From Alphaproteobacteria bacterium (GTDB taxonomy: Bacteria; Pseudomonadota; Alphaproteobacteria; CALMVH01): a stretch of DNA of 64,000 nucleotides. The DNA is taken from assembly GCA_965199335.1 (NCBI GenBank), contig CBDAQZ010000001.1, positions 205,432 to 269,431 of the forward strand. Direction: 5' to 3'. Below the pieces are notes generated by a model, which saw only the letters and a list, made by a program, of their open reading frames with translations, was not told the DNA's origin and made no database searches. Shown here piece after piece: positions 1 through 64,000 of the stretch. Both the position numbers and the translations under genes were made by a program. How positions within the stretch are numbered: the stretch's first letter is position 1; each line of letters opens with the position of its first letter.

Positions 1-131
1 AGACGAGGAGCCGTTCTAGAAGAACGGGACGCGGAAACGGAATCTGTGTGGGAAAAGAAGTATGTTCGCGCTAGTCAGCGCGTCGCAGGAAAACCAAAGA
101 GGTGCGGTACATACCCATTAGCGATCTGTAC

Positions 132-172
132 TACGGTTTTTCGAGCTGCACAAGTATTAGTTCAAAACCGTA
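132..172 (-). terminator. Possible stem-loop immediately downstream of the argH stop (9-bp stem TACGGTTTT/AAAACCGTA, 23-nt loop, no U-tract)
   Basis: Perfect inverted repeat 132-140 / 164-172 abutting the argH stop codon at 173-175. It lacks a poly-U tail and has a large loop, so it is weak. Confidence 0.25.
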
Positions 173-1558
173 CTAGAGGAACCGCTTGCGCGCTTCGCCG
201 ATCGCCTCGCGCACCCTGTCGGGCGCCGTGCCGCCGAAGCTCTGGCGTGCGGCGGCGGCGCGATCCGGGCGCAGTATGTCGAAGACTTCACCGGTCAGGC
301 GCGGGTCGATGCCCAGCAGTTCCTCGTGGCGCAGCTGGTCGAGGCGGCAGAGTTTCTGTTCTGCCAGCTGCACGACCTGGCCGACGATGTGATGCGCCTG
401 GCGGAACGGTACGCCGCGCTGGCGCACCAGCCAGTCGGCAAGGTCGGTCGCCGTGATGTAGCCGCGGTTGAGCGCACCGGTCATCGCCGCGTCGTTGGCC
501 CGAATGTCGGCCACCATGCCGGTCATCGCCGCCAACATCAGGCGCAGAGTCTTCACCGCGTCGATCACCGGCTCCTTGTCCTCCTGCATGTCCTTGGCAT
601 AGGCGAGGGCAAGGCCCTTCATCACCGTCAGCAGCGTCGTGAACGCGCCCAGCAGGCGGCCGGTCTTGGCGCGCACCAATTCGGCGGCGTCGGGATTGCG
701 CTTTTGCGGCATGATCGAGCTGCCGGTGGTGAAAGCCTCGGACAGGGTGATGAAGCCGAAGCCCGGATTCATCCAGATCACGATCTCCTCCGCCAGGCGG
801 GACAGATGCATGCCGCCGATCGCCGCCGCCGCCAGGAACTCCAGTGCGAAGTCGCGTGCCGATACCGCGTCGAGCGAGTTGGCCATCGGCCGGTCGAAGC
901 CCAGGGCCGACGCCGTCATATGGCGATCGATCGGAAAGGTGGTGCCGGCCAGCGCCGCCGCGCCCAGCGGGGATTCGTTCAACCGCGCGCGGCAATCGCG
1001 CAGGCGGCCGCGATCCCGGCCCAGCATCTCCACATAAGCCATCAGGTGATGGCCGAAGGTGATCGGTTGCGCCGGTTGCAGATGCGTCAGTCCGGGCATC
1101 AATGTCGCAGCATAGGCCTCGGCCTGGTCCAGCAGCGCGGCTTGCAGCGCGCGCATGCCGCCGTCCATCTCGTCGATCGCATCGCGCAGCCAAAGGCGGA
1201 AATCCGTTGCCACCTGGTCGTTGCGCGAACGCGCGGTGTGCAGCCGTCCCGCAGGCTCGCCGATCAGTTCGGCCAGCCGGGATTCCACGTTCATGTGGAT
1301 GTCTTCCAGCGCGGCGGAAAACTGGAACGTGCCGGCCTCGATTTCCGCCAGCACGGCGTCCAGGCCGCCGGCGATTGCCTGCTCGTCTTCCACGCTGATG
1401 ATGCCGCATGCCGCCAGCATCGCCGCATGCGCTTTCGAAGCGCGGATATCCTGGGCATAAAGCTGGCGATCGACATCGATCGAGGCGTTGATCTCCGCCA
1501 TGATGGCGGCGGGACCGGCGGCATAATGGCCGCCCCAGAGTGGGTTCGGTTTGGACAT
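173..1558 (-). CDS. argH: Argininosuccinate lyase
   Basis: 461-aa ORF. N-terminus [29 protein letters not shown] block and the fumarate-lyase signature [12 protein letters not shown]. Length typical of ArgH. Confidence 0.95.
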
Positions 1559-1586
1559 GAGGCCGAGGCTAGCCCAATTCCATTTC

Positions 1587-2447
1587 CTAGGCCACCGGCA
1601 ACTCGGCCAGCGTTTCGTCTGGCGTGAACATCCATTCGATCAGGCCGATATAACCATCGCGCACGGCGACCACGATGGTGCGGTTGTCGACATGGACGAC
1701 CGTTCCGGGTGCCGGCCCGTTGGCTTCCTGCCAGCCCGTCGCGCGATGTACCGTCAGCCATCTGTGATTTACGAAGGCCAGGCTCTCGATCAGTCCGAAC
1801 GCCCGGATATGCCGCAGGATGGCCTCTACCGGCTGCGCGAAGTCGATGGCCCTGTCGATAGTCTTCCACATCGGCCAATACGTTCCTGGCCCTTGCGGCG
1901 TCGCTGCCTGCCATAAGGGTACGAAGTTTTCAGCGATCCTGGTCGCCAGGCGGCGCGCGGCGATCTGGGTCTTGAGATCCAGGCTTTCGTGACATTCGTC
2001 GGCCGTCATGGGAAAGTCCTGCGCGGCGAGGATGTCGCCACAATCGAATTCCCGTGCGATCTTGTGGCAGGTGACGGCCCATGAGCGGCGCTGTTCCAGG
2101 ATGGCGCGCACGGCGGGGTAAGGACCACGCGCCTCGGGCAAGGGCGAGGCATGGAAATTCACCGCGTATTTCAGATAGGGCGGCCAGTCGCCGATCCGCC
2201 ATTTGTAGCTGGCGACGATCAGGGCCTCGCATCCCAATGCCTGCAGTTCCTGCACGTCGCGCTCGCTCATGCGCGATACCTGGACCGCCGCGCCGTGATT
2301 TTCAGCGAGCGCGATCATGGCATCGTTGCCCTCGCGCGCAGGCTGCCGGATGGGAACAGTGAACAGCTTTACCGGTTGCCAGCCCGCACGAAGTAACGCT
2401 TCGAACACACCCAGATACCGGTCGATGCCTGTGATCGCAAAACGCAT
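1587..2447 (-). CDS. Formyltransferase-family protein (Fmt/PurN-like catalytic domain plus C-terminal domain)
   Basis: 286 aa. Motif [16 protein letters not shown] matches the N-x-H-x-S-L-L-P-x-x-R-G formyltransferase core, and DCGDIL supplies the catalytic Asp. It sits 28 nt upstream of argH and 39 nt downstream of the methyltransferase gene. Confidence 0.7.
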
Positions 2448-2486
2448 TTGCCATTACACGGCGCAAACCGTCTTTTTATGCGTGGA

Positions 2487-3449
2487 TCAATAAGAGAAGC
2501 GCGAGGGCTGGCACATGACCAGGCTGTAGCCCTTTTCCTTCGATGTCGTCAGCAGCTCGATGCGGAAGCCCGCTTCCTGCAGGACGCGCACGAACACCCA
2601 TTCCGAAAATTTGTGCGAACGCGCCAGCAGCAGGTGTTCGTCCTTTTCCAGATGAATGGACTCGCTGCCGACCGAAAGATTGGCATCCTTCTTCAATTTA
2701 AAGCTCAATTCGATCTGGTTTTCGTCAGCATTGAAGCGCACCAGCTGGTCGCCGTCCCGATGAGTCAGACCAAGCGTCTGCGCCATTGCGAAAACGAAAT
2801 CCTCTACAAGCGGACCATGGTACTGACTCAGCAGTTTTTCCGTCTTCGAAAGGTTCACCAGCTCTACACCGATAATGACGTAGTCATCCGATGTCATGGA
2901 GTCGCGTAGATTGGTCAATACGCGGTGGCGGTCGGGCTGATTGCCCAGCGTGTTGCCGAGAGAGAGCAGAAGATTCTTTGCGCCGCCTTCGCGCAGCTCG
3001 TAAGTGATGTCGGCAAAATTTCCCAGCTCGAAATCCAGTTGCTTGGGACGGATATCGACGTGCGGATACACTTTGCGAACCGTGGCGCCGGCGGCATCCA
3101 GCATGCGTTGGCTGATATCCACGGGCACGTAGCGGAACTGCACGTTACGCGTGGTCAAGGCCTCCAGCAGCGGCAGGACCGGCGAACCTTCGCCGCAGCC
3201 GACATCGACGATGTTAAGCAGGCTGCCCTCGGCGAACGAGTGCAGGAAGCTGTCGACCTTCGATGTCAGCAGGTTGGCTTCGATATAGTTGATGCCGCGT
3301 ACGTCGTGGGTGCCGCGCGTTGCCGCCAGGTCGTTCCAGGCGCGGGCGCCATTTTCCGTCATGTAGACGAACTTGAGCGGGATTTCGCCGCGGCCCAGGA
3401 TCGAGGTGATCAGCTCGGACGACTGACGCGGCGATAATGTAAGGGTCAT
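2487..3449 (-). CDS. EgtD-fold (Methyltransf_33-like) SAM-dependent methyltransferase
   Basis: Start taken at MTLTLSPRQ (ATG 3449), 2 nt after the upstream stop. Blocks IPLKFVY, VDVGCGEGSPVLPLLEAL, RYVPVDIS, LSLGNTLGN and LLLARSHKFSEWVFVRVLQEAGF are collinear with my recollection of mycobacterial EgtD. The EYYxTRxE substrate motif is not evident. Confidence 0.6.
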   Translation of the reverse strand: MTLTLSPRQSSELITSILGRGEIPLKFVYMTENGARAWNDLAATRGTHDVRGINYIEANLLTSKVDSFLHSFAEGSLLNIVDVGCGEGSPVLPLLEALTTRNVQFRYVPVDISQRMLDAAGATVRKVYPHVDIRPKQLDFELGNFADITYELREGGAKNLLLSLGNTLGNQPDRHRVLTNLRDSMTSDDYVIIGVELVNLSKTEKLLSQYHGPLVEDFVFAMAQTLGLTHRDGDQLVRFNADENQIELSFKLKKDANLSVGSESIHLEKDEHLLLARSHKFSEWVFVRVLQEAGFRIELLTTSKEKGYSLVMCQPSRFSY

Positions 3450-3451
3450 GC

Positions 3452-5179
3452 TTATTGCAGCCCCGTGATCTGGCTGCCTTCCGGCCAGGAGACACGCCAG
3501 CCCAGCTTGACTTCGCCTTTGCCGTCCGCGGCCAGGTCCAGCTTCCACAAGGCAAGCCCGGTCGTATCCTGCGCGTCCTTGGTGTAGCCGTCTGTCGTGG
3601 CATCGGGCAGGATATCGACTTTGATCTGGTCGTTGCGCGATAGCGGCAGCGCCTCCAACACCTCCGCCTTGACCGCGAAGCGGTGCAGGTTGTGGATCGA
3701 GGTGACCGTCTGCCGCTCCCTGGTGCTGTTCTTCGAGATTATGCCGTCCGTGCCGTTCTTGTCGAACAGGACCTGCCGCTTGACCACGATCTGGTCGTCG
3801 ACGCCGAAGCCCAGCGTCGTCTCGTCACCCGGCCGCACCAGCGGCAGTTCGGAATTGCCGATATAGACGCCGTCGCGGAACAGATTGGCGGTGCCCGGCA
3901 GCAACGGCGCATCGCCGCCGATCTTCGTCCGCACCACCAGGAAGGCATGGGTGTTGAGCGCGGGAACCACTTGCTCGATCAGCGCGCCCGTGGCATCGAC
4001 CGCGCCGATCATGACGCGCCGTGCGGTGTTGTCCGCCGTCACGGTCGCGGTGCCGGGAATCTTGTACTCGGTGACATAGCCGCCGGCATTGAGGCTGGCG
4101 GATCGGAATGCAGCAGGGACGGGAGGAGGTACAGGCATAGGTGAGGAAGGTAGAACGGGGACAACGGGCGCAGATGAAAATGCCGCAAGAGGAGAATTCT
4201 CGTTTGCTTCATCCAGTCCTTTTTGTATGGCATCGCTATCGACAGGCTGTGCTTTGCCATAAGCCATTTGCTTTTTGGCCATCACATTTGGCTGATACAG
4301 ATTTACCCAGATCGAACCCGGACGCGGCGGTGTTGCGCCCTGCGTCGGCTGCGCGGTCGACAATGTCAGGGCGACGTTGGTCCAGTCCTCGCCGGTCGAC
4401 TGGCGAACCTGTCCGAACTGGGTTATCGCCAGCTTGCTGCCGGCCGTATCCAGCCGCGCATCGTAGAGCGGGGTCCAGGTGGCGTTGGGCACCTGGTAGC
4501 TGAGCTTCATCGTCAGCGTGGTCGCTGTCGCGGTTTCCAGCGGGATCGCAACCCGTTCGCTGTTGCGCTGGCCGGTCCGCAGTGCGCCGAGGTCGCCTTG
4601 AACCGCGGCAATCTGCTCGTCGATCTCGCGCAACGCCACGGTCTGCGTCACGTCCGCCTTCAATGCTTCGTCCATGTCGATATAGAGGGCATTGCTGGCG
4701 GCGCTCCACTCTTCGGGTTTCAGGTCCATGTGAACGAAGTTCTGGTTCACCGCTGCCGCTGCCTGCTGGCCCAGGCTGGTCAGGAAGGTTTGCCGTGATT
4801 CGTTGGCCTTGCTATCCGCCTCGATCAGCGCGCGCTTGTCCTGCAGGCCCTGCAACGTGGCGTTCAGTTCGCGTTCGCGCGGCTGGGCCAGCTCGGTGCC
4901 GTTGACGATCTTACTTTCCAGCGCGCCCAGCGTGACGGCTGTGGTAGCGACGCCTTCGGCCTTCAGCGAGTTGGCCATCAGCGTGGCCGGCAGGTTCTCG
5001 ATGACGATGGTGCTGGCGCCGGCAGGGATTTCGATCTCGGCCTCGCGCGTTACAGTTGCGCGGTCGCCGTAGACGGTCACGGCGGAAATATGGGTCGATG
5101 TGGTGATTTCGCCCGCAAGCGCCGGAATTGCAAGGCCGGCCATGATGAAAGCCTGAATCAGAACGCGCTGCATGGCCAT
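3452..5179 (-). CDS. Secreted DUF4140/DUF4139 (MuiA-like) protein
   Basis: 575 aa with an N-terminal signal peptide (MAMQRVLIQAFIMAGLAIPALAGE). Also ISAVTVYGDRATVTRE, NATWTPLYDARLD and LTLSTAQP blocks typical of the TIGR02231/DUF4139 family, and a central coiled-coil-like region. Confidence 0.6.
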   Translation of the reverse strand: MAMQRVLIQAFIMAGLAIPALAGEITTSTHISAVTVYGDRATVTREAEIEIPAGASTIVIENLPATLMANSLKAEGVATTAVTLGALESKIVNGTELAQPRERELNATLQGLQDKRALIEADSKANESRQTFLTSLGQQAAAAVNQNFVHMDLKPEEWSAASNALYIDMDEALKADVTQTVALREIDEQIAAVQGDLGALRTGQRNSERVAIPLETATATTLTMKLSYQVPNATWTPLYDARLDTAGSKLAITQFGQVRQSTGEDWTNVALTLSTAQPTQGATPPRPGSIWVNLYQPNVMAKKQMAYGKAQPVDSDAIQKGLDEANENSPLAAFSSAPVVPVLPSSPMPVPPPVPAAFRSASLNAGGYVTEYKIPGTATVTADNTARRVMIGAVDATGALIEQVVPALNTHAFLVVRTKIGGDAPLLPGTANLFRDGVYIGNSELPLVRPGDETTLGFGVDDQIVVKRQVLFDKNGTDGIISKNSTRERQTVTSIHNLHRFAVKAEVLEALPLSRNDQIKVDILPDATTDGYTKDAQDTTGLALWKLDLAADGKGEVKLGWRVSWPEGSQITGLQ

Positions 5180-5236
5180 TTCCTCGCCTGTTATTATAGG
5201 CGAAGTTTAGCGCAAACCATGCCTACGGCAAGCGCC

Positions 5237-5863
5237 TCACCACAGGCTGCAGTTGAACGCGATAGAGATGCGCGTGCCGCTGCCGCCATAGGGCATGACC
5301 GAATGAGCCAGCCACGAGGGAAACAGCAGCAATTGGCCGGTTTTCGGGTAGATGCGTTCGCTCAGCCCAGCGGACAGGCAGCCGTCGAACGTCATCTTGA
5401 CCCCCGGGGCGTACATTAGCGGGGCAGCGCCGCGCGGGTCCTTGAACTCGATCGCGCCGCCCAAATCCTGGCCACCCGCGATACCGCCATCGTCGACATA
5501 GAACGAGCCGGACCAGTACGATGCCGGATGGAAATGCACGGCGTTGCCATGGCCAAGCCGGTTGATATTGGCCCAGGCCTGGAATTTCCAGTCCAGTGGC
5601 TGCTTCTTGAGCGCGCCCTGATCCAGGGTTGCGGTCGAGCTGTCCAGGATCGATCTGATGCCGGCGAACAGGTTCGTGCCATCCTCGCCCGTCCAATCCA
5701 GCAGATCGTCATTGGATTGCCAGCCACCCTCGTTGCTGCGGGACGATCCCGCATCGCTTGTCGACCGTGCCAGGATGGTCGCCCGCAGGGACGCAATCAA
5801 GGGAGAGGCGGCTTCGATTTCCGTAACGATCAGGGGTGTCGGAAACAGGGATTTGACGATCAT
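5237..5863 (-). CDS. Putative 2OG-Fe(II) oxygenase-like protein (TIGR02466-type conserved hypothetical)
   Basis: 208 aa. MIVKSLFPTPL start, NAVHFHPAS...SGSFYV and LLLFPSWLAHSV blocks resemble the cupin-type family. Assignment is from memory only. Confidence 0.45.
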   Translation of the reverse strand: MIVKSLFPTPLIVTEIEAASPLIASLRATILARSTSDAGSSRSNEGGWQSNDDLLDWTGEDGTNLFAGIRSILDSSTATLDQGALKKQPLDWKFQAWANINRLGHGNAVHFHPASYWSGSFYVDDGGIAGGQDLGGAIEFKDPRGAAPLMYAPGVKMTFDGCLSAGLSERIYPKTGQLLLFPSWLAHSVMPYGGSGTRISIAFNCSLW

Positions 5864-5917
5864 CGGATAAGTCTCATTCGAATGATACGGATCGTCGGAG
5901 GAAAACTTGCGCGGGGG

Positions 5918-7453
5918 TTACAGGAAAGTTAGATCCGTCAGTTCCATCTTCAGTATTTGCGCGCGCTGCCGGATTTCGTCCCGTTCTTCCGCGGTCTTGC
6001 GCGTCAGGTTGGTGTACTGGTTCCTCATCCGCATGTTGCCGTCAAAGCGCGATTTGTGACGATCGAGGAAATCCCAGTACAACGTCGTGAAAGGACAAGC
6101 CTCTTCGCCGACGGATTTGTGCGGATCGTAGCGACACTTACCGCAATGGTCGCTCATTTTGTCTATGTAGTTGCCGGAAGCGACATAGGGCTTCGTCCCC
6201 ATGATGCCGCCATCGCCGTACTGGCTCATGCCGAGCGTGTTCGGTAGCGACACCCAGTCGATCGAATCCCAGAACATCGACATGTGCCAGCGATGCACGT
6301 CATAAGGACGCACACCCAGCAACAAGGCAAATAGTCCCAGCACCATGAGGCGTTCGATATGGTGTGCATAGGCACGGTCGATGGTGTGGCCGATAGCCTG
6401 CGACAGGCAACGCATATCCGTCTCGCCGGTCCAGTAGAAACGCGGCATCGGCAGTTCTGCCTCCAGCGTATTGCCCTCGGCGTAATCCGGCATCAGACGC
6501 CAGTACATTCCCCTAACGAATTCGCGCCAGCCGATGATCTGTCGCACGAAGCCTTCGACCGAATTCAGGGGCGCCTTCGCCGGGTTGGCTATCACGGCCT
6601 CGACGACTTCCTTCGGATCGAGCAAATGCAGATTGAGCGGCCCCGAGAGCGCGGAGTGAAACAGCAGCCATTCGCCGCCCCGCATCGCATCCTGATAGCG
6701 CCCGAAATTTCCCAGGCGACGGTTGACGAAATCGTGAAGTGCGACAAGCGCCTGCGCGCGTGTCACCGGCAGGTCGAAATCGGCCAGGCTACCGGGGTTT
6801 CCGGGAAACATGCGTTCGACCATCGCGAGCACATCGTGAGTCGTTTGATCGGGCGCGAAGTGAGGCGGTTCGGGAATAACGATCTTTTGCCTGCGGCCAA
6901 GCGTTTCGCGATTGTCATGATCGAAATTCCACGCCCCACCCGTGGGTTCGCCATTGTCCTCCATCAAAATGCCGAGACGCCGGCGCATGAAGCGATAGAA
7001 AGTTTCCAGGATCGGATGACGGTGCTTGTCGGCAAAACTTGTAAACTCGTCGTGACTGCACAGAAAATGCCGGTCCTCCCGCATCTCCAGGTTCAGATCG
7101 AGCGCGCGCAACATCTTACGCACGCGCCAATCGCCGGGCTCCAATACGATCAGACGCTCCGGCATCAGCTTTTGTGCCCAACGCCTTAGCTCGTCGGAAA
7201 AATTTCCGAGGTTCTCATCGTTGTCCAGCTCGCTGTAAAACACCCTGCGTCCGGCCAGGCGTTGCTCGTCACGAAAATGACGCATGCACGCGAAGAAATA
7301 GGCCAGCCGTTTTTTATGCTGCGGTATGTAGCTCGCTTCCTCGCGTACCTCCATTTGCAGGATCGCATCGTGGCCGGGATCGAATCCGTCGAATGCCGTG
7401 GAATGCGGATCGAGTTGATCGCCCAGGACGACGATCAGGTTGCGCAGGCTCAC
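5918..7453 (-). CDS. FeS-BCP cryptochrome / (6-4) photolyase (CryB/PhrB family)
   Basis: About 511 aa from GTG 7453 (VSLRNLIVVLGDQL). The GTG overlaps the upstream stop as GTGA. C-terminal Cys cluster (MRCLSQ ... HCGKCRYDP ... EEACPF) is consistent with the 4Fe-4S ligands of this family. The track ORF start at 7525 is probably over-extended. Confidence 0.8.
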   Translation of the reverse strand: MSLRNLIVVLGDQLDPHSTAFDGFDPGHDAILQMEVREEASYIPQHKKRLAYFFACMRHFRDEQRLAGRRVFYSELDNDENLGNFSDELRRWAQKLMPERLIVLEPGDWRVRKMLRALDLNLEMREDRHFLCSHDEFTSFADKHRHPILETFYRFMRRRLGILMEDNGEPTGGAWNFDHDNRETLGRRQKIVIPEPPHFAPDQTTHDVLAMVERMFPGNPGSLADFDLPVTRAQALVALHDFVNRRLGNFGRYQDAMRGGEWLLFHSALSGPLNLHLLDPKEVVEAVIANPAKAPLNSVEGFVRQIIGWREFVRGMYWRLMPDYAEGNTLEAELPMPRFYWTGETDMRCLSQAIGHTIDRAYAHHIERLMVLGLFALLLGVRPYDVHRWHMSMFWDSIDWVSLPNTLGMSQYGDGGIMGTKPYVASGNYIDKMSDHCGKCRYDPHKSVGEEACPFTTLYWDFLDRHKSRFDGNMRMRNQYTNLTRKTAEERDEIRQRAQILKMELTDLTFL

Positions 7454-8028
7454 TGTTCGGCCACTATGCGTTCGATCCGGCTGTCGGGGATCAACCACAT
7501 CGCGGCTACCAACGCATAGAGGCATTGTGCAATCCAGGGATGCCAGAAGGAAAAGCCGATGGCGCTGCCATAGAGTATGAGCGAGCCGCGCCCCTTCCGA
7601 TCGCGCCCGACCGCTTCCTTCAAAAGCGAATTCGATGGATGTGCGCGGATGATCGAGCGTTGCAGGATGATAAAGGCGATCGCCACGATCAGTAGCAGCA
7701 CGCCATAGACGATCGTCGGCTGTCGCTGCTCGAAGCTTTGCCCCATCCAGCCGGTGATCCAGGGCACGAAGGAAAGCCAGAACAGGAAATGCAGGTTCGC
7801 CAGCAGCACGCGACCGCCGATCAGCTTGGTGGCGCTCAGCATATGGTGATGGTTGTTCCAGTAGATGCCGACATAGATGAAGCTGAGGGCATAGGCCAGG
7901 AACCCCGGCAGCAACGGCTTCAACGCATGCCAGTCGGTGCCCTGGGGTGTCTTTAGTTCCAGCACCATGATGGTGATGATGACGGCGATCACGCCATCGC
8001 TGAACGCCTCGAGACGGTTCTTTTCCAT
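7450..8028 (-). CDS. TMEM175/DUF1211-family membrane protein (putative K+ channel)
   Basis: 192 aa. N-terminal RLEAFSDGVIAVIITIMVLEL motif (the RxxxFSD signature helix) and six hydrophobic segments. Confidence 0.75.
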   Translation of the reverse strand: MEKNRLEAFSDGVIAVIITIMVLELKTPQGTDWHALKPLLPGFLAYALSFIYVGIYWNNHHHMLSATKLIGGRVLLANLHFLFWLSFVPWITGWMGQSFEQRQPTIVYGVLLLIVAIAFIILQRSIIRAHPSNSLLKEAVGRDRKGRGSLILYGSAIGFSFWHPWIAQCLYALVAAMWLIPDSRIERIVAEQ

Positions 8029-8083
8029 GTGCGCTTACCCGGCCATCGTGGATCGACAGGGCCTTTTATACCGCGACGGATGG

Positions 8084-9055
8084 TTATTCGAAATAATTCG
8101 GTGCGCACCAGATCGATTTGACGGCGCGGTAAAGCCGCATCGGCGAGCCTTCGCGTATTGCGATGTAGCGAGGCGAGATGTCGGCGGTAAAATTCGTCGC
8201 CAGGCGAAAGCTGCCTTCGTTCGGCGCGCCGTCGAAATCAAATGTGCATCCTCGCGCCATGGCGTCCTGGATTCCTTCCCACAGCAGCAGGTTGATGGCC
8301 CCGCGATGGGCCTCCGCGCGCCGTGTCGAATTGAAATAGTAATACGATGAATTGTCCCAGATCGTGAACATTGCACATGCCAGTTTTCCGTCGGCTTCGC
8401 GCGCGCCGTAGATTGCACCGCGGCCACGTTCGATGCACGCACCGATCAGCTGCCGCCAGGTCGTTTCATCCATCCAGTTCTGCTTGCCCTTAACAGCAAG
8501 GTTGTCACGGTAGTTGGCGATGAACTCGTCCGGATCTACCTTGGAATCGACGGTGACGACCTCCCGTGCGTGGCGAATGTTGTTGCGGCCCTTGTCGCGC
8601 ATGTTCTTCCACACCAGATCGGCCGGCTGCGGTGCGATCTCATGCGTGAACTGGACGGAAGCGCGAAAACCGTTCGAGATGAACGGGATCGTGTCCGTAA
8701 CGCCGCGATGGCATTTGACATAGAACAGGATCGTATCGGGCAGCTTGCTTATCAGCTCGTGCGTGATGTCCAATCGTTTGAGCAGTTGTGTGCCCGATTT
8801 ACCATTGCCCTCGTCAACCGCCGGACCCAGGAAGTGGGTAAAGCGCGGCATCTCGCCAATGCTGAACCCCAGCTTGTGCCGGGTAACGAAAGGCATGCGG
8901 CCCACGACGCGGCCGTTATCGACTGCCTCGACAACGTCCCAGCGGCCGCCGGTTGCGACATCCAGCCACCAGGGTTCATGGAAAATCGTGGGTTCAAGCG
9001 GATTGATACGAACAATGGAGTGTTTGTTCGTATCAGCCGATACCTGGCTGGTCAT
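8084..9055 (-). CDS. FemAB/CelD-like GNAT-fold acetyltransferase domain protein
   Basis: About 323 aa from MTSQVSAD. C-terminal block AMFTIWDNSSYYYFNSTRR...GAINLLLWEGIQDAMARGCTFDFDG resembles the Acetyltransf_6 (BioF2-like) family. Start is uncertain (9100 or 9055). Confidence 0.5.
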   Translation of the reverse strand: MTSQVSADTNKHSIVRINPLEPTIFHEPWWLDVATGGRWDVVEAVDNGRVVGRMPFVTRHKLGFSIGEMPRFTHFLGPAVDEGNGKSGTQLLKRLDITHELISKLPDTILFYVKCHRGVTDTIPFISNGFRASVQFTHEIAPQPADLVWKNMRDKGRNNIRHAREVVTVDSKVDPDEFIANYRDNLAVKGKQNWMDETTWRQLIGACIERGRGAIYGAREADGKLACAMFTIWDNSSYYYFNSTRRAEAHRGAINLLLWEGIQDAMARGCTFDFDGAPNEGSFRLATNFTADISPRYIAIREGSPMRLYRAVKSIWCAPNYFE

Positions 9056-9444
9056 CGGGGGTACTCTGGGCAATCGATAGGCGTTGTTCACGGTGCACAT
9101 TTACCCGCAGTCTCTAATATAATCTATAAGGCTTCGTGTACTATACGGTTCAAATGCTGTATCTAGACGCAGTCGTTGCACTTTTGTCATGATAATAAAT
9201 TTCCGGCATCTCATGCGAGAGTCCGAGGGCCTACAGGCTTCTTTAAATAAGCCCGGGAGGCCATAATAAATATTAATCAAAAATACAGAATAAAGGCATG
9301 GGCTTGTCTGCTGTCCGCTATAATGTTATATTTTAACCTATTGTGGTTATATTGCTGTCAGAAACGGGCCATTATTAGCGGGTAAAAATATTGAGTTTCC
9401 AGAGGTACGTCGAAATTCATAAACAAAGTCTGCATATTTTGCGG

Positions 9445-9729
9445 ATGCAGCCCTATGTCAGCGGCCAGAAACCCATGCCTCGGTTTTTCGAAACGGTCAC
9501 CAAGCGGATCGAGCTGTTCAAGGCCAAGCAGATTTTCCGAAAATTCGCCCGGGCCGATCGCGCGCTTCACACGGCTATGATGAACATGCAGCACCACATG
9601 ACGCCGGCAAAGCTATCTATCGCCAAAGGGCGCCTGCTGAAGGCGCAGAGAAAATACAACGCAGCGAAACAGAAGTTTCAATGCGACAAGGACCATCCTG
9701 TCGATCGGATGACAGGGCCAATGGGTTGA
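9445..9729 (+). CDS. Small basic hypothetical protein (94 aa)
   Basis: ATG at 9445 inside track ORF 9391-9729. Third-codon positions are strongly G/C-biased from this point on, unlike the AT-rich 9101-9440 leader. No family recognised. Confidence 0.4.
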   Translation: MQPYVSGQKPMPRFFETVTKRIELFKAKQIFRKFARADRALHTAMMNMQHHMTPAKLSIAKGRLLKAQRKYNAAKQKFQCDKDHPVDRMTGPMG

Positions 9730-9779
9730 TCTCCGACCTATCGGCAAGACCGGATGTTGCTATCAATCAGCTGGACCGC

Positions 9780-12047
9780 ATGGCTTTCATCGGGAATTCG
9801 CCGCCGCGCCATTGCGGAATAGCGACGTTTACATCCGACCTGCAACAGGCCGTGTCTTTGCTGAGCCCGGATACGATGCCGTGCATTGTCGCAATGACCG
9901 ACAATAATCATGCATATGATTACCCGCCTGCCGTCCTGTTCCGGATAAACGATTCCAATCCTGCTGAATATGCTCAGGCCGCGGCGTTTCTGAACGCAAG
10001 TGGCATCGACGTCGTTTGTCTGCAGCACGAATTCGGCATTTTCGGGGGCGAAGCCGGCGATTATATATTGCTGCTCCTGACGCGCCTTACCATGCCGATC
10101 GTGACGACCCTGCACACCGTGCTTGCCGACCCGACGCCAATCCAGCGCAGCGTGCTCAACCGGATCGTGGACCAGTCCAGGACCGTCGTGGTGATGGCCG
10201 AAAAGGGACGCGAGCTTCTGCGCAGCGTATACGGCGTAGCTGACGACAAGATCGAAGTCGTGCCCCACGGCGTTCCCGATTTCCCGTTCGTCGAACCGGA
10301 TGATGCAAAGGCAGAGCTGAATTTCAGCGGCCGGGCAGTCATCCTGACCTTCGGTCTTTTGTCTCCGAACAAAGGCATCGAGGTCATGATCGATGCCATG
10401 CCAGCCATCCTGAAAAGTTGCCCCGATGCCGTCTATGTCGTGCTCGGCGCGACGCACCCAAATCTGATTCGTCATGAAGGCGAGGCCTACCGCGAGAGCC
10501 TGCTGGTCCGCGTGCGCGAACTGGGTGTCGAGGATCACGTGGTTTTCATCGACCAGTTCGTGGAGCAGGCGACGCTTCTACGCTATATTTCCATGTGCGA
10601 TGTCTATGTCACGCCTTATCTGAGCGAGGCGCAAATGACATCGGGTTCGCTGGCCTACAGTTTCGGGCTGGGGCGTGCCGTGGTTTCGACACCGTACTGG
10701 CATGCCCGCGAACTTCTGGCCGATGGACGCGGCGTGCTGGTTCCCTTCCGGGATGTCGCGACCACCGGGAGGGAGGTCTCCGATCTTCTGACGGACGATA
10801 CAAGGCGGCAGGCAATGCGTAAGCGTGCCTACGTGATCAGCCGGGCGATGACGTGGGAGCATACCGCCGAGCGTTACCTGACGATCTTCAAGAACGCCAA
10901 GCGGACCGATCAGAACAAGGTAATCGCCATTGCCGGACTTGCAGCGGCCGGTAGCGAGGCCTTGCCGGAAATGCGGCTCGCCTACTTTACCACCATGTGT
11001 GACGATACCGGATTGTTCCAGCACGCGATCCATTCGGTGCCCGATCGACTGCACGGTTACTGCGTGGACGACAATGCGCGTGCCCTGATGGTCGCCTGCG
11101 CCCTTAACAATCCGGGCGAACAGCCTTTGCCGGAAACCATGACGTCGGTATTTGCCGCCTTCGTGCAGCATGCCTGGAATCCCGACCTTGGACGGTTTCG
11201 CAATTTCATGAGCTTCGACCGCCGCTGGCTGGAGCCCAGCGGTTCGGAAGACAGCCACGGACGCACCCTGTGGGCCCTGGGCGAATGCGCGCGCGCCGAC
11301 GTCAATCCCTCGCGCCGGCGCTGGGCGGCGGCTTTGTTCGCGCAGGCGCTGCCAAGCGTGGAGGCCTTCTCCTCGCCGCGAACATGGGCGTTCACGCTGT
11401 TGGGGCTGGACGCTTACTGCACGGTCGAGAAGAACAATGCCACCGCCGAACGGCTGCGCTATGTCCTGGCCGACAGGCTGACCACCATCCTGTCGGCCGT
11501 CGAGACGATCGACTGGGTCTGGTTCGAGGAGGGACTGGCCTATGACAATGCGCGCCTGCCGCAGGCGCTGATTGCTACCGGTATGGCTTTGGATGAGCCT
11601 GCCTATGTCGAAGCCGGCCTGCGCAGCCTGCGCTGGCTGATGATTCTGCAAACGGCGGTATCGGGAGCGTTCAGGCCGGTCGGCAGCTACAGCTTCGGTG
11701 ATAAAAGATGTCTGCCTCGGCCTTTCGATCAGCAGCCGCTGGAAGCGGCGGCAACGGTTGCCGCTTGCCTTGCTGCCTGGCGCGTGGAGGGCGACGAGGA
11801 ATGGCGGATCGAAGCTGTCCGTTCGTTCGACTGGTTCCTTGGCCGCAACGATCTTTCATCGCCTCTGGTCGATCTTGAAACAGGCAGTTGCTGCGACGGG
11901 CTGCACGCCGATCGGCCCAATGAAAACAGGGGCGGCGAGTCAGTCGTTTCCTATCTTCTTGCTCTTTCGGACATTCGCCAGATGGCGAGGCTTTCCAGCA
12001 GGATGCGCGATATGGGACTTACAGTCAGATACGCACAGGCTCATTGA
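9780..12047 (+). CDS. Glycosyltransferase family 4 fused to a C-terminal (alpha/alpha)-barrel-like domain
   Basis: Start taken at MAFIGNSPPRHCGIATFTSDL, a typical GT4 N-terminus. GT-B core runs to about residue 400 and is followed by about 370 aa rich in W/helix repeats (GYCVDDNARAL..., GRTLWALGEC...). 27 nt upstream of the GH130 gene. Confidence 0.75.
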   Translation: MAFIGNSPPRHCGIATFTSDLQQAVSLLSPDTMPCIVAMTDNNHAYDYPPAVLFRINDSNPAEYAQAAAFLNASGIDVVCLQHEFGIFGGEAGDYILLLLTRLTMPIVTTLHTVLADPTPIQRSVLNRIVDQSRTVVVMAEKGRELLRSVYGVADDKIEVVPHGVPDFPFVEPDDAKAELNFSGRAVILTFGLLSPNKGIEVMIDAMPAILKSCPDAVYVVLGATHPNLIRHEGEAYRESLLVRVRELGVEDHVVFIDQFVEQATLLRYISMCDVYVTPYLSEAQMTSGSLAYSFGLGRAVVSTPYWHARELLADGRGVLVPFRDVATTGREVSDLLTDDTRRQAMRKRAYVISRAMTWEHTAERYLTIFKNAKRTDQNKVIAIAGLAAAGSEALPEMRLAYFTTMCDDTGLFQHAIHSVPDRLHGYCVDDNARALMVACALNNPGEQPLPETMTSVFAAFVQHAWNPDLGRFRNFMSFDRRWLEPSGSEDSHGRTLWALGECARADVNPSRRRWAAALFAQALPSVEAFSSPRTWAFTLLGLDAYCTVEKNNATAERLRYVLADRLTTILSAVETIDWVWFEEGLAYDNARLPQALIATGMALDEPAYVEAGLRSLRWLMILQTAVSGAFRPVGSYSFGDKRCLPRPFDQQPLEAAATVAACLAAWRVEGDEEWRIEAVRSFDWFLGRNDLSSPLVDLETGSCCDGLHADRPNENRGGESVVSYLLALSDIRQMARLSSRMRDMGLTVRYAQAH

Positions 12048-12074
12048 ACTTCAACAAAAACATCTGAGGCTATA

Positions 12075-13376
12075 TTGGCACAAGTTTCATTCCTGAACCG
12101 GCAGGCCCTGTACTTGCGTCCCGATCCTGCACGTGTGGTCGTGCGCCCGTTCAAGCCCGCAACGGAACCGCGCGATCTGAATCCGACGGATAAAAGCCGC
12201 GCGAACAACATCGTCGACCGCGTTCTGGGTCTTGAGGAAGAAGAGGCGGCGAGCCAGCTGGACGACGTGCTGGAAAATTTCGATGGCCGTCATCGCAACC
12301 TGCTGGCGACATTCGAAGAGCGTGCCGATGAGATGGAAGAAGCCTTTACTCCGCATCCGCCGTTCAGCAAGGTGCAGCGCCAGCTTGTAGGCGCGTATTT
12401 CCTGAACGAATATTCCTTCGAAGCCTCGGCTTTGTTCAATCCCAGTATTGTCCCGCACCCGGATCAATCCGACGCGCCGGAAGGCGGCCTGCGCTTTATC
12501 CTAAGCCTGCGTGCGGTGGGCGAGGGACATGTATCCTCCCTGACGTTCCGCGCCGGATCGATCGCCGCGGATGAAAGCGTGACCATCGATCCGACGGCCC
12601 GGCTCGCGTCCGTTCCGCGCGTGAGAAGCCGCGTGCCGCGCCCGGACGGCGATGAGCTGGACGTGATTTTCGAATCCAGCCTCGACATCAGCGAACGGGT
12701 GATCTTCCCGATCACCGACTCCCAGTCGCACGGTATCGAGGATGCGCGCTTCGTCGAATTCGACCACGGCGACCGCAAGACGTTCTACGGCACATATACC
12801 GCCTACAGCGGCGCCGCGATCCGGTCGGAGCTGATCGAGACGGAGGATTTCCTGTCGTTCCGCATGACGCCTCTGACGGGATCGGCCGCGCGCAACAAGG
12901 GCATGGCGCTGTTCCCCCGGAAGATCGATGGGAAGTACGCGATGATCGGGCGGCAGGATAACGAGAACCTCTATCTTATCTATTCCGACGACCTGTATTC
13001 ATGGGACAATGGCGTTCCCTTCCTCAAGCCGAAATACCCGTGGGAGTTCGTGCAGATAGGCAATTGCGGATCGCCGATCGAACTCGACGAAGGCTGGCTC
13101 TTGCTGACCCATGGCGTCGGCCCGGTACGGAAATATTCCATCGGCGCGGTGCTGCTGGACAAGCAGGACCCGACGAGGATCCTGGCGCGCTCACGCGATC
13201 CGTTGGTCCGGCCCGAACAGTCCGAACGCGATGGCTATGTCCCCAACGTCGTCTACACCTGCGGCGCCATACGCCACAACGACCAGATCATCCTGCCCTA
13301 TGCGGTGTCTGACACATTTTCGAACTTCGCGACGATCAAGATCGTCGATCTGCTGAAGGCGATGGAAGGGGCTTGA
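12075..13376 (+). CDS. GH130-family glycoside phosphorylase/hydrolase with about 170-aa N-terminal extension
   Basis: 433 aa. Blocks HGIEDARFVEF, FYGTYTAYSG, NKGMALFPRKIDGKYAM, CGSPIELDEGWLLLTHGVG, YSIGAVLLD and YVPNVVYTCG are typical of the GH130 beta-propeller. Confidence 0.8.
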   Translation: MAQVSFLNRQALYLRPDPARVVVRPFKPATEPRDLNPTDKSRANNIVDRVLGLEEEEAASQLDDVLENFDGRHRNLLATFEERADEMEEAFTPHPPFSKVQRQLVGAYFLNEYSFEASALFNPSIVPHPDQSDAPEGGLRFILSLRAVGEGHVSSLTFRAGSIAADESVTIDPTARLASVPRVRSRVPRPDGDELDVIFESSLDISERVIFPITDSQSHGIEDARFVEFDHGDRKTFYGTYTAYSGAAIRSELIETEDFLSFRMTPLTGSAARNKGMALFPRKIDGKYAMIGRQDNENLYLIYSDDLYSWDNGVPFLKPKYPWEFVQIGNCGSPIELDEGWLLLTHGVGPVRKYSIGAVLLDKQDPTRILARSRDPLVRPEQSERDGYVPNVVYTCGAIRHNDQIILPYAVSDTFSNFATIKIVDLLKAMEGA

Positions 13377-13428
13377 GTTGATGGGAGAGGAGGGGTGTCT
13401 GCTGACAACATTACTGTCTACCCCCTGA

Positions 13429-13602
13429 TCACTCACCCCAGGTGAATTCGATCGGCATCTGGACATCGGGGTGCAGGCTTCTGTGAACCGGGCAGGTATG
13501 TGCCGCGCGTTCCAGGCGTTGCTTCTGATCGTCGCCGAGAAGATGCGGCACATTGATCCTGACCGTCAACTTGCCGATCATCCGGGCCGGCGTCGTTGCC
13601 AT
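13429..13602 (-). pseudogene. Remnant of an OsmC/YhfA-family gene (C-terminal about 57 codons only)
   Basis: Manual translation gives MATTPARMIGKLTVRINVPHLLGDDQKQRLERAAHTCPVHRSLHPDVQMPIEFTWGE*. The AxxxCPV(H/Y)xxL block is the OsmC-family C-terminus. The frame is closed by TAA about 13 codons upstream of the Met, so the N-terminal half is missing. Confidence 0.5.
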
Positions 13603-13692
13603 TTGCTTGTCGACGCTTGCGGTCGCACCTCTTAGTCTATGCTCTTATCTTTTCCCGCTCGCGCAAGGAAGCCCGAACCACCGTCTAAACCG

Positions 13693-13707
13693 TTAATAAC
13701 ATATTAA
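13693..13707. promoter_or_regulatory. Perfect 6-3-6 inverted repeat TTAATA-ACA-TATTAA in the AT-rich region upstream of the kinase gene
   Basis: Read directly from the sequence, about 100 nt upstream of ATG 13810. Candidate operator, no regulator identified. Confidence 0.25.
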
Positions 13708-13809
13708 TATCAATTTACATTTGTACTGTTCAATGCTATGGAGATATTCCTTAGCGTGCCGAGATCCACAAAGCCGATTTATTTATTACGGTCAAAGGGG
13801 CCGTCGTTC

Positions 13810-14889
13810 ATGTCGAAATTCGATATTGAAAGATTTTCCGATCTTCTGCGTCAAGACGCGGGATTATCCATCAATCCCGCTGAATTGCGTTTTCTAAAGG
13901 GGACGGGTCTCAATCACGATCATATCGTTTTGGGTGACAGTGGCTGGCTTGCCAGAATTCCGCGTGGGAACAGCGGTATGAGCAGCCAAGATTACCTGTC
14001 GCAGCAGGAGGCGCTCTACAGCGCCGCCGCGCCCTCGCTGCACACGCCCGAATTGCTGGCAGCCATCGCCCCGGCCGACGATCTGCCCCACGGCGCCCTG
14101 ATCGTCCAGCGCATAGAGTATGTGCGCAAGGCGGATTTCGGCAGGGACTACAGGGCCATCGCTGCATCGCTGGCTGCAATCCATGCGACCGAGCCGCCGC
14201 CAGCGCTGCTACCAGGGCCAACCGCGCCGGGAGAGTCGCAGCGAGGCTTTATCGAGGCCATGCTGGTGCCTTCACTTGACAGTGCGGAGCTGAATCCTCG
14301 TTCGCGTGCGTTGCTGAACAATGCGCTCGATCAATGTTATGACGATCTCTCCCGAATGGCACGTTCCACGGCATTGCCGACAGGCTTTATCGCCTCCGAC
14401 ACTCATCCCGGCAATTTCCTGATAGATCGACAAGGCAAGGCGTGGATGCCCGATCTTGAATATGCGACGGTCGATTGCCCATTGGTCGACACCGCCATGG
14501 CCGTCTGTCCACTGGCGCGGCAGTTCGATCCTGACAGCAACCCATCGGCGCCTGTCGGCACAGGGCAGAAATTCTTTGCCGCATGGCTGGATCTGTACAG
14601 CCAGGATCATCACGATGCCGCGCGCCGCGCGCTGATCGACATGCGGCCGGCGATGGGCCGGGTGGCGTTGGTCGGATCGCTGGGCTGGCTGGCGTTTTGG
14701 CAAACGCAGGGGCAAGCGACGATGACGGATGTGCCAACGCCTACGGCCAATAACTGGAGCCGCATGGTCAGCGACTATCTGGAGCCCGAAGCGCTTGGCA
14801 CGACGTTGCGCCAGAACGGGTTCGGTGCCTCGGCTCTGAAGCATTTCAACCGGAACGTCGGCTTCCAGCCTGGCGCCCCGGCGATCTGA
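13810..14889 (+). CDS. Aminoglycoside/choline-kinase-like (APH fold) phosphotransferase
   Basis: Start at MSKFDIERF. Catalytic-loop-like FIASDTHPGNFLIDRQG and Mg-binding MPDLEYA blocks. Confidence 0.6.
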   Translation: MSKFDIERFSDLLRQDAGLSINPAELRFLKGTGLNHDHIVLGDSGWLARIPRGNSGMSSQDYLSQQEALYSAAAPSLHTPELLAAIAPADDLPHGALIVQRIEYVRKADFGRDYRAIAASLAAIHATEPPPALLPGPTAPGESQRGFIEAMLVPSLDSAELNPRSRALLNNALDQCYDDLSRMARSTALPTGFIASDTHPGNFLIDRQGKAWMPDLEYATVDCPLVDTAMAVCPLARQFDPDSNPSAPVGTGQKFFAAWLDLYSQDHHDAARRALIDMRPAMGRVALVGSLGWLAFWQTQGQATMTDVPTPTANNWSRMVSDYLEPEALGTTLRQNGFGASALKHFNRNVGFQPGAPAI

Positions 14890-14899
14890 CCCAGACAGC

Positions 14900-15475
14900 G
14901 TGCGCAGATTCCTCTTCATGCGCCATGGTGAGTCGACCGCGAATGTCGAGGGAATCTGCGCGGGTGGCGAAACCGTGCATCCCCTGACGGACGCAGGCCG
15001 TGCGCAGGCGACAGAGGCTGGAAAGATCTTGCGCCTGAGCGGCATGACCCTCGATCATATCGTTCACAGCCGCCAGGCACGGGCGGCCGAGACAGCCGAG
15101 TTGGTCGGCAAGGCCCTGGCGATCGGCCCGGAAAGAATCCTGGGAAATCCGGATTGGCGCGAACGCGGCTTTGGTGAATGGGAGGGCGTTCCTTTTCTGG
15201 ACATCTACCCTCACCTGGAAGCCTGGATCGACCCACCGGGCGGAGAGTCGCTGCAGGCGCTTTTCGCAAGGGTCACCGCAGCACTGGCAGCCCTACCGCG
15301 CGGCCTCAACCTGATCGTCAGCCATGGCGGCCTATGGCACGTGCTCAACAAAATGCACGGCGTGTCGCAGGCGGCTCACATCGGCAATGCGGATATTTTT
15401 GCGGTCACCATTGATGGCGATGCATCTCCTTCAATTCTTACGGAGCGCATCGTCGGGAAAGTGCAGCTGCCTTAA
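14900..15475 (+). CDS. Histidine phosphatase (phosphoglycerate mutase-like) family protein
   Basis: 191 aa. N-terminal FLFMRHGES (RHG catalytic motif), downstream SHGG. 10 nt after the kinase gene. Confidence 0.85.
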   Translation: MRRFLFMRHGESTANVEGICAGGETVHPLTDAGRAQATEAGKILRLSGMTLDHIVHSRQARAAETAELVGKALAIGPERILGNPDWRERGFGEWEGVPFLDIYPHLEAWIDPPGGESLQALFARVTAALAALPRGLNLIVSHGGLWHVLNKMHGVSQAAHIGNADIFAVTIDGDASPSILTERIVGKVQLP

Positions 15476-15599
15476 ACGGCTTGCTCAGCCACGAGTACGT
15501 TTAGATCGTTCGCGGCACCAGCCTGCACATGGCGCCATTTCAGGAAAACAAACAAATGGCCCGTCCTCGGAGACGCAAGCCTATAAGCATGGCTTCCCT

Positions 15600-16043
15600 T
15601 TATGCACCTTCGACGTCTAAGGCGAATTCGATGTTGCCGCGTGTCGCATGGCTGTAGGGGCAAACTTTCTCATGCGTTTCCTGCACAAGCGCTTGCGCTT
15701 CCGTGGTCGGTAAGGTCGGTACCTTGACATGCATCTTCACCGCGATGCCAAATCCGCCGCCTTCGCGGGGGCCGACCGACACATCACAGGTCACGACAGA
15801 GCCCGATACGTCTTTCTTGTGCTGGCTTGCGACGAATTCCAATGCGCCACCGAAGCACGCCGCATAGCCGGCGGCGAACAGATGTTCCGGCGTGGTGGTA
15901 TCGGGAAGGCCGGGACCACCCATTTCCTTGCGCACCGACAGATTGACGCTGACCGAGTGATCGGTCGTTTCCGAATGACCGTTGCGGCCCCCGGTATTGA
16001 CGGCCGTCGCGGTTACGAGCGGCTTGATGGTATATACTGACAT
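15600..16043 (-). CDS. ohr: Organic hydroperoxide resistance protein
   Basis: 147 aa. Two conserved Cys contexts (AAGYAACFGGA and KVCPYSHATRGNI) and Ohr-type length. Confidence 0.9.
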   Translation of the reverse strand: MSVYTIKPLVTATAVNTGGRNGHSETTDHSVSVNLSVRKEMGGPGLPDTTTPEHLFAAGYAACFGGALEFVASQHKKDVSGSVVTCDVSVGPREGGGFGIAVKMHVKVPTLPTTEAQALVQETHEKVCPYSHATRGNIEFALDVEGA

Positions 16044-16078
16044 CGTGATGGATCTCCGTGATTTAATGACCTGATATG

Positions 16079-16096
16079 TTGTTATTTAACAATAAC
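16079..16096. promoter_or_regulatory. AT-rich overlapping palindromes (TTGTTA-TT-TAACAA and GTTATT-TAAC-AATAAC) upstream of ohr; OhrR-box-like
   Basis: Perfect inverted repeats 36-53 nt upstream of the ohr ATG. They resemble the AT-rich ACAAT/ATTGT operators described for OhrR. Confidence 0.35.
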
Positions 16097-16219
16097 GGTC
16101 AAGGCCGCATAGACGTATGTTCTATATAAGTTTATGCTTTTCTTCATGTTCGTAACCCGGCAAGAATATAGGCTCGCGCGGCGGCGTTGCCCGCACCACT
16201 CAATCAAGGAGCAGTTTGG

Positions 16220-16666
16220 ATGAACGTGATCGAACCAACGACCCCCGAAGGGCAGCCAATATTCATTCGCATGCGCAGCGACTCTCGCCCCAAAGTTGCG
16301 CGCGAACGCGATACGGCGGTGATGCGCTCACGCGACTTCATCACGATGATGAAGATCATCGCCGCGCACGATCTGTGGGATGAGCTGGAAGCGCAGGCAG
16401 CTGCGCAGGGCTGCACGAATTTCCGCATTGGTGCGCAGCCGATGCGGATTGCCAGCGCGGTGCTGCGGCACAAGATCGAGCAAGGAGAGCTACCGATCGA
16501 CACGCCCGGCCTGTTTGCTTGTTCTTCGCTAGGCGGTGGCAGTGACGGTGGCGACGCCGCTGGCAAAGCTGGCGCAGCCGGTGGAGCCGTTGAGAGTGCC
16601 AAGAAAAAACCCGGTGATGTCCTGGAGCCAGGCGATTCGGAGGGCAGCAAGGACAAGCCTCAATGA
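16220..16666 (+). CDS. Hypothetical protein with Gly/Ala/Asp-rich C-terminal tail
   Basis: ATG 16220 preceded by AAGGAG. 148 aa. No family recognised. Confidence 0.45.
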   Translation: MNVIEPTTPEGQPIFIRMRSDSRPKVARERDTAVMRSRDFITMMKIIAAHDLWDELEAQAAAQGCTNFRIGAQPMRIASAVLRHKIEQGELPIDTPGLFACSSLGGGSDGGDAAGKAGAAGGAVESAKKKPGDVLEPGDSEGSKDKPQ

Positions 16667-16795
16667 ACGTATGGCGTAACCCCCCCCCGATAACCAACCG
16701 GCGGAGCCTGCTGAGGCGGTCTCCGTCCCTTCCTTACGGGCGCAACTGCGTAACGGCCAAAGCTATCTAAGCAATTTATATTAATAGGAAATTCG

Positions 16796-16886
16796 TGGCG
16801 GAGGGGATGAGATTCGAACTCACGATACGGTATTAGCGTATACCCGCTTTCCAGGCGAGCGCCTTCAACCACTCGGCCACCCCTCC
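16796..16886 (-). tRNA. tRNA-Ser (anticodon GGA), CCA encoded
   Basis: The reverse complement folds as a cloverleaf. Acceptor GGAGGGG/CCCCTCC, anticodon stem CTCGC/GCGGG with loop CUGGAAA, long variable arm, T-arm GTGAG-TTCGAAT-CTCAT, discriminator G plus CCA. Confidence 0.9.
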
Positions 16887-16901
16887 GCAAGACGATGGAC
16901 T

Positions 16902-17765
16902 TTAGCGGGGGTTGCCGACTACCTCAAGAACCTTGTCCAGGGATTTATGCCAATCGGGCTGGGAAATGCCGAATCTTGTCTGGATCTTGTTGCAGTCCAG
17001 TACCGAATAGGGGGGGCGGCGGGCAGGAGTCGGATAGTCGGCGGTGCCGATCCGGGTCAGTTTCGGCTTCTCCCGACCGGCAAAGATGGCGGCGGCGAAA
17101 TCGAACCAGGTCGTGGCCGGCGCGCCTGAGAAATGATACGTGCCCCAGCCGTCGAAGCTGGAATTGTCCGCCACCCGAATCATCCGCAGCATGGCGGCGG
17201 CGATATCCTCGGCCGAGGTCGGGCCTCCCTGCTGGTCGCCGACGATTTTCAGCTCGTCGCGCTCCGCTCCAAGCTTCAGCATGGTCAGGACGAAGTTCTT
17301 GCCTTCGGCGTCGTAGACCCAGGCGGTGCGCAGGATCAGGTGCTTGTCCCATGCGGCGCGTACGGCCGCCTCGCCATCGGCCTTGCTGCGCCCGTATAGA
17401 TTCAGCGGGGCGATCGGGTCGTCCTCGCGCCACGGCCTGCCGACCGGTTCGCCGAAAACGTAGTCGGTCGAAATGTGCAGCAACGGTACGTCCTGCAACT
17501 TGCAGGCTTCCGCCATGATACCCGGCGCGACGGCATTGACGGCAAAGGCCGCTTCCTGCTCGTTCTCCGCCTTGTCGACGGCGGTGAAGGCGGCGCAGTT
17601 GATGACGAACCCTGCATCCCCGACCGCGCGCACGACTTCGTCCTTGTTGTTCAAGTCGACATCCTGACGGGTCAGGGCGATGGTTTCATGGCCGTGGGAT
17701 TCGGCGAGCCTGGTTACGGCGCGCCCGACCTGCCCGGCGGCCCCGAAGATGACGATCTGTTTCAT
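16902..17765 (-). CDS. rmlD: dTDP-4-dehydrorhamnose reductase
   Basis: Start MKQIVIFGAAGQVG (Rossmann). STDYVF and YGRSK catalytic motifs. ATGA overlap with the upstream stop. The 528-aa track ORF is an over-extension. Confidence 0.9.
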   Translation of the reverse strand: MKQIVIFGAAGQVGRAVTRLAESHGHETIALTRQDVDLNNKDEVVRAVGDAGFVINCAAFTAVDKAENEQEAAFAVNAVAPGIMAEACKLQDVPLLHISTDYVFGEPVGRPWREDDPIAPLNLYGRSKADGEAAVRAAWDKHLILRTAWVYDAEGKNFVLTMLKLGAERDELKIVGDQQGGPTSAEDIAAAMLRMIRVADNSSFDGWGTYHFSGAPATTWFDFAAAIFAGREKPKLTRIGTADYPTPARRPPYSVLDCNKIQTRFGISQPDWHKSLDKVLEVVGNPR

Positions 17766-18823
17766 GGCTGGCCTCCACCGGCGGATTGATTTGCGGATAA
17801 ACGTTTCGCATGCAGCCTTGGTTTCAGTCGCAGCGCAGGATATTCGACCAGTTCCCATGTTGCCCAGGCAAGGAGCGTAGAGACAAGCGCGGATAATGCC
17901 AGTATCTGCGACAGGGGCAGACGTGGATGGAAGAAATGCCACAGCGTCTGCTGCACCGGAAAGGCGTACAGATAGATACCATAGGACAGATCGCCGATCT
18001 GCCACGGCACGCGGAACAGGCGGTCCGATTGCGTGGCGAAGGAAATCGTGATGTACGGGATCGCCACCCACGACCATGCGGTCAGGTAGCGCGAACCGAC
18101 AAGGGCCAGCGTGATCGCCATGATGGCAACGCTGCGCGCCAGCGTGAACTCCAGGCGAGGCCGGAACAGGCAGATCACGACCGAAACCCAGAAATAGGGG
18201 GCGAAGGTCAGCACCTGATGCAGTTCCAGCGGACCCAGCCGCAGCGGCTCGGGATAATGGCGGCCATAATATATCGTGCCTGCACACAGGGCGGTGGCGA
18301 AAACGAATACGCTGGTCGGCGAATTCAGAAGCCGCGTGGTGCCCAGGATCATGAGGGTCAGATACATCAGCATGCCGATCGGCAGCGTCCACAGCGATCC
18401 GTTGACGACGCCCGCCATCGGCGCTGACTCGAATACGCCGGGCAGATAATAATCCGGCAGCAGCGCGATGTTCTGCAGGTAAAGCCACGTATCGTTGCGA
18501 TTGAAATAATCGGTGGGGGCCAGTGTACCGAGCAACGGCCCCAGCGCGACGACCGATAGCGCGCTTACGACGGCCAGGGTAGGGAACACGCGCAGGAAGC
18601 GGCGGATGGCGAAGTGCACTACATGCGGGTCGGATATCCAGCTTTGCGTCACCAGATAACCGCTGAGGCTGAAGAACAACGCGACGCCGATGCCGGTAAA
18701 CGAGAACGAGCCGATGACCGGTTCGGCTTGGCCCGCGATTATGTACATGTGGCCGCCCAGTATCAGGAAGGCCGCTACCAGGCGCACGAAGTTGAAGCAG
18801 TCGGCGTTCTTGGTGTCGGTCAC
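17762..18823 (-). CDS. Membrane acyltransferase family 3 (OafA/YrhL-like O-acetyltransferase)
   Basis: 353 aa with about 10 hydrophobic helices. N-terminal FNFVRLVAAFLILGGH motif. GTG start overlapping the upstream stop (GTGA). Confidence 0.8.
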   Translation of the reverse strand: MTDTKNADCFNFVRLVAAFLILGGHMYIIAGQAEPVIGSFSFTGIGVALFFSLSGYLVTQSWISDPHVVHFAIRRFLRVFPTLAVVSALSVVALGPLLGTLAPTDYFNRNDTWLYLQNIALLPDYYLPGVFESAPMAGVVNGSLWTLPIGMLMYLTLMILGTTRLLNSPTSVFVFATALCAGTIYYGRHYPEPLRLGPLELHQVLTFAPYFWVSVVICLFRPRLEFTLARSVAIMAITLALVGSRYLTAWSWVAIPYITISFATQSDRLFRVPWQIGDLSYGIYLYAFPVQQTLWHFFHPRLPLSQILALSALVSTLLAWATWELVEYPALRLKPRLHAKRLSANQSAGGGQP

Positions 18824-19884
18824 GATTTGCGCGGCGCCTCGCGCAGCGTCTGCGCCAGAAGATCGGCGTTGCCCGACAGGGAGTATCTTTCCTCGACGAT
18901 GCGACGGCCGGCCATGCCCATGCTATGGCGCAGCCCGGGATCGGTTCGCATGGTTTCCAGCGCGGCGATCCATTCCTGTTCGCTGTCGGCCAGGAACCCG
19001 TTTACGCCATGCTGCACCACCTCGCGGTTCATGCCGACGGGGGAAGCGACGACGGGCAGGCCCGCCGCCATGTACTGGATCAGCTTGTAGGCGCATTTGC
19101 CTTCGCTCCATGCGTCCGGCTTCAGCGGCATGATCCCGACATCGAATGTGGCAAGTTCGTCCGTCTCGGTGGCTTCGGTCCACGGTATGATCGTCGTGGG
19201 AGCCGGCAGCGCGACCGGTCCGGATCCCACCAGGCGCACCGATGCCCCCTGTCGGCACAGAGCCTCAAGCGCACCACCGATGCCGTGCAGGTACGCGGTC
19301 GTGCTGGGCGAGCCCATCCACCCGATCGTGAACGCGGAATCGAAAGCCCGTTTCTGCGCATAGCGCGGCAGGTCGACGGTGGTGGGAATGCGAACCACCT
19401 TGCGCGCGCCATGCGCGGTGGCCCATTCGGCAAGATAAGGACTGCCCGCGATCACTGCTGCGGCGCCCTGCACCAGCGCCGGAAATTTGCCGGCCAGAAT
19501 TTTGCGGATCGGCCGACTTTTATGCAGGTCATAGCGATGAAACCAGGCATCGTCGAAATCGATGATGAAAGGCGTCTTGCGCATCAGCAGCAGTTCGATC
19601 GAGGCGGGCAGCCAGGGCAGCGCCTCCTTTTCCAGCCAGATCAGATCGTAGCGAGGGCTGGCCAGCAGGGTGGCGAAACGATCCCTGTAATAGTGCAGGA
19701 TGCGGACCCTGGATCCGCGGTCGCCGGTATAGAGGCGGTGTAGATAGGCATCGTCGAAGAACGGGGCTGCGGTTACCCGTATGCCGCGTTCGGCCAGTGC
19801 CGGCTGGAAGTCGTAGAAGCGCAAACGACTGCTGCCGCCAAGCCGGTCGTAACGGCTCAGCTGCAGAACGGAGACATCAACCAT
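18820..19884 (-). CDS. Glycosyltransferase family 4 (group 1)
   Basis: Start [20 protein letters not shown]-terminal GT-B block with [32 protein letters not shown] (E-x7-E region). Confidence 0.8.
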
Positions 19885-20743
19885 CCAGCAGGCTGAGCAG
19901 GTACTGTCCGTAGTTCGTCTTGCTGTATTTCTTGCCGGCCTCGGCCAGTTTTTCCTGCGAAATCCAGCCATTGTCGAACGCGATTTCCTCCGGACAGGCG
20001 ATTTGGGTATTCTGCCGTTCCTGTACCGCGTGCACGAAACTGCCGGCTTCCAGCAGCGAGGCATGGGTGCCGGTATCGAACCAGCAATAACCGCGCCCCA
20101 GCAGCTGCACGGACAATTGCTGCCGTTGCAGGAAGATCGCGTTGACGTCGGTGATCTCAAGCTCGCCGCGTGGCGAAGGCTTCAGGTCGCGCGCGATCTC
20201 GATCACGCTGTTGTCGTAGAAATACAGGCCTGTGACGGCCCATTTCGATTTTGGATTCTTCGGCTTTTCCTCGATGCTGATCGCCTTGCAGTTCGCGTCC
20301 AGCTCCACGATGCCGTAACGCTCCGGGTCGCGGACCTTGTAGGCGAACACGGTCGCGCCTTCGGTACGCTTGCCGGCTGCCGCTAGCTCGTGCGTCAGGC
20401 CGTGGCCGTAGAAGATGTTGTCGCCCAGCACCAGTGCGCAGGGATCGTTGCCGACGAAGTCGCGGCCGATGATGAAAGCCTGCGCCAGCCCGTCGGGCGA
20501 GGGTTGCGCGGCGTAGGACAGGTTGACGCCCCACTGGCTGCCATCGCCCAGCGCGCGTACGAAGCCTTCCTGCTCGTGCGGGGTGGTGATGACCAGTATG
20601 TCCCTGATGCCCGCCAGCATCAGCGTCGTCAGCGGGTAATAGATCATGGGCTTGTCGTAGACCGGCAGCAGCTGCTTGCTGACGCCCAGCGTGATCGGGT
20701 GCAGGCGCGTGCCCGAACCGCCGGCGAGGATGATCCCCTTCAT
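19877..20743 (-). CDS. rmlA: Glucose-1-phosphate thymidylyltransferase
   Basis: [18 protein letters not shown]...[17 protein letters not shown]; 288 aa. Confidence 0.95.
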
Positions 20744-21798
20744 CGCGCGATCCCGACGCGCTTGGTCGCCTCGACGCCGCGGTTCTGGATCGCTTCCCAC
20801 CATTCGCGATTGTCGATGTACCAGGCGACGGTTTTCGCCAGGCCGGTTTCGAAGGTTTCCTGCGGACGCCAGCCCAGCTCGCGTTCGATCTTGCCGGCAT
20901 CGATCGCATAGCGGTGGTCATGCCCCGGACGGTCGGTGACATAGGTGATCAGGCGGTCATGCGGTCCCGCGGGCGAGGGCGCATGCGCGTCCAGCAACTG
21001 GCAGACCCGGGTCACGACCTCCAGGTTGGTGCGTTCGTTCCAGCCGCCGATATTGTAGGACTGGCCGACCACGCCACGCTGCAGCACCAGGCGCAGGGCG
21101 TTCGCGTGGTCCTCGACGTAGAGCCAGTCGCGCACGTTGTCGCCCTTGCCGTAGACCGGCAGGCTTTCCTCGGCCAGGCCGCGGATGATCATCAACGGGA
21201 TCAGCTTTTCCGGGAACATGTACGGCCCGTAATTATTCGAGCAGTTGGTCATCACCACCGGCAGGCCGAAGGTCTCGTGCCAGGCGCGCACCAGATGGTC
21301 GGATCCCGCCTTGCTGGCGGAGTAGGGGGAGTTGGGTGCATAGGCGGTCGTCTCGGTAAAGAAGCCGTCTTTGCCCAGGCTGCCGAACACTTCGTCGGTC
21401 GAGATGTGATGGAAGCGGAAGTCTTTCTTCTGCGTCTCGTCCAGCTTGCGCCAATGGGCCAGCGCGGCCTCCAGCAGCGTGTAGGTGCCGACGATGTTGG
21501 TCTGGATGAACTGCCCCGGACCGTCGATGGAACGGTCGACATGGCTTTCCGCCGCCAGATGCATCACGGCGTCGGGCTTGTGGCGCTCGAACACCTTGTC
21601 CAGCGCCGCGCGGTCGCAGATGTCGACACGCTCGAACTTGTAGCGGGGATTGCCCTCCGCGCCGGGCAACGACGACAGATTGGCCGCGTAGGTCAGCTTG
21701 TCGACATTGACGACATTGCAGTCGGTCTGCGCCAGGAACTGGCGGACGACCGCCGAGCCGATAAATCCGGCGCCGCCGGTCACGAGTACAGTTTTCAT
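20740..21798 (-). CDS. rmlB: dTDP-glucose 4,6-dehydratase
   Basis: [26 protein letters not shown] and [15 protein letters not shown] motifs. ATGA overlap with rmlA. Confidence 0.95.
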
Positions 21799-21806
21799 CG
21801 GATCGC

Positions 21807-22358
21807 CTATTGTAGTTCGGTAATGTCGCGCAACAGGGGCGCTATTCTGTCTTTGTCTGAAAGTGTCGCCTCGGCCTCCGTCACCGGCCATTCGATCCCG
21901 ATAGCGGGATCGTTCCAGCGTACGCTGCGCTCGTGGGTGGGCGAGTAGTAGTTGTCCACCTTGTAGAAAACCTCGGTATCCGGCTGCAGCGTGCAGAAAC
22001 CATGCGCGAAGCCATGGGGGATGATCGCCTGCGTGCCGTTTTCGGCGCTGAGCGTGAACGAGGCATATTTGAGGTAGGTCGGCGAATCCTTGCGCAGATC
22101 GACCGCGACATCCAGTATCGCGCCACGCAGTACGCGCACCAGTTTTGCCTGCGCAAAGGGCGGCAATTGCAGGTGCAGCGCGCGAATCGTGCCCGCCTTG
22201 GCGGAAAACGACTGGTTGTCCTGGATGAAGACCTGGCCGATCCCGGCTTCGCCCCATGTCTTGGCGTTGTAAGTCTCGCTGAAATGGCCGCGATTGTCGC
22301 CGAACCGCCGCGGCGTGATCAGCTTCACTCCGGAAAGTTCGGTGTCTACGATCTGCAA
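21807..22358 (-). CDS. rmlC: dTDP-4-dehydrorhamnose 3,5-epimerase
   Basis: [19 protein letters not shown] and HGFAHGF motifs. I place the start at TTG 22358 (GGAGG, then a 5-nt spacer, then TTG), giving 183 aa. The track start 22415 is probably too long. Confidence 0.88.
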
Positions 22359-22466
22359 AATACCCTCCGCGGCTCGGCTGTGGGATTTGATGGGGCATAC
22401 GGCGCAAAGAATCAAGCCGAAAGCAGACTATGCAAAGCTTGATCCGGCAGCTTATAACGACCCGAC

Positions 22467-23294
22467 ATGACAATTGCTGCAGATACCCCCGCCCAGATCG
22501 CGCGGAAAAAATTTACCAGGCTGGCCCTGTTCGACCTGTGGGACGGGCTGGGTAAATGGCGGCTATGGCTGGCCCTGGGCTGGCAGGATGTCCGTCAACG
22601 TTACCGCCGGTCCATTCTGGGGCCGTTCTGGATTACCGCCAGCCTTGGCGTGTCGATCCTGGCGCTGGGCGTGATCTATTCCAAGTTATTCCACCAGCCG
22701 ATCGAGAAATACGTGCCGATGGTGGCGACGGGCTTCCTGGTCTGGACGACGCTTTCCGCCATGCTGAACGAGGGGTGTTTCGTCTTCATCAGTTCGGTCA
22801 GCACGATCAAGCAACTGCCTTTTCCGCTCAGTACCTATGTTTACCGCGACATGTGGCGGAATTTGATCGTTTTCGGCCATAACCTGATAATCTATCTGAT
22901 CGTGATCGCATTTTTTGCCATCAACCCCGGATGGGACGTATTGCTGGCGATACCGGGGCTGGTTCTGATCGTGCTGAATGGCATCGGCTGGGCGCTGATC
23001 TTCGGGGTTTTCAGTGCCCGGTTTCGCGACGTGCCGCAGCTGGTAACGAACTTTCTGCAGGTCATCTATTTCATCACCCCCCTGCTGTGGCAGCGCAGCA
23101 TGCTCGGCAGTGCGGCGTGGCTGGTCGATTACAATCCCATCGCCTATTTGATCGAAAGCGTACGCGGGCCCCTGCTGGGGAATCCGCCGTCGCTGCACGA
23201 CTGGTTGATCACCATCGCCATCACGATCGTCAATCTTGTGGTTGCGATGGTGGTTTTCGTCCGGTTCCGCTGGCGCATCCCTTACTGGCTCTGA
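22467..23294 (+). CDS. wzm: ABC-2 type polysaccharide export permease
   Basis: 275 aa with six hydrophobic helices. [15 protein letters not shown] motif typical of Wzm/KpsM. Confidence 0.8.
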
Positions 23295-23297
23295 TCG

Positions 23298-24038
23298 ATG
23301 GTATCCATAAAACTCGAAAACGTCTTCGTTCGCTTCCCGATCTATCAGGGTGCGACACGGTCCCTGCGCTATCGCCTGATGAACGCCGGCACCGGCGGAC
23401 GCATCGCCAGCCTCAAGGACCATATCTGCGTCGAAGCGCTTAGCGACGTATCGTTTACGCTCGATCATGGCGACCGGTTGGCGTTGGTTGGCCATAACGG
23501 CGCGGGGAAGACGACACTGCTGCGCGTGCTGGCCGGCATTTATACGCCCGAGTCCGGGAATGTGGACGTGCATGGGCGGATCGCCCCTTTGTTCGACGCC
23601 GGTTTCGGCATGGACCCCGACTCCACCGGATTCGAGAACATCTATATCCGCGGCCTGTACCTGGGCATGACCAAGGCCGAGATCGAGGAACACCGCGAGG
23701 ACATCATCCAGTTCACCGAGCTTGGGTCGTTCCTGGACATGCCGATGCGGACCTATTCGATGGGCATGCAGGCCCGGCTGTCGTTTGCCGTTTCGACCAC
23801 CATCACGCCCGAGATATTGCTGCTGGACGAGTCGATCGCGGCGGGCGATGCGGCCTTCATCGAGAAGGCAAATCGCCGCATGCACGAATTCGTGGAGCGC
23901 ACCGGGATATTGGTTCTGGCTTCCCATTCACCGGATTTGCTGCGTAAGTTCTGCAACAAGGGCCTGCTGGTCAACCAGGGGCGCGTCGTGATGTTCGATA
24001 CGCTGGATAATGTCTTGAAGGCCTACGAGGGCCAGTAA
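23298..24038 (+). CDS. wzt: Polysaccharide export ABC transporter ATP-binding protein (no C-terminal carbohydrate-binding domain)
   Basis: Walker A GHNGAGKTTLL, signature YSMGMQARL, Walker B ILLLDE. 246 aa. Confidence 0.85.
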   Translation: MVSIKLENVFVRFPIYQGATRSLRYRLMNAGTGGRIASLKDHICVEALSDVSFTLDHGDRLALVGHNGAGKTTLLRVLAGIYTPESGNVDVHGRIAPLFDAGFGMDPDSTGFENIYIRGLYLGMTKAEIEEHREDIIQFTELGSFLDMPMRTYSMGMQARLSFAVSTTITPEILLLDESIAAGDAAFIEKANRRMHEFVERTGILVLASHSPDLLRKFCNKGLLVNQGRVVMFDTLDNVLKAYEGQ

Positions 24039-24049
24039 GGGGGCAGGGC

Positions 24050-24769
24050 ATGCGCGGGCAGATAATTTCCTATGACGCCAGGACCCGCTTCGGGATACTG
24101 GTCGACCAGAACGGCGCGCAGCATCGCTTCCCGGCGACAGAATGGCTTGGAAAGCAGGCGCCGCAGCCCGGACAGCCCTGCGAATTCAACCTGATCGGCG
24201 CTTCGGCCGTGGGCGTGAACCCGACCGGCCCTGCACAAGCCCAAGCACAGGCACAGGGCAACCGGGGCGGCTTCGGCATACCGTCCTCCGGCGACCCGGT
24301 CGGCGGCTTCGTCAATTCCGGCATGGAAGCATTGCGCGGCGCACAGAATCCGTTCGGGGTACCGTCGGGAAATGGCGCGCCGGGCTTCTGGCATTTCTAT
24401 TTCTCGCCTTCCGGCCGCGTCTCGCTGGGGCAGTACTGGCGGCGTTTCGTTCTGCCGTTCGGCTTCCTGGGCCTGCTGGTCGCGGCAGGCGCGTTCTACT
24501 GCGTTTATCTCGGCTTCCATCACCAGCTGCAATGGAGCTACGTGCTGATCGCGCTGGGCGTGCTGCTGTTCAAGATCACCATCCTGGGCTGGGTATCGTT
24601 CGTCATGCACATCAAGCGCTATCACGATCTGGGCATGTCCTGGGGCAGCGCCTGGGTGGTGGATAATTTCATGCCGTATGGACGCGACTGGATGACGTGG
24701 CGCGTGCTGTGCCAGCAAGGCCAGCAGGGTGATAATCAATTCGGTCCCGATCCACGGCAATGGGGATAG
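24050..24769 (+). CDS. DUF805-family membrane protein with N-terminal cold-shock-like OB segment
   Basis: C-terminal GRVSLGQYWRRF..., IKRYHDLGMSW and GDNQFGPDP match DUF805. The N-terminus GQIISYDARTRFGILVDQNG...PGQPCEF looks CSD-like. A Q/G/P-rich linker joins them. Confidence 0.55.
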   Translation: MRGQIISYDARTRFGILVDQNGAQHRFPATEWLGKQAPQPGQPCEFNLIGASAVGVNPTGPAQAQAQAQGNRGGFGIPSSGDPVGGFVNSGMEALRGAQNPFGVPSGNGAPGFWHFYFSPSGRVSLGQYWRRFVLPFGFLGLLVAAGAFYCVYLGFHHQLQWSYVLIALGVLLFKITILGWVSFVMHIKRYHDLGMSWGSAWVVDNFMPYGRDWMTWRVLCQQGQQGDNQFGPDPRQWG

Positions 24770-24772
24770 CCT

Positions 24773-24988
24773 ATGCCCGATAGCGAACACGATCCGCAGA
24801 TGAAAGGGATTGCAATCGTCGGCAGTCCCAAAGCGGAGGAAGCAGACCGTCAGGCCGAGGCCGAGATAAACGCAGGACGATATTACACTCTGACGGATGC
24901 CGACCTTGCATCGGACGAGACGTTGAAAGACGCCCTGCGAGAGCTTCTGCAATTGAACAGGAACTTGCCAGCCAGTGAGCTTAAGTAG
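24773..24988 (+). CDS. Small acidic hypothetical protein (71 aa)
   Basis: ATG 3 nt after the DUF805 stop. No family recognised. Confidence 0.3.
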   Translation: MPDSEHDPQMKGIAIVGSPKAEEADRQAEAEINAGRYYTLTDADLASDETLKDALRELLQLNRNLPASELK

Positions 24989-25214
24989 CCGGCGCAATAC
25001 GATCCGAATTATACGCAACCAACTATGAGGCTTTCATGTGTGTCGGTAGTTTAGAAACGGAAATCCAGACCGAGCAACTCTTGAAGCAGCTGAGCGCCCA
25101 GCCCGACGAGATATTCGGAAGGGAAATGCACGTGTCCGAATTGCAAGAACTGCTTGTCAAAAGAGCCGCAGCGATGTCCCCGCGCGGCAAATCGGTCCCG
25201 GCGCAATAACGCGG

Positions 25215-25610
25215 ATGACCGATCCAGGGCCCGACAGCCGCCAGCCACAGCTTCTCTATAACGGCGGTTGTCCCGTCTGCCGCACCGGGGCGGAACAGTA
25301 CCAGCGCATCGGCGGTAGCGGCGATGCCTGCGGCTGGGTCGATGTGAGGGCGATGCCCGATGTACTGACGCAGCACGGCATAAGCCTGAAAGCCGTCATC
25401 TACCGTGTGCATTATATAGACGAGGCAGGCCATGTGTCGGTCGGAGCGCCGGCGATCGCAGCACTACTGGACAAGGACAACCGTTTTCCCTGGCTGGCGA
25501 AACTGATGCGCCTGCCGGTGCTGAAATGGATAGTCGCCGGCTTGTATGAACTGGTCGCCGGGCCGCTGTATGTCTGGAACATGTGGCGGGAACGGCGGCG
25601 CTCGTTGTAA
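25215..25610 (+). CDS. Thiol-disulfide oxidoreductase DCC (DUF393) family protein
   Basis: 131 aa. LLYNGGCPVCRTG motif (CxxC near the N-terminus) and a hydrophobic C-terminal region. Confidence 0.7.
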   Translation: MTDPGPDSRQPQLLYNGGCPVCRTGAEQYQRIGGSGDACGWVDVRAMPDVLTQHGISLKAVIYRVHYIDEAGHVSVGAPAIAALLDKDNRFPWLAKLMRLPVLKWIVAGLYELVAGPLYVWNMWRERRRSL

Positions 25611-25720
25611 TCGTCATCCACGAAGGCGGGGATCTATCGTGCCGATACTAGAAATAGAAGTGGAAGGATGGATCCCGGCTCGCGGCCTGAAGGCATTGTC
25701 CGGGATGACACGATAGTTTT

Positions 25721-28363
25721 TTAAGCCGCTGTCCGCAATGTCTCCTCGATCGCGCTCATCACCTCGTCTGTTCTTCCCGCATCGCCTGCGCCGCCCTGCG
25801 CCATGTCGGGCCTGCCGCCGCCCTTGCCGCCGACAGCCTCCAACGCGGGGGACAGGACATCCTTCGCGCTGACCTTGCCATCGAGGCTGGCGGAGCGAGC
25901 GAGGACCACCGACAGCTTGCCGTCCGCCGAGCTGGCGATGGCGACCACCGTGTTGCCGAGGTACTTCTTCAGCAGCGCATCGGCGATCGGGCGCAGGTCG
26001 GAGGCGGGGACGTCGCCGACCGATTGCTTGATCAGTTTCATCGCGCCGATCTCCACCACTTCTTCCTTCGATGTCGCCGCCAGCTTGCGGCGAATCTCGG
26101 ACAATTCGTTTTCCAGACGCTTGCGGTCCTCGATCAGGCCGTTGACCCTGGCAGGCAAATCGGCGGCCGATGATTTCAGGCTGGCGGCGGTCTGGTCCAG
26201 CATGCCCAGCCGGTCGTCGAACCAAGCCAGCGCCCCTTCGCCCGTCACGGCCTCGATGCGGCGCACGCCTGCGGCCACCGCCTGCTCGGCCACGATCTTG
26301 AACAGGCCGATATCGCCGGTGCGCGAGACATGGGTGCCGCCGCACAGTTCGACCGAGTAATCCTTGTTCGCGCCGTTCTCGCGTCCGCCCATGGATACGA
26401 CGCGCACTTCCTCGCCGTATTTCTCCCCGAACAGGGCCATCGCGCCCTGTTGCATCGCCTCGTCGACCGCCATGATGCGCGTCGTGACCGCGGTGTTGCC
26501 GCGGATGTGCCGGTTCACGTCCTGCTCCACCTGCGCGATGTCGTCCCGGGTCAGCGGGATCGGCTGGCTGATGTCGAAGCGCAGGCGGTCGGGGGCGACC
26601 ATCGATCCCTTCTGGCTGACATGCTCGCCCAGCCGGCGACGCAGCGCCTCGTGCAGCAGATGGGTCGCCGAATGGTTGGCGCGGATCATGTCGCGCATGG
26701 ACTCATTGACCAGCAATTCCACTGGGTCGCCGATCTTGACCGTGCCTTCGGTGATCTGCGTTTCATGCACCCACAACGCGCCCAGCTTCTTCTGTGTCGT
26801 GAGCACGGTTCCGCGCAGGCCATTGCCGGTGATCGTGCCGCTATCGCCGACCTGGCCGCCTGACTCGCCGTAGAACGGCGTCTGGTTGACCAGTATCTGC
26901 ACCGTCTCTCCCGTGGCCGCGCTATCGACGATCGTGCCGGCCTTAACGATGGCCGTCACAACGCCTTCGGCCTTCGTCGTGTCGTAGCCCAGGAATTCGG
27001 TGCTGCCGATCCGGTCGCGCAGTTCGAACCACAGCGCCTCGGTCGCGGCTTCGCCCGATCCCTTCCATGCCTTGCGCGCGTCGTCCTTCTGCTTGGCCAT
27101 CGATTGTTCGAAACCGGCGGTATCCACCTGCCGCCCCTGGCCGCGCAGCACGTCCTGCGTCAGGTCGAGCGGGAAGCCGTAGGTGTCGTAAAGCTTGAAC
27201 GCGACCGCGCCCGGCAAGGCCTCGCTGCTGCCCAGCCTGCCGGTCTCGTCGTCCAGCAATTTCAGCCCGCGTTCCAACGTGACGCGGAAGCGGTTCTCTT
27301 CCAGCCGCAGCGTTTCGGTGATCAGCGCCTCGGCGCGGATCAGCTCGGGATAGGCCAGGCCCATCAGGCCGCTAAGGGTCGGCACCAGCTTCATCAGCAG
27401 CGGATCGCGCGCGCCCAGCATGTGCGCATGACGCATGGCGCGGCGCATGATGCGGCGCAGCACATAACCGCGTCCCTCGTTCGACGGCAGCACGCCATCG
27501 GCGATCAGGAACGCGGAGGCGCGTAAGTGATCGGTGATGACGCGGTGTGAAGCCGATTGCGGCCCGTCGGGATCGGTGCTGGTCAGGCTTGCGACAGCCT
27601 CGATGATCGTGCGCAGCAGGTCGGTTTCGAAAACGCTGTGCTTACCCTGCAGCACCGTCGCCGTGCGCTCCAGGCCCATGCCGGTATCGATCGATGGCTT
27701 GGGCAACGGTATGCGTTCACCCGGTTGCAGCTGATCGAACTGCATGAAGACGTTGTTGTAGATCTCGACGAAGCGGTCGCCGTCTTCGTCCGGGCTGCCG
27801 GGCGGTCCGCCGGCAACGCCGGGTCCGTGGTCATAGAAGATTTCGGAGCACGGGCCGCAGGGGCCGGTATCGCCCATCTGCCAGAAATTGTCGGATGTCG
27901 GGATGCGGATGATGCGGCCTTCGTCCAGCCCGGCGATCCGTTTCCACAGGTCGGCGGCCTCGTCGTCGGTGTGATAGACGGTGACCAGCAGCCTGCCCGG
28001 GTCGAGCCCCAGCTCCTTGGTGACCAAGCCCCAGGCAAGGGTTATCGCCTCCTCCTTGAAATAGTCGCCGAAGGAGAAATTGCCCATCATTTCGAAGAAA
28101 GTCAGGTGGCGCGCGGTATAGCCGACGTTTTCCAGGTCGTTGTGCTTGCCGCCCGCGCGTACGCATTTCTGCGCCGTGGTCGCCCGTGTATAGGGACGCT
28201 TGTCCTGGCCGGTGAAGACGTTCTTGAACGGCACCATGCCGGCGCTTGTGAACATGAGCGTCGGGTCGTTGCGCGGGACCAGCGGTCCCGACTCAACGAT
28301 GGTATGGCCGTTGCGGGCGAAGTAATCGAGGAAGGTCTTGCGGATGTCGGTCAGGCTTTGCAT
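25721..28363 (-). CDS. alaS: Alanine--tRNA ligase
   Basis: 880 aa. [24 protein letters not shown] and CGGTH editing-domain motifs. Confidence 0.97.
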
Positions 28364-28385
28364 AGCCTGTTTTACGGCGACTTTC

Positions 28386-31112
28386 CTACCTCGGCAAGCC
28401 GGTCACGATCCAGGCGTACAAAGTCCTGGTATCCGCATTGACGATCTTTACCGCATTGCCGGATGCCTGAACCGTCGCGGAGGCGTCCTTGGCACCTTCT
28501 GCCTTCAGCTTCGGATCGCCCCATCTGCGATGCGCTGCCTCGGCAAGGCGCAGGGCCAGGTCGGTGCGGGTGGGTTGGGCCTTCGCGGCTTCCTCCGCGA
28601 CTGCATGCGCCAGTTTCGCCGGCCATGGCTGGTTGGCCTGGGCCAGCAGATAAAGCGTGACAGCCTTTGCCTCCAGATCACCGGCTCCGACTTCGATATC
28701 GGCCTGCAATGCCGCACTATCGGTCTTGAATAACGGGGAGTCGACAGCCAGCGCGATACGGGCCGCCCTTGCGGCGATGCCATCGAACTGCGGATTGGTG
28801 GCCAGCCAGGCCGCAACCTCAAGCGGGGTTTCACGGCCACCTTTCAGCAGTACGTAATGCGCCAGCATGGCCTGGTCGCTGCTGAGGTCGGGCTTGGCCA
28901 GCAACGTCTGGACCGCATCCAGCATGCGGGCCGTGGTCTGTCGCGGCAATTCCAGCTTCTGGCCGGGCAAGCCGGTGGACAGGATGGCATCGTTCAGCAG
29001 GGCGGGATCGTCCGCCGGGACAAGCAGGCCCAGCATGTAGTCGCGGAGCTGCGGCATGCCGGGGGTAACGAACAGGGGCTCGCCGGCATCGAAAGCTGCG
29101 GGCGCCGCAATGATGGGATCGACACTGGCGATCATGGTTTCGCCCGGCTTCAGGGTCAGGCTGCTGTCCGGCTTGATCGTCGTTGTGCGGCTATGAATTG
29201 GTAGCGCCGCTTGCTTCGTTGCCTTGACGGGTTTCTTTGCACCCTTGGCCGGCGGGACACCGACGATCGTCGCCTCGCCATAGCCCAGCTTGTCGTCGGA
29301 CCAGGCGATGGCCGACACACGAAGACGCGGATCGTTGCCCGCCAGCGTTGGGAAAACCTCGGTGAAATCCGCCTTGCCGGATTTGGATACGGTTGCCGGT
29401 TCCGGCCATAGCAGGGATGAGGCGACGGGAAGCGACAGCATCGCCTGCGCCGACAGATCGGGCACCGCGGTCTCGTGCGTTCCGATCACCGAGGCATAGG
29501 TATCGTAGACCTGTACCGTAACCGGACGCTTGCCGTAAAAGAAGGCCAGGGGGTCCAGCATGACCGCGGTCGAGACATCGCTGCCGACCATCTGCACCTT
29601 GCCGGGCTTGCCGTTAAGGTCCGGCAGGGTGACGCTTACCGGCAGCTTGCCGCCGATCTCCACCCGTTCCGGCGTGTCGAGGCGGACGCTCATGCGTTTC
29701 GCCCCCTCGTCGATCTCGATCCATTGCAGGCCGAAGCTGCGGTGCATGGTGCGGGCCGCATCCTTGCCGTTCCCGGCCCCAGGGGCGGTGAAGGCGGTAG
29801 CGATCACATACATGCCTCCCATGGCGTCGGCAGGGATCGGCAACTGCACCACCGCGCCATCCTTCGTGATGTGCTGACGCACGATCGCGCGAACGGCGCC
29901 GTCGACCAGCGTCACGGTCACGTCCGCATCGTCCTGCGGCTGGACCGAGACATTCGCCATCTCGCCCCGTTGAAAAGACCGGCGGCCGGGCGAAATCGCA
30001 ATGGTATTGGTGGCATCCCCGGTATCCTGTTTCGCCGGCGGCGTTGCGCTGACTTCGCCGGCGGAAACGGTGATTGCCCGCTGACCCAGCAGGACGGGTT
30101 TTCCATCCAGGTTGCGATAGGCGCGGATCGTCCATTTGCCAGCCAGGTTCGCCGGCGGCGCATGCAGCGACAGGCTGAATCCGTCGCTTGCGCCGGCGGG
30201 GGAGATCTGAAATTCGGCTACGCCGCCCTCTGCATTTTCAAGCTGTACGAAAACCTGCGAACCGGTGGCGGCATGGCCGTCCGGCGTACGTACCAGCACC
30301 AGGCCGCGAATGTCGTCGCCGGGCTTGTAGGTTTGCTTGTCGGTTACGATCGAGGCGATCGCCATGGCTGCAGGTCCGGCATTCGACGCGGCGACCGGCA
30401 GGGCGGTGAATTCGCCGTCCGCTCCATAGGCGTAAAGCGCCGCAGGAGTATCGTCGCCGGTACCGGAAATCTGGTCCTTGCCGAACCGGGCGACGCCGTC
30501 CGGATCGGTACGAAGCCGCACGATCTCGCGGTTGTTGCGGGCGATCAGCGCGATTTCGATATTCTGCGCCGGTGTCGCTTCCGACAGCAGGCGCGCCTGT
30601 ACGGTCAGCCCGTCCGCCCCGGCAAAGGCCTCGAGCCCGATATTCGAGATCATGAACAGCTTGCGCGCTTCGGCACGCGGCCTGCCGGTCGTAACTTCAT
30701 GGACGTCGGCGACATACAAGCCGGGCTGCAGCGTTTTCACCAGCTGCAATGCATCCAAAGTGGTCTTGACCGTCTGACCCGCAACTGGCGGCATGTTTTC
30801 CGGCCTGGTTGCGATCTGCGAGTGCCAGATTTCCGTCATGTCGGCCGGCAGCGTATCGGGATGTTCGAGAGCCCTCAGCGTATCGGCCTCCGACACGTGC
30901 AGGATCGAGGCGTCCAGCCGCTCGATGTTCATGCTTTCGAGCGTCAGCACCTCGTGGCTGCGCCGAGGCAGCATGTTTCCCTCGGTCGTGAACCGCGCCG
31001 ATATGCCGGCCTGTGGCGCCGGATCGGCGCGTAGCGGCAGGCTGGTCAACGCCGCCAATGCGATGATCGCGGCCAGGGGGGTTTTCGAAAGGGGTGGAAG
31101 GCGATAGGTCAT
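28386..31112 (-). CDS. Secreted alpha-2-macroglobulin-like MG-domain protein (short form, no thioester motif seen)
   Basis: Start at [29 protein letters not shown] (signal peptide). Repeated MG-like blocks (e.g. [19 protein letters not shown]...GKWTIRAY). No CxEQ motif anywhere in the about 908 aa. Confidence 0.45.
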
Positions 31113-31119
31113 TTGCAAC

Positions 31120-31860
31120 GTGGATATGAAAACTGAACCCATGCGATTAGCAGGAGATGGCGGCATCGCCAATGGTCTAGAGCCACCGGAATGGCAATCC
31201 GCATCCGCGCCCGTGCCTTACGAGGAGGCGATGGCGCGAATGGAACAGCGCGTCGCCGCCATAATCGACCGCCGCGCGCCCGAACTGGTCTGGCTGCTGG
31301 AGCATCCGCCGCTCTATACCGCCGGCACCAGCGCCCGGGCCGAAGATCTGCTGGCGGCGCGGTTTCCCGTGCATGTCGCGGGCAGGGGCGGGCAGTACAC
31401 CTATCATGGCCCGGGCCAGCGCATCGCCTACGCCATGCTGGACCTGCGTCAGCGCGGGCAGGATGTCCGCCGCTACGTCCACGATCTGGAGGGGTGGGCG
31501 ATCCTGGCCCTGCGCCGCTTCGGGCTGAACGCGCAGCGGCGCGAGGGGCGGGTAGGGCTGTGGATCGACATGACGGCGCATGGCCGCCTCGGCGAGGCCA
31601 AGATCGCCGCGATCGGCGTGCGCGTGCGCCGCTGGGTGACGTTCCACGGCCTTTCCCTCAACGTCGCCCCCGACCTGTCGCATTATACCGGGATCGTACC
31701 CTGCGGTATCGCCGAACACGGGGTCACCTCGCTGGCCGATCTGGGGCTGGACGTCACGATGGCGGAAATGGATGCGGCGCTGAAGGAAACCTGGGGCGAG
31801 GTGTTTGAAAGCATCTCTACCGCTGGGAGAGGGAACCTTACTTCCTCGTCTTCGCCTTGA
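31120..31860 (+). CDS. lipB: Octanoyltransferase
   Basis: [35 protein letters not shown] and TFHGLSLNV motifs. Start is ambiguous (GTG 31120, ATG 31126 or ATG 31141). Confidence 0.88.
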
Positions 31861-32605
31861 TGTCGGCCGCCTCGCGCAGGGCCTCGTCCTTCTGGTCCTG
31901 GGTCAGGTGGGACGCTGCCATCGGAAGGTCCTGCTTGCCCTGGTCGAGGCCCTGCCCGGCGGCGAGGCTGAGCCACATGTATGATTTAACCCAGTCCTGC
32001 GCCACGCCGCGCCCGTCGCCATAGATGACGCCGAGGTAATCCTGTGCCGCCGCCATGCCGTTTGCCGCCGCCTGGCCAAACCATTGTGCCGCAGCCGCAT
32101 CGTCCTTCGCCACGCCCTCGCCGGTCGAATACATGTATCCCAGCTGATACTGTGCCTCGGCCGATCCCGCTTCTGCCGCGCGTTTCAGCCATTCGATCGC
32201 AACCGGATAATTCGGCGGCTTGCTGCCGTCGGAGAAATGCCAGCCCAGCTGGTAATAGGCGTCGACGGCTTCGGATGGGCTCAGCTGCTCCGGTTTCCGG
32301 AAGGGGACGATGCCCGATCCGGCTTTTTCCTGCGCCTCGATCTGGGCGCTCACATATCCGTCCACCCCCGATTGCGGCGGGTTCAAATCCGTTGGTTGCA
32401 ATGAAACGCGCCATGGCAGTCTGAGTACGCCGGGCTTGTAGACCAGCCTGAATTTCGACGAGGACAGGTCGAGGGAATCGTAGACGCGCTTGGTTACGGT
32501 GGTGGCTTCATAATCCGAACCCAGCGGAATGGAGAGCCGATGTCCGATCGGGCTTTTCACTGCGGCATGATATAGGGGGGATGCCGTTTTTCGAGTGGGT
32601 GACAT
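31838..32605 (-). CDS. Sel1-repeat (TPR-like) protein; probably the C-terminal part of a frameshifted larger gene
   Basis: Three Sel1 units ([54 protein letters not shown], ...). There is no Shine-Dalgarno before ATG 32605, and it overlaps the upstream ORF by 98 nt. Confidence 0.65.
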
Positions 32606-32852
32606 AGAAGTTGGTGACCGGGACCGTAACTGTGATTTCCGGGCTCCTGTCCAGCTTTGCGTTCAGGATCACGCTGATGCCGTCGAAAATACAACCTATC
32701 CCGAAAGCGCACAGTACCATCGACCACAGTACTGTCGAAATGTTCGGCCTTGTTTTGCGCACCGAGACCGAGCCGGCCAAAAGCGCGAACGGTATCCAGA
32801 AAGGCGCGGAACAGGCGGTCAGGATTACCAGCGCCTCTGCATTCCGCAGCAT
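32508..32852 (-). CDS. Membrane ORF (3 hydrophobic helices); probably the N-terminal part of the Sel1 gene
   Basis: 114-aa ORF. It changes frame relative to 31838-32605 at a C6 run (G6 on + strand, 32575-32580). Confidence 0.4.
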   Translation of the reverse strand: MLRNAEALVILTACSAPFWIPFALLAGSVSVRKTRPNISTVLWSMVLCAFGIGCIFDGISVILNAKLDRSPEITVTVPVTNFYVTHSKNGIPPISCRSEKPDRTSALHSAGFGL

Positions 32853-33014
32853 CGGATAGGACGAGCTTGCGATTAAAAGAAAGATTATCCCGGGGAAAGG
32901 CAGAAGCGCAGGCAGGGCCGGGGATCCTGTTGCGCCCGGGTGGCGAGCCGACGGGGCGGCCTTCGTAATAGTCCATGGTTATCCCACTTTTCTTGTTTCG
33001 GCGCGTTCGGGTCC

Positions 33015-33884
33015 TTAGTCGGCCGCCGCCGACATCAGCTGGTCGTCGGCGTACTGCCTCAGGGCGGAGATCATCTGCGTGATGTTTCGTTTCAGCTTGT
33101 TGTAGCCGGCGTTGGGCTTGACCGTATCCTCGTTCAGGTACAGCCGCCGGTTCACCTCTATCTGCAGACTGTGCACGCCCTGGTTCGGCTTGCCGTAGCG
33201 GCGCACGATCTCGACACCCTTGTAAGGGTCGTTCAGCCGGACGGTGTATCCCAGCCGCTCCAGCACGGTGGCGACGAACTGGGTGAAATCGGTCGAGCAG
33301 GTGGTGCCGTCACGATTGCCCAGCACGAAATCCGCGCGGTCCCATTCAGAGCCGGTGCCGCCGACGCTGGACGAGGGCATCGAATGGCAGTTCAGGTGCC
33401 AGGCGCCCCCGAACCGCGCCGTGGTATTGTCGATCACCGATCGCAGTTCCGCGTGATAGGGCAGGTAGTATTTCTCGATCCGCTCCTGAACCTCGCGCAC
33501 GGTCAGCTTGTGATTGTAGACGGGCATGCCGGGGCGGCAGATACGGCGCACCAGGCCCATGCCGACGCGCGACTTCTCGCTGGGGCGTACGGGGCTCGGC
33601 CAGTGGCTGGCCAATAATTGCGGGTCGATGTCGTCGATGGCGCGATTGACATCTATATAGGAGCGGGGGAATTGCGCTGCGATCAGCACCGCGCCGTGAT
33701 GGGGCGCCCGGGCATAGAGATCGTCGACAAAGCTGTCCTCCGCCTGGCGCAGGATCTCCTCGGGACAGGAGAACATGAAGTCGGCCGGGTATTTCCGGCC
33801 GCTATGCGGGCTATCGAACACCAGCGGCGACTGCGGCGTCTTCGGATCGTATCGCAGAAGAATTTCCGGTCCCGGTTGTGCCAT
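33015..33884 (-). CDS. N-formylglutamate amidohydrolase family protein
   Basis: 289 aa. [13 protein letters not shown] and [10 protein letters not shown] motifs of the FGase family. Confidence 0.8.
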
Positions 33885-33935
33885 CCAATAACCTTCCTAC
33901 ATACTTGCTATCACGGCAACAGCGAAAGTCTTACC

Positions 33936-34334
33936 ATGAGCAAGGTTGAGAAGAGCGAAACGGAATGGCGCGCCGAACTGGATCCCGAAACCTTTCGCGT
34001 AACGCGCAAAAAGGGCACGGAACCTGCCTTCAGCGGCGAATTCCACGATACCAAGACCAAGGGCACTTATGCCTGCGCCTGTTGCGGGCAGGACTTGTTC
34101 TCGTCTGAATCGAAATTCGATTCGGGGTCCGGCTGGCCCAGTTTCTACCAGCCGGTTGCCGAGGAAAAGGTGGAAACCGAGTCCGACGTCAGTTTCGGCA
34201 TGCGCCGTACGGAAGTGCTCTGCAGCCGCTGCGATGCTCATCTCGGTCATGTTTTCGACGACGGGCCAAGGCCGACCGGCCTGCGCTACTGTATCAATTC
34301 TGCCGCATTGAAACTGGATACCGACAAGAATTAG
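33936..34334 (+). CDS. msrB: Peptide-methionine (R)-S-oxide reductase
   Basis: 132 aa. [26 protein letters not shown] and RYCINS motifs. Confidence 0.93.
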
Positions 34335-34431
34335 CCTTATTCACGAATCAAGTACCGGCTGAATGTAGACAAGTCTTCCGCTCTGTTCTAATGAACAAAG
34401 CGGGGGATTCGTCAACAACGAGGCCAAAGCC

Positions 34432-35787
34432 ATGAGTGTTAAGAAGAAATTAAAGCAGACGCTCTACTGCTGTACTTGCCTTTCTCTTATTTCAAACGTG
34501 GCGCATGCCGCCGGGTTTCAGCTGAACGAGCAGAGCGCTGCCTCCGTCGGCATGGCGCTTGCCGGTACGGGCGTGGAGCCTGACGCTTCGGTGCAGTTCG
34601 CCAATCCGGCCGGCATCGCCGCGCTTTCGGGGGTCAATCTGCTGGGCGGCGGCAATTTGTACGTCACCAGCGTGAATTTCGACAACAAGGGCTCGAAGTC
34701 GGCGGTCGGCTCACCGATCACGGGCAACGCTTCGGCTGACTCCAATGCTATCAGCGGCTACGGATACGCCACCTATCAGATCAACGACACCGTCACGGCG
34801 GGCCTCGCCTTCTACTCTCCGTTCGGTCTTGCGACACGCTACGGCGACAATTCGTCGGTGCGCTATTTCGCGGAAGATTCGTTCGTGGAGGCGATCGAAA
34901 TCAATCCTAACATCGCCGTCCGCCTGAACGACGAACTGTCGATCGGCGCCGGTCCGGCGATCCGCTATACCTACGGCAAGTTCTCGAACGGCATCGATAC
35001 CGGTTCGATCGGCACGGGCGCGGGCATTGCCGCCGGCCTGTCGCCTGCCGCCGCCGCCGCCCTGGGCGGACCGGGCGCGAACGATTCGCGGTTCAGCGCA
35101 TCCGGCGATGGCTGGGACGTAGGCTACAAGGCCGGCATCCTCTTCCAGCCGGACAAGGAAACCCAGATCGGCCTTGCCTATCATTCCGCCATGGAAAGCA
35201 CGATCAGCGGCACGTCCACGGTCGATACGTCAGGCGCGCAGAGCCCGCTTGCCGCCGCCGCCGCCGGCCGACTGGGAGCGTTGGCTTCCGGGGTAAAGGC
35301 CAAGGTCGATTATCCCGATTCGGTAACCCTCAGCGGGTCGCGTCAGGTCACATCGGACCTGCGGCTGGCCGCCGACGTGTCGTGGACGAACTGGAGTCGC
35401 TTCAAAGAGCTGAACATCCAGTTCGCCGATGGCGCGCCGACCGCAAGCGAAGTCGAAAACTTCACCGACAGCTACCGCTTTGCCCTGGGCGCGGAATACA
35501 ATCTGATGCCCAACCTGAAACTGCGCGGCGGTGCGGCCTATGAAACCAGCCCGGTGGGTGGGGATGCGGCCCGTACGCCCCGCGATCCGGATAGCGATCG
35601 CTTCTGGATTTCCGGCGGTGTCGGGTACGAGTTCATGAAGAACACGACCTTCGACTTCGGCTATTCGCACTTGTTCGCGATCGACGGCGGCACCTTCCGT
35701 TCCAGCACGACGGCAGGAACGTTGATCGGCGATTACGAGAACGACAGCGCCGACATCCTGAGTGTCGACGTAGCGTACAAGTTCTAG
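34432..35787 (+). CDS. Outer-membrane transport protein, FadL/OmpP1/TodX family
   Basis: Signal peptide ending AHA, AGFQLNEQSA start of the mature protein, C-terminal ...VDVAYKF. Confidence 0.85.
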   Translation: MSVKKKLKQTLYCCTCLSLISNVAHAAGFQLNEQSAASVGMALAGTGVEPDASVQFANPAGIAALSGVNLLGGGNLYVTSVNFDNKGSKSAVGSPITGNASADSNAISGYGYATYQINDTVTAGLAFYSPFGLATRYGDNSSVRYFAEDSFVEAIEINPNIAVRLNDELSIGAGPAIRYTYGKFSNGIDTGSIGTGAGIAAGLSPAAAAALGGPGANDSRFSASGDGWDVGYKAGILFQPDKETQIGLAYHSAMESTISGTSTVDTSGAQSPLAAAAAGRLGALASGVKAKVDYPDSVTLSGSRQVTSDLRLAADVSWTNWSRFKELNIQFADGAPTASEVENFTDSYRFALGAEYNLMPNLKLRGGAAYETSPVGGDAARTPRDPDSDRFWISGGVGYEFMKNTTFDFGYSHLFAIDGGTFRSSTTAGTLIGDYENDSADILSVDVAYKF

Positions 35788-35797
35788 CAAACGCGCC

Positions 35798-35828
35798 TGT
35801 GTCCGGCCGCAATTATCGGCCGGACACA
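35798..35828 (+). terminator. Strong hairpin after the fadL-like gene (11-12 bp GC-rich stem, no U-tract)
   Basis: TGTGTCCGGCC(G)-CAATTAT-(C)GGCCGGACACA, beginning 11 nt after the stop codon. Confidence 0.45.
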
Positions 35829-35904
35829 CCGTGCGCACATTGAATCGCGCACTATTAGGCTATACGGTCCGCCGCGTATGTTATCGCGTAACGGAGCCGC
35901 AGCA

Positions 35905-36012
35905 ATGCGTGAAAGTCCCAGCCTTCTGTCCATAAGCGCATTCACCCGCGTGCTGATCTGCCTGCCGCTCGTGGCCCTGTTGTGGCTGGCGGTGGTGGTG
36001 GTCGGGCGATGA
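35905..36012 (+). CDS. 35-codon hydrophobic micro-ORF overlapping the ABC ATPase start (ATGA)
   Basis: MRESPSLLSISAFTRVLICLPLVALLWLAVVVVGR*. One predicted TM helix. Its stop overlaps ATG 36009. Confidence 0.3.
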   Translation: MRESPSLLSISAFTRVLICLPLVALLWLAVVVVGR

Positions 36013-36725
36013 GCGGCGCTATCACCCTCGACAAGCTCGATGCCGGATATGGCCGCGATTCGGTCCTGCGCGGTGTCAGTGGCAGCTTTGCGCTGGGAAC
36101 CGCCACGGCGGTGATCGGTCCCAACGGCGCCGGCAAAAGCACTCTGCTCAAAACCATTGCCGGCCTGTTGAAGCCCCAGCATGGGCGCATCGTATTCGAA
36201 GGCTGCAAGGCCGCCGATGTCGCCTATCTGCCGCAACGTACCGATATCGAACGCTCATTTCCGCTCAGCGCCCAGGATCTGGTGATGCTGGGCAGCTGGC
36301 GTGAAACCGGCGCTTTCGGCCCCGCAAGCGATGCCGCGCGCATGGCCTGCACCGCGGCGCTCGACCGCGTCGGTCTTTCGACGGTACGCGACCGGCCCGT
36401 CGGCGGCCTTTCCTATGGCCAGTTGCAACGTGCCTTGTTCGCGCGGATTATCGTGCAGGATGCGGCGATCATCCTGCTGGACGAGCCGTTCGCCGCGATG
36501 GACACGGCAACGACCGCCGGCCTGCTGGAACTGATCGCCTCATGGCGAAGGGACGGCAAGACCATCATCGCCGCGCTGCACGACATGGGGCAGGTGCGGG
36601 ATTATTTCCCCGACGCGCTTCTGATCGATCGCTGCGTGATGGCCTGGGGCCCGGCCGAGCAGGCACTGGCGCAGCACGTCCACACCGGCGTTGATTGCGG
36701 CGGCCATGAAGGCGATCGTCGCTGA
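36009..36725 (+). CDS. Metal (Zn/Mn-type) ABC transporter ATP-binding protein
   Basis: Walker A GPNGAGKSTLL, signature LSYGQLQR, Walker B IILLDEP. Confidence 0.85.
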   Translation: MSGAITLDKLDAGYGRDSVLRGVSGSFALGTATAVIGPNGAGKSTLLKTIAGLLKPQHGRIVFEGCKAADVAYLPQRTDIERSFPLSAQDLVMLGSWRETGAFGPASDAARMACTAALDRVGLSTVRDRPVGGLSYGQLQRALFARIIVQDAAIILLDEPFAAMDTATTAGLLELIASWRRDGKTIIAALHDMGQVRDYFPDALLIDRCVMAWGPAEQALAQHVHTGVDCGGHEGDRR

Positions 36726-37591
36726 TGCATTTTATCTCAGACCTTTATCGCCCGTTTCTCGAATTTGCGTTCATGCGCCGTGCCCTGGTCGCCTGCCTTG
36801 CGCTTGCCATCGGATCGGGTCCGATCGGCACGATCCTGGTCGTGCGCCGGATGAGCCTGATGGGCGATGCGCTCTCGCATGCCATTTTGCCAGGGGCCGC
36901 CATCGGCTTCCTGATCGGCGGGCTATCGCTACCGGCGATGAGCCTGGGCGGTTTGTTCGCCGGTATCGCGGTCGCCTTGCTGGCCGGCCTCGTCGCGCGT
37001 ATTTCCAATTTGCGCGAGGACGCAAGTTTCGCCGCTATCTATTTGATCTCGCTTGCTGGGGGTGTGCTGATCATTTCGTCTCGGGGCAGCAATGTCGATC
37101 TTCTGCATGTCCTGTTCGGAACCATCCTCGCGGTCGATAATACGTCCTTGTACATGGTGTCCGCCATAGCCAGCGTCAGCCTGCTGACCCTTGCCTGGAT
37201 CTACCGGCCCTTGCTGGCCGAATGCTTCGATCCCGGGTTCCTGCGCATGGTCGAGGGACGGGGCGGTCTATATCACACGCTGTTCATGGTGCTGGTGGTG
37301 CTGAACCTGGTGGCCGGTTTCCAGGCGCTGGGGACCTTGATGGCGATCGGCCTGATGATGCTGCCCGCCGCCGCCGCGCGGTTCTGGGTACAGCGTATCT
37401 GGTCGCTGTCGCTGGTCAGCATGGCCATTGCACTGGTCGCGGGCTATGCGGGGCTTACGGCTTCCTTCTACCTCAACCTGCCGTCGGGCCCCTCGATCAT
37501 CCTCGCCGCCGGGCTGCTATACGTGATTTCGATCCTGTTCGGAACGCATGACGGCGTATTTAAACGTCGCATTCCCGCACAGGGGTTTTGA
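36725..37591 (+). CDS. Metal ABC transporter permease (ABC-3 / ZnuB-MntB family)
   Basis: 288 aa, about 8 TM helices. MGDALSHAILPG motif. TGATG overlap with the ATPase gene. Confidence 0.85.
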   Translation: MHFISDLYRPFLEFAFMRRALVACLALAIGSGPIGTILVVRRMSLMGDALSHAILPGAAIGFLIGGLSLPAMSLGGLFAGIAVALLAGLVARISNLREDASFAAIYLISLAGGVLIISSRGSNVDLLHVLFGTILAVDNTSLYMVSAIASVSLLTLAWIYRPLLAECFDPGFLRMVEGRGGLYHTLFMVLVVLNLVAGFQALGTLMAIGLMMLPAAAARFWVQRIWSLSLVSMAIALVAGYAGLTASFYLNLPSGPSIILAAGLLYVISILFGTHDGVFKRRIPAQGF

Positions 37592-37622
37592 CACGGCGTG
37601 GAATCTGGGTTTTGTTAAGATC

Positions 37623-38843
37623 GTGAAAGCACATATCGATTTCGAGACGCGCTACAATGCGCGCAACTACAGCCCCCTGCCGGTCGTCCTATCCCGCGGC
37701 GAGGGTGTCTTCGTCTGGGATATGGAGGGCAAGCGCTACCTCGACATGATGAGCGCCTATTCGGCGGTCAGCTTCGGGCACTCGCATCCCCGCCTGGTGA
37801 AGGCGCTGACCGAGCAGGCGAAAAAGCTGGCGATCGTGTCGCGCGCCTTCCACGCCGAGCCGCTCGGCCCGTTCCTCGCCAAGCTGTGCGAAGTGTCGGG
37901 CATGGACCGTGCGCTGCCGATGAACACGGGTGCCGAGGCGGTCGAGACCGCGATCAAGGCCTCGCGCCGCTGGGGCTACCGCGTCAAGGGGATCGAGAAG
38001 AACAAGGCCGAGATCGTGGTTGCGGCCGGCAATTTCCATGGTCGCACCACGACGATCATCAGCATGTCCTCCAACGAGGAATACAAGGAAGATTTCGGCC
38101 CGTTCACGCCCGGTTTCCACATCGTGCCCTTCGGTGATGCGGAGGCGATCGAAGCGGCGATCACGCCCCATACATGTGCCGTATTGGTGGAGCCGATCCA
38201 GGGCGAGGCGGGGATCGTGATCCCGCCGGAGGGATACCTGCGCGACCTGCGCCGCATCTGCGACCGCAACAACGTGCTGCTGCTCCTCGACGAAATCCAG
38301 TCGGGTTTTGCCCGTACCGGCCGCACCTTCGCGTTCGAACACGAAGGCATCAAGCCGGATGGCCTGATCGTGGGCAAGGCGCTCGGCGGCGGCCTCATTC
38401 CAGTGTCTGCGTTTCTTGCCCGTTCCGAAGTCATGGACGTCTTCATGCCCGGCACGCACGGTTCGACGTTCGGCGGCAATCCCCTGGCCGCGGCGGTCGG
38501 GCTGGAGGCGCTGACGGTAATCGAGGAAGAACATCTTTGCCAGCGCAGCGCGGAGAACGGTGCTTACCTGCTGGACCGGCTGCGTGGATTGAATTCGCCG
38601 ATCATCACCGGTGTGCGTGGACGAGGGCTATGGATCGGAATCGACATCGACCCTGCCTTCGTCAAGGCGCGAAAGGTTGCGGAGACACTGATGCATCGCG
38701 GCCTTCTGGCCCGCGAGACCCATGACACGGTGCTGCGCATCGCGCCGCCGTTGGTCATCGAAAAGCCCGAGCTCGATTGGGCAGTTGAAACCCTCGCCGA
38801 CGTTCTCGGCGATGTTGTGAAAGGATCCTCGCCAAGTGCCTGA
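37623..38843 (+). CDS. rocD: Ornithine--oxo-acid aminotransferase
   Basis: Collinear with my memory of B. subtilis RocD (NYSPLPVV, SAYSAVSFGHSHP, RAFH, PMNTGAEAVE, NFHGRT, DEIQSGFARTG, GKALGGG). Start is uncertain: GTG 37623 is preferred over the track start 37548, which overlaps the permease by 44 nt. Confidence 0.85.
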   Translation: MKAHIDFETRYNARNYSPLPVVLSRGEGVFVWDMEGKRYLDMMSAYSAVSFGHSHPRLVKALTEQAKKLAIVSRAFHAEPLGPFLAKLCEVSGMDRALPMNTGAEAVETAIKASRRWGYRVKGIEKNKAEIVVAAGNFHGRTTTIISMSSNEEYKEDFGPFTPGFHIVPFGDAEAIEAAITPHTCAVLVEPIQGEAGIVIPPEGYLRDLRRICDRNNVLLLLDEIQSGFARTGRTFAFEHEGIKPDGLIVGKALGGGLIPVSAFLARSEVMDVFMPGTHGSTFGGNPLAAAVGLEALTVIEEEHLCQRSAENGAYLLDRLRGLNSPIITGVRGRGLWIGIDIDPAFVKARKVAETLMHRGLLARETHDTVLRIAPPLVIEKPELDWAVETLADVLGDVVKGSSPSA

Positions 38844-39723
38844 GTTGAATACCGCCTGCGCTATTCCGGTCCGTACCGCCCCGCACATCCTGATGTGCAA
38901 GCCGCAGCACTTCCAGGTCACTTACGCAATCAACCCCTGGATGCATCCCGATCAGTGGGCGGAAAACAGCGAGGCGCTGACGCTTGAATCGAGCGAGGGC
39001 TGGGATGCACTGGTCGACAAATTGCGCGAGCTGGGCGCGCGTATCGAATTGGTGCCGCCACAACGTGGTTGGCCCGATCTGGTATTTACCGCCAATGCGG
39101 CGGTCGTGATGGATCGCAAGGCGCTTGTCGCCCGCTTCCGCCACCCCGAACGCCAGGGGGAAGAGCCGCATTACCTTCGCGCCTTCGAAATCCTGCGCGA
39201 GCGCGGCGAACTCGACGTGGTGGAGATGACGCCCGAAGGCGTAATCCTGGAAGGCGCAGGCGATTGCGTATGGGACGAGCGGCGCAGGTTGTTCTGGGTC
39301 GGCTATGGCCAGAGAAGCGACCAGTCCGCGGCGAAAATCGTCGCCTCCTTCTTCGGGCTTGAAGCCGTCGGCCTCGAACTGGTCAACCCGCGCTACTACC
39401 ACATGGATACGGCCATGGTGCCTCTGACCGGTGGCGAGGTGATGTATTATCCCGGCGCCTTCTCCGCGGAAGGGCAGGGAATAATCCGCGAACGCTTCGG
39501 CGCCGACAATCTGATCTCGGTCCCGACGGGCGATGCAGAGCGTCTGGGTGTCAACGCCGTCAATATCGGCCGCAACATCGTGCTGGCGCGTGCCAGCGAC
39601 ACGTTCAAGGGCATGCTGGAGGAGCGGGGGTATACGCTGCACCAGCTGCCGATCGGCAGCTATGCGATGAGCGGCGGCTCCGCTTTCTGCCTTACGCTGC
39701 GGCTGGACCGGGTTTCACGCTGA
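38836..39723 (+). CDS. Amidinotransferase-fold protein (DDAH / arginine amidinohydrolase-like)
   Basis: 295 aa. ILMCKPQHF..INPWM start, YHMDTAM, and a C-terminal GGSAFCLTL containing the catalytic Cys context of the guanidino-modifying superfamily. 8-nt overlap with rocD. Confidence 0.65.
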   Translation: MPELNTACAIPVRTAPHILMCKPQHFQVTYAINPWMHPDQWAENSEALTLESSEGWDALVDKLRELGARIELVPPQRGWPDLVFTANAAVVMDRKALVARFRHPERQGEEPHYLRAFEILRERGELDVVEMTPEGVILEGAGDCVWDERRRLFWVGYGQRSDQSAAKIVASFFGLEAVGLELVNPRYYHMDTAMVPLTGGEVMYYPGAFSAEGQGIIRERFGADNLISVPTGDAERLGVNAVNIGRNIVLARASDTFKGMLEERGYTLHQLPIGSYAMSGGSAFCLTLRLDRVSR

Positions 39724-40120
39724 ACTCGGGCTGAGATACATTCAGAGCAGTAATCGCGGACGTCAGGTCGCCGACGGTACGGATCTGTTTCGGAAACGCC
39801 ATGATCGGTCCTGTGCAGGCAAAGATCAGGGCCGCTGCGGCACAGACGATGGCAAACGGGTTGCAGCCGTGAATGGCATAGCACTGTGCGGGAAAGGCAA
39901 TCAGCGCCAGCGACAGGCCGAACTGCAAGGGATCGATTTTCAACCCTGGAAGGCGCAGGCCCGTTTCGCGTTGCAGGTAGGTTTTCCAGCGATACTGGCT
40001 GAAGTGCGAAATGAATATGCCTAGTTCTGTCCCGGGGACGACGACAGTATGCGACTGCCGTTTTTCAATCGCCTGCTTCAGGTCGGCGAATATCTTTGTG
40101 CTGGCAGGATTTTCGTCCAT
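39692..40120 (-). CDS. Hypothetical membrane-associated protein
   Basis: 142-aa ORF in a locally lower-GC stretch. No family recognised. Convergent 32-nt overlap with the preceding gene. Confidence 0.35.
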   Translation of the reverse strand: MDENPASTKIFADLKQAIEKRQSHTVVVPGTELGIFISHFSQYRWKTYLQRETGLRLPGLKIDPLQFGLSLALIAFPAQCYAIHGCNPFAIVCAAAALIFACTGPIMAFPKQIRTVGDLTSAITALNVSQPEFSVKPGPAAA

Positions 40121-40184
40121 TGACCGATCATATCACGGTCTGGCCGAATCGGGAAGATGAGTGAAATGCTCCGCCACCATCAGG

Positions 40185-41045
40185 CTAATTTTTCTGCATC
40201 CTTGCGGTCTGTTGTCCGGCGATAAAGGAAGTCACATCGTCGACGATTGCCGACGAGCCATGAAAGAGGGGGGAGAACGGCAGCAATATTCCGATATGCC
40301 CGGTTTCGGGATATGTGATCGTGTCGACCCTGCCGCCTTTTTCCTTGAGCTTGCCCGCAAGAGCGCTGGTATTGCGCGGATCGACGACATCGTCGTGATC
40401 GCTGGTCAGCAACAGGATGGGCGGCGTTTGCCGCGATGCGAAGGCAACCGGTTGCGTTTTTGCGACCGGCATCGCGTCCTGGAAGATCGGGGCATAGCTT
40501 GCCCCGGTCTGCGGCAGGAAATCATATAGTCCCGATATGCCGATAACGCCGGCCAGATCTGCCGGTGCCATCCCGGCGTGAGCAAGGTATTCTGGATCGA
40601 GAGCCAGCATCAGCGCGATATATGCACCCGCCGAATGTCCCATCAGAAAAATATGATTCGGATTGCCGCCGTAAGAGGCTGCATTCTGCCTGACCCATGC
40701 CACGGCATCCGCGCCATCGTACAGAAATTCCGGGAACGTGACCTCGGGATAAAGCCGGTAATCGGCGATTACGACCAGGACCCCCTTTGCCGCCAGAGTT
40801 CGTCCGATGAAATCGTAATCCATCTTGTCGCCACTACGCCAAAGTCCGCCGTGGAAAAAGACAATGACCGGCCTGCCTGTCGCGGGTGCGCTCGTGGAAA
40901 AAACGTCGAGTATTCTTTGCTTACCCTCACCGTAGGGCAGATTGCGCCGCAAAGCCGGAATGGAGGATAACGAAGCCGGCTCCTGCTTGCTGCCGCTCGA
41001 TGGCGAGGAGGGGCCGCAGCCACATATGATCAATACGGCGATCAT
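40185..41045 (-). CDS. Alpha/beta hydrolase (esterase/lipase-like) lipoprotein
   Basis: Start MIAVLIICGCG (lipobox). VIVFFHGGLW oxyanion block and GHSAGA nucleophile elbow. Confidence 0.75.
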   Translation of the reverse strand: MIAVLIICGCGPSSPSSGSKQEPASLSSIPALRRNLPYGEGKQRILDVFSTSAPATGRPVIVFFHGGLWRSGDKMDYDFIGRTLAAKGVLVVIADYRLYPEVTFPEFLYDGADAVAWVRQNAASYGGNPNHIFLMGHSAGAYIALMLALDPEYLAHAGMAPADLAGVIGISGLYDFLPQTGASYAPIFQDAMPVAKTQPVAFASRQTPPILLLTSDHDDVVDPRNTSALAGKLKEKGGRVDTITYPETGHIGILLPFSPLFHGSSAIVDDVTSFIAGQQTARMQKN

Positions 41046-41331
41046 GCTTATGCCACGCCATGCCACGCATATCCGAATACACGGGCATATGCGACTTATG
41101 CGTAATCTAATTAATGCCAAGCCCGGATGCCATGAAAGACCGACAACCTGCTTCACACGACCGCGTTATCGCGGGCGCTGAAAATCCGTGTTTTCCGGTA
41201 AGCCGGTATGGTTCGTAAAAAATATAAATGCTCATACGGACCTTAGGAACTTAAAGCGGCAGCATATGCATACAAACCATGCACCTAAGACGCAATAACT
41301 GAACGATTTGTAAAAATGTCCCGAAATGAGC

Positions 41332-43053
41332 CTAGATCGGCTGAGGAGGCGACTGATGAGCCTTGAATATAAGTCTTACCTGCGTTCCGGGCGGTCCAGT
41401 AATCGTCAGATCGCCGTCGATCTGGCGGGCAAATGCTTTCGTAAGCGATAATCCAAGCCCGGCAAAAGGCTTTTCGGCACGAAATATGCCGTCTTCCGCA
41501 GATGAAGTGGCCGACTCGATGCCGACACCGTTATCCTCGACCGAGAAACAGGCAAGGCCGTTGTCCATCGCCTTCAGCATGACATGAATCTGCCCGGGCT
41601 GATTTTCCGGAAATGCATGACGCAAGGCGTTCGAGATCGTTTCGGTCATGAAAAGCGCCAGGGGAATCGCGCGATCCGACACATCCCAGACCGGATCGGC
41701 TTCCACGTTCAGCAATACACGCGCCGGCGAAATCCCATAGGCGAGCTGAAGGCTGCTGCACAGCTCGGTCACGAAGGAACCGATATTGACCGATTGAAGG
41801 TCGTCGCTTTCGTACAGATAGCGATGAACCAGCGCCAGGGCACGCATACGTGTCTGGATTTCGGTGAAGGCTTCCTGCGCCGCCGGTACGGCGACGGATT
41901 TGGATTGCAGGTTGATCAGGCTGATCACGATCTGCAGGTTGTTTTTTACGCGATGGTGGATTTCGCGCAGCATCAGTTCGCGGCGCTGGATTGCTTCCTT
42001 CAACTCGCCTTCGCGGCTCGTGATACGGTCTGCCATATCCGCGAAGGTCGTACTCAACTCCTTCAGCTCGCCGCCAGCCGATTTGGCCACGGGCCGAACC
42101 GTCAGATCCCCGCGGCTATAGGAACGTGCCGTACGGATCAGGGATGTAACGGGGGCCGATACCAGCCTGTGACTCAGGAGCCAGATGGTTGTCAGCACCA
42201 CCAGTAAAAGCGCGATCGGTCCCAATATGCTGACGACGAAATTTCCCGGATCGACGTTCAGGAAGAAACGTCGGGGTATGCCGATCAGCACGGTCAGCGC
42301 CCCGTTTTCCAATGTCATCGCCGTATAGGTGCGCGATACCGAATCCTCATGCAGGACGAAGGGCAGGGGGCTGCTGTTCATCACAGGCAGGCTTGCCAGC
42401 TTGGCACGCAGCAGGTCGGGCATGGCATTAGTGCCGGCGATCATCACATTATTATGATCCAGCAGGTAATAGCGCGATCCGGGCGGCAATGGCATGTCGT
42501 GGAAGGAGGCGGCAAACTGATCGGAATCGATGCTCGCAACTGCCATCCCTGCATAATCGCCGTTTTCATCGGCCCAAGGCATCGCACCCACAAGGATCTG
42601 CTTGTGGGATACCCTGCCGATCAACGACTCGCTCAGCGTAAATTGCATCGACTGCTTGGCATGGATGAAATACTCCCGATCGGCGATATTGAGGCCGTCG
42701 GCGCTGCCTGTGCCGCATATCATAGCGCCGTCACGGTCCACGATCGCTATAGTGGAATAGATTTGAAGCCGTGCCAGAACCTTGTTCAGGGTCCGCGAGC
42801 AGGACGGATTGGCGATTTTATAGTCGTTGCTTTCCACCAGGACGCTTAGCAGCTGCTTCAGGTCGTCCAGGGTCTCTTTCTGGTAGCCCGATGCAATCAG
42901 GGCATAATTCTTGGTCGATTCATTCGCGCGTTCCATCTGATCGCGGTTGGCATTCCAGCTGATCACGATCATGGCTATGACGATCGGCAATAGCGGAATT
43001 GTCAGCGCCAAAGTCAATCTGGAACGTATCGAGTAGAAGAAAGGTTTAATCAT
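41332..43053 (-). CDS. Sensor histidine kinase, HisKA_2 type, with periplasmic Cache-like domain and HAMP
   Basis: Start MIKPFFYSIRSRL. Two TM segments flank an about 250-aa periplasmic region. H-box REIHHRVKNNLQIVISLINLQ. C-terminal ATPase (EDNGVGI, GLGLSL). Confidence 0.8.
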   Translation of the reverse strand: MIKPFFYSIRSRLTLALTIPLLPIVIAMIVISWNANRDQMERANESTKNYALIASGYQKETLDDLKQLLSVLVESNDYKIANPSCSRTLNKVLARLQIYSTIAIVDRDGAMICGTGSADGLNIADREYFIHAKQSMQFTLSESLIGRVSHKQILVGAMPWADENGDYAGMAVASIDSDQFAASFHDMPLPPGSRYYLLDHNNVMIAGTNAMPDLLRAKLASLPVMNSSPLPFVLHEDSVSRTYTAMTLENGALTVLIGIPRRFFLNVDPGNFVVSILGPIALLLVVLTTIWLLSHRLVSAPVTSLIRTARSYSRGDLTVRPVAKSAGGELKELSTTFADMADRITSREGELKEAIQRRELMLREIHHRVKNNLQIVISLINLQSKSVAVPAAQEAFTEIQTRMRALALVHRYLYESDDLQSVNIGSFVTELCSSLQLAYGISPARVLLNVEADPVWDVSDRAIPLALFMTETISNALRHAFPENQPGQIHVMLKAMDNGLACFSVEDNGVGIESATSSAEDGIFRAEKPFAGLGLSLTKAFARQIDGDLTITGPPGTQVRLIFKAHQSPPQPI

Positions 43054-43085
43054 TTGGAAACACTTGTCTATCCGGGAAGCAGAAC

Positions 43086-43520
43086 ATGATTCCATTACGT
43101 AATTTCAATTTCGCTGGTCTGGACCAGACGGTAGGTGGAATTGGTGTAGACGCACATCGCAGCAATGTCTTGCTGATTGAGGACGAGGCCGTGATCGCAC
43201 TCGATATGGCAAACGATCTTGAGAGTTGGGCATACAAGGTCATAGGCATTGCACACTCCATGAAGCAGGCACTGGAGGCGGCCGAAAAATGCCGTCCCGA
43301 ACTTGCGATCGTCGACGTGAAGCTGCGTAGTGAGCATGATGGCGTTGAAATTGCCGAAGTTTTGAAATCCAGGTTTAACACTCAGATTGTTTTCCTAACG
43401 GCTCAAAGCGATCGGTCGACAAGGGAACGGATCATGCGGTTAAATCCAATGGGTTTCTTGTTCAAGCCATACTCTTCGCATATGCTGCGTCAGCTGCTTG
43501 AAACGTACGAAGCGGAATAA
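43086..43520 (+). CDS. Single-domain response regulator (CheY-like receiver)
   Basis: VLLIEDE, AIVDVKL (phospho-Asp), VFLTA and FLFKP motifs. Divergent from the kinase, with 32 nt between the starts. Confidence 0.8.
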   Translation: MIPLRNFNFAGLDQTVGGIGVDAHRSNVLLIEDEAVIALDMANDLESWAYKVIGIAHSMKQALEAAEKCRPELAIVDVKLRSEHDGVEIAEVLKSRFNTQIVFLTAQSDRSTRERIMRLNPMGFLFKPYSSHMLRQLLETYEAE

Positions 43521-43530
43521 AGGCAGCGCC

Positions 43531-43767
43531 TTACTCCCAGACGGGCTTGCCAAGATCGACCTGGCCGGGGGTGGTCGCCGCCCCTCCCACACCGCCGACC
43601 GCACCACCGATCAATGCCCCGGCAAGGGGATTCCCACCCGTTGCCGCGCCTATGACGGCGCCCGAACCGGCGCCGATGCCCGCCCCGCTTGCAGCGCGAT
43701 CGCCCGTAGTCTCGCCGCATCCGGCCAGCACCAAGGGCAAGAGAAACAGATATTTATAATATTTCAT
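43531..43767 (-). CDS. Glycine-zipper lipoprotein (Pcp/SlyB/17-kDa-antigen-like)
   Basis: MKYYKYLFLLPLVLAGCG lipobox followed by GxxxG-rich AGIGAGSGAVIGAATGG...GGAVGGVGG. Confidence 0.7.
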   Translation of the reverse strand: MKYYKYLFLLPLVLAGCGETTGDRAASGAGIGAGSGAVIGAATGGNPLAGALIGGAVGGVGGAATTPGQVDLGKPVWE

Positions 43768-43871
43768 TTGTGTCCTCCCTGCTTTCAAGGCAAAGCATCA
43801 ATCCACAGCAAACGCCTTTGTTAAAGGTATGTTCCTTCAATGATGGATGTTGCGAATCGCATCGATATGGC

Positions 43872-43908
43872 AAAAAAAAGCTTTCCAGAGCGTTAGCTCG
43901 GGAAAGCT
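43872..43908 (-). terminator. Canonical intrinsic terminator on the minus strand with no annotated gene upstream of it
   Basis: Minus-strand RNA reads AGCUUUCC-C-GAGC-UAAC-GCUC-U-GGAAAGCU followed by U7. This is 12 bp in total with one mismatch and a tetraloop. It does not function on the + strand because no U-tract follows there. Confidence 0.7.
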
Positions 43909-43990
43909 CAAGGAAAGGCATAAAGCCTGTAGGACCTGACAGGGATGAGGGATATCAAAACCTGTCACACTAACGAACATAGAAACCCAA
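43872..43990 (-). ncRNA. Candidate small RNA ending at the orphan terminator
   Basis: A second hairpin (7-bp stem 43937-43943 / 43961-43967, 17-nt loop) lies upstream of the terminator in the 239-nt gap between the lipoprotein gene and the DUF1345 gene. The 5' end and promoter are not identified. Confidence 0.3.
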
Positions 43991-44006
43991 CCAAGGTTCC
44001 CATTCG

Positions 44007-44696
44007 ATGATATCTTTTCGTAAAAACCGTCTTCCCCTACTGCTTGGCAACCATTGGCGCTTGTTCGGTGGCCTTGGGGTGGGGATCGTGCTGGCTGTTT
44101 GCCTGCCATCCAGCCTTTCCTGCGTGTTCAGGGCCATTGTCGCCTGGGACAGCGCTGCGATCATCTACCTGGCGCTGATCCTCATGGGGGTTGCCGGCAA
44201 GAACACGGCCGAGGATTTGAAACGAAAAGCGGCCAGGGAAGATCAGAGCCGGTGGATGATCCTGATGCTGATGACGGTTGCCTCCTTCGTCAGCCTGATC
44301 GCGATCGGCACGCTGCTGTCGAACACGAAGGATCTGCCGCCTATGGTCGCGCATCTGCATCTGGCGCTGGGGCTGATCACGGTGGTGTCGTCATGGTCGA
44401 TGATGCACATGATCTTTGCCGTGCACTATGCCCACGAATATTATGGGGATGCCAATGAAAGCCCCGATAATTACGAGGCTTACAGGGGTCTGATATTTCC
44501 GGGCGACAAGGATCCGGTATTTTTCGACTTCATGTATTATTCCTACGTTGTCGGCATGACCTGCCAGGTTTCCGATATTCAGATCAGCAGTACATTGATG
44601 CGCCGCCTGACCCTGGCCCACGGCGTGCTGGCTTTTTTCTTCAACACCGTCGTGCTTGCGCTTACCGTCAATATCGCCGCCGGGCTGGTATCGTGA
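44007..44696 (+). CDS. DUF1345-family membrane protein
   Basis: 229 aa. Blocks IFAVHYAHEYY and FDFMYYSYVVGMTCQVSD are typical of DUF1345. Confidence 0.7.
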   Translation: MISFRKNRLPLLLGNHWRLFGGLGVGIVLAVCLPSSLSCVFRAIVAWDSAAIIYLALILMGVAGKNTAEDLKRKAAREDQSRWMILMLMTVASFVSLIAIGTLLSNTKDLPPMVAHLHLALGLITVVSSWSMMHMIFAVHYAHEYYGDANESPDNYEAYRGLIFPGDKDPVFFDFMYYSYVVGMTCQVSDIQISSTLMRRLTLAHGVLAFFFNTVVLALTVNIAAGLVS

Positions 44697-44773
44697 CGGC
44701 ATGGTCCCGATGGCACTGGCGCATTGCCGTTTTTTGGATTAAATCGGCAGCCAGTAACGCATAGAGGCCACCA

Positions 44774-46258
44774 GTGATACGTCGTCAACGCCGCGCGAAA
44801 ATAGTCGCCACCCTAGGTCCCGCAACTTCCACTCCCGAGATGATCGAAGCCCTGTTCCAGACCGGGGTCGATGTCTTCCGCCTGAATTTCAGCCACGGAA
44901 CTCACGAGGAACAGAAAGAGCGGTTCGACATCATACGCCATGTCGAGGACAAGTTCGACCGCCCCATCGCCATCATGCAGGATCTGCAGGGACCGAAACT
45001 GCGCCTTGGGACCTTTGCCGACGGCCCTGTCACTCTGCTGACCGGACAGCGCATGCGGCTCGATCTCGATCCCACTGCCGGCTCACTGCAGCGCGCCTGC
45101 CTGCCGCATCCGGAAATCTTCCAGGCGATGAGCGTCGGCACCGAACTGCTGGTCGATGACGGCAAGGTGCGCCTCATCGTCGAAAGCCATGGCGCGGATC
45201 ATGCCGAGGTTCTGGCGCTGGTCGGCGGTGTGCTGTCGAACCGCAAGGGCGTCAACGTCCCCAACGCCGTGCTGCCCATTGCCGCCCTGACCGAAAAGGA
45301 TCACCGCGACCTGCGCTTCGGCCTGGAAATCGGCGTCGACTGGATCGCCCTGTCCTTCGTGCAGCGTCCCGAGGACGTGATCGAAGCGCGGGGGATCATC
45401 GGCAATCGCGCCGGTATCCTGTCCAAGCTCGAAAAGCCCTCCGCCATCGATTTCCTCGACGAGATCGTCGAGCAGTCGGACGCCATCATGGTGGCGCGCG
45501 GCGATCTGGGCGTCGAAATGCCGCCCGAGGAAGTGCCACTGCTGCAGCGCAAGATCATCCGCGCCTCCCGCCGTGCCGGCAAGCCGGTGGTGGTCGCGAC
45601 GCAGATGCTGGAAAGCATGATCAAGGCGCCGACGCCGACCCGCGCCGAGGCGTCGGACGTGGCGACGGCGGTTTACGAGGGCGCGGATGCGGTGATGCTG
45701 TCGGCGGAAACCGCAGCCGGCGACTATCCGCTGGAAGCCGTCACGATCATGAGCCGGATCATCAGCAAGGTGGAAGGCGATTCCCAGTATCGCACGCTGA
45801 TGGAAGCCAACCAGGTTGCGCCCGAAGGCACCATATCGGACGCGATCAGCGCCGCCGCCCGCCAGGTGGCGCGTACGGTGAAGGCGCGTGCGATCGTGAC
45901 TTATACCAGCCGTGGCGCAACCACCTTGCGCGCAGCGCGCGAGCGGCCCGAAGCGCCGATCCTGTGCCTGACATCGACCAAGCAGATCGCGCGCCGCACC
46001 TGCATCATCTGGGGCGTGCATTCCTGCATGACCAAGGACATCACCAATTTCTCGGAAATGGTCGGCAAGGCCGTACGTTTTTCCTACCGCGAAGGCTTCG
46101 GCCATATCGGCGAGCACATCGTGATCACCGCCGGCGTACCTTTCGGCCAGCCGGGCGCGACCAACGTGCTGCGTATCGCGGAAATCACGGAAGACCTGGC
46201 GCGCGGCGTCAACGGTGCGGAACTGGAAAACGGCAGGATGGAACCGGTTACGGCGTGA
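44774..46258 (+). CDS. pyk: Pyruvate kinase
   Basis: KIVATLGP, FRLNFSHG, MVARGDLGVEMP, ATQMLESM and MLSAETA motifs. GTG start. Confidence 0.95.
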   Translation: MIRRQRRAKIVATLGPATSTPEMIEALFQTGVDVFRLNFSHGTHEEQKERFDIIRHVEDKFDRPIAIMQDLQGPKLRLGTFADGPVTLLTGQRMRLDLDPTAGSLQRACLPHPEIFQAMSVGTELLVDDGKVRLIVESHGADHAEVLALVGGVLSNRKGVNVPNAVLPIAALTEKDHRDLRFGLEIGVDWIALSFVQRPEDVIEARGIIGNRAGILSKLEKPSAIDFLDEIVEQSDAIMVARGDLGVEMPPEEVPLLQRKIIRASRRAGKPVVVATQMLESMIKAPTPTRAEASDVATAVYEGADAVMLSAETAAGDYPLEAVTIMSRIISKVEGDSQYRTLMEANQVAPEGTISDAISAAARQVARTVKARAIVTYTSRGATTLRAARERPEAPILCLTSTKQIARRTCIIWGVHSCMTKDITNFSEMVGKAVRFSYREGFGHIGEHIVITAGVPFGQPGATNVLRIAEITEDLARGVNGAELENGRMEPVTA

Positions 46259-46265
46259 TGGCCGG

Positions 46266-46853
46266 TTAGCGCTTGTACGTGCGCAGGTGACTTACCGTGC
46301 CCATCGGCTTGGCAGAAGCGTTCGGGGCAGGCGGCAGTTCCTTCTTGAACAATGTCAGCAGCGTACCGTCCAGGTCGCGTCGACCGGCGCCGTAATGAAC
46401 GTAGCCGTTGCGCAGGAAGCCCTTTTCCGAAGGTGTGTTGCCATCGGCGACACGGCTGTTCAGCGTCGTCAGCCCAGCTTCAGCCGCTCTTTTCTCCACA
46501 GCCTGCAGGACCTGATCCATCAGGCGCTGTTCGCGGTGCAGCGGATGAACGAATACGGATTGTATCAAGCCCGAATTGGGGCCGGCGGCAGGCTCGAGGA
46601 CGTTCGGTACGCCGACCAGCGCCATGGCCGCCAGCTCCCCGCGCGGCGTGACCATGCCGATTGCCAGATGCGGCCGGTCGGTAAAGCTTTCCAGGCGCGC
46701 CAGCGTCTTGGGAATGATGAAATGCCCGTATGGCTCACCCAGCTCGAGCTGAATCGACTTCTGCAGCGCGAACATCGCTGGCGCATCGGCACGTTTCAGT
46801 TCCCGAGCGATGTAGTCGGGGCGCAGGGAGGGAAGGGAAGCTTGAAAGGTCAT
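46266..46853 (-). CDS. GNAT-family N-acetyltransferase
   Basis: 195 aa. VFVHPLHREQRLMDQVLQAVEKRAAEAG (acetyl-CoA binding Q/RxxGxG/A-like region). Confidence 0.65.
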   Translation of the reverse strand: MTFQASLPSLRPDYIARELKRADAPAMFALQKSIQLELGEPYGHFIIPKTLARLESFTDRPHLAIGMVTPRGELAAMALVGVPNVLEPAAGPNSGLIQSVFVHPLHREQRLMDQVLQAVEKRAAEAGLTTLNSRVADGNTPSEKGFLRNGYVHYGAGRRDLDGTLLTLFKKELPPAPNASAKPMGTVSHLRTYKR

Positions 46854-47011
46854 GAAATGAAACCGGCTTGGAAATAGACACTGCCCGATAAACTCAGGCG
46901 CTTACCGCATGCCTCCCTGTAGGAAGCACCGACTATCGTCGCGGTCGTCTGGAAGCCGGAAAATTACTCATGGAAAACCGATAGCTGAAATCACCCCGGA
47001 CGTCAAGAATT

Positions 47012-47833
47012 TTAACTTTGAACGTCAGCCCGCGGCAGTACTTCACGCTGGATTTCGTACAGCATCAGCGATGTGGCGATGCCCAGGTTGAGCGAGTCGG
47101 CGCTGCCGGTCATGGGGATCCTGACCAGCCCCGTACAAGCTTTTGCCAGGGCGTCGCTAAGACCCGGCCCCTCGCTGCCCATGACCAGCATCGTTCCAGG
47201 TTGATAAGGCCGCCTGTAGTCCTGGTGTCCGGAAAGATGCGTGCCGATAATCTCGCTCCGCCAACCGCCGGCCAGATCCAGGAAGCCCGAAACGTCGGTA
47301 CGGGCCAGCTTCATGCCGAAGACCGATCCCATGCTGGAACGGACGGCTTCCCGCGAATAGGGGTCGCAGCAATCGCCGATCAGCACGATACCGCCGGCGC
47401 CCGTGGCGTCGGCGGTACGGATGATCGTACCCAGATTGCCGGGATCGCGGACTTCCTCAAGCGCAATCCATGGCGCGGCGTCCGCAAAAGGGATGTCGCA
47501 CATATCGAGCCAGCGCTGCCGGAAGACAGCGATGATCTTCTGCGGGTTGTCGCGGGTCGACAGCTTGCCCAGGACATCCGTGGACGCTTCGATGCATTCC
47601 GCGCCCGACTGCGAGGCCCACGCGATCAGGTCTTGCAGAAAGGGCGACCTCGCTTCGCTGGCTTCATAGACAAGGGTGACGGGCTGCCATTCCAGTTCGC
47701 GCGCGGTGGCGACAACCTTGATCCCTTCGCCGACGAACAGGCCGGTTTCCTTGCGCGCCTTGCGAAGCTCCAGCGCCCGCACGAACTTGACGGTGGCATT
47801 CTGCAGGCTGGTGACGATGCGCGGATCGTTCAT
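47012..47833 (-). CDS. TrmH/SpoU-family RNA 2'-O-methyltransferase
   Basis: 273 aa. LEEVRDPGNLGTIIRTADA, MGSEGPGLS and SLNLGIATS motifs. Confidence 0.8.
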   Translation of the reverse strand: MNDPRIVTSLQNATVKFVRALELRKARKETGLFVGEGIKVVATARELEWQPVTLVYEASEARSPFLQDLIAWASQSGAECIEASTDVLGKLSTRDNPQKIIAVFRQRWLDMCDIPFADAAPWIALEEVRDPGNLGTIIRTADATGAGGIVLIGDCCDPYSREAVRSSMGSVFGMKLARTDVSGFLDLAGGWRSEIIGTHLSGHQDYRRPYQPGTMLVMGSEGPGLSDALAKACTGLVRIPMTGSADSLNLGIATSLMLYEIQREVLPRADVQS

Positions 47834-48765
47834 CGTGCGCCGCCGCGCCAGCGTGAATAGAGCGATGTCGAAAGCAGGCGGCCCGCGCTCTGTTCGCGCA
47901 GGGCAAGCTCGCCGCTTTCCAGGGTGCCGGTGTCGAAAGTCTCGCGCATCAATGCGTCGATTGTCAGGAAGGAGGCACGAATCGCATAGGTCGTCAGGAT
48001 CAGGAAGCTGGCCCCAGGGGCGAGCAGGGGACGGCAGGTGCGCAGCAGATCTGGCAGGTCGGTGAACAGATCCCAGACCTCGCCCTCCGGGCCACGGCCG
48101 AATTTAGGCGGGTCGACCAGTATGCCGTGATAAGTCTTGCCGCGCCGCACTTCGCGCGCTGCGAATTTGCGCGCGTCGTCCACGATCCAGCGGATCGGCG
48201 AATCCGTCAGGCCGGACAATTCCTGGTTCTCCTTCGCCCACTCGATGGACTTTTTGGACGCATCGACATGAGTGACTTCGGCGCCATTGGCGGCCGCAAC
48301 CAGTGAGGCGACACCCGTATAGCCGAAAAGATTCAGCAGGCGGGGTATCTCGCCTTCTGCCTTCAGTGCCTGCAGAGTGCCGGCCATCCATTCCCAATGC
48401 GCCATTTGTTCCGGGAAAATGCCCAGATGCCGAAAGGCGCTGAAGCGGCACAAGGCCTTTACGTTCAGAACCGTCACCGGCCAGCCATCGGGTGCGCCGC
48501 CTTCTATCCGCCATTTACCCTGTTCGCCCTCGTCGGTGGCGGCGAAGACGCCATCGGCCTGCTTCCATCGCTCGGTGGGCAGGGTCTGCGGCCAGATGGC
48601 CTGTGCCTCGGGGCGATCGACTACGATGTCGCCGAACCTCTCCAGCTTCCGCCCGCAGCCACTGTCCATCAAGGCATAGCCATGAAATGGATCGACAATT
48701 GAAATAGTGGCCGAGACTGCGTTCGGGGATGATGGAGAGAGCTGCACGGGGATTTCTGACGTCAT
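47830..48765 (-). CDS. Class I SAM-dependent RNA methyltransferase (RlmI/RlmK-like)
   Basis: 311 aa. LNLFGYTGVASL (SAM motif I) and ILVDPPKFGRG motifs. 4-nt overlap with the trmH-like gene. Confidence 0.7.
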   Translation of the reverse strand: MTSEIPVQLSPSSPNAVSATISIVDPFHGYALMDSGCGRKLERFGDIVVDRPEAQAIWPQTLPTERWKQADGVFAATDEGEQGKWRIEGGAPDGWPVTVLNVKALCRFSAFRHLGIFPEQMAHWEWMAGTLQALKAEGEIPRLLNLFGYTGVASLVAAANGAEVTHVDASKKSIEWAKENQELSGLTDSPIRWIVDDARKFAAREVRRGKTYHGILVDPPKFGRGPEGEVWDLFTDLPDLLRTCRPLLAPGASFLILTTYAIRASFLTIDALMRETFDTGTLESGELALREQSAGRLLSTSLYSRWRGGAR

Positions 48766-48805
48766 CAGTCAGCCGTAGCGGCAAGTTGCCTGGAAATTAA
48801 GTGTT

Positions 48806-48926
48806 TTTTGCAAAAGGCTAGAAATGAGGCATTCAAATGGAACAAAGCAAGATCAAATGGAAATCTTAATTAAACTGAAGACTAGAAATGCATCTGCTTT
48901 TACTGTGCGTTAGCTTAATTTACTGT
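48806..48926. promoter_or_regulatory. Repeat-rich AT-rich control region upstream of the rpfF-like gene
   Basis: Palindrome TTTTGCAAAA (48806-48815). CTAGAAATG twice (48818, 48882). TCAAATGGAA twice (48833, 48853; 20-nt phase). TTTACTGT twice (48899, 48919; 20-nt phase). Confidence 0.4.
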
Positions 48927-48987
48927 ATACACGTATGAATATTTGGTGTACCGATTTGATTAAGAATAGCCAAATACGAGGACCGCC

Positions 48988-49968
48988 ATGGGAAGTGTTG
49001 CACGTCTTTCGGACCAGTTGAAACTGCGTACTGTATCTGACCAGTCTTCAAACAACCCTTCCAATTCATGGGCCGGCAAGCTTGCCGGACTTAGCGAACT
49101 CGATGTTTCCTATGATGCCAATGACGGTATTCTCTGGAAGCGCATGAAACATGCGGGCCGGGCGAGCGCTTCGATGGAGCTGCTGACCGAAACCCTCGAA
49201 GTGCTTTCCGCTGCAAAGGCCGCTTACGCCGAAGACGTTAAGGCCGACCGCAAATCGATCAAATACATGGTGACGACCTCGATGTTGTCCGGCGTCTTCC
49301 TGCTGGGGGGCGACCTGCCGTTTTTCGCGCAGATGATCGCAAGCAGGGACCGTGCATCGCTGATGCTGTATGCCACCCAGTGCATCAACGTCATCCACGC
49401 TTATGCCAACGGTACGGGTACGCCCGCGCATTCGATCGCTCTGGTCCAGGGCGACGCGCTCGGCGGCGGATTCGAGATCGCGCTGGCCAACGATGTAATC
49501 ATCGCCGAGAAGAGCGCGAAATTCGGCCTGCCCGAGGTTCTGTTCAATCTGTTTCCCGGAATGGGGGCCTATACGCTTCTGGCCCGCAAGCTGGATGTCG
49601 TCCGCGCCGAGCGCATGATCCTCGGCGGCAAGATCTACACCGCCGACGAGATGCACGAGATGGGCCTGGTCGATGTCGTCGCCGAGGACGGCGAGGGCGA
49701 AGTTGCCCTGTATGACTACATCGAGCGTCATAACCGCCTCTATACGTCGCGCCAGTCGGTGATAAAGGCCCGCCAGATCGCCAAGCCGGTTTCGTATGAC
49801 GAGCTCAAGGCGATCGTCGAGGTCTGGGTCGATGCGGCGATGTCGCTGACCCCCGCCGATCTGCGCAAGATGCAGCTGGTCACCAAGGCACAGGATCGCC
49901 GCCTAGGCTTCGCTGCCAAGGCATCCGAGCCTCAGCAGGATGAAGTGATCCAGCAGCTGACTGCCTGA
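48988..49968 (+). CDS. rpfF: RpfF-family DSF synthase (crotonase-fold enoyl-CoA hydratase/thioesterase)
   Basis: 326 aa. HSIALVQGDALGGGFEIALANDVIIAEKSAKFGLPEVLFNLFPGMGAY, VEVWVDAAM and LVTKAQDRR blocks match my recollection of Xanthomonas RpfF. Two Glu are spaced 20 residues apart (E163, E183). Confidence 0.75.
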   Translation: MGSVARLSDQLKLRTVSDQSSNNPSNSWAGKLAGLSELDVSYDANDGILWKRMKHAGRASASMELLTETLEVLSAAKAAYAEDVKADRKSIKYMVTTSMLSGVFLLGGDLPFFAQMIASRDRASLMLYATQCINVIHAYANGTGTPAHSIALVQGDALGGGFEIALANDVIIAEKSAKFGLPEVLFNLFPGMGAYTLLARKLDVVRAERMILGGKIYTADEMHEMGLVDVVAEDGEGEVALYDYIERHNRLYTSRQSVIKARQIAKPVSYDELKAIVEVWVDAAMSLTPADLRKMQLVTKAQDRRLGFAAKASEPQQDEVIQQLTA

Positions 49969-49992
49969 TCTTTTTTTGGATAGCTAAAGAAG

Positions 49993-50022
49993 CGGGCCGG
50001 GTTTTCCGGCCCGTTTTCTTTT
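49993..50022 (+). terminator. Intrinsic terminator after the rpfF-like gene
   Basis: CGGGCCGG-GTTTT-CCGGCCCG followed by TTTTCTTTT, located between the convergent rpfF-like and rpfC-like genes. Confidence 0.7.
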
Positions 50023-50053
50023 GGTGCAAAGTGATAGATTACGTCGTCGCTTA

Positions 50054-52561
50054 TCAGCGTGCCTTCGCCTGCGCCTGCAGGAAACGATCCATGGTGCGCT
50101 GGAAGCGGTTGAACTCGTAACGCAGCCGCGCGGCGTATTCGAAACCGCGCTTGTGGAAGCTGAGCTTGCCCTCGGCGTTGATCTCCATGCAGGCGGTCAG
50201 GATCTGTTTTGCGCCGACATTGGCAGCACTGGAGCGCATCGCGTGGATCTGGTCCCAGAACAGCGACAGATTGCGATCGCGTACGCTGCGATCGATCAGG
50301 TCCAGTAGCTCGACCGTATCCTTTTCGAATTCGTCGATCAGCTCGTTCAGGAAGGACAAGCCGGCATCGAGGCTGGCGAGGCTCTGCAGCGCGTGGCGAT
50401 CGACGATACCCAGCTCGGGCGTGGCGTTGTACCGGGGGTGGCTGGAAATCTCCACCACCGGACCCGGTTCGACGGCCGGCTTCTCGGGGACGGCGACCGG
50501 CGCCGGTTGCGGCGCAAGGATGGCCAGCTGCTGCAGGATATAGGAAGGCTCGCTGGGCTTGGGCAGGAAGAGCGAGACGCCGAGTTCCACGCACTCGGCG
50601 CGGCTTTCCTCCGTTACATCGGCGGAGAAGATCACGATCGGCGGCATCGTCTGGCCCAGCCGCATGACACGATACAGTTTTATGATATCGATGCCGCTGG
50701 TGCCGGGCATGTTGAGGTCCAGCAGCACGATGTCGAATTCCTGTTCCGACAGATAGTCCAGGCCCGCATCGGCGCTGTCGGCAAGGATCACCGAATATCC
50801 GGCCGACCGCAAAATCTTGTTTGTCACCATGCGGTTGACCGGGCTGTCCTCCACCACCAGGACACGCACGCCGTCGGCAAGCATCGACTCATCGGGCTTG
50901 AATGTGGGAACCGCCATCAGTTCCTTATCGCCCTGCAGCGCGCTCAGGACCTCGCGGTGCACAGCCAGGGTACAGCCGATATCGATCGCGTTGCGGATTT
51001 TTTCCGCATCCAGTTCCGGAATGCAGCTGACGATTGCAGGCGCGATATGCCTTATCTCCGGCGCGAGGGCTCCCAGCGCGATTATGGATGCCGGCATCCC
51101 GTGCTGGGCATCGGCGATCTGGCGCGAAATGTCGTCGATGCGATCTATGCCGTGGCGCGTATCGACAAGGGTGACGAGCGCGTTCGTACCGGAAGGGATA
51201 TCCGCGCCGGCGCCGATGATAACCGTGCCAGGCATCATGCGGCACAAGGCAGGCAGCAGCATCTTGTCCGCCGAATGCACCACGATGGCGGCATGCCTGT
51301 CCGCTTTTTCCGCCAAAGGAGGTTCGCGCAGGAACGGCAGCTCGACCGTGAACGTCGATCCTTCGCCGGGCGTGCTGTCGACCGATACGCTGCCATGCAG
51401 CAGGTCGGCCAGCTGGCGCACGATCGCCAGACCCAGCCCGACACCGCCGTATTTGCGCGTCGAGGATGTATTGGCCTGGCCGAACGTTTCGAAAATGCGC
51501 TCCATGTCCTTTGGCGCGATGCCTATGCCGGTATCGGAAATCGCAAAGGAGAGACGAACATCCCCGCCAGTTACCGACAGCGCCTCGACAGTCAGCGATA
51601 CCTGTCCCTTGTCGGTGAACTTGATCGCATTGGTCATGATGTTGAGCAGGATCTGGCGCAAGTGCGGCCAGTCGCCCTGAAGGGACGCCGGGATGGAAGG
51701 CGATATCCTGACCGCGAGATCGAGATTCTTCTGGCCGGCCTGAGGACGCGCAATGGCGACGGTTTCGGCGACGGCCTCGTAAAGGTTGAAGGCCTGTACC
51801 TGCGATTCGATGCGGCCCGCCTGGATGCTGGAAAGATCCAGCACGTCCTCGACCAGGCTGAGCAGTGCACGGCCGGAACCACGTACGGTCTGGACCATCT
51901 CGACCTGTTCGGAGCTGAGGCTCGTCTGCTGCAGCAATTCGCTGAGGCCGATGATCGCGTGCAGCGGCGTACGCAATTCGTGGCTGGCGGTGGCAAGGAA
52001 CCGGCTTTTGGAATGATTGGCCTGCTCGGCGGCGCTTTTCGCGGCCTGAAGCTGGCGGATCAGAGACGCCGCATAAAGCGGAATGGCAATCATCGTCAGA
52101 ACGATGCCGGCCGATATGGGGAACACCGACTGCCAGAAAGGGGACTGTGCGATCACGGCGATGAAACCGACCGTCGAAACGACGGTGGACAATACCAGCG
52201 AGCGGACGCCATAGCGGAAGCCGTTGCCCAGCGAAACCCAGACATAGATCAGGAAAAGGGGCGCCGCTCGTTCGCCTTCCAGCAGCAGGCCGAGGGAGAC
52301 AAAGACGTGTTCGCCTATCATTGCGCTGTAGCGGCGCAGGTAGGAGACGTCGGGCCTGATTATGATCCAGCCCAGCAACAGGATCGAAATGCCGAAATAG
52401 ATGATGCTGAGGATATCGCCCCATTCGGCCAGGCCCGTCTTCGTGCCCAGGTTGCTGTTGAGATACAGCGCGACAAGCGCCGTTATCACCACGCGGATCA
52501 CGGCCTGGACGTGTTCACTGTCTTTGCGGCCCCTGAGCCGGCGTGCGATCAAGGACTTCAT
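50054..52561 (-). CDS. rpfC: RpfC-like hybrid sensor kinase (multi-TM sensor, HisKA, HATPase, degenerate REC, REC, HPt)
   Basis: 835 aa. N-terminal RKDSEHVQAVIRVVI box plus 5-6 TM helices. H-box SHELRTPL (H194). GVGLGLAI. REC with LLDLNMPG (D615) and LPKP. HPt HAMRSSAANVGA (H773). Confidence 0.78.
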   Translation of the reverse strand: MKSLIARRLRGRKDSEHVQAVIRVVITALVALYLNSNLGTKTGLAEWGDILSIIYFGISILLLGWIIIRPDVSYLRRYSAMIGEHVFVSLGLLLEGERAAPLFLIYVWVSLGNGFRYGVRSLVLSTVVSTVGFIAVIAQSPFWQSVFPISAGIVLTMIAIPLYAASLIRQLQAAKSAAEQANHSKSRFLATASHELRTPLHAIIGLSELLQQTSLSSEQVEMVQTVRGSGRALLSLVEDVLDLSSIQAGRIESQVQAFNLYEAVAETVAIARPQAGQKNLDLAVRISPSIPASLQGDWPHLRQILLNIMTNAIKFTDKGQVSLTVEALSVTGGDVRLSFAISDTGIGIAPKDMERIFETFGQANTSSTRKYGGVGLGLAIVRQLADLLHGSVSVDSTPGEGSTFTVELPFLREPPLAEKADRHAAIVVHSADKMLLPALCRMMPGTVIIGAGADIPSGTNALVTLVDTRHGIDRIDDISRQIADAQHGMPASIIALGALAPEIRHIAPAIVSCIPELDAEKIRNAIDIGCTLAVHREVLSALQGDKELMAVPTFKPDESMLADGVRVLVVEDSPVNRMVTNKILRSAGYSVILADSADAGLDYLSEQEFDIVLLDLNMPGTSGIDIIKLYRVMRLGQTMPPIVIFSADVTEESRAECVELGVSLFLPKPSEPSYILQQLAILAPQPAPVAVPEKPAVEPGPVVEISSHPRYNATPELGIVDRHALQSLASLDAGLSFLNELIDEFEKDTVELLDLIDRSVRDRNLSLFWDQIHAMRSSAANVGAKQILTACMEINAEGKLSFHKRGFEYAARLRYEFNRFQRTMDRFLQAQAKAR

Positions 52562-52571
52562 GATATCGGCG

Positions 52572-54179
52572 TCAGGTCGCGACGTTGGCGCAGGGGCGCT
52601 TGTCCTGGTCGATGTCGCGGACCACGCGTTCCTCGGGCAGGGTTATGACGATCGTCGTCCCTTCGTCCGGGTGGCTGTCGATCGACAGCTCGCCGCCATG
52701 AAGCTTGATGAGTTCCACTGATAACGGCAAGCCAAGCCCGGTGCCCGCGTGACTTATCGAGGCGGGACCGATCCGTCCGAAGCGCGAGAAGGCCACTTCG
52801 ATGTCGGCTTCGCTCATGCCGCAGCCCCGGTCGGTGACCTGTATCGAAACTGTACCCTTTTCGCCTATGCCGGCGCTGATGCGGACCTTGCTGCCGCGCG
52901 AGCTGAACTTCAGGGCATTGTCCAGGATATTGACCAGGATCTGGCAGAGCTTTGCACGATCGACCAGTACCGGCGGCAGGTTGGCGGCCAGCTCGTGCGC
53001 AAGCTCGGTTCCGTGGGCGGTCGCGGTTTCCGATACCAGGCGCGAGGCTTCGTGGATCAGGTCGCGCAGATCAACGACGCTTTCACGCAGCAGCATCTTG
53101 CCGGCCTCGATCTGCGCCATGTCCAGTACGTCGGAGATGATCGCCAGCAGATGATGACCGCCGGAGATGATGTAGTTGCAGTACTGCTCGCGGTTCTCTT
53201 GGGAGTCGCTTCCGACGTCCTTTTTCATCATCTCGGCAAAGCCGATCACCGCGTTCAGCGGCGTGCGCAGCTCGTGGCTCATATTGGCGAGGAAGTCGCT
53301 TTTCGCGGCGTTCGCCGCTTCGGCCGCGCGCTTGGCGGCAGACAGCATTTCCTCGGCGGAACGGCGCTGGGTTATGTCGGTCAGCACGGTCAGGACCTCG
53401 GTGCCGTCGGTATGCGGGCCGACGATAGCGGTCTTGCTGACATGCATGTACATGTCGGGGCCATGCGCGGGGCGGAACTTGGTTTCGCTGCGGGTAGGGG
53501 CCTGCTGGTTGCGGACCTCGTCATCGCCGAGCATCATGCGCTCGGCGAAGAAGTTATCGGCGATGACATGACGCAGGGGGCGGTCGATCATCTGCTCGGA
53601 CGTCATGCCGCAGGCGGCGGCGAAGGCCGCATTCGCCAAGGTGATGTCGCCGTTCGCCGTGGTGGTGAAAATGAAATTGGGGTTGCTGTCGACGACACTG
53701 CGCAGGCGTTCCTCGCTGCGCTCCAGCGTTTCGGCATGCTTGGCCGACGACATGTCCAGTTCGGAGGCAAGGCGCGAAGCACGCTGGCGCAGTTCGCGGC
53801 TTTGCCTGTGCAACGACAGAACGTTGCGCACGCGGGTCACGAACTCGCGGTGATCGATCGGGCTCATCAGGAACTCGGTCGCGCCGGCTTCCAGGGCCTC
53901 GTATCTGAATTCGCGATCCTCGTATGCTGTAACCACGATAATGGGGGCATCGAAGTTCGGAATATTGGTGCGGCAATATTGAATGAACTCACCGCCATTC
54001 ATTCCCGGCATCTTGAAGTCCGTAATGATCAGGTCGCACGGATGAGCCTTGAGTCTTTCAATCGCGCCCGACGGGTCGGCAAAACTATGGACCACCGCTT
54101 CAGGTTCAAGCAGCGCGCTTAGACGATGCAAAATATTACGGTTGGTTATCCTGTCGTCGACAATGATGATCTCGGTCAT
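52572..54179 (-). CDS. Response-regulator/histidine-kinase hybrid (N-terminal REC, PAS, HisKA, HATPase)
   Basis: 535 aa. IIIVDD, IITDFKMPGMNG (D54) and IVVTA. PAS (RLRSVVDSNPNFIFTT...). H-box MSHELRTPLNAVIGF. GTGLGLPL. 10 nt upstream of the rpfC-like gene. Confidence 0.85.
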   Translation of the reverse strand: MTEIIIVDDRITNRNILHRLSALLEPEAVVHSFADPSGAIERLKAHPCDLIITDFKMPGMNGGEFIQYCRTNIPNFDAPIIVVTAYEDREFRYEALEAGATEFLMSPIDHREFVTRVRNVLSLHRQSRELRQRASRLASELDMSSAKHAETLERSEERLRSVVDSNPNFIFTTTANGDITLANAAFAAACGMTSEQMIDRPLRHVIADNFFAERMMLGDDEVRNQQAPTRSETKFRPAHGPDMYMHVSKTAIVGPHTDGTEVLTVLTDITQRRSAEEMLSAAKRAAEAANAAKSDFLANMSHELRTPLNAVIGFAEMMKKDVGSDSQENREQYCNYIISGGHHLLAIISDVLDMAQIEAGKMLLRESVVDLRDLIHEASRLVSETATAHGTELAHELAANLPPVLVDRAKLCQILVNILDNALKFSSRGSKVRISAGIGEKGTVSIQVTDRGCGMSEADIEVAFSRFGRIGPASISHAGTGLGLPLSVELIKLHGGELSIDSHPDEGTTIVITLPEERVVRDIDQDKRPCANVAT

Positions 54180-54381
54180 TGTCTCGAAACTTTTTTGATC
54201 GGACTAGAACTGTCGTTGGTCGTCAAGCGGCAAGCCTTTCCTGCATCACAGAAAAAGGAAAGGATACTTACAGTTAATTAAACGTTTAGGCTTGCGGTAC
54301 AAATGCGCCCGAGTCGCGCTTTTTTTCAGATTTAAAGCGATATTGCCACTTTAGGCACTTATCGCCTGATAACGCTTCAAC

Positions 54382-55488
54382 TTATCGAAGTGCCGTCTCA
54401 AGGAATTGAACCAGCTCCGGCTCGTCCACTCCATCGGAGCGGAAGGCCTCGCCAATGCCCCGCGTCAGGATGAAGCGGATGCGGTCATGGGTGTTCTTCT
54501 TGTCACCGCGCATGGCGGAAATCATGGCTTCTACACCTATGTCCCATGCCGGATCGACCGTGACCGGCAGTCCGGCAGCGGTAAAATGCGTACGGACCCG
54601 GTCCAAATCGGCCTGCGGACACAACCCCAATCGGACGGACAGGCCAAACGCCATGATGCAGCCAATGGCCACGCCCTCGCCATGGGTCAGTTTTCCTCCA
54701 TATCCGGTCAGGAATTCCAGTGCGTGGCCAAAAGTATGGCCGAGGTTCAGCAAAGCACGGTCGCCCGTCTCGTGCTCGTCGCGGGCGACGATGGCCGCCT
54801 TGATCCCGCAGGAGCGCCGGACGGCGTACATGCGTTCGTCCACGTCACCATCCAGGAACGACCGGTTCCCGGTCTCAAGATGTTCGAACAAGGGCTTGTC
54901 CACGATCAGCCCGTGCTTGACGACCTCGGCGTAACCGCTCAGCAATTCGCGCCGGGGCAGGGTGTTCAAAGTCGATATATCCGCCAGCACAAGGCGCGGC
55001 TGGTGGAAGGCACCGATCAGGTTCTTGCCCGCCTTTGCATTGATCCCGGTCTTGCCGCCGACCGAACTGTCGACCTGTGACAGCAGCGTCGTCGGCATCT
55101 GGACGAAATCCAGCCCGCGCAGCAGGCTTGCCGCGGCAAATCCGGTCAGGTCGCCCACCACGCCGCCGCCCAAGGCGATCAATAGGGTCGAACGGTCGGG
55201 GCGCATCGCCAGCAGGGTCTCGCACAACTCGTTCCACTGCGCGAAACTCTTGGATGCTTCCCCGGGAGGCACCAGGGCCGGCTCCGCCACCGGCAGTCCC
55301 GCAGCCTGAAGCGAGGCCATCAGCGGCGCAAGGTAATGGGTGGCTGCATTCCGGTCGGCCACGATCATCGTCCTGCGCGCGCCCAGGCGCCGGCGAATTT
55401 CCTCGCCTGCCTGCGCTACCAGTCCCGGGCCGATCAGGATATCGTAGCTGCGTTCGCCCAGGCTGACCGTCAGGATTTCAGGGTACAT
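54382..55488 (-). CDS. aroB: 3-dehydroquinate synthase
   Basis: 368 aa. LIALGGGVVGDLTGFAA, GGKTGIN and HTFGHALE motifs. Confidence 0.95.
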   Translation of the reverse strand: MYPEILTVSLGERSYDILIGPGLVAQAGEEIRRRLGARRTMIVADRNAATHYLAPLMASLQAAGLPVAEPALVPPGEASKSFAQWNELCETLLAMRPDRSTLLIALGGGVVGDLTGFAAASLLRGLDFVQMPTTLLSQVDSSVGGKTGINAKAGKNLIGAFHQPRLVLADISTLNTLPRRELLSGYAEVVKHGLIVDKPLFEHLETGNRSFLDGDVDERMYAVRRSCGIKAAIVARDEHETGDRALLNLGHTFGHALEFLTGYGGKLTHGEGVAIGCIMAFGLSVRLGLCPQADLDRVRTHFTAAGLPVTVDPAWDIGVEAMISAMRGDKKNTHDRIRFILTRGIGEAFRSDGVDEPELVQFLETALR

Positions 55489-56068
55489 CTTGGGAAACCA
55501 GTTTGTGTTCGATCAGGGTTTTCAGGACCGTTTCCGCCGTTGCGTCAAGCAATTGCGTCTCGGTGTCGATCACCAGGTCGGCCTCGGCATAGATCGGGTA
55601 ACGCTTGTCGATCAGGTCGGCCAGGATTGCCTCGGCGTCGCCGCTCTGCAGGATGGGGCGATGCTTCGAGCGGCTGGTCCGGGCATGCAGAACCGGCAGG
55701 CTTGCGCGCAGCCAGACGGCGACACCCTGCTGGCGTATGGTTTCCCGGGTCTGCACCTGCATGTACGCGCCGCCCCCGGTTGCGATGATCGATAGAGGTC
55801 CCTCGAGCAGCCGTTTGATCACCTTGCGTTCCGTGTCGCGAAAGGCGCTTTCGCCGTGGCGAAAGAAAATGTCCGACACCGACATGCCAGCGGCAGCCTC
55901 GACCTCGTGATCGCTGTCGAAGAACGGCACGTTCAGGCGCTGGGCGATACGCTTGCCGATAGTGGTTTTCCCCGCGCCCATCAGCCCCACGAACACCAGC
56001 GTCCGGCACAATTGCAGATTTGCGCCGGGCAGAAGATTGTGGTTGCGTTTTTGCCGCGGAATCGTCAT
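55478..56068 (-). CDS. aroK: Shikimate kinase
   Basis: Walker A GLMGAGKTTIG, DSD, FR..E and ATGGG motifs. 11-nt overlap with aroB. Confidence 0.93.
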   Translation of the reverse strand: MTIPRQKRNHNLLPGANLQLCRTLVFVGLMGAGKTTIGKRIAQRLNVPFFDSDHEVEAAAGMSVSDIFFRHGESAFRDTERKVIKRLLEGPLSIIATGGGAYMQVQTRETIRQQGVAVWLRASLPVLHARTSRSKHRPILQSGDAEAILADLIDKRYPIYAEADLVIDTETQLLDATAETVLKTLIEHKLVSQDVP

Positions 56069-56118
56069 GCCGCAATCTATATGTTAAGTGCCGTGTACGC
56101 CAACAACAGGTTTTGCAA

Positions 56119-56259
56119 ATGAAGCGATTTGGTCTGATCCTGCTTGCCCTCGTCTTCCTGGTCATCCTTGGGGGCGGCATCGTGCTGGCGAACTGGAATA
56201 TTCCCGCGTCTTCCGCCAAGATCGAGAAACCCGTTCCCGACGAGAAGATGCCGAAATGA
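56119..56259 (+). CDS. 46-codon single-TM micro-protein, ATGA-coupled to the next gene
   Basis: MKRFGLILLALVFLVILGGGIVLANWNIPASSAKIEKPVPDEKMPK*. Its stop overlaps ATG 56256. Confidence 0.35.
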   Translation: MKRFGLILLALVFLVILGGGIVLANWNIPASSAKIEKPVPDEKMPK

Positions 56260-57986
56260 TCCGCACAAGCCGTTTTTTCGTCGCGCTGATGCTTGCAGCC
56301 CTGGCGACACCTGTCTTCGCGCAGAGCGATACGCAGCCCGACGCCGCTCCGGAAACGGCCAATGTCGAGCCTGCCGAACCCGCAATGCCTGTTCCGGCGG
56401 TAGAACCCGTAGCTCTCGCAGCGCCGGCCCAAGCCGGTGCTCCATACGGAACGCTCACCCCATCGGGTGGCGGTTACGCAGGCACATTGTGGGTGCATGC
56501 CAGTGGTGCAGCCGTCGAACGTTACCTGAAGTTGTTGCCGGAAACCGTGCTGTCGCCGATGACGCATGAATTGCTGCGCCGCGCTCTGCTGACGACCGCA
56601 GCCGCTCCTCCGGGAACGTCCGAGGATGCCTTCCTGCGCGCCCGCATCGGGGCCCTGCTTGCGATCGGCGATGCCGGTGACGCCGGCGCGCTGTTGCGGA
56701 CCGTTCCGGCCAACGCGGCGGACGCGCCTCTGGCGCAAAAGGTGGTGGACGGGGAATTCTACGCCGCGCAGATCGAAAATGGTTGTCTCGACGTGCGCAG
56801 CTACGCCGGCAAATTCGGCGATGCCTATTGGCGGCGCGCGCTTGTTGTCTGCGAACTGAGCGCCGGTCAGAAAACGGAGGCACAGCGCGATCTTACCTCG
56901 GTGCCCGGCGATGGCGGCGATCCGCAGTTCACCGCGCTGGCCGGCGCCGTTCTGCAATCGGGCCAGGCGTCGGTGCCCGACGTGATCCCGACGGCTCTGG
57001 ACGAAGCCTTGCTGCGGATCGGTCATTCTCCGCTGCCACAGGCCGTGCTGCGCAGCGACGATGTCGTTGGCTTGTCCGGGGTGGCACGCACCGATACTTT
57101 CCAGCCCGCGACGCGGGTAGAGGCCGGTTATGCCGCCGCCGTGCAGGGCGGGTTCGGCATCCTGGACATGCTGGCATTGCTGCGCGAACCAGGAGCGGGC
57201 GATCAGCCGCCCGCGGGGCAGACGATCGCGCGCGACGATCCCACCACATCGATGGCGGAGCAATCGCATCGTGAGGCGGGGCTGGTGCAGCAGGTCGACC
57301 ATAGCAGCGACGGCGGGCAGAAGGTGCAGCTGCTGCGCCAGATGCTGACGGCGGATTCCGAAACGGTCGACGTTCCCTTCCTGTCGCGCGTCGAATTCCT
57401 GCGCATGCAGACGATGAGCGGCGATCGCGGTGCGCTGGCCCCTGCGGCGGCGCGTGGCTTCCTGCTGGAGGGCGACGTGCCCGCGGCGCAGCGCTGGTAC
57501 GACATCGCGCGCAAATCGGGCAATTCCGGCGAGGTCCAGCGCCTGTGGCCGCTGGCGCATATCGCTTTCGACAGTCCTGAAAGCGGCCGTTCCGATCCGG
57601 CGCTGGAAAGCTGGGCCCATCAGACGATCGAGGCTGACAAGGAGAACGGTCCCAAGCGGGTGGAACGGGCCTTGGCCGCGATCTCCGCACTGGGCGAACC
57701 CATATCCGATAGCCTGTGGAGCGAGGCAGTCGGCAAGCCGGACGATGAAGCCTCGATCATGGGATCGATGGCGATCAGCGCCTCGCTGGCCCGTGCGGTG
57801 CAGAAGGATTCGAAGGGCGAGGCGATCATCCTGGTCGCGCTCAGCCTCAAGGATGGTCCGGGCCATGCGCATCCGCTGAACCTGAACCATTCGGTCTCGG
57901 CGCTGTATCACATCGGCATGCTCAACCAAGCCAAGGCCGTCGCCCTCGAAGGGTTGGCCCCGGTGACGCAGATCGGGGAAAAGTAA
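56256..57986 (+). CDS. Secreted hypothetical protein (Ala/Pro-rich N-terminal region, helical repeat body)
   Basis: Start MIRTSRFFVALMLAALATPVFAQ (signal peptide). 576 aa. Located between aroK and xerD. Confidence 0.55.
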   Translation: MIRTSRFFVALMLAALATPVFAQSDTQPDAAPETANVEPAEPAMPVPAVEPVALAAPAQAGAPYGTLTPSGGGYAGTLWVHASGAAVERYLKLLPETVLSPMTHELLRRALLTTAAAPPGTSEDAFLRARIGALLAIGDAGDAGALLRTVPANAADAPLAQKVVDGEFYAAQIENGCLDVRSYAGKFGDAYWRRALVVCELSAGQKTEAQRDLTSVPGDGGDPQFTALAGAVLQSGQASVPDVIPTALDEALLRIGHSPLPQAVLRSDDVVGLSGVARTDTFQPATRVEAGYAAAVQGGFGILDMLALLREPGAGDQPPAGQTIARDDPTTSMAEQSHREAGLVQQVDHSSDGGQKVQLLRQMLTADSETVDVPFLSRVEFLRMQTMSGDRGALAPAAARGFLLEGDVPAAQRWYDIARKSGNSGEVQRLWPLAHIAFDSPESGRSDPALESWAHQTIEADKENGPKRVERALAAISALGEPISDSLWSEAVGKPDDEASIMGSMAISASLARAVQKDSKGEAIILVALSLKDGPGHAHPLNLNHSVSALYHIGMLNQAKAVALEGLAPVTQIGEK

Positions 57987-57993
57987 GCGCGAA

Positions 57994-58938
57994 ATGGCCA
58001 AGCGCGGTCGCAAGCGCAAGGCCGGCAGTCCGGTACACGATGCCGATCTGGATGCGTTTTTCGACATGATGACCGCCGAACGCGGCGCTGCCCCGAACAC
58101 GATCGACAGCTATCGCCGCGACCTGAACGATCTGACGGCTTTCCTGGCGGGCTCGGGCCTCGCGCCGCGGCAGACATCCAGCGACGATCTGCGTGGCTAC
58201 TTTGCATCCCTGGCGCCGGACTTCTCCGCCCGCTCAGTCGCCCGCCGCCTGTCGACATACCGCCAGTTCTTCCGTTTCCTGGTGTCCGAAGGGCGACGTC
58301 AGGACGATCCCACATCCGCCATAGATACACCGCGCCAGGGCGCAAGCCTGCCGAAGCTGCTGTCCGAGGTGCAGGTCGAGGCCCTATTATCGGATGGGGG
58401 CGAACAGGGGGCCGAGGCGCTGCGCCTTACAGCCCTGTTGGAGCTGATCTATGCCACCGGCCTGCGCGTATCGGAACTGGTGGGGTTGAAACTCACGGCG
58501 CTGGACCGGGATGGCCGTTTCATAATCGTGCGCGGCAAGGGCAGCAAGGAACGCATGGTGCCGCTGTCGCCGCAGTCCTGGTCGGCGATACAGGCTTATC
58601 TCGCCGAACGGGCCGATTTCCTGCGCGAGGGCGAGGTTTCGCCTTTCGTGTTTCCCTCGACAAGCGCGCAGGGACATATGACGCGCCAGAGATTTGCCCA
58701 GCTTTTGAAGGAACGGGCGCTGAAACGCGGCCTCGACCCCACGCGTATCAGCCCGCACGTGCTGCGGCACGCTTTTGCGACGCACCTGCTGGCGAACGGC
58801 GCCGATTTGCGTTCTGTCCAGAAAATGCTGGGTCACGCCGATATCGCCACGACCCAGATCTATACCCATGTACTTACCGACCGGCTGATGCGTACCATCG
58901 TGGAAAGCCACCCGCTGTCGACCGGGCGCAAACGCTGA
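57994..58938 (+). CDS. xerD: Site-specific tyrosine recombinase XerD
   Basis: 314 aa. YATGLRVSE, HVLRHAFATHLL and LGHADIATTQIYTHV (R-H-R-Y catalytic set). Housekeeping context. Confidence 0.88.
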   Translation: MAKRGRKRKAGSPVHDADLDAFFDMMTAERGAAPNTIDSYRRDLNDLTAFLAGSGLAPRQTSSDDLRGYFASLAPDFSARSVARRLSTYRQFFRFLVSEGRRQDDPTSAIDTPRQGASLPKLLSEVQVEALLSDGGEQGAEALRLTALLELIYATGLRVSELVGLKLTALDRDGRFIIVRGKGSKERMVPLSPQSWSAIQAYLAERADFLREGEVSPFVFPSTSAQGHMTRQRFAQLLKERALKRGLDPTRISPHVLRHAFATHLLANGADLRSVQKMLGHADIATTQIYTHVLTDRLMRTIVESHPLSTGRKR

Positions 58939-58983
58939 ATCCGCTATTTGGCAACCGCCGGCACATCGTGTAATCCTGCAGCC

Positions 58984-59928
58984 ATGAACACCCTCGATTT
59001 CGAAAAACCCATCGCGGAACTGGAAGACCGTATCGCCGACCTCAGGAAACTGAGCGGAGCGGACATCGTCGACGAGATCGGCCGACTGCAGGTCAAGGTG
59101 GACCGTCTGATCAAACAGACCTACGCCAAGCTGACCCCGGCGCAGAAGGTCAAGGTCGCGCGCCATCCCGAGCGCCCGCATACCCTTGCCTATATCGAGC
59201 GGCTGGTGGAGCATTTCACTCCGTTGGCGGGCGACCGCCTGTTCGGCGAGGATGCCAGCATGATCGCCGGCATCGGCAGGCTGAAAGGCCGCTCCGTCGC
59301 TATTCTGGGCCAGGAAAAGGGTCACGACACCGAAACGCGCATAAAACATAATTTCGGGGCGTCGAAACCCGAAGGCTACCGCAAGGCGCAGCGCGTCATG
59401 GACCTGGCCGAGCGTTTCGGCCTGCCGCTGGTGACGTTCATCGACACGGCAGGGGCCTATCCGGGCGTCGCCTCGGAGGAACGCGGCCAGGCGGAGGCCA
59501 TCGCCCGGTCGATCGACCGCAGCCTGAAACTGGCGGTCCCGGTGGTGTCCGTGATCATCGGAGAGGGCGGATCTGGAGGCGCCATCGCCATCGCCACCGC
59601 CGACAAGATATTGATGCTGGAGCATTCGATCTACTCCGTCATCTCCCCCGAAGGCTGCGCCTCGATCCTGTGGCGCAGCGCCAGCCACGCCGCCGATGCC
59701 GCCGCCGCCCTGCGCCTTACCGCGCAAGACCTCAAGGAATTCAAGGTGATCGACGACATCATATCCGAACCGGCAGGCGGCGCGCACCGCGACCGCGACG
59801 CGATCATCGATCTGGTGGGCGAGAAGATCGAACAGATGCTGCTGTCATTGCGCGGCGCCGACGGTCCGACCCTGATCCGCAACCGCCGCGCCAAATTCCT
59901 GGAAATGGGCCAGCTGGGCGTGGCGTGA
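58984..59928 (+). CDS. accA: Acetyl-CoA carboxylase carboxyltransferase alpha subunit
   Basis: Start MNTLDFEKPIAELE. TFIDTAGAYPG, EERGQAEAIA and GEGGSGGAIAI motifs. Confidence 0.95.
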   Translation: MNTLDFEKPIAELEDRIADLRKLSGADIVDEIGRLQVKVDRLIKQTYAKLTPAQKVKVARHPERPHTLAYIERLVEHFTPLAGDRLFGEDASMIAGIGRLKGRSVAILGQEKGHDTETRIKHNFGASKPEGYRKAQRVMDLAERFGLPLVTFIDTAGAYPGVASEERGQAEAIARSIDRSLKLAVPVVSVIIGEGGSGGAIAIATADKILMLEHSIYSVISPEGCASILWRSASHAADAAAALRLTAQDLKEFKVIDDIISEPAGGAHRDRDAIIDLVGEKIEQMLLSLRGADGPTLIRNRRAKFLEMGQLGVA

Positions 59929-59932
59929 AGGG

Positions 59933-60334
59933 ATGAAGCTCGTCCTCGTCGCCGCCGTGGCCCTGATCGATTGCTACGACAAGATACTGCTGGCGCAGCG
60001 TCCGCCTGGCAAGAATTTTGCCGGTCTGTGGGAATTCCCGGGCGGCAAGCTGGAGCCTGACGAAACACCCGAGGCCGCGCTGGTGCGCGAGCTGCACGAG
60101 GAGCTGGGGATCGAGGTCGAGCAGGAGCATCTGCTGCCGCTCATTTTCGCCAGCCATACCTACGGCGATCATCACCTGCTGATGCCGGTCTATTCCTGCC
60201 GGCGCTGGGCCGGTACGCCCCGCGCCCTCGAGGGCCAGACCCTGGCCTGGGTTGAGCCGGCGAAGCTGAACGATTACCCGATGCCGCCGGCGGACGAGCC
60301 TCTGATCGCAGTGCTACGGCAACAACGGCATTAA
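59933..60334 (+). CDS. mutT: NUDIX hydrolase (MutT-like 8-oxo-dGTP diphosphatase)
   Basis: 133 aa. Nudix box [30 protein letters not shown]. Confidence 0.8.
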
Positions 60335-62094
60335 CCGCCCGACACCACGAACACCGCCTCCGCCGCCAGAAGATTGGCGCGGGCGGGCAGGGTGCCGGTG
60401 CTGATCGTGCGTCCCTCGCGGTCGAGGGTCACGGCCTGTTCGACCTTTATATTCAGCGCCGATGTCAGGTCGACGAAGTCCCTGATCGTGAAAGGATGGA
60501 TGACGTTGGACTGCCACCAGCTTTCGCCCGCCCCATAGATCGGGTTGCGGCCATTGAGCAGGATCGAACCGCGCGTGCGCCAATAGGCGAAATTGTCGAA
60601 GGAAACGATGGCTTTGCGCCCGATGCGGATCAACTGTTCCAGAACATGGCGGGGATCCTGCACCGATTGCAGCGTGCGGCTCAGGATGACGTAGTCGAAC
60701 GAACGCTCGGCGAAGTAACGCAGGTCGCGATTGGCGTCGCCGTGGATGACGGATAGCCCCTTGGCAACGGAATCGCTGACCCCGGCGCGGCTGATCTCCA
60801 GCCCCTTGCCGATGACGTTGCGCTTGCTGGTCAGGTATGCCAGCAACGTGCCGTCGCCCGAGCCGACGTCCAGCACCCGGCTGCCGGGCTCGATCAGGTC
60901 CGAGATCAGCCTCAGATCGGGGCGCACATCGGGCTCGACATGGGGCAGGGCGCACCCTTCCAGGAAACGCGCTGCGATATCGTAGAATTCGGGCTCGTCG
61001 AGCAGGAAGGCGTCGTGACCCTTGTCGGTTTCGATCTCGGCGAAGCTGACCTCAGCCCCGGCTTCGTTAAGTGCCACGACCATGGCGCGGGAATCGTCGG
61101 GCGAGAACAGCCAGTCGCTGGAAAAGGCGATGACGCAGAATTTGGCCTTCGCCCCGGCGAACGCACGCGACAGATCGCCGTCATAGGCCGCCGCCAGGTC
61201 GAAATAATCGGTGGCGCGGGTGATATACAGATAAGAATTGGCGTCGAAGCGCTCGACGAAGGTATTGCCCTGGTGGCGCAGATAGCTTTCGACCTGGAAG
61301 TCGGCCTCGAATCCCCATGTGAAGGTGTTGCGGTCCTGCAGGTTGCGGCCGAATTTTCGCTGCAGCGCCTCGCGCGACAGGTAAGTGATGTGGTTCGACA
61401 TCCGCGCGACGGCCAGGCCGGCGCTGGGCCTTTTGTTCAGGCTGGCATACTGGCCTTCCGACCATTCGGGATCGTTCAGCACCGCCTGCCGCCCGACCTC
61501 GTTGAAGGCGATGTTCTGGGCGGTGTAGCGCGCCGCGGTGGCGATCAGCAGCACCGCGCCCATGCTGTCCGGATAGGAGGCTGCCCATTGCATCGCCTGC
61601 ATGCCGCCGATCGAGCCGCCGACGATGGCGAACAGCCTTTCGATACCCAGATGGTCGATCAGCAGCTTCTGGGCCCGCACCATATCGCCGATGGTGATGA
61701 CCGGGAAATCCAGCGCGTAGGGCTTTCCTGTCTCGGGGTTGGCTTCCGAAGGGCCGGTGCTGCCCATGCAGCCGCCCAGTATGTTCGAGCAGATGACGAA
61801 ATATTTGTCGGTATCGACTGGCTTGCCCGGCCCGATCATGGTCGGCCACCAGCCCGGGCGGCCGGTAATCGGGTTTTCTCCAAGGCAGAACTGGTCGCCG
61901 GTCAGCGCGTGGCAGATCAGAATCGCGTTCGATCGCTGGGCGTTCAGGGTTCCGAAGGTCTCGTAGGCGATATTGATCGGGCCGATACTACCGCCATTGT
62001 CCAGCGGCATCTTCACCGTTTCAGCCAGTACGGCGCGTCTGCCCGGGAAGGTGTCGCCGGCCATCTGCGCGGAATATGTGGAAGCAACGCTCAT
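60331..62094 (-). CDS. metXW: Fused homoserine O-acetyltransferase MetX and methionine biosynthesis protein MetW
   Basis: Single 587-aa ORF. MetX part ([30 protein letters not shown]) runs without a stop into a MetW part ([31 protein letters not shown] ... IHPFTIRDF). Confidence 0.85.
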
Positions 62095-62135
62095 CGTCTT
62101 TGCCCAATCTGTGTCGAGGCGTTATAGCGGAGGAC

Positions 62136-62879
62136 ATGGCCCCGTCTCAACCTTCACCGCCGAGTCTGGCGGAACTGCGCCGACAGATCGACGGCATCGA
62201 CGATGCGCTGCACGACCTTATCATGCGGCGGGCGGAACTGGTGCGCGATATCCGCAGCGCCAAGCCGGAAGGAATGCCGACCATCCGGCTGGCGCGCGAA
62301 GCACAGATACTGCGCCGCCTGCTGGGCCGTCACAGCGGCCAGTTCCCCAGGCGGACACTGGTGCAGATGTGGCAGGAGATGATCGATGCCTTCACCTGGC
62401 TGCAGGGCAGCCTGCGGATTGCGGCGCCCAGGGCACTGGAAAGGCTTGTTCGTGACCAATACGGCGTCCTGGCCGACATCGTGTGGATAGACGATCCTGC
62501 AGGGCTGATGACCCTTCCCGATGGTGCCTCGCTTGCCATACTGCCCTGGCCGGCCGATGAGCAGCGATGGTGGTTGGAACTTGCCGCCATGTCGAACCCT
62601 CCCGGAATCGTTGCCAGCTTGCCATTCTTCGCTGACGGCGACAGCCCGCGCGCGCTGGTGCTTGCATACTTGCCGTTCGAACCCAGTGGCGACGATTGCA
62701 GCTTGATCGTCTCGCGTAATGACAAGATCCGGTTCGAGGGCATGCGATTGCTCGTACGGGACCGGGATCTATCTTATCTGTTTACCGTGCCTGAGCATGT
62801 TGCGTCCGACGACGCGCGACTGGATAGTGGCGATATTCTTCTCGGCGGTTATCCGCGTCCCTATACGAGCCCATCATGA
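62136..62879 (+). CDS. Chorismate mutase family protein
   Basis: Start MAPSQPSPPSLAELRRQIDGIDDALHDLIMRRAELV (AroQ-type CM helix 1). It precedes hisC, as is common in alphaproteobacteria. Confidence 0.7.
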   Translation: MAPSQPSPPSLAELRRQIDGIDDALHDLIMRRAELVRDIRSAKPEGMPTIRLAREAQILRRLLGRHSGQFPRRTLVQMWQEMIDAFTWLQGSLRIAAPRALERLVRDQYGVLADIVWIDDPAGLMTLPDGASLAILPWPADEQRWWLELAAMSNPPGIVASLPFFADGDSPRALVLAYLPFEPSGDDCSLIVSRNDKIRFEGMRLLVRDRDLSYLFTVPEHVASDDARLDSGDILLGGYPRPYTSPS

Positions 62880-63967
62880 CTTACCCAAAGCCGCACCAGG
62901 CAATCCTGGACATCAAGCCTTATGTCGGTGGCGAGGCGAAAGCCAACGCCATGCGCCTGCGCCGACTCGCATCAAACGAGAATCCGCTTGGCAGCAGCCT
63001 CAAGGCCATCGAAGCCTACAAGGCGCTGGCGGGCGAATTGCATCGATACCCTGATGGCAGCGCGATCGTGCTGCGCGAGGCGATTGCCGAAACGTACGGC
63101 TTCTCCGCCGATCGCATCGTCTGCGGCGCGGGCTCGGACGAACTGCTGCGCCTGCTGATCATGTCCTATGCCGGCCCCGGCGACGAGGTCGTCTATAGCC
63201 GTCATGGGTTCCTGATGTATCCGTTGCTGACGCGGCTGGCGGGGGCCATGCCGGTCACGGCGCTCGAGACGAACATGCGGACTAGCGCCGATGCGGTCGT
63301 CGCGGCGATCACACCGCGCACCAAGATCGTGGTCCTGGCCAATCCCAACAACCCGACCGGCAGCTTCCTGACGGCGGCTGAAATGCGTGCCTTGCATGCC
63401 CGCATACCGCCCCATGTCATGCTGATCATCGATTCCGCCTATGCCGAATATGTTCGGCGCGAGGATTACAGCGCGGGCCAGGAACTCGTGGACGAGTTCC
63501 AGAACGTCGTCATGTGCCGTACCTTCTCCAAGATATACGGGCTGGCGGCGCTGCGTATCGGATGGTGCTACGGCCAGCCGCATCTTGTCGATGTACTTAA
63601 CCGCGCGCGCGACCCCTTCAATGTCAACGCCGCCGCCATCGCTGCTGGCGCGGCGGCCATGGCGGATCGCGAATTCGTCGAGCAAACGCGCGACCTCAAC
63701 GACCGCATGCTGTCCTGGTTCAGCCAGCGCATCCGGGAACTTGGTTACCACCCCTATCCCAGTATCGGCAATTTCGTGCTGACGGCATTCCCGCCGCATT
63801 CGGCGGAGGAAGTGCGCCTGTACCTCAAGGAGCGCGGCATCCTGGTGCGCCAGATGGGGGCTTACGGCCTTGCCGAATGCCTGCGCATCGGCATGGGAAC
63901 CGCCGAAGACATGGAAGCCGTGATCGACGGCATACGCGATTTTCAGAAAGAGAACCCGGCCGAATGA
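62876..63967 (+). CDS. hisC: Histidinol-phosphate aminotransferase
   Basis: 363 aa. LASNENPLG, NPNNPTG, and FSKIYGLAALRIGW containing the PLP lysine. Confidence 0.93.
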   Translation: MTYPKPHQAILDIKPYVGGEAKANAMRLRRLASNENPLGSSLKAIEAYKALAGELHRYPDGSAIVLREAIAETYGFSADRIVCGAGSDELLRLLIMSYAGPGDEVVYSRHGFLMYPLLTRLAGAMPVTALETNMRTSADAVVAAITPRTKIVVLANPNNPTGSFLTAAEMRALHARIPPHVMLIIDSAYAEYVRREDYSAGQELVDEFQNVVMCRTFSKIYGLAALRIGWCYGQPHLVDVLNRARDPFNVNAAAIAAGAAAMADREFVEQTRDLNDRMLSWFSQRIRELGYHPYPSIGNFVLTAFPPHSAEEVRLYLKERGILVRQMGAYGLAECLRIGMGTAEDMEAVIDGIRDFQKENPAE

Positions 63968-64000
63968 AACCCCTGTTCGACCGTGTCGCGATTATCGGCT
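63964..64000 (+). CDS. 5' end of next gene (partial), possibly prephenate/arogenate dehydrogenase
   Basis: ATGA overlap with the hisC stop. MKPLFDRVAIIG looks like the beginning of a Rossmann GxGxxG strand. The product is inferred only from the usual hisC-tyrC synteny. Confidence 0.35.
   Translation, partial: MKPLFDRVAIIG

Follow-up and report, generated by a model that had tools for sequence, protein, structure and literature searches.

Phosphotransfer from RpfC to RpfG is established in Xanthomonas (PMC4504480), and five membrane-proximal residues of Xanthomonas campestris (Xcc) RpfC, namely R15, D17, S18, E19, and Q22, are essential for sensing of DSF (PMC5391125). A phosphate acceptor that is itself part of a second kinase also has a precedent in the kinase CheA3, which phosphorylates another hybrid histidine kinase, CheS3, on its receiver domain (PMC3868531). 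The locus described here lies in a stretch of 64,000 nucleotides that was analysed as a whole, referred to as the window. The named sequences most closely related to its AlaRS, at ~65% identity, come from Azospirillaceae, Inquilinus, and Arenibaculum, which supports the alphaproteobacterial origin proposed in an earlier note on this DNA. The host is an uncultured alphaproteobacterium. That note knew of no DSF system wired as this one appears to be, and in the literature we likewise found no paper describing a combination of rpfF, an RpfC-like gene, and a REC-PAS-kinase. Alphaproteobacterial RpfF homologues already carry the label “DSF synthase” from automatic annotation; what is new is the wiring of the DSF module, not the presence of rpfF in Alphaproteobacteria.

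The locus consists of three open reading frames, at 48988-49968 on the plus strand and at 50054-52561 and 52572-54179 on the minus strand, encoding a crotonase, an RpfC-like hybrid sensor kinase, and a second kinase, K, respectively. The minus-strand pair is separated by an intergenic gap of 10 nt, read from the sequence, and the crotonase gene converges with this operon across a gap of 85 bp. A terminator scan, together with the sequence, places a GC-rich hairpin in the convergent gap (49993-50013, both strands) that is likely to be a bidirectional intrinsic terminator, as its stem gives terminator-like sites on both strands, with a T-run following on the plus strand and five T in eight positions after the minus-strand stem. 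Both the operon structure and its resemblance to the xanthomonad arrangement of rpfF versus rpfG(H)C, with rpfF convergent, the distal gene RpfC-like and the other gene in the rpfG slot, had been recognized in the earlier note and are visible in the sequence.

The plus-strand gene (48988-49968) encodes an RpfF-family crotonase of 326 aa, a putative DSF-family signal synthase on the strength of Pfam, NCBIfam, and PDB matches. The crotonase fold is recognized by Pfam ECH_1 (79.3 bits) and ECH_2 (38.8 bits), and the protein clears the 177-bit cut-off of the NCBIfam model PRK08788 at 341.5 bits. The same model also collects B. cenocepacia RpfF (399 bits) and an Xcc RpfF fragment (360 bits). The protein falls short of the xanthomonad-type RpfF equivalog NF053515 (218 bits, cut-off 550). 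This is a narrow model, since the characterised RpfF of B. cenocepacia likewise fails it with 185 bits, and the combination of NF053515 failed and PRK08788 passed therefore assigns the crotonase to the wider RpfF family rather than to the xanthomonad-type orthologues. Its best PDB matches are RpfF proteins at 168-192 bits (7zq7 191.5, Xcc RpfF 182, and B. cenocepacia RpfF 168-169 bits), while the score drops to 62 bits for the next crotonase, AUH/methylglutaconyl-CoA hydratase, and to 46 bits for DspI (5wyb); identity is 45% to the Xcc RpfF core and 40% to that of B. cenocepacia RpfF. The sequence blocks that had been singled out as the core of a DSF synthase align to Xcc RpfF (3m6m), as do the two glutamates noted to lie 20 residues apart, E163 (codon 49474-49476, plus strand) and E183 (49534-49536, plus strand). 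Identified by translation, these correspond to the glutamates within GGGFE and LPEV in 3m6m and are invariant in an alignment of 49 family sequences. Their partners are positions 157 and 177 of the 305-residue 3m6m chain, presumably E141 and E161 provided that the chain includes a tag of 16 residues, as the native length of 289 aa would imply. When DSF synthases are set against ordinary hydratases, the crotonase falls in the RpfF clade and not with the housekeeping hydratases. We conclude that the gene encodes an RpfF-family synthase, for which signal production is predicted.

The distal gene of the operon (50054-52561, minus strand) encodes a hybrid sensor kinase of 835 aa, identified as RpfC-like through Pfam, PDB, and N-terminal domain matches; it adjoins and converges with rpfF, as is the case in most related loci with enough sequence. 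HisKA, HATPase_c, and Response_reg all score above the Pfam cut-offs. The HisKA-HATPase core (51317-52045, minus strand) contains the phospho-histidine H194 (51980-51982), located by Pfam and translation, and the receiver (50486-50881, minus strand) has D615 (50717-50719) and the canonical K668-P, with the RpfC REC 3m6m_D as its best REC-only PDB match (87.7 bits). The C-terminal HPt (50057-50416, minus strand) gives a Pfam score of 20.3 bits, under the cut-off of 24.6, and is further identified by the motif HxxRSSAxxxGA (HAMRSSAANVGA) at H773 (50243-50245); the HPt domains of RpfC-like homologues reach Pfam significance. The input domain (residues 1-170; 52052-52561, minus strand), a region covered by no Pfam or NCBIfam model, comprises a short N-terminal sensor and then a putative 5-6 hydrophobic helices, where an RpfC-type sensor has five transmembrane helices, residues 16-171 holding four strong and one or two weaker hydrophobic segments as judged by Kyte-Doolittle hydropathy only. 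Matches of 59-96 bits connect the N-terminal domain to the RpfC-like proteins encoded in canonical rpfF/rpfC/REC-HD-GYP loci. Its sensor motif, read from the translation as R12-K-D-S-E-H-V-Q19 (52505-52528, minus strand), supplies R12, D14, S15, E16, and Q19, which are identical to the essential residues of Xcc RpfC and have identical spacing (RxDSExxQ); among the RpfC-like proteins of related loci the motif occurs in strict form in 13 of 34, and in a loose form in 6 more. With the kinase domains, receiver, HPt motif, and essential Xanthomonas sensor residues all present, the RpfC-like identity claimed for this protein holds; DSF sensing is predicted.

The rpfG position, across the 10-nt gap upstream of the RpfC-like gene, is occupied by K, a protein of 535 aa (52572-54179, minus strand) in which Pfam finds the REC-PAS-HisKA-HATPase architecture that had been reported for it. 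Pfam gives no match to an HD or HD-GYP domain in K, which is therefore not an RpfG. The receiver (residues 1-125; 53805-54179, minus strand) contains the phospho-acceptor D54 (54018-54020), which like D8, D9, and T84 is conserved among 102 family members. At position 106 all 102 members have Ser or Thr (Ser106 in K) and the canonical Lys is absent, so that the phosphorylation switch may be atypical. The PAS domain (residues 151-278; 53346-53729, minus strand), identified by Pfam PAS and PAS_4, is the least conserved domain in the same set, with 30% mean identity, and has no sequence match at E<=1 to solved PAS domains described as DSF-binding. By contrast, the residues H302 (53274-53276) and N421 and the DxGxG and GxGxG motifs of the Pfam-defined HisKA-HATPase core (52620-53333, minus strand; N, G1, and G2 boxes intact) are invariant in the 102 members. 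Identification of K as an RpfR (PAS-GGDEF-EAL) was considered and rejected, as there is no GGDEF or EAL in the window and the PAS has no match to a solved DSF-binding PAS. Unfiltered phmmer searches and motif scans detected no HD-GYP, GGDEF, or EAL open reading frame in the 64-kb window, nor was an AMP-binding (rpfB-type) signature found there, in line with the absences listed in the earlier note. This absence applies to the 64-kb window, and the rest of the genome could encode an RpfG with HD-GYP or an RpfR.

The ancestry of the K receiver links it to the partners of RpfC. In neighbour-joining trees built from short alignments, it falls, in 184 of 200 bootstraps (92%), into one clade with receivers from the partners of rpfC-like genes, both REC-HD-GYP and REC-PAS-GGDEF-EAL; the REC-HD-GYP proteins compared come from other rpfF/rpfC loci and do not include Xcc RpfG itself. 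Unrelated receivers are 23-25% identical to it, compared with about 44% (38-49%) for the REC-HD-GYP partners and 51% for those with GGDEF-EAL. Receivers of the REC-PAS-GGDEF-EAL variant are interspersed with those of the histidine kinase type, and K and the Telmatospirillum REC-PAS-GGDEF-EAL protein are collinear, with 39% identity over 279 aa, as far as the junction with the output domains. The RpfF tree places the loci with a K-type kinase together, with one GGDEF-EAL-type locus as their neighbour and the HD-GYP types at a distance. On the basis of sequence, K has kept a conserved RpfG-type receiver and exchanged its output domain, and homology of the two receivers directly supports the proposal of phosphotransfer from the RpfC-like kinase.

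The triad of rpfF, RpfC-like gene, and K was found in 12 loci whose flanks are unrelated, and all six K homologues that were chosen blind to their neighbours were found within a triad; relatives have kept the three genes together. Full-length homologues of K form more than 100 clusters (40-76% identity), some with the automatic label PleC, and the linkage of crotonase and RpfC-like gene is kept in dozens of loci with unrelated flanks. There is also a sister variant of the triad with REC-PAS-GGDEF-EAL in place of K. With open reading frames in the compared loci called naively, the surroundings of the triad (about 7-10 kb) showed no response regulator gene in any of the 12 loci. The triad is not peculiar to one genome but a variant at the family level that is widespread among Rhodospirillales-like Alphaproteobacteria.

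We consider it reasonably probable that these three genes constitute a self-contained DSF-type cell-cell signalling module whose output has been rewired to a kinase-to-kinase cascade. By analogy and homology with the RpfF proteins of Xanthomonas and Burkholderia, the crotonase would use E163 and E183 to make a cis-2-enoic fatty acid from 3-hydroxyacyl-ACP through dehydration and thioester cleavage. The domain order and conserved sensor residues of the RpfC-like kinase suggest that its short sensor and transmembrane input domain would sense this fatty-acid signal, with autophosphorylation of H194 followed by relay to D615 and then to H773 of the HPt. The phosphorylated HPt would in turn phosphorylate D54 of the K receiver, a step suggested by the homology of this receiver to the RpfG type and by the same operon position. 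Phosphorylation of the receiver, possibly together with a cue perceived by the PAS domain, may then switch the kinase or phosphatase activity of the K core at H302, which would control at least one response regulator whose gene lies elsewhere, unlinked to the triad. With a kinase core in the rpfG slot, the c-di-GMP output (HD-GYP or GGDEF-EAL) would be replaced by a second tier of phosphorylation.

Other readings of the locus have to be weighed against this cascade. That K might be a phosphate sink or modulator instead of a signal-carrying output, with the true regulator (an unlinked REC-HD-GYP or DNA-binding protein) elsewhere, is in our view unlikely. The K receiver could drain or compete for phosphate from the HPt of the RpfC-like kinase, or the K core could act mainly as a phosphatase, and the replacement of the canonical Lys by Ser or Thr across the family would fit such a role, as would the lack of a partner regulator linked to the triad in the examined loci. 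The sequence in view is a 64-kb window, leaving a remaining genome that could encode the regulator, and the Xanthomonas literature indicates that further regulators interact with RpfC (PMC4504480). However, all 102 members keep H302 and every ATP-binding box unchanged, features that would be superfluous in a mere sink; the usual sinks are single-domain receivers; and both the position of K and its type of receiver are those of RpfG, an established output protein. A role for the crotonase as an ordinary metabolic enzyme of fatty acids or CoA esters, adjacent to two kinases by coincidence, is hardly credible. It would account for Pfam matching generic ECH only and for the missed RpfF equivalog cut-off, but more than 100 bits separate the RpfF proteins from all other PDB crotonases, the linkage to the RpfC-like gene persists among unrelated flanks in dozens of loci, and the adjacent genes include none for beta-oxidation.

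The presence of two complete kinase cores in one operon, and of a variable PAS domain in K that could bind a separate ligand, raises the idea of parallel or converging kinases, in which K would sense a PAS cue of its own and feed the REC or HPt of the RpfC-like kinase, or the two would be independent members of a multikinase network. We regard this as improbable, as the N-terminal receiver of K belongs to a clade that accepts phosphate from RpfC-type HPt domains, such a receiver is the input module in the documented CheA3/CheS3 case, and the three interchangeable outputs found on the same REC(-PAS) module argue for flow into K. We also give little credence to binding of the fatty-acid signal by the PAS domain of K, which would make K a second, cytoplasmic DSF receptor whose activity the membrane sensor would gate as well; this would be a refinement compatible with the main cascade model. 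The PAS domains of RpfS (PAS_4-kinase) and RpfR do bind DSF-family signals (PMC4504480) and K matches both Pfam PAS and PAS_4, but no solved DSF-binding PAS was matched at E<=1 in a comparison that did not contain the RpfS sequence, and conservation within K is lowest in the PAS (30% identity). If the kinase-to-kinase cascade is retained, it can be extended to a far more speculative reading, which we hold to be decidedly improbable, in which a quorum signal would enter a two-tier kinase cascade with no change in c-di-GMP. K would then be a coincidence detector, combining the population signal arriving via the RpfC-like relay with an intracellular cue via its PAS domain, and would feed the PleC/DivJ-type regulators of development or the cell cycle in Alphaproteobacteria, as the PleC label on some K homologues might suggest. 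Were this true, quorum sensing would directly gate differentiation, for example cyst or stalk formation, across a large group of free-living Rhodospirillales-like Alphaproteobacteria.

Among known systems, RpfF/RpfC/RpfG of X. campestris shares with the triad the synthase family, both catalytic glutamates, the sensor architecture, and RxDSExxQ, and its rpf locus has the same convergence of rpfF with a two-gene operon in which rpfC is distal. The likeness extends to RpfG in that the receiver of K falls in the clade of REC-HD-GYP partners, drawn from other loci, but K has a PAS-HisKA-HATPase in place of the HD-GYP c-di-GMP phosphodiesterase, and its receiver has Ser for the canonical Lys. Unlike the Xanthomonas locus, the triad has no nearby rpfB, and its host is a Rhodospirillales-like alphaproteobacterium and not a xanthomonad. 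Telmatospirillum siberiense, in which a REC-PAS-GGDEF-EAL gene lies by rpfF/rpfC (locus L005), has the same synthase and sensor and a collinear REC-linker-PAS, whereas its output is a c-di-GMP cyclase/phosphodiesterase module and not a kinase core. The synthase of the Burkholderia and Cronobacter RpfF-RpfR systems is also of the RpfF family, but RpfR is a soluble PAS-GGDEF-EAL receptor for BDSF with no receiver domain, and there is no RpfC-type kinase.

Output through something other than a c-di-GMP enzyme is seen with PA1396/PA1397 of Pseudomonas aeruginosa, which likewise has an RpfC-like membrane sensor of DSF-family signals (PMC4504480). PA1396, compared here by description, differs in having no HPt and relying on an orphan HPt protein that leads to a DNA-binding regulator, and the system has neither a cognate synthase nor a second kinase. 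Xanthomonas RpfS, also compared by description, is like K a soluble PAS-histidine kinase in a DSF pathway, presumably acting via its own response regulator; in contrast to K it has no N-terminal receiver, is not encoded with rpfC, and binds DSF directly. The domain order of CheS3 is REC-PAS-kinase, and the likeness of CheS3 to K is one of shared domain types, the architecture of K being an N-terminal REC, a PAS, and a complete kinase core with invariant phospho-sites. In Rhodospirillum centenum, a member of the Rhodospirillales, to which the host of the triad is also likened, the CheA3 to CheS3 to CheY3 pathway runs from a hybrid kinase to the receiver of a second kinase and on to a separate regulator (PMC3868531), as is proposed for the triad, with the difference that its input is a chemotaxis-like receptor complex and not a fatty-acid sensor.

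The signalling locus consists of three open reading frames, all of which are present as the earlier note described them. A gene for a 326-aa crotonase-fold protein (48988-49968, plus strand) converges, across an 85-bp gap, on a minus-strand pair encoding an 835-aa RpfC-like hybrid sensor kinase (50054-52561) and a 535-aa REC-PAS-HisKA-HATPase kinase, here called K (52572-54179). The proposed two-gene operon with a 10-nt gap holds, the K and RpfC-like frames being separated by TGA, 10 nt and ATG. The pair is preceded on the same strand by aroK and aroB, and the convergent gap contains a GC-rich hairpin (49993-50013) that our scan found to be terminator-like on both strands. The alanyl-tRNA synthetase of the window is at most 76% identical to proteins from MAGs, and its best named relatives, at about 65% identity, come from Azospirillaceae MAGs, Inquilinus, Arenibaculum, Aerophototrophica and Acetobacteraceae, identifying the host as an uncultured Rhodospirillales-like alphaproteobacterium.

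The crotonase belongs to the RpfF family, the synthases of the cis-2-unsaturated fatty-acid quorum signal DSF, even if Pfam recognizes only the generic ECH_1 and ECH_2 domains in it. Across all PDB structures its top four matches are RpfF proteins: 7zq7 (191.5 bits), X. campestris (Xcc) RpfF 3m6m (182 bits), 6dgn (169 bits) and 5fus (168 bits), the last being RpfF from B. cenocepacia (PMC6361424). The next-best non-RpfF crotonase structure reaches 62 bits and P. aeruginosa DspI (5wyb) just 46 bits, and this separation upholds the earlier assignment to the RpfF type rather than to housekeeping hydratases. In Xcc RpfF the glutamates of the GGGFE and LPEV segments, at chain positions 157 and 177 of 3m6m, are the counterparts of E163 and E183; they would be E141 and E161 if, as the native length suggests, the 305-residue chain has a 16-residue tag. 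Neither E163 nor E183 varies in an alignment of 49 sequences. In NCBIfam the protein passes PRK08788 (341 bits, cut-off 177), a model on which a fragment of Xcc RpfF scores 360 bits and the characterized B. cenocepacia RpfF 399 bits, and which is also passed by RpfF homologues of each locus type tested. The RpfF equivalog NF053515 is not passed (218 bits against a cut-off of 550); since the characterized B. cenocepacia RpfF scores only 185 bits on this model, the failure means “not a xanthomonad orthologue” and not “no DSF synthase”. Over the core, the protein is 45% identical to the Xcc enzyme and 40% identical to that of B. cenocepacia. The family numbers at least 7,994 proteins at E<=1e-20, many of them automatically labeled “DSF synthase” by JGI, and a search of genome contigs with the crotonase as sole query gave one distant locus, in a Ghiorsea MAG, at 41% identity.

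The distal kinase has the sensor residues and architecture of the RpfC type. Its HisKA, HATPase_c and Response_reg domains exceed the Pfam cut-offs, and the C-terminal Hpt, at 20.3 bits, lies slightly under the cut-off of 24.6. In Xcc RpfC the binding site for DSF is an N-terminal sensor of 22 residues, of which the membrane-proximal R15, D17, S18, E19 and Q22 are essential for DSF sensing (Cai et al., PMC5391125). The RpfC-like kinase carries R12, D14, S15, E16 and Q19 (RKDSEHVQ) at the same spacing, followed by four strong and one or two weaker hydrophobic segments that reach residue 171. Among 34 RpfC-like proteins from related loci, 13 have the sensor motif in its strict form and a further 6 have a looser version. 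The kinase of the window also has the phospho-sites H194, D615 (with a canonical K668-P) and H773 (HAMRSSAANVGA), and the best receiver-only PDB match of the REC domain is the RpfC receiver of the RpfF-RpfC complex 3m6m (87.7 bits). NCBIfam and Pfam have no model for the RpfC input domain, RpfG or RpfC; sensor residues, domain order and phospho-sites bear out the claim that this protein is RpfC-like, with the Hpt sub-threshold in Pfam.

K, in which Pfam finds Response_reg, PAS, HisKA and HATPase_c, does occupy the rpfG position, directly upstream of the RpfC-like gene and without an HD-GYP domain. We surveyed 80 metagenomic loci encoding RpfF homologues, together with the loci around named homologues, by scanning naive ORFs with domain pieces of the window proteins; the naive ORFs around L010 and L075, mostly spurious high-GC frames, were left out. 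In nearly every case the RpfC-like gene is immediately preceded, on its own strand, by a gene that starts with a receiver, matching that of K at 86-232 bits. What follows the receiver differs: ten loci encode REC-HD-GYP partners, the canonical RpfG architecture, four encode REC-PAS-GGDEF-EAL partners, Telmatospirillum siberiense among them, and the window plus five loci, including those of Roseiterribacter gracilis and a Fodinicurvata species, encode REC-PAS-HisKA-HATPase partners. In five or six of the surveyed loci the RpfC-like gene lacks a linked receiver protein, and other loci carry an RpfR-like GGDEF-EAL protein without RpfC. Six RpfF/RpfC-like pairs (L030, L034, L036, L039, L055 and L068) lack an upstream receiver protein in the 1.3-7 kb of sequence available; in all of these except L036 the RpfC-like protein has no match to the window HPt query, which recalls sensors of the PA1396 type.

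The K receiver is related to those of the RpfG-type (REC-HD-GYP) proteins encoded in that position at other loci, and the receiver tree supports a shared origin. Partner receivers form a single clade, apart from RpfC receivers and other same-locus receivers, in 184 of 200 bootstraps. The mean identity of the K receiver is 63% to receivers of the kinase type; it falls to 51% for those of the GGDEF-EAL type, to 44% for those of the HD-GYP type, and to only 23-25% for unrelated receivers. Kinase-type and GGDEF-EAL receivers are interleaved in the tree and form a joint clade in 135 of 200 bootstraps, monophyly of all kinase-type receivers being recovered in just 3 of 200. K and the REC-PAS-GGDEF-EAL protein of Telmatospirillum are likewise collinear, with 39% identity and 2 gaps over 279 residues, in an alignment that spans the receiver, the linker and the entire PAS domain and ends at the output junction. 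In the RpfF tree the kinase-type loci fall together, beside the Telmatospirillum GGDEF-EAL locus and away from the HD-GYP types, with the remaining GGDEF-EAL loci scattered. The simplest reading of these sequence relationships is that in K the output domain has been exchanged while the input module cognate to RpfC was conserved, and synthase, sensor and receiver appear to be inherited together.

The receivers of the K family bear what reads as an atypical signature. Where the canonical Lys of the K-P motif is expected, at position 106, 99 of 102 members have Ser and 3 have Thr; in K itself the replacement is Ser106 (53862-53864, minus strand), and the equivalent residue in surveyed partners is Ser in the GGDEF-EAL type and Arg or Lys in the HD-GYP type. 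Two other readings of K were considered and not adopted. That its PAS is of an RpfR-like, fatty-acid-binding kind finds no support in sequence, since the domain gave only generic, weak PAS matches in a PDB search, and specific membership of the PleC/DivJ family, JGI having labeled some homologues PleC, is disfavored by DivJ and PdhS scores that lie far below the cut-offs and also under those of the generic BarA and TorS models of NCBIfam. Further arrangements occur at individual surveyed loci. The partner at L020 (11088-12098, minus strand) is REC-PAS alone, about 270 aa from its likely true start and without an output domain, and may be truncated or a stand-alone adaptor. L023 (12244-13392, minus strand) and L026 (8242-9213, minus strand) each encode an RpfC-type transmembrane input fused straight to GGDEF, possibly a one-component DSF-to-c-di-GMP sensor; the former lies between the rpfC-like and REC-HD-GYP genes, and the latter directly upstream of the rpfC-like gene, where the contig stops.

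The three genes are co-inherited, and the phospho-sites are conserved. K has more than 100 full-length clusters of homologues (40-76% identity, about 97% coverage), with named sources including Inquilinaceae, Rhodovibrionaceae, Kiloniellales, Dongiaceae, Stellaceae, Roseiterribacter and Fodinicurvata. Six clusters were sampled on contig size alone, blind to their neighbors, and in all six the K gene is immediately followed by a HisKA-HATPase-REC-HPt gene, on which a crotonase gene converges. Together with the earlier loci this gives 12 triads, so that the check for co-conservation in relatives called for in the earlier note comes out positive. The flanks of the triads are mutually unrelated, save for aroK-aroB-xerD, which the window has in common with L001, its 61%-identical relative, and the synthase, sensor and K genes thus behave as one module. 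For several further RpfF and K homologues the longest contigs are of identical length, which suggests additional co-occurrences. Across 102 K-family members there is little or no variation at the acidic receiver residues D8, D9 and D54, at T84 (Ser in six), at the kinase H302 or in the N, G1 and G2 boxes, and selection appears to maintain both a receiver that can be phosphorylated and an active kinase core; mean identity is highest in the receiver (57%) and lowest in the PAS domain (30%). Between its rpfF and rpfC-like genes L001 has an additional 201-aa ORF (11060-11665, plus strand) with no Pfam match, absent in the window, and R. gracilis (L002) encodes, besides its triad, a second RpfC-like hybrid kinase of 782 aa (7488-9836, minus strand), divergent from rpfF.

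As the earlier note had it, the 64-kb window contains no HD-GYP, GGDEF or EAL domain by unfiltered phmmer on all ORFs with locus-derived queries and by motif scans, and no AMP-binding (rpfB-type) signature; of ten large window ORFs inspected, none encodes a fatty-acyl-CoA ligase. Response regulator genes are absent from the roughly 7-10 kb around each of the 12 triads. Besides the receivers of the triad the window encodes just one, a single-domain protein (43086-43520, plus strand), divergent from a 587-aa membrane sensor kinase (41332-43095, minus strand) whose H-box, HHRVKNNLQ, is of the HWE/HisKA_2 type; this pair sits in a stretch with a GC content of 0.54-0.55, against about 0.61 elsewhere. 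A FadL/TodX-family outer-membrane channel for hydrophobic compounds (34432-35787, plus strand; Pfam Toluene_X, 300 bits) is encoded at a distance of 13 kb from the signalling locus, and a part in passage of the fatty-acid signal is conceivable. Three minus-strand frames are of unusual composition: 60331-62094 joins alpha/beta-hydrolase (MetX-like) and MetW domains in 587 aa, which suggests that MetX and MetW are fused or that the ORF was called too long, and 16902-18488 (528 aa) and 20740-22473 (577 aa) have RmlD-type and dTDP-glucose-dehydratase-type domains, respectively, in their C-terminal halves only, and their N-terminal 225-240 residues could be fusions or mis-called starts.

In the circuit that we propose from computational evidence, the crotonase would make a cis-2 fatty acid that activates the RpfC-like kinase, H773~P of which would phosphorylate D54 of K and so switch the kinase or phosphatase activity of K towards an unlinked regulator. 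Phosphorylation of D54 would be the counterpart of the RpfC-to-RpfG phosphotransfer step in Xanthomonas (PMC4504480). For a kinase that phosphorylates the receiver of a second kinase there is precedent in the Che3 system of R. centenum, where CheA3 phosphorylates a receiver domain within CheS3, a hybrid response regulator-histidine kinase, and CheY3 is phosphorylated by CheS3~P only (PMC3868531).

The synthase-sensor pair can be regarded as a portable module, its cognate receiver fused to HD-GYP, GGDEF-EAL or a histidine kinase, and many families of environmental Alphaproteobacteria have conserved the version with the kinase. To our knowledge DSF signalling has been characterized almost only in gamma- and betaproteobacterial pathogens, and we know of no family with the kinase version that has been studied for fatty-acid signalling. 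In those pathogens the defining DSF output is c-di-GMP turnover, through RpfG or RpfR. If confirmed, the system would widen the range of DSF-type communication to include a major group of soil and aquatic bacteria, define a kinase-to-kinase cascade, and provide a case of natural output-domain swapping on a fixed phosphorelay interface, of use in specificity studies and engineering. Metagenomic censuses that take rpfG as “the” DSF receptor partner will overlook kinase-type systems.

Reviewed routes of DSF perception run from RpfC to RpfG (HD-GYP), through RpfS (PAS_4-kinase) or RpfR (PAS-GGDEF-EAL), from BCAM0227 to BCAM0228, and from PA1396 to PA1397; unlike the circuit proposed here, none has an RpfC-type relay into the receiver of a second histidine kinase (PMC4504480). 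Full-text searches that paired RpfF or RpfC with the Alphaproteobacteria or families within it found no such wiring described either, the sole pertinent paper found being a metagenomic census that tallies rpfF, rpfC and rpfG genes, and, in line with the earlier note, we are aware of no characterized DSF system wired in this way. The synthase, sensor and receiver are thus of known families, and the output would be new, in a lineage where we know of no characterized system of such type. The system is not categorically new, because non-c-di-GMP DSF outputs and kinase-to-kinase cascades are both precedented.
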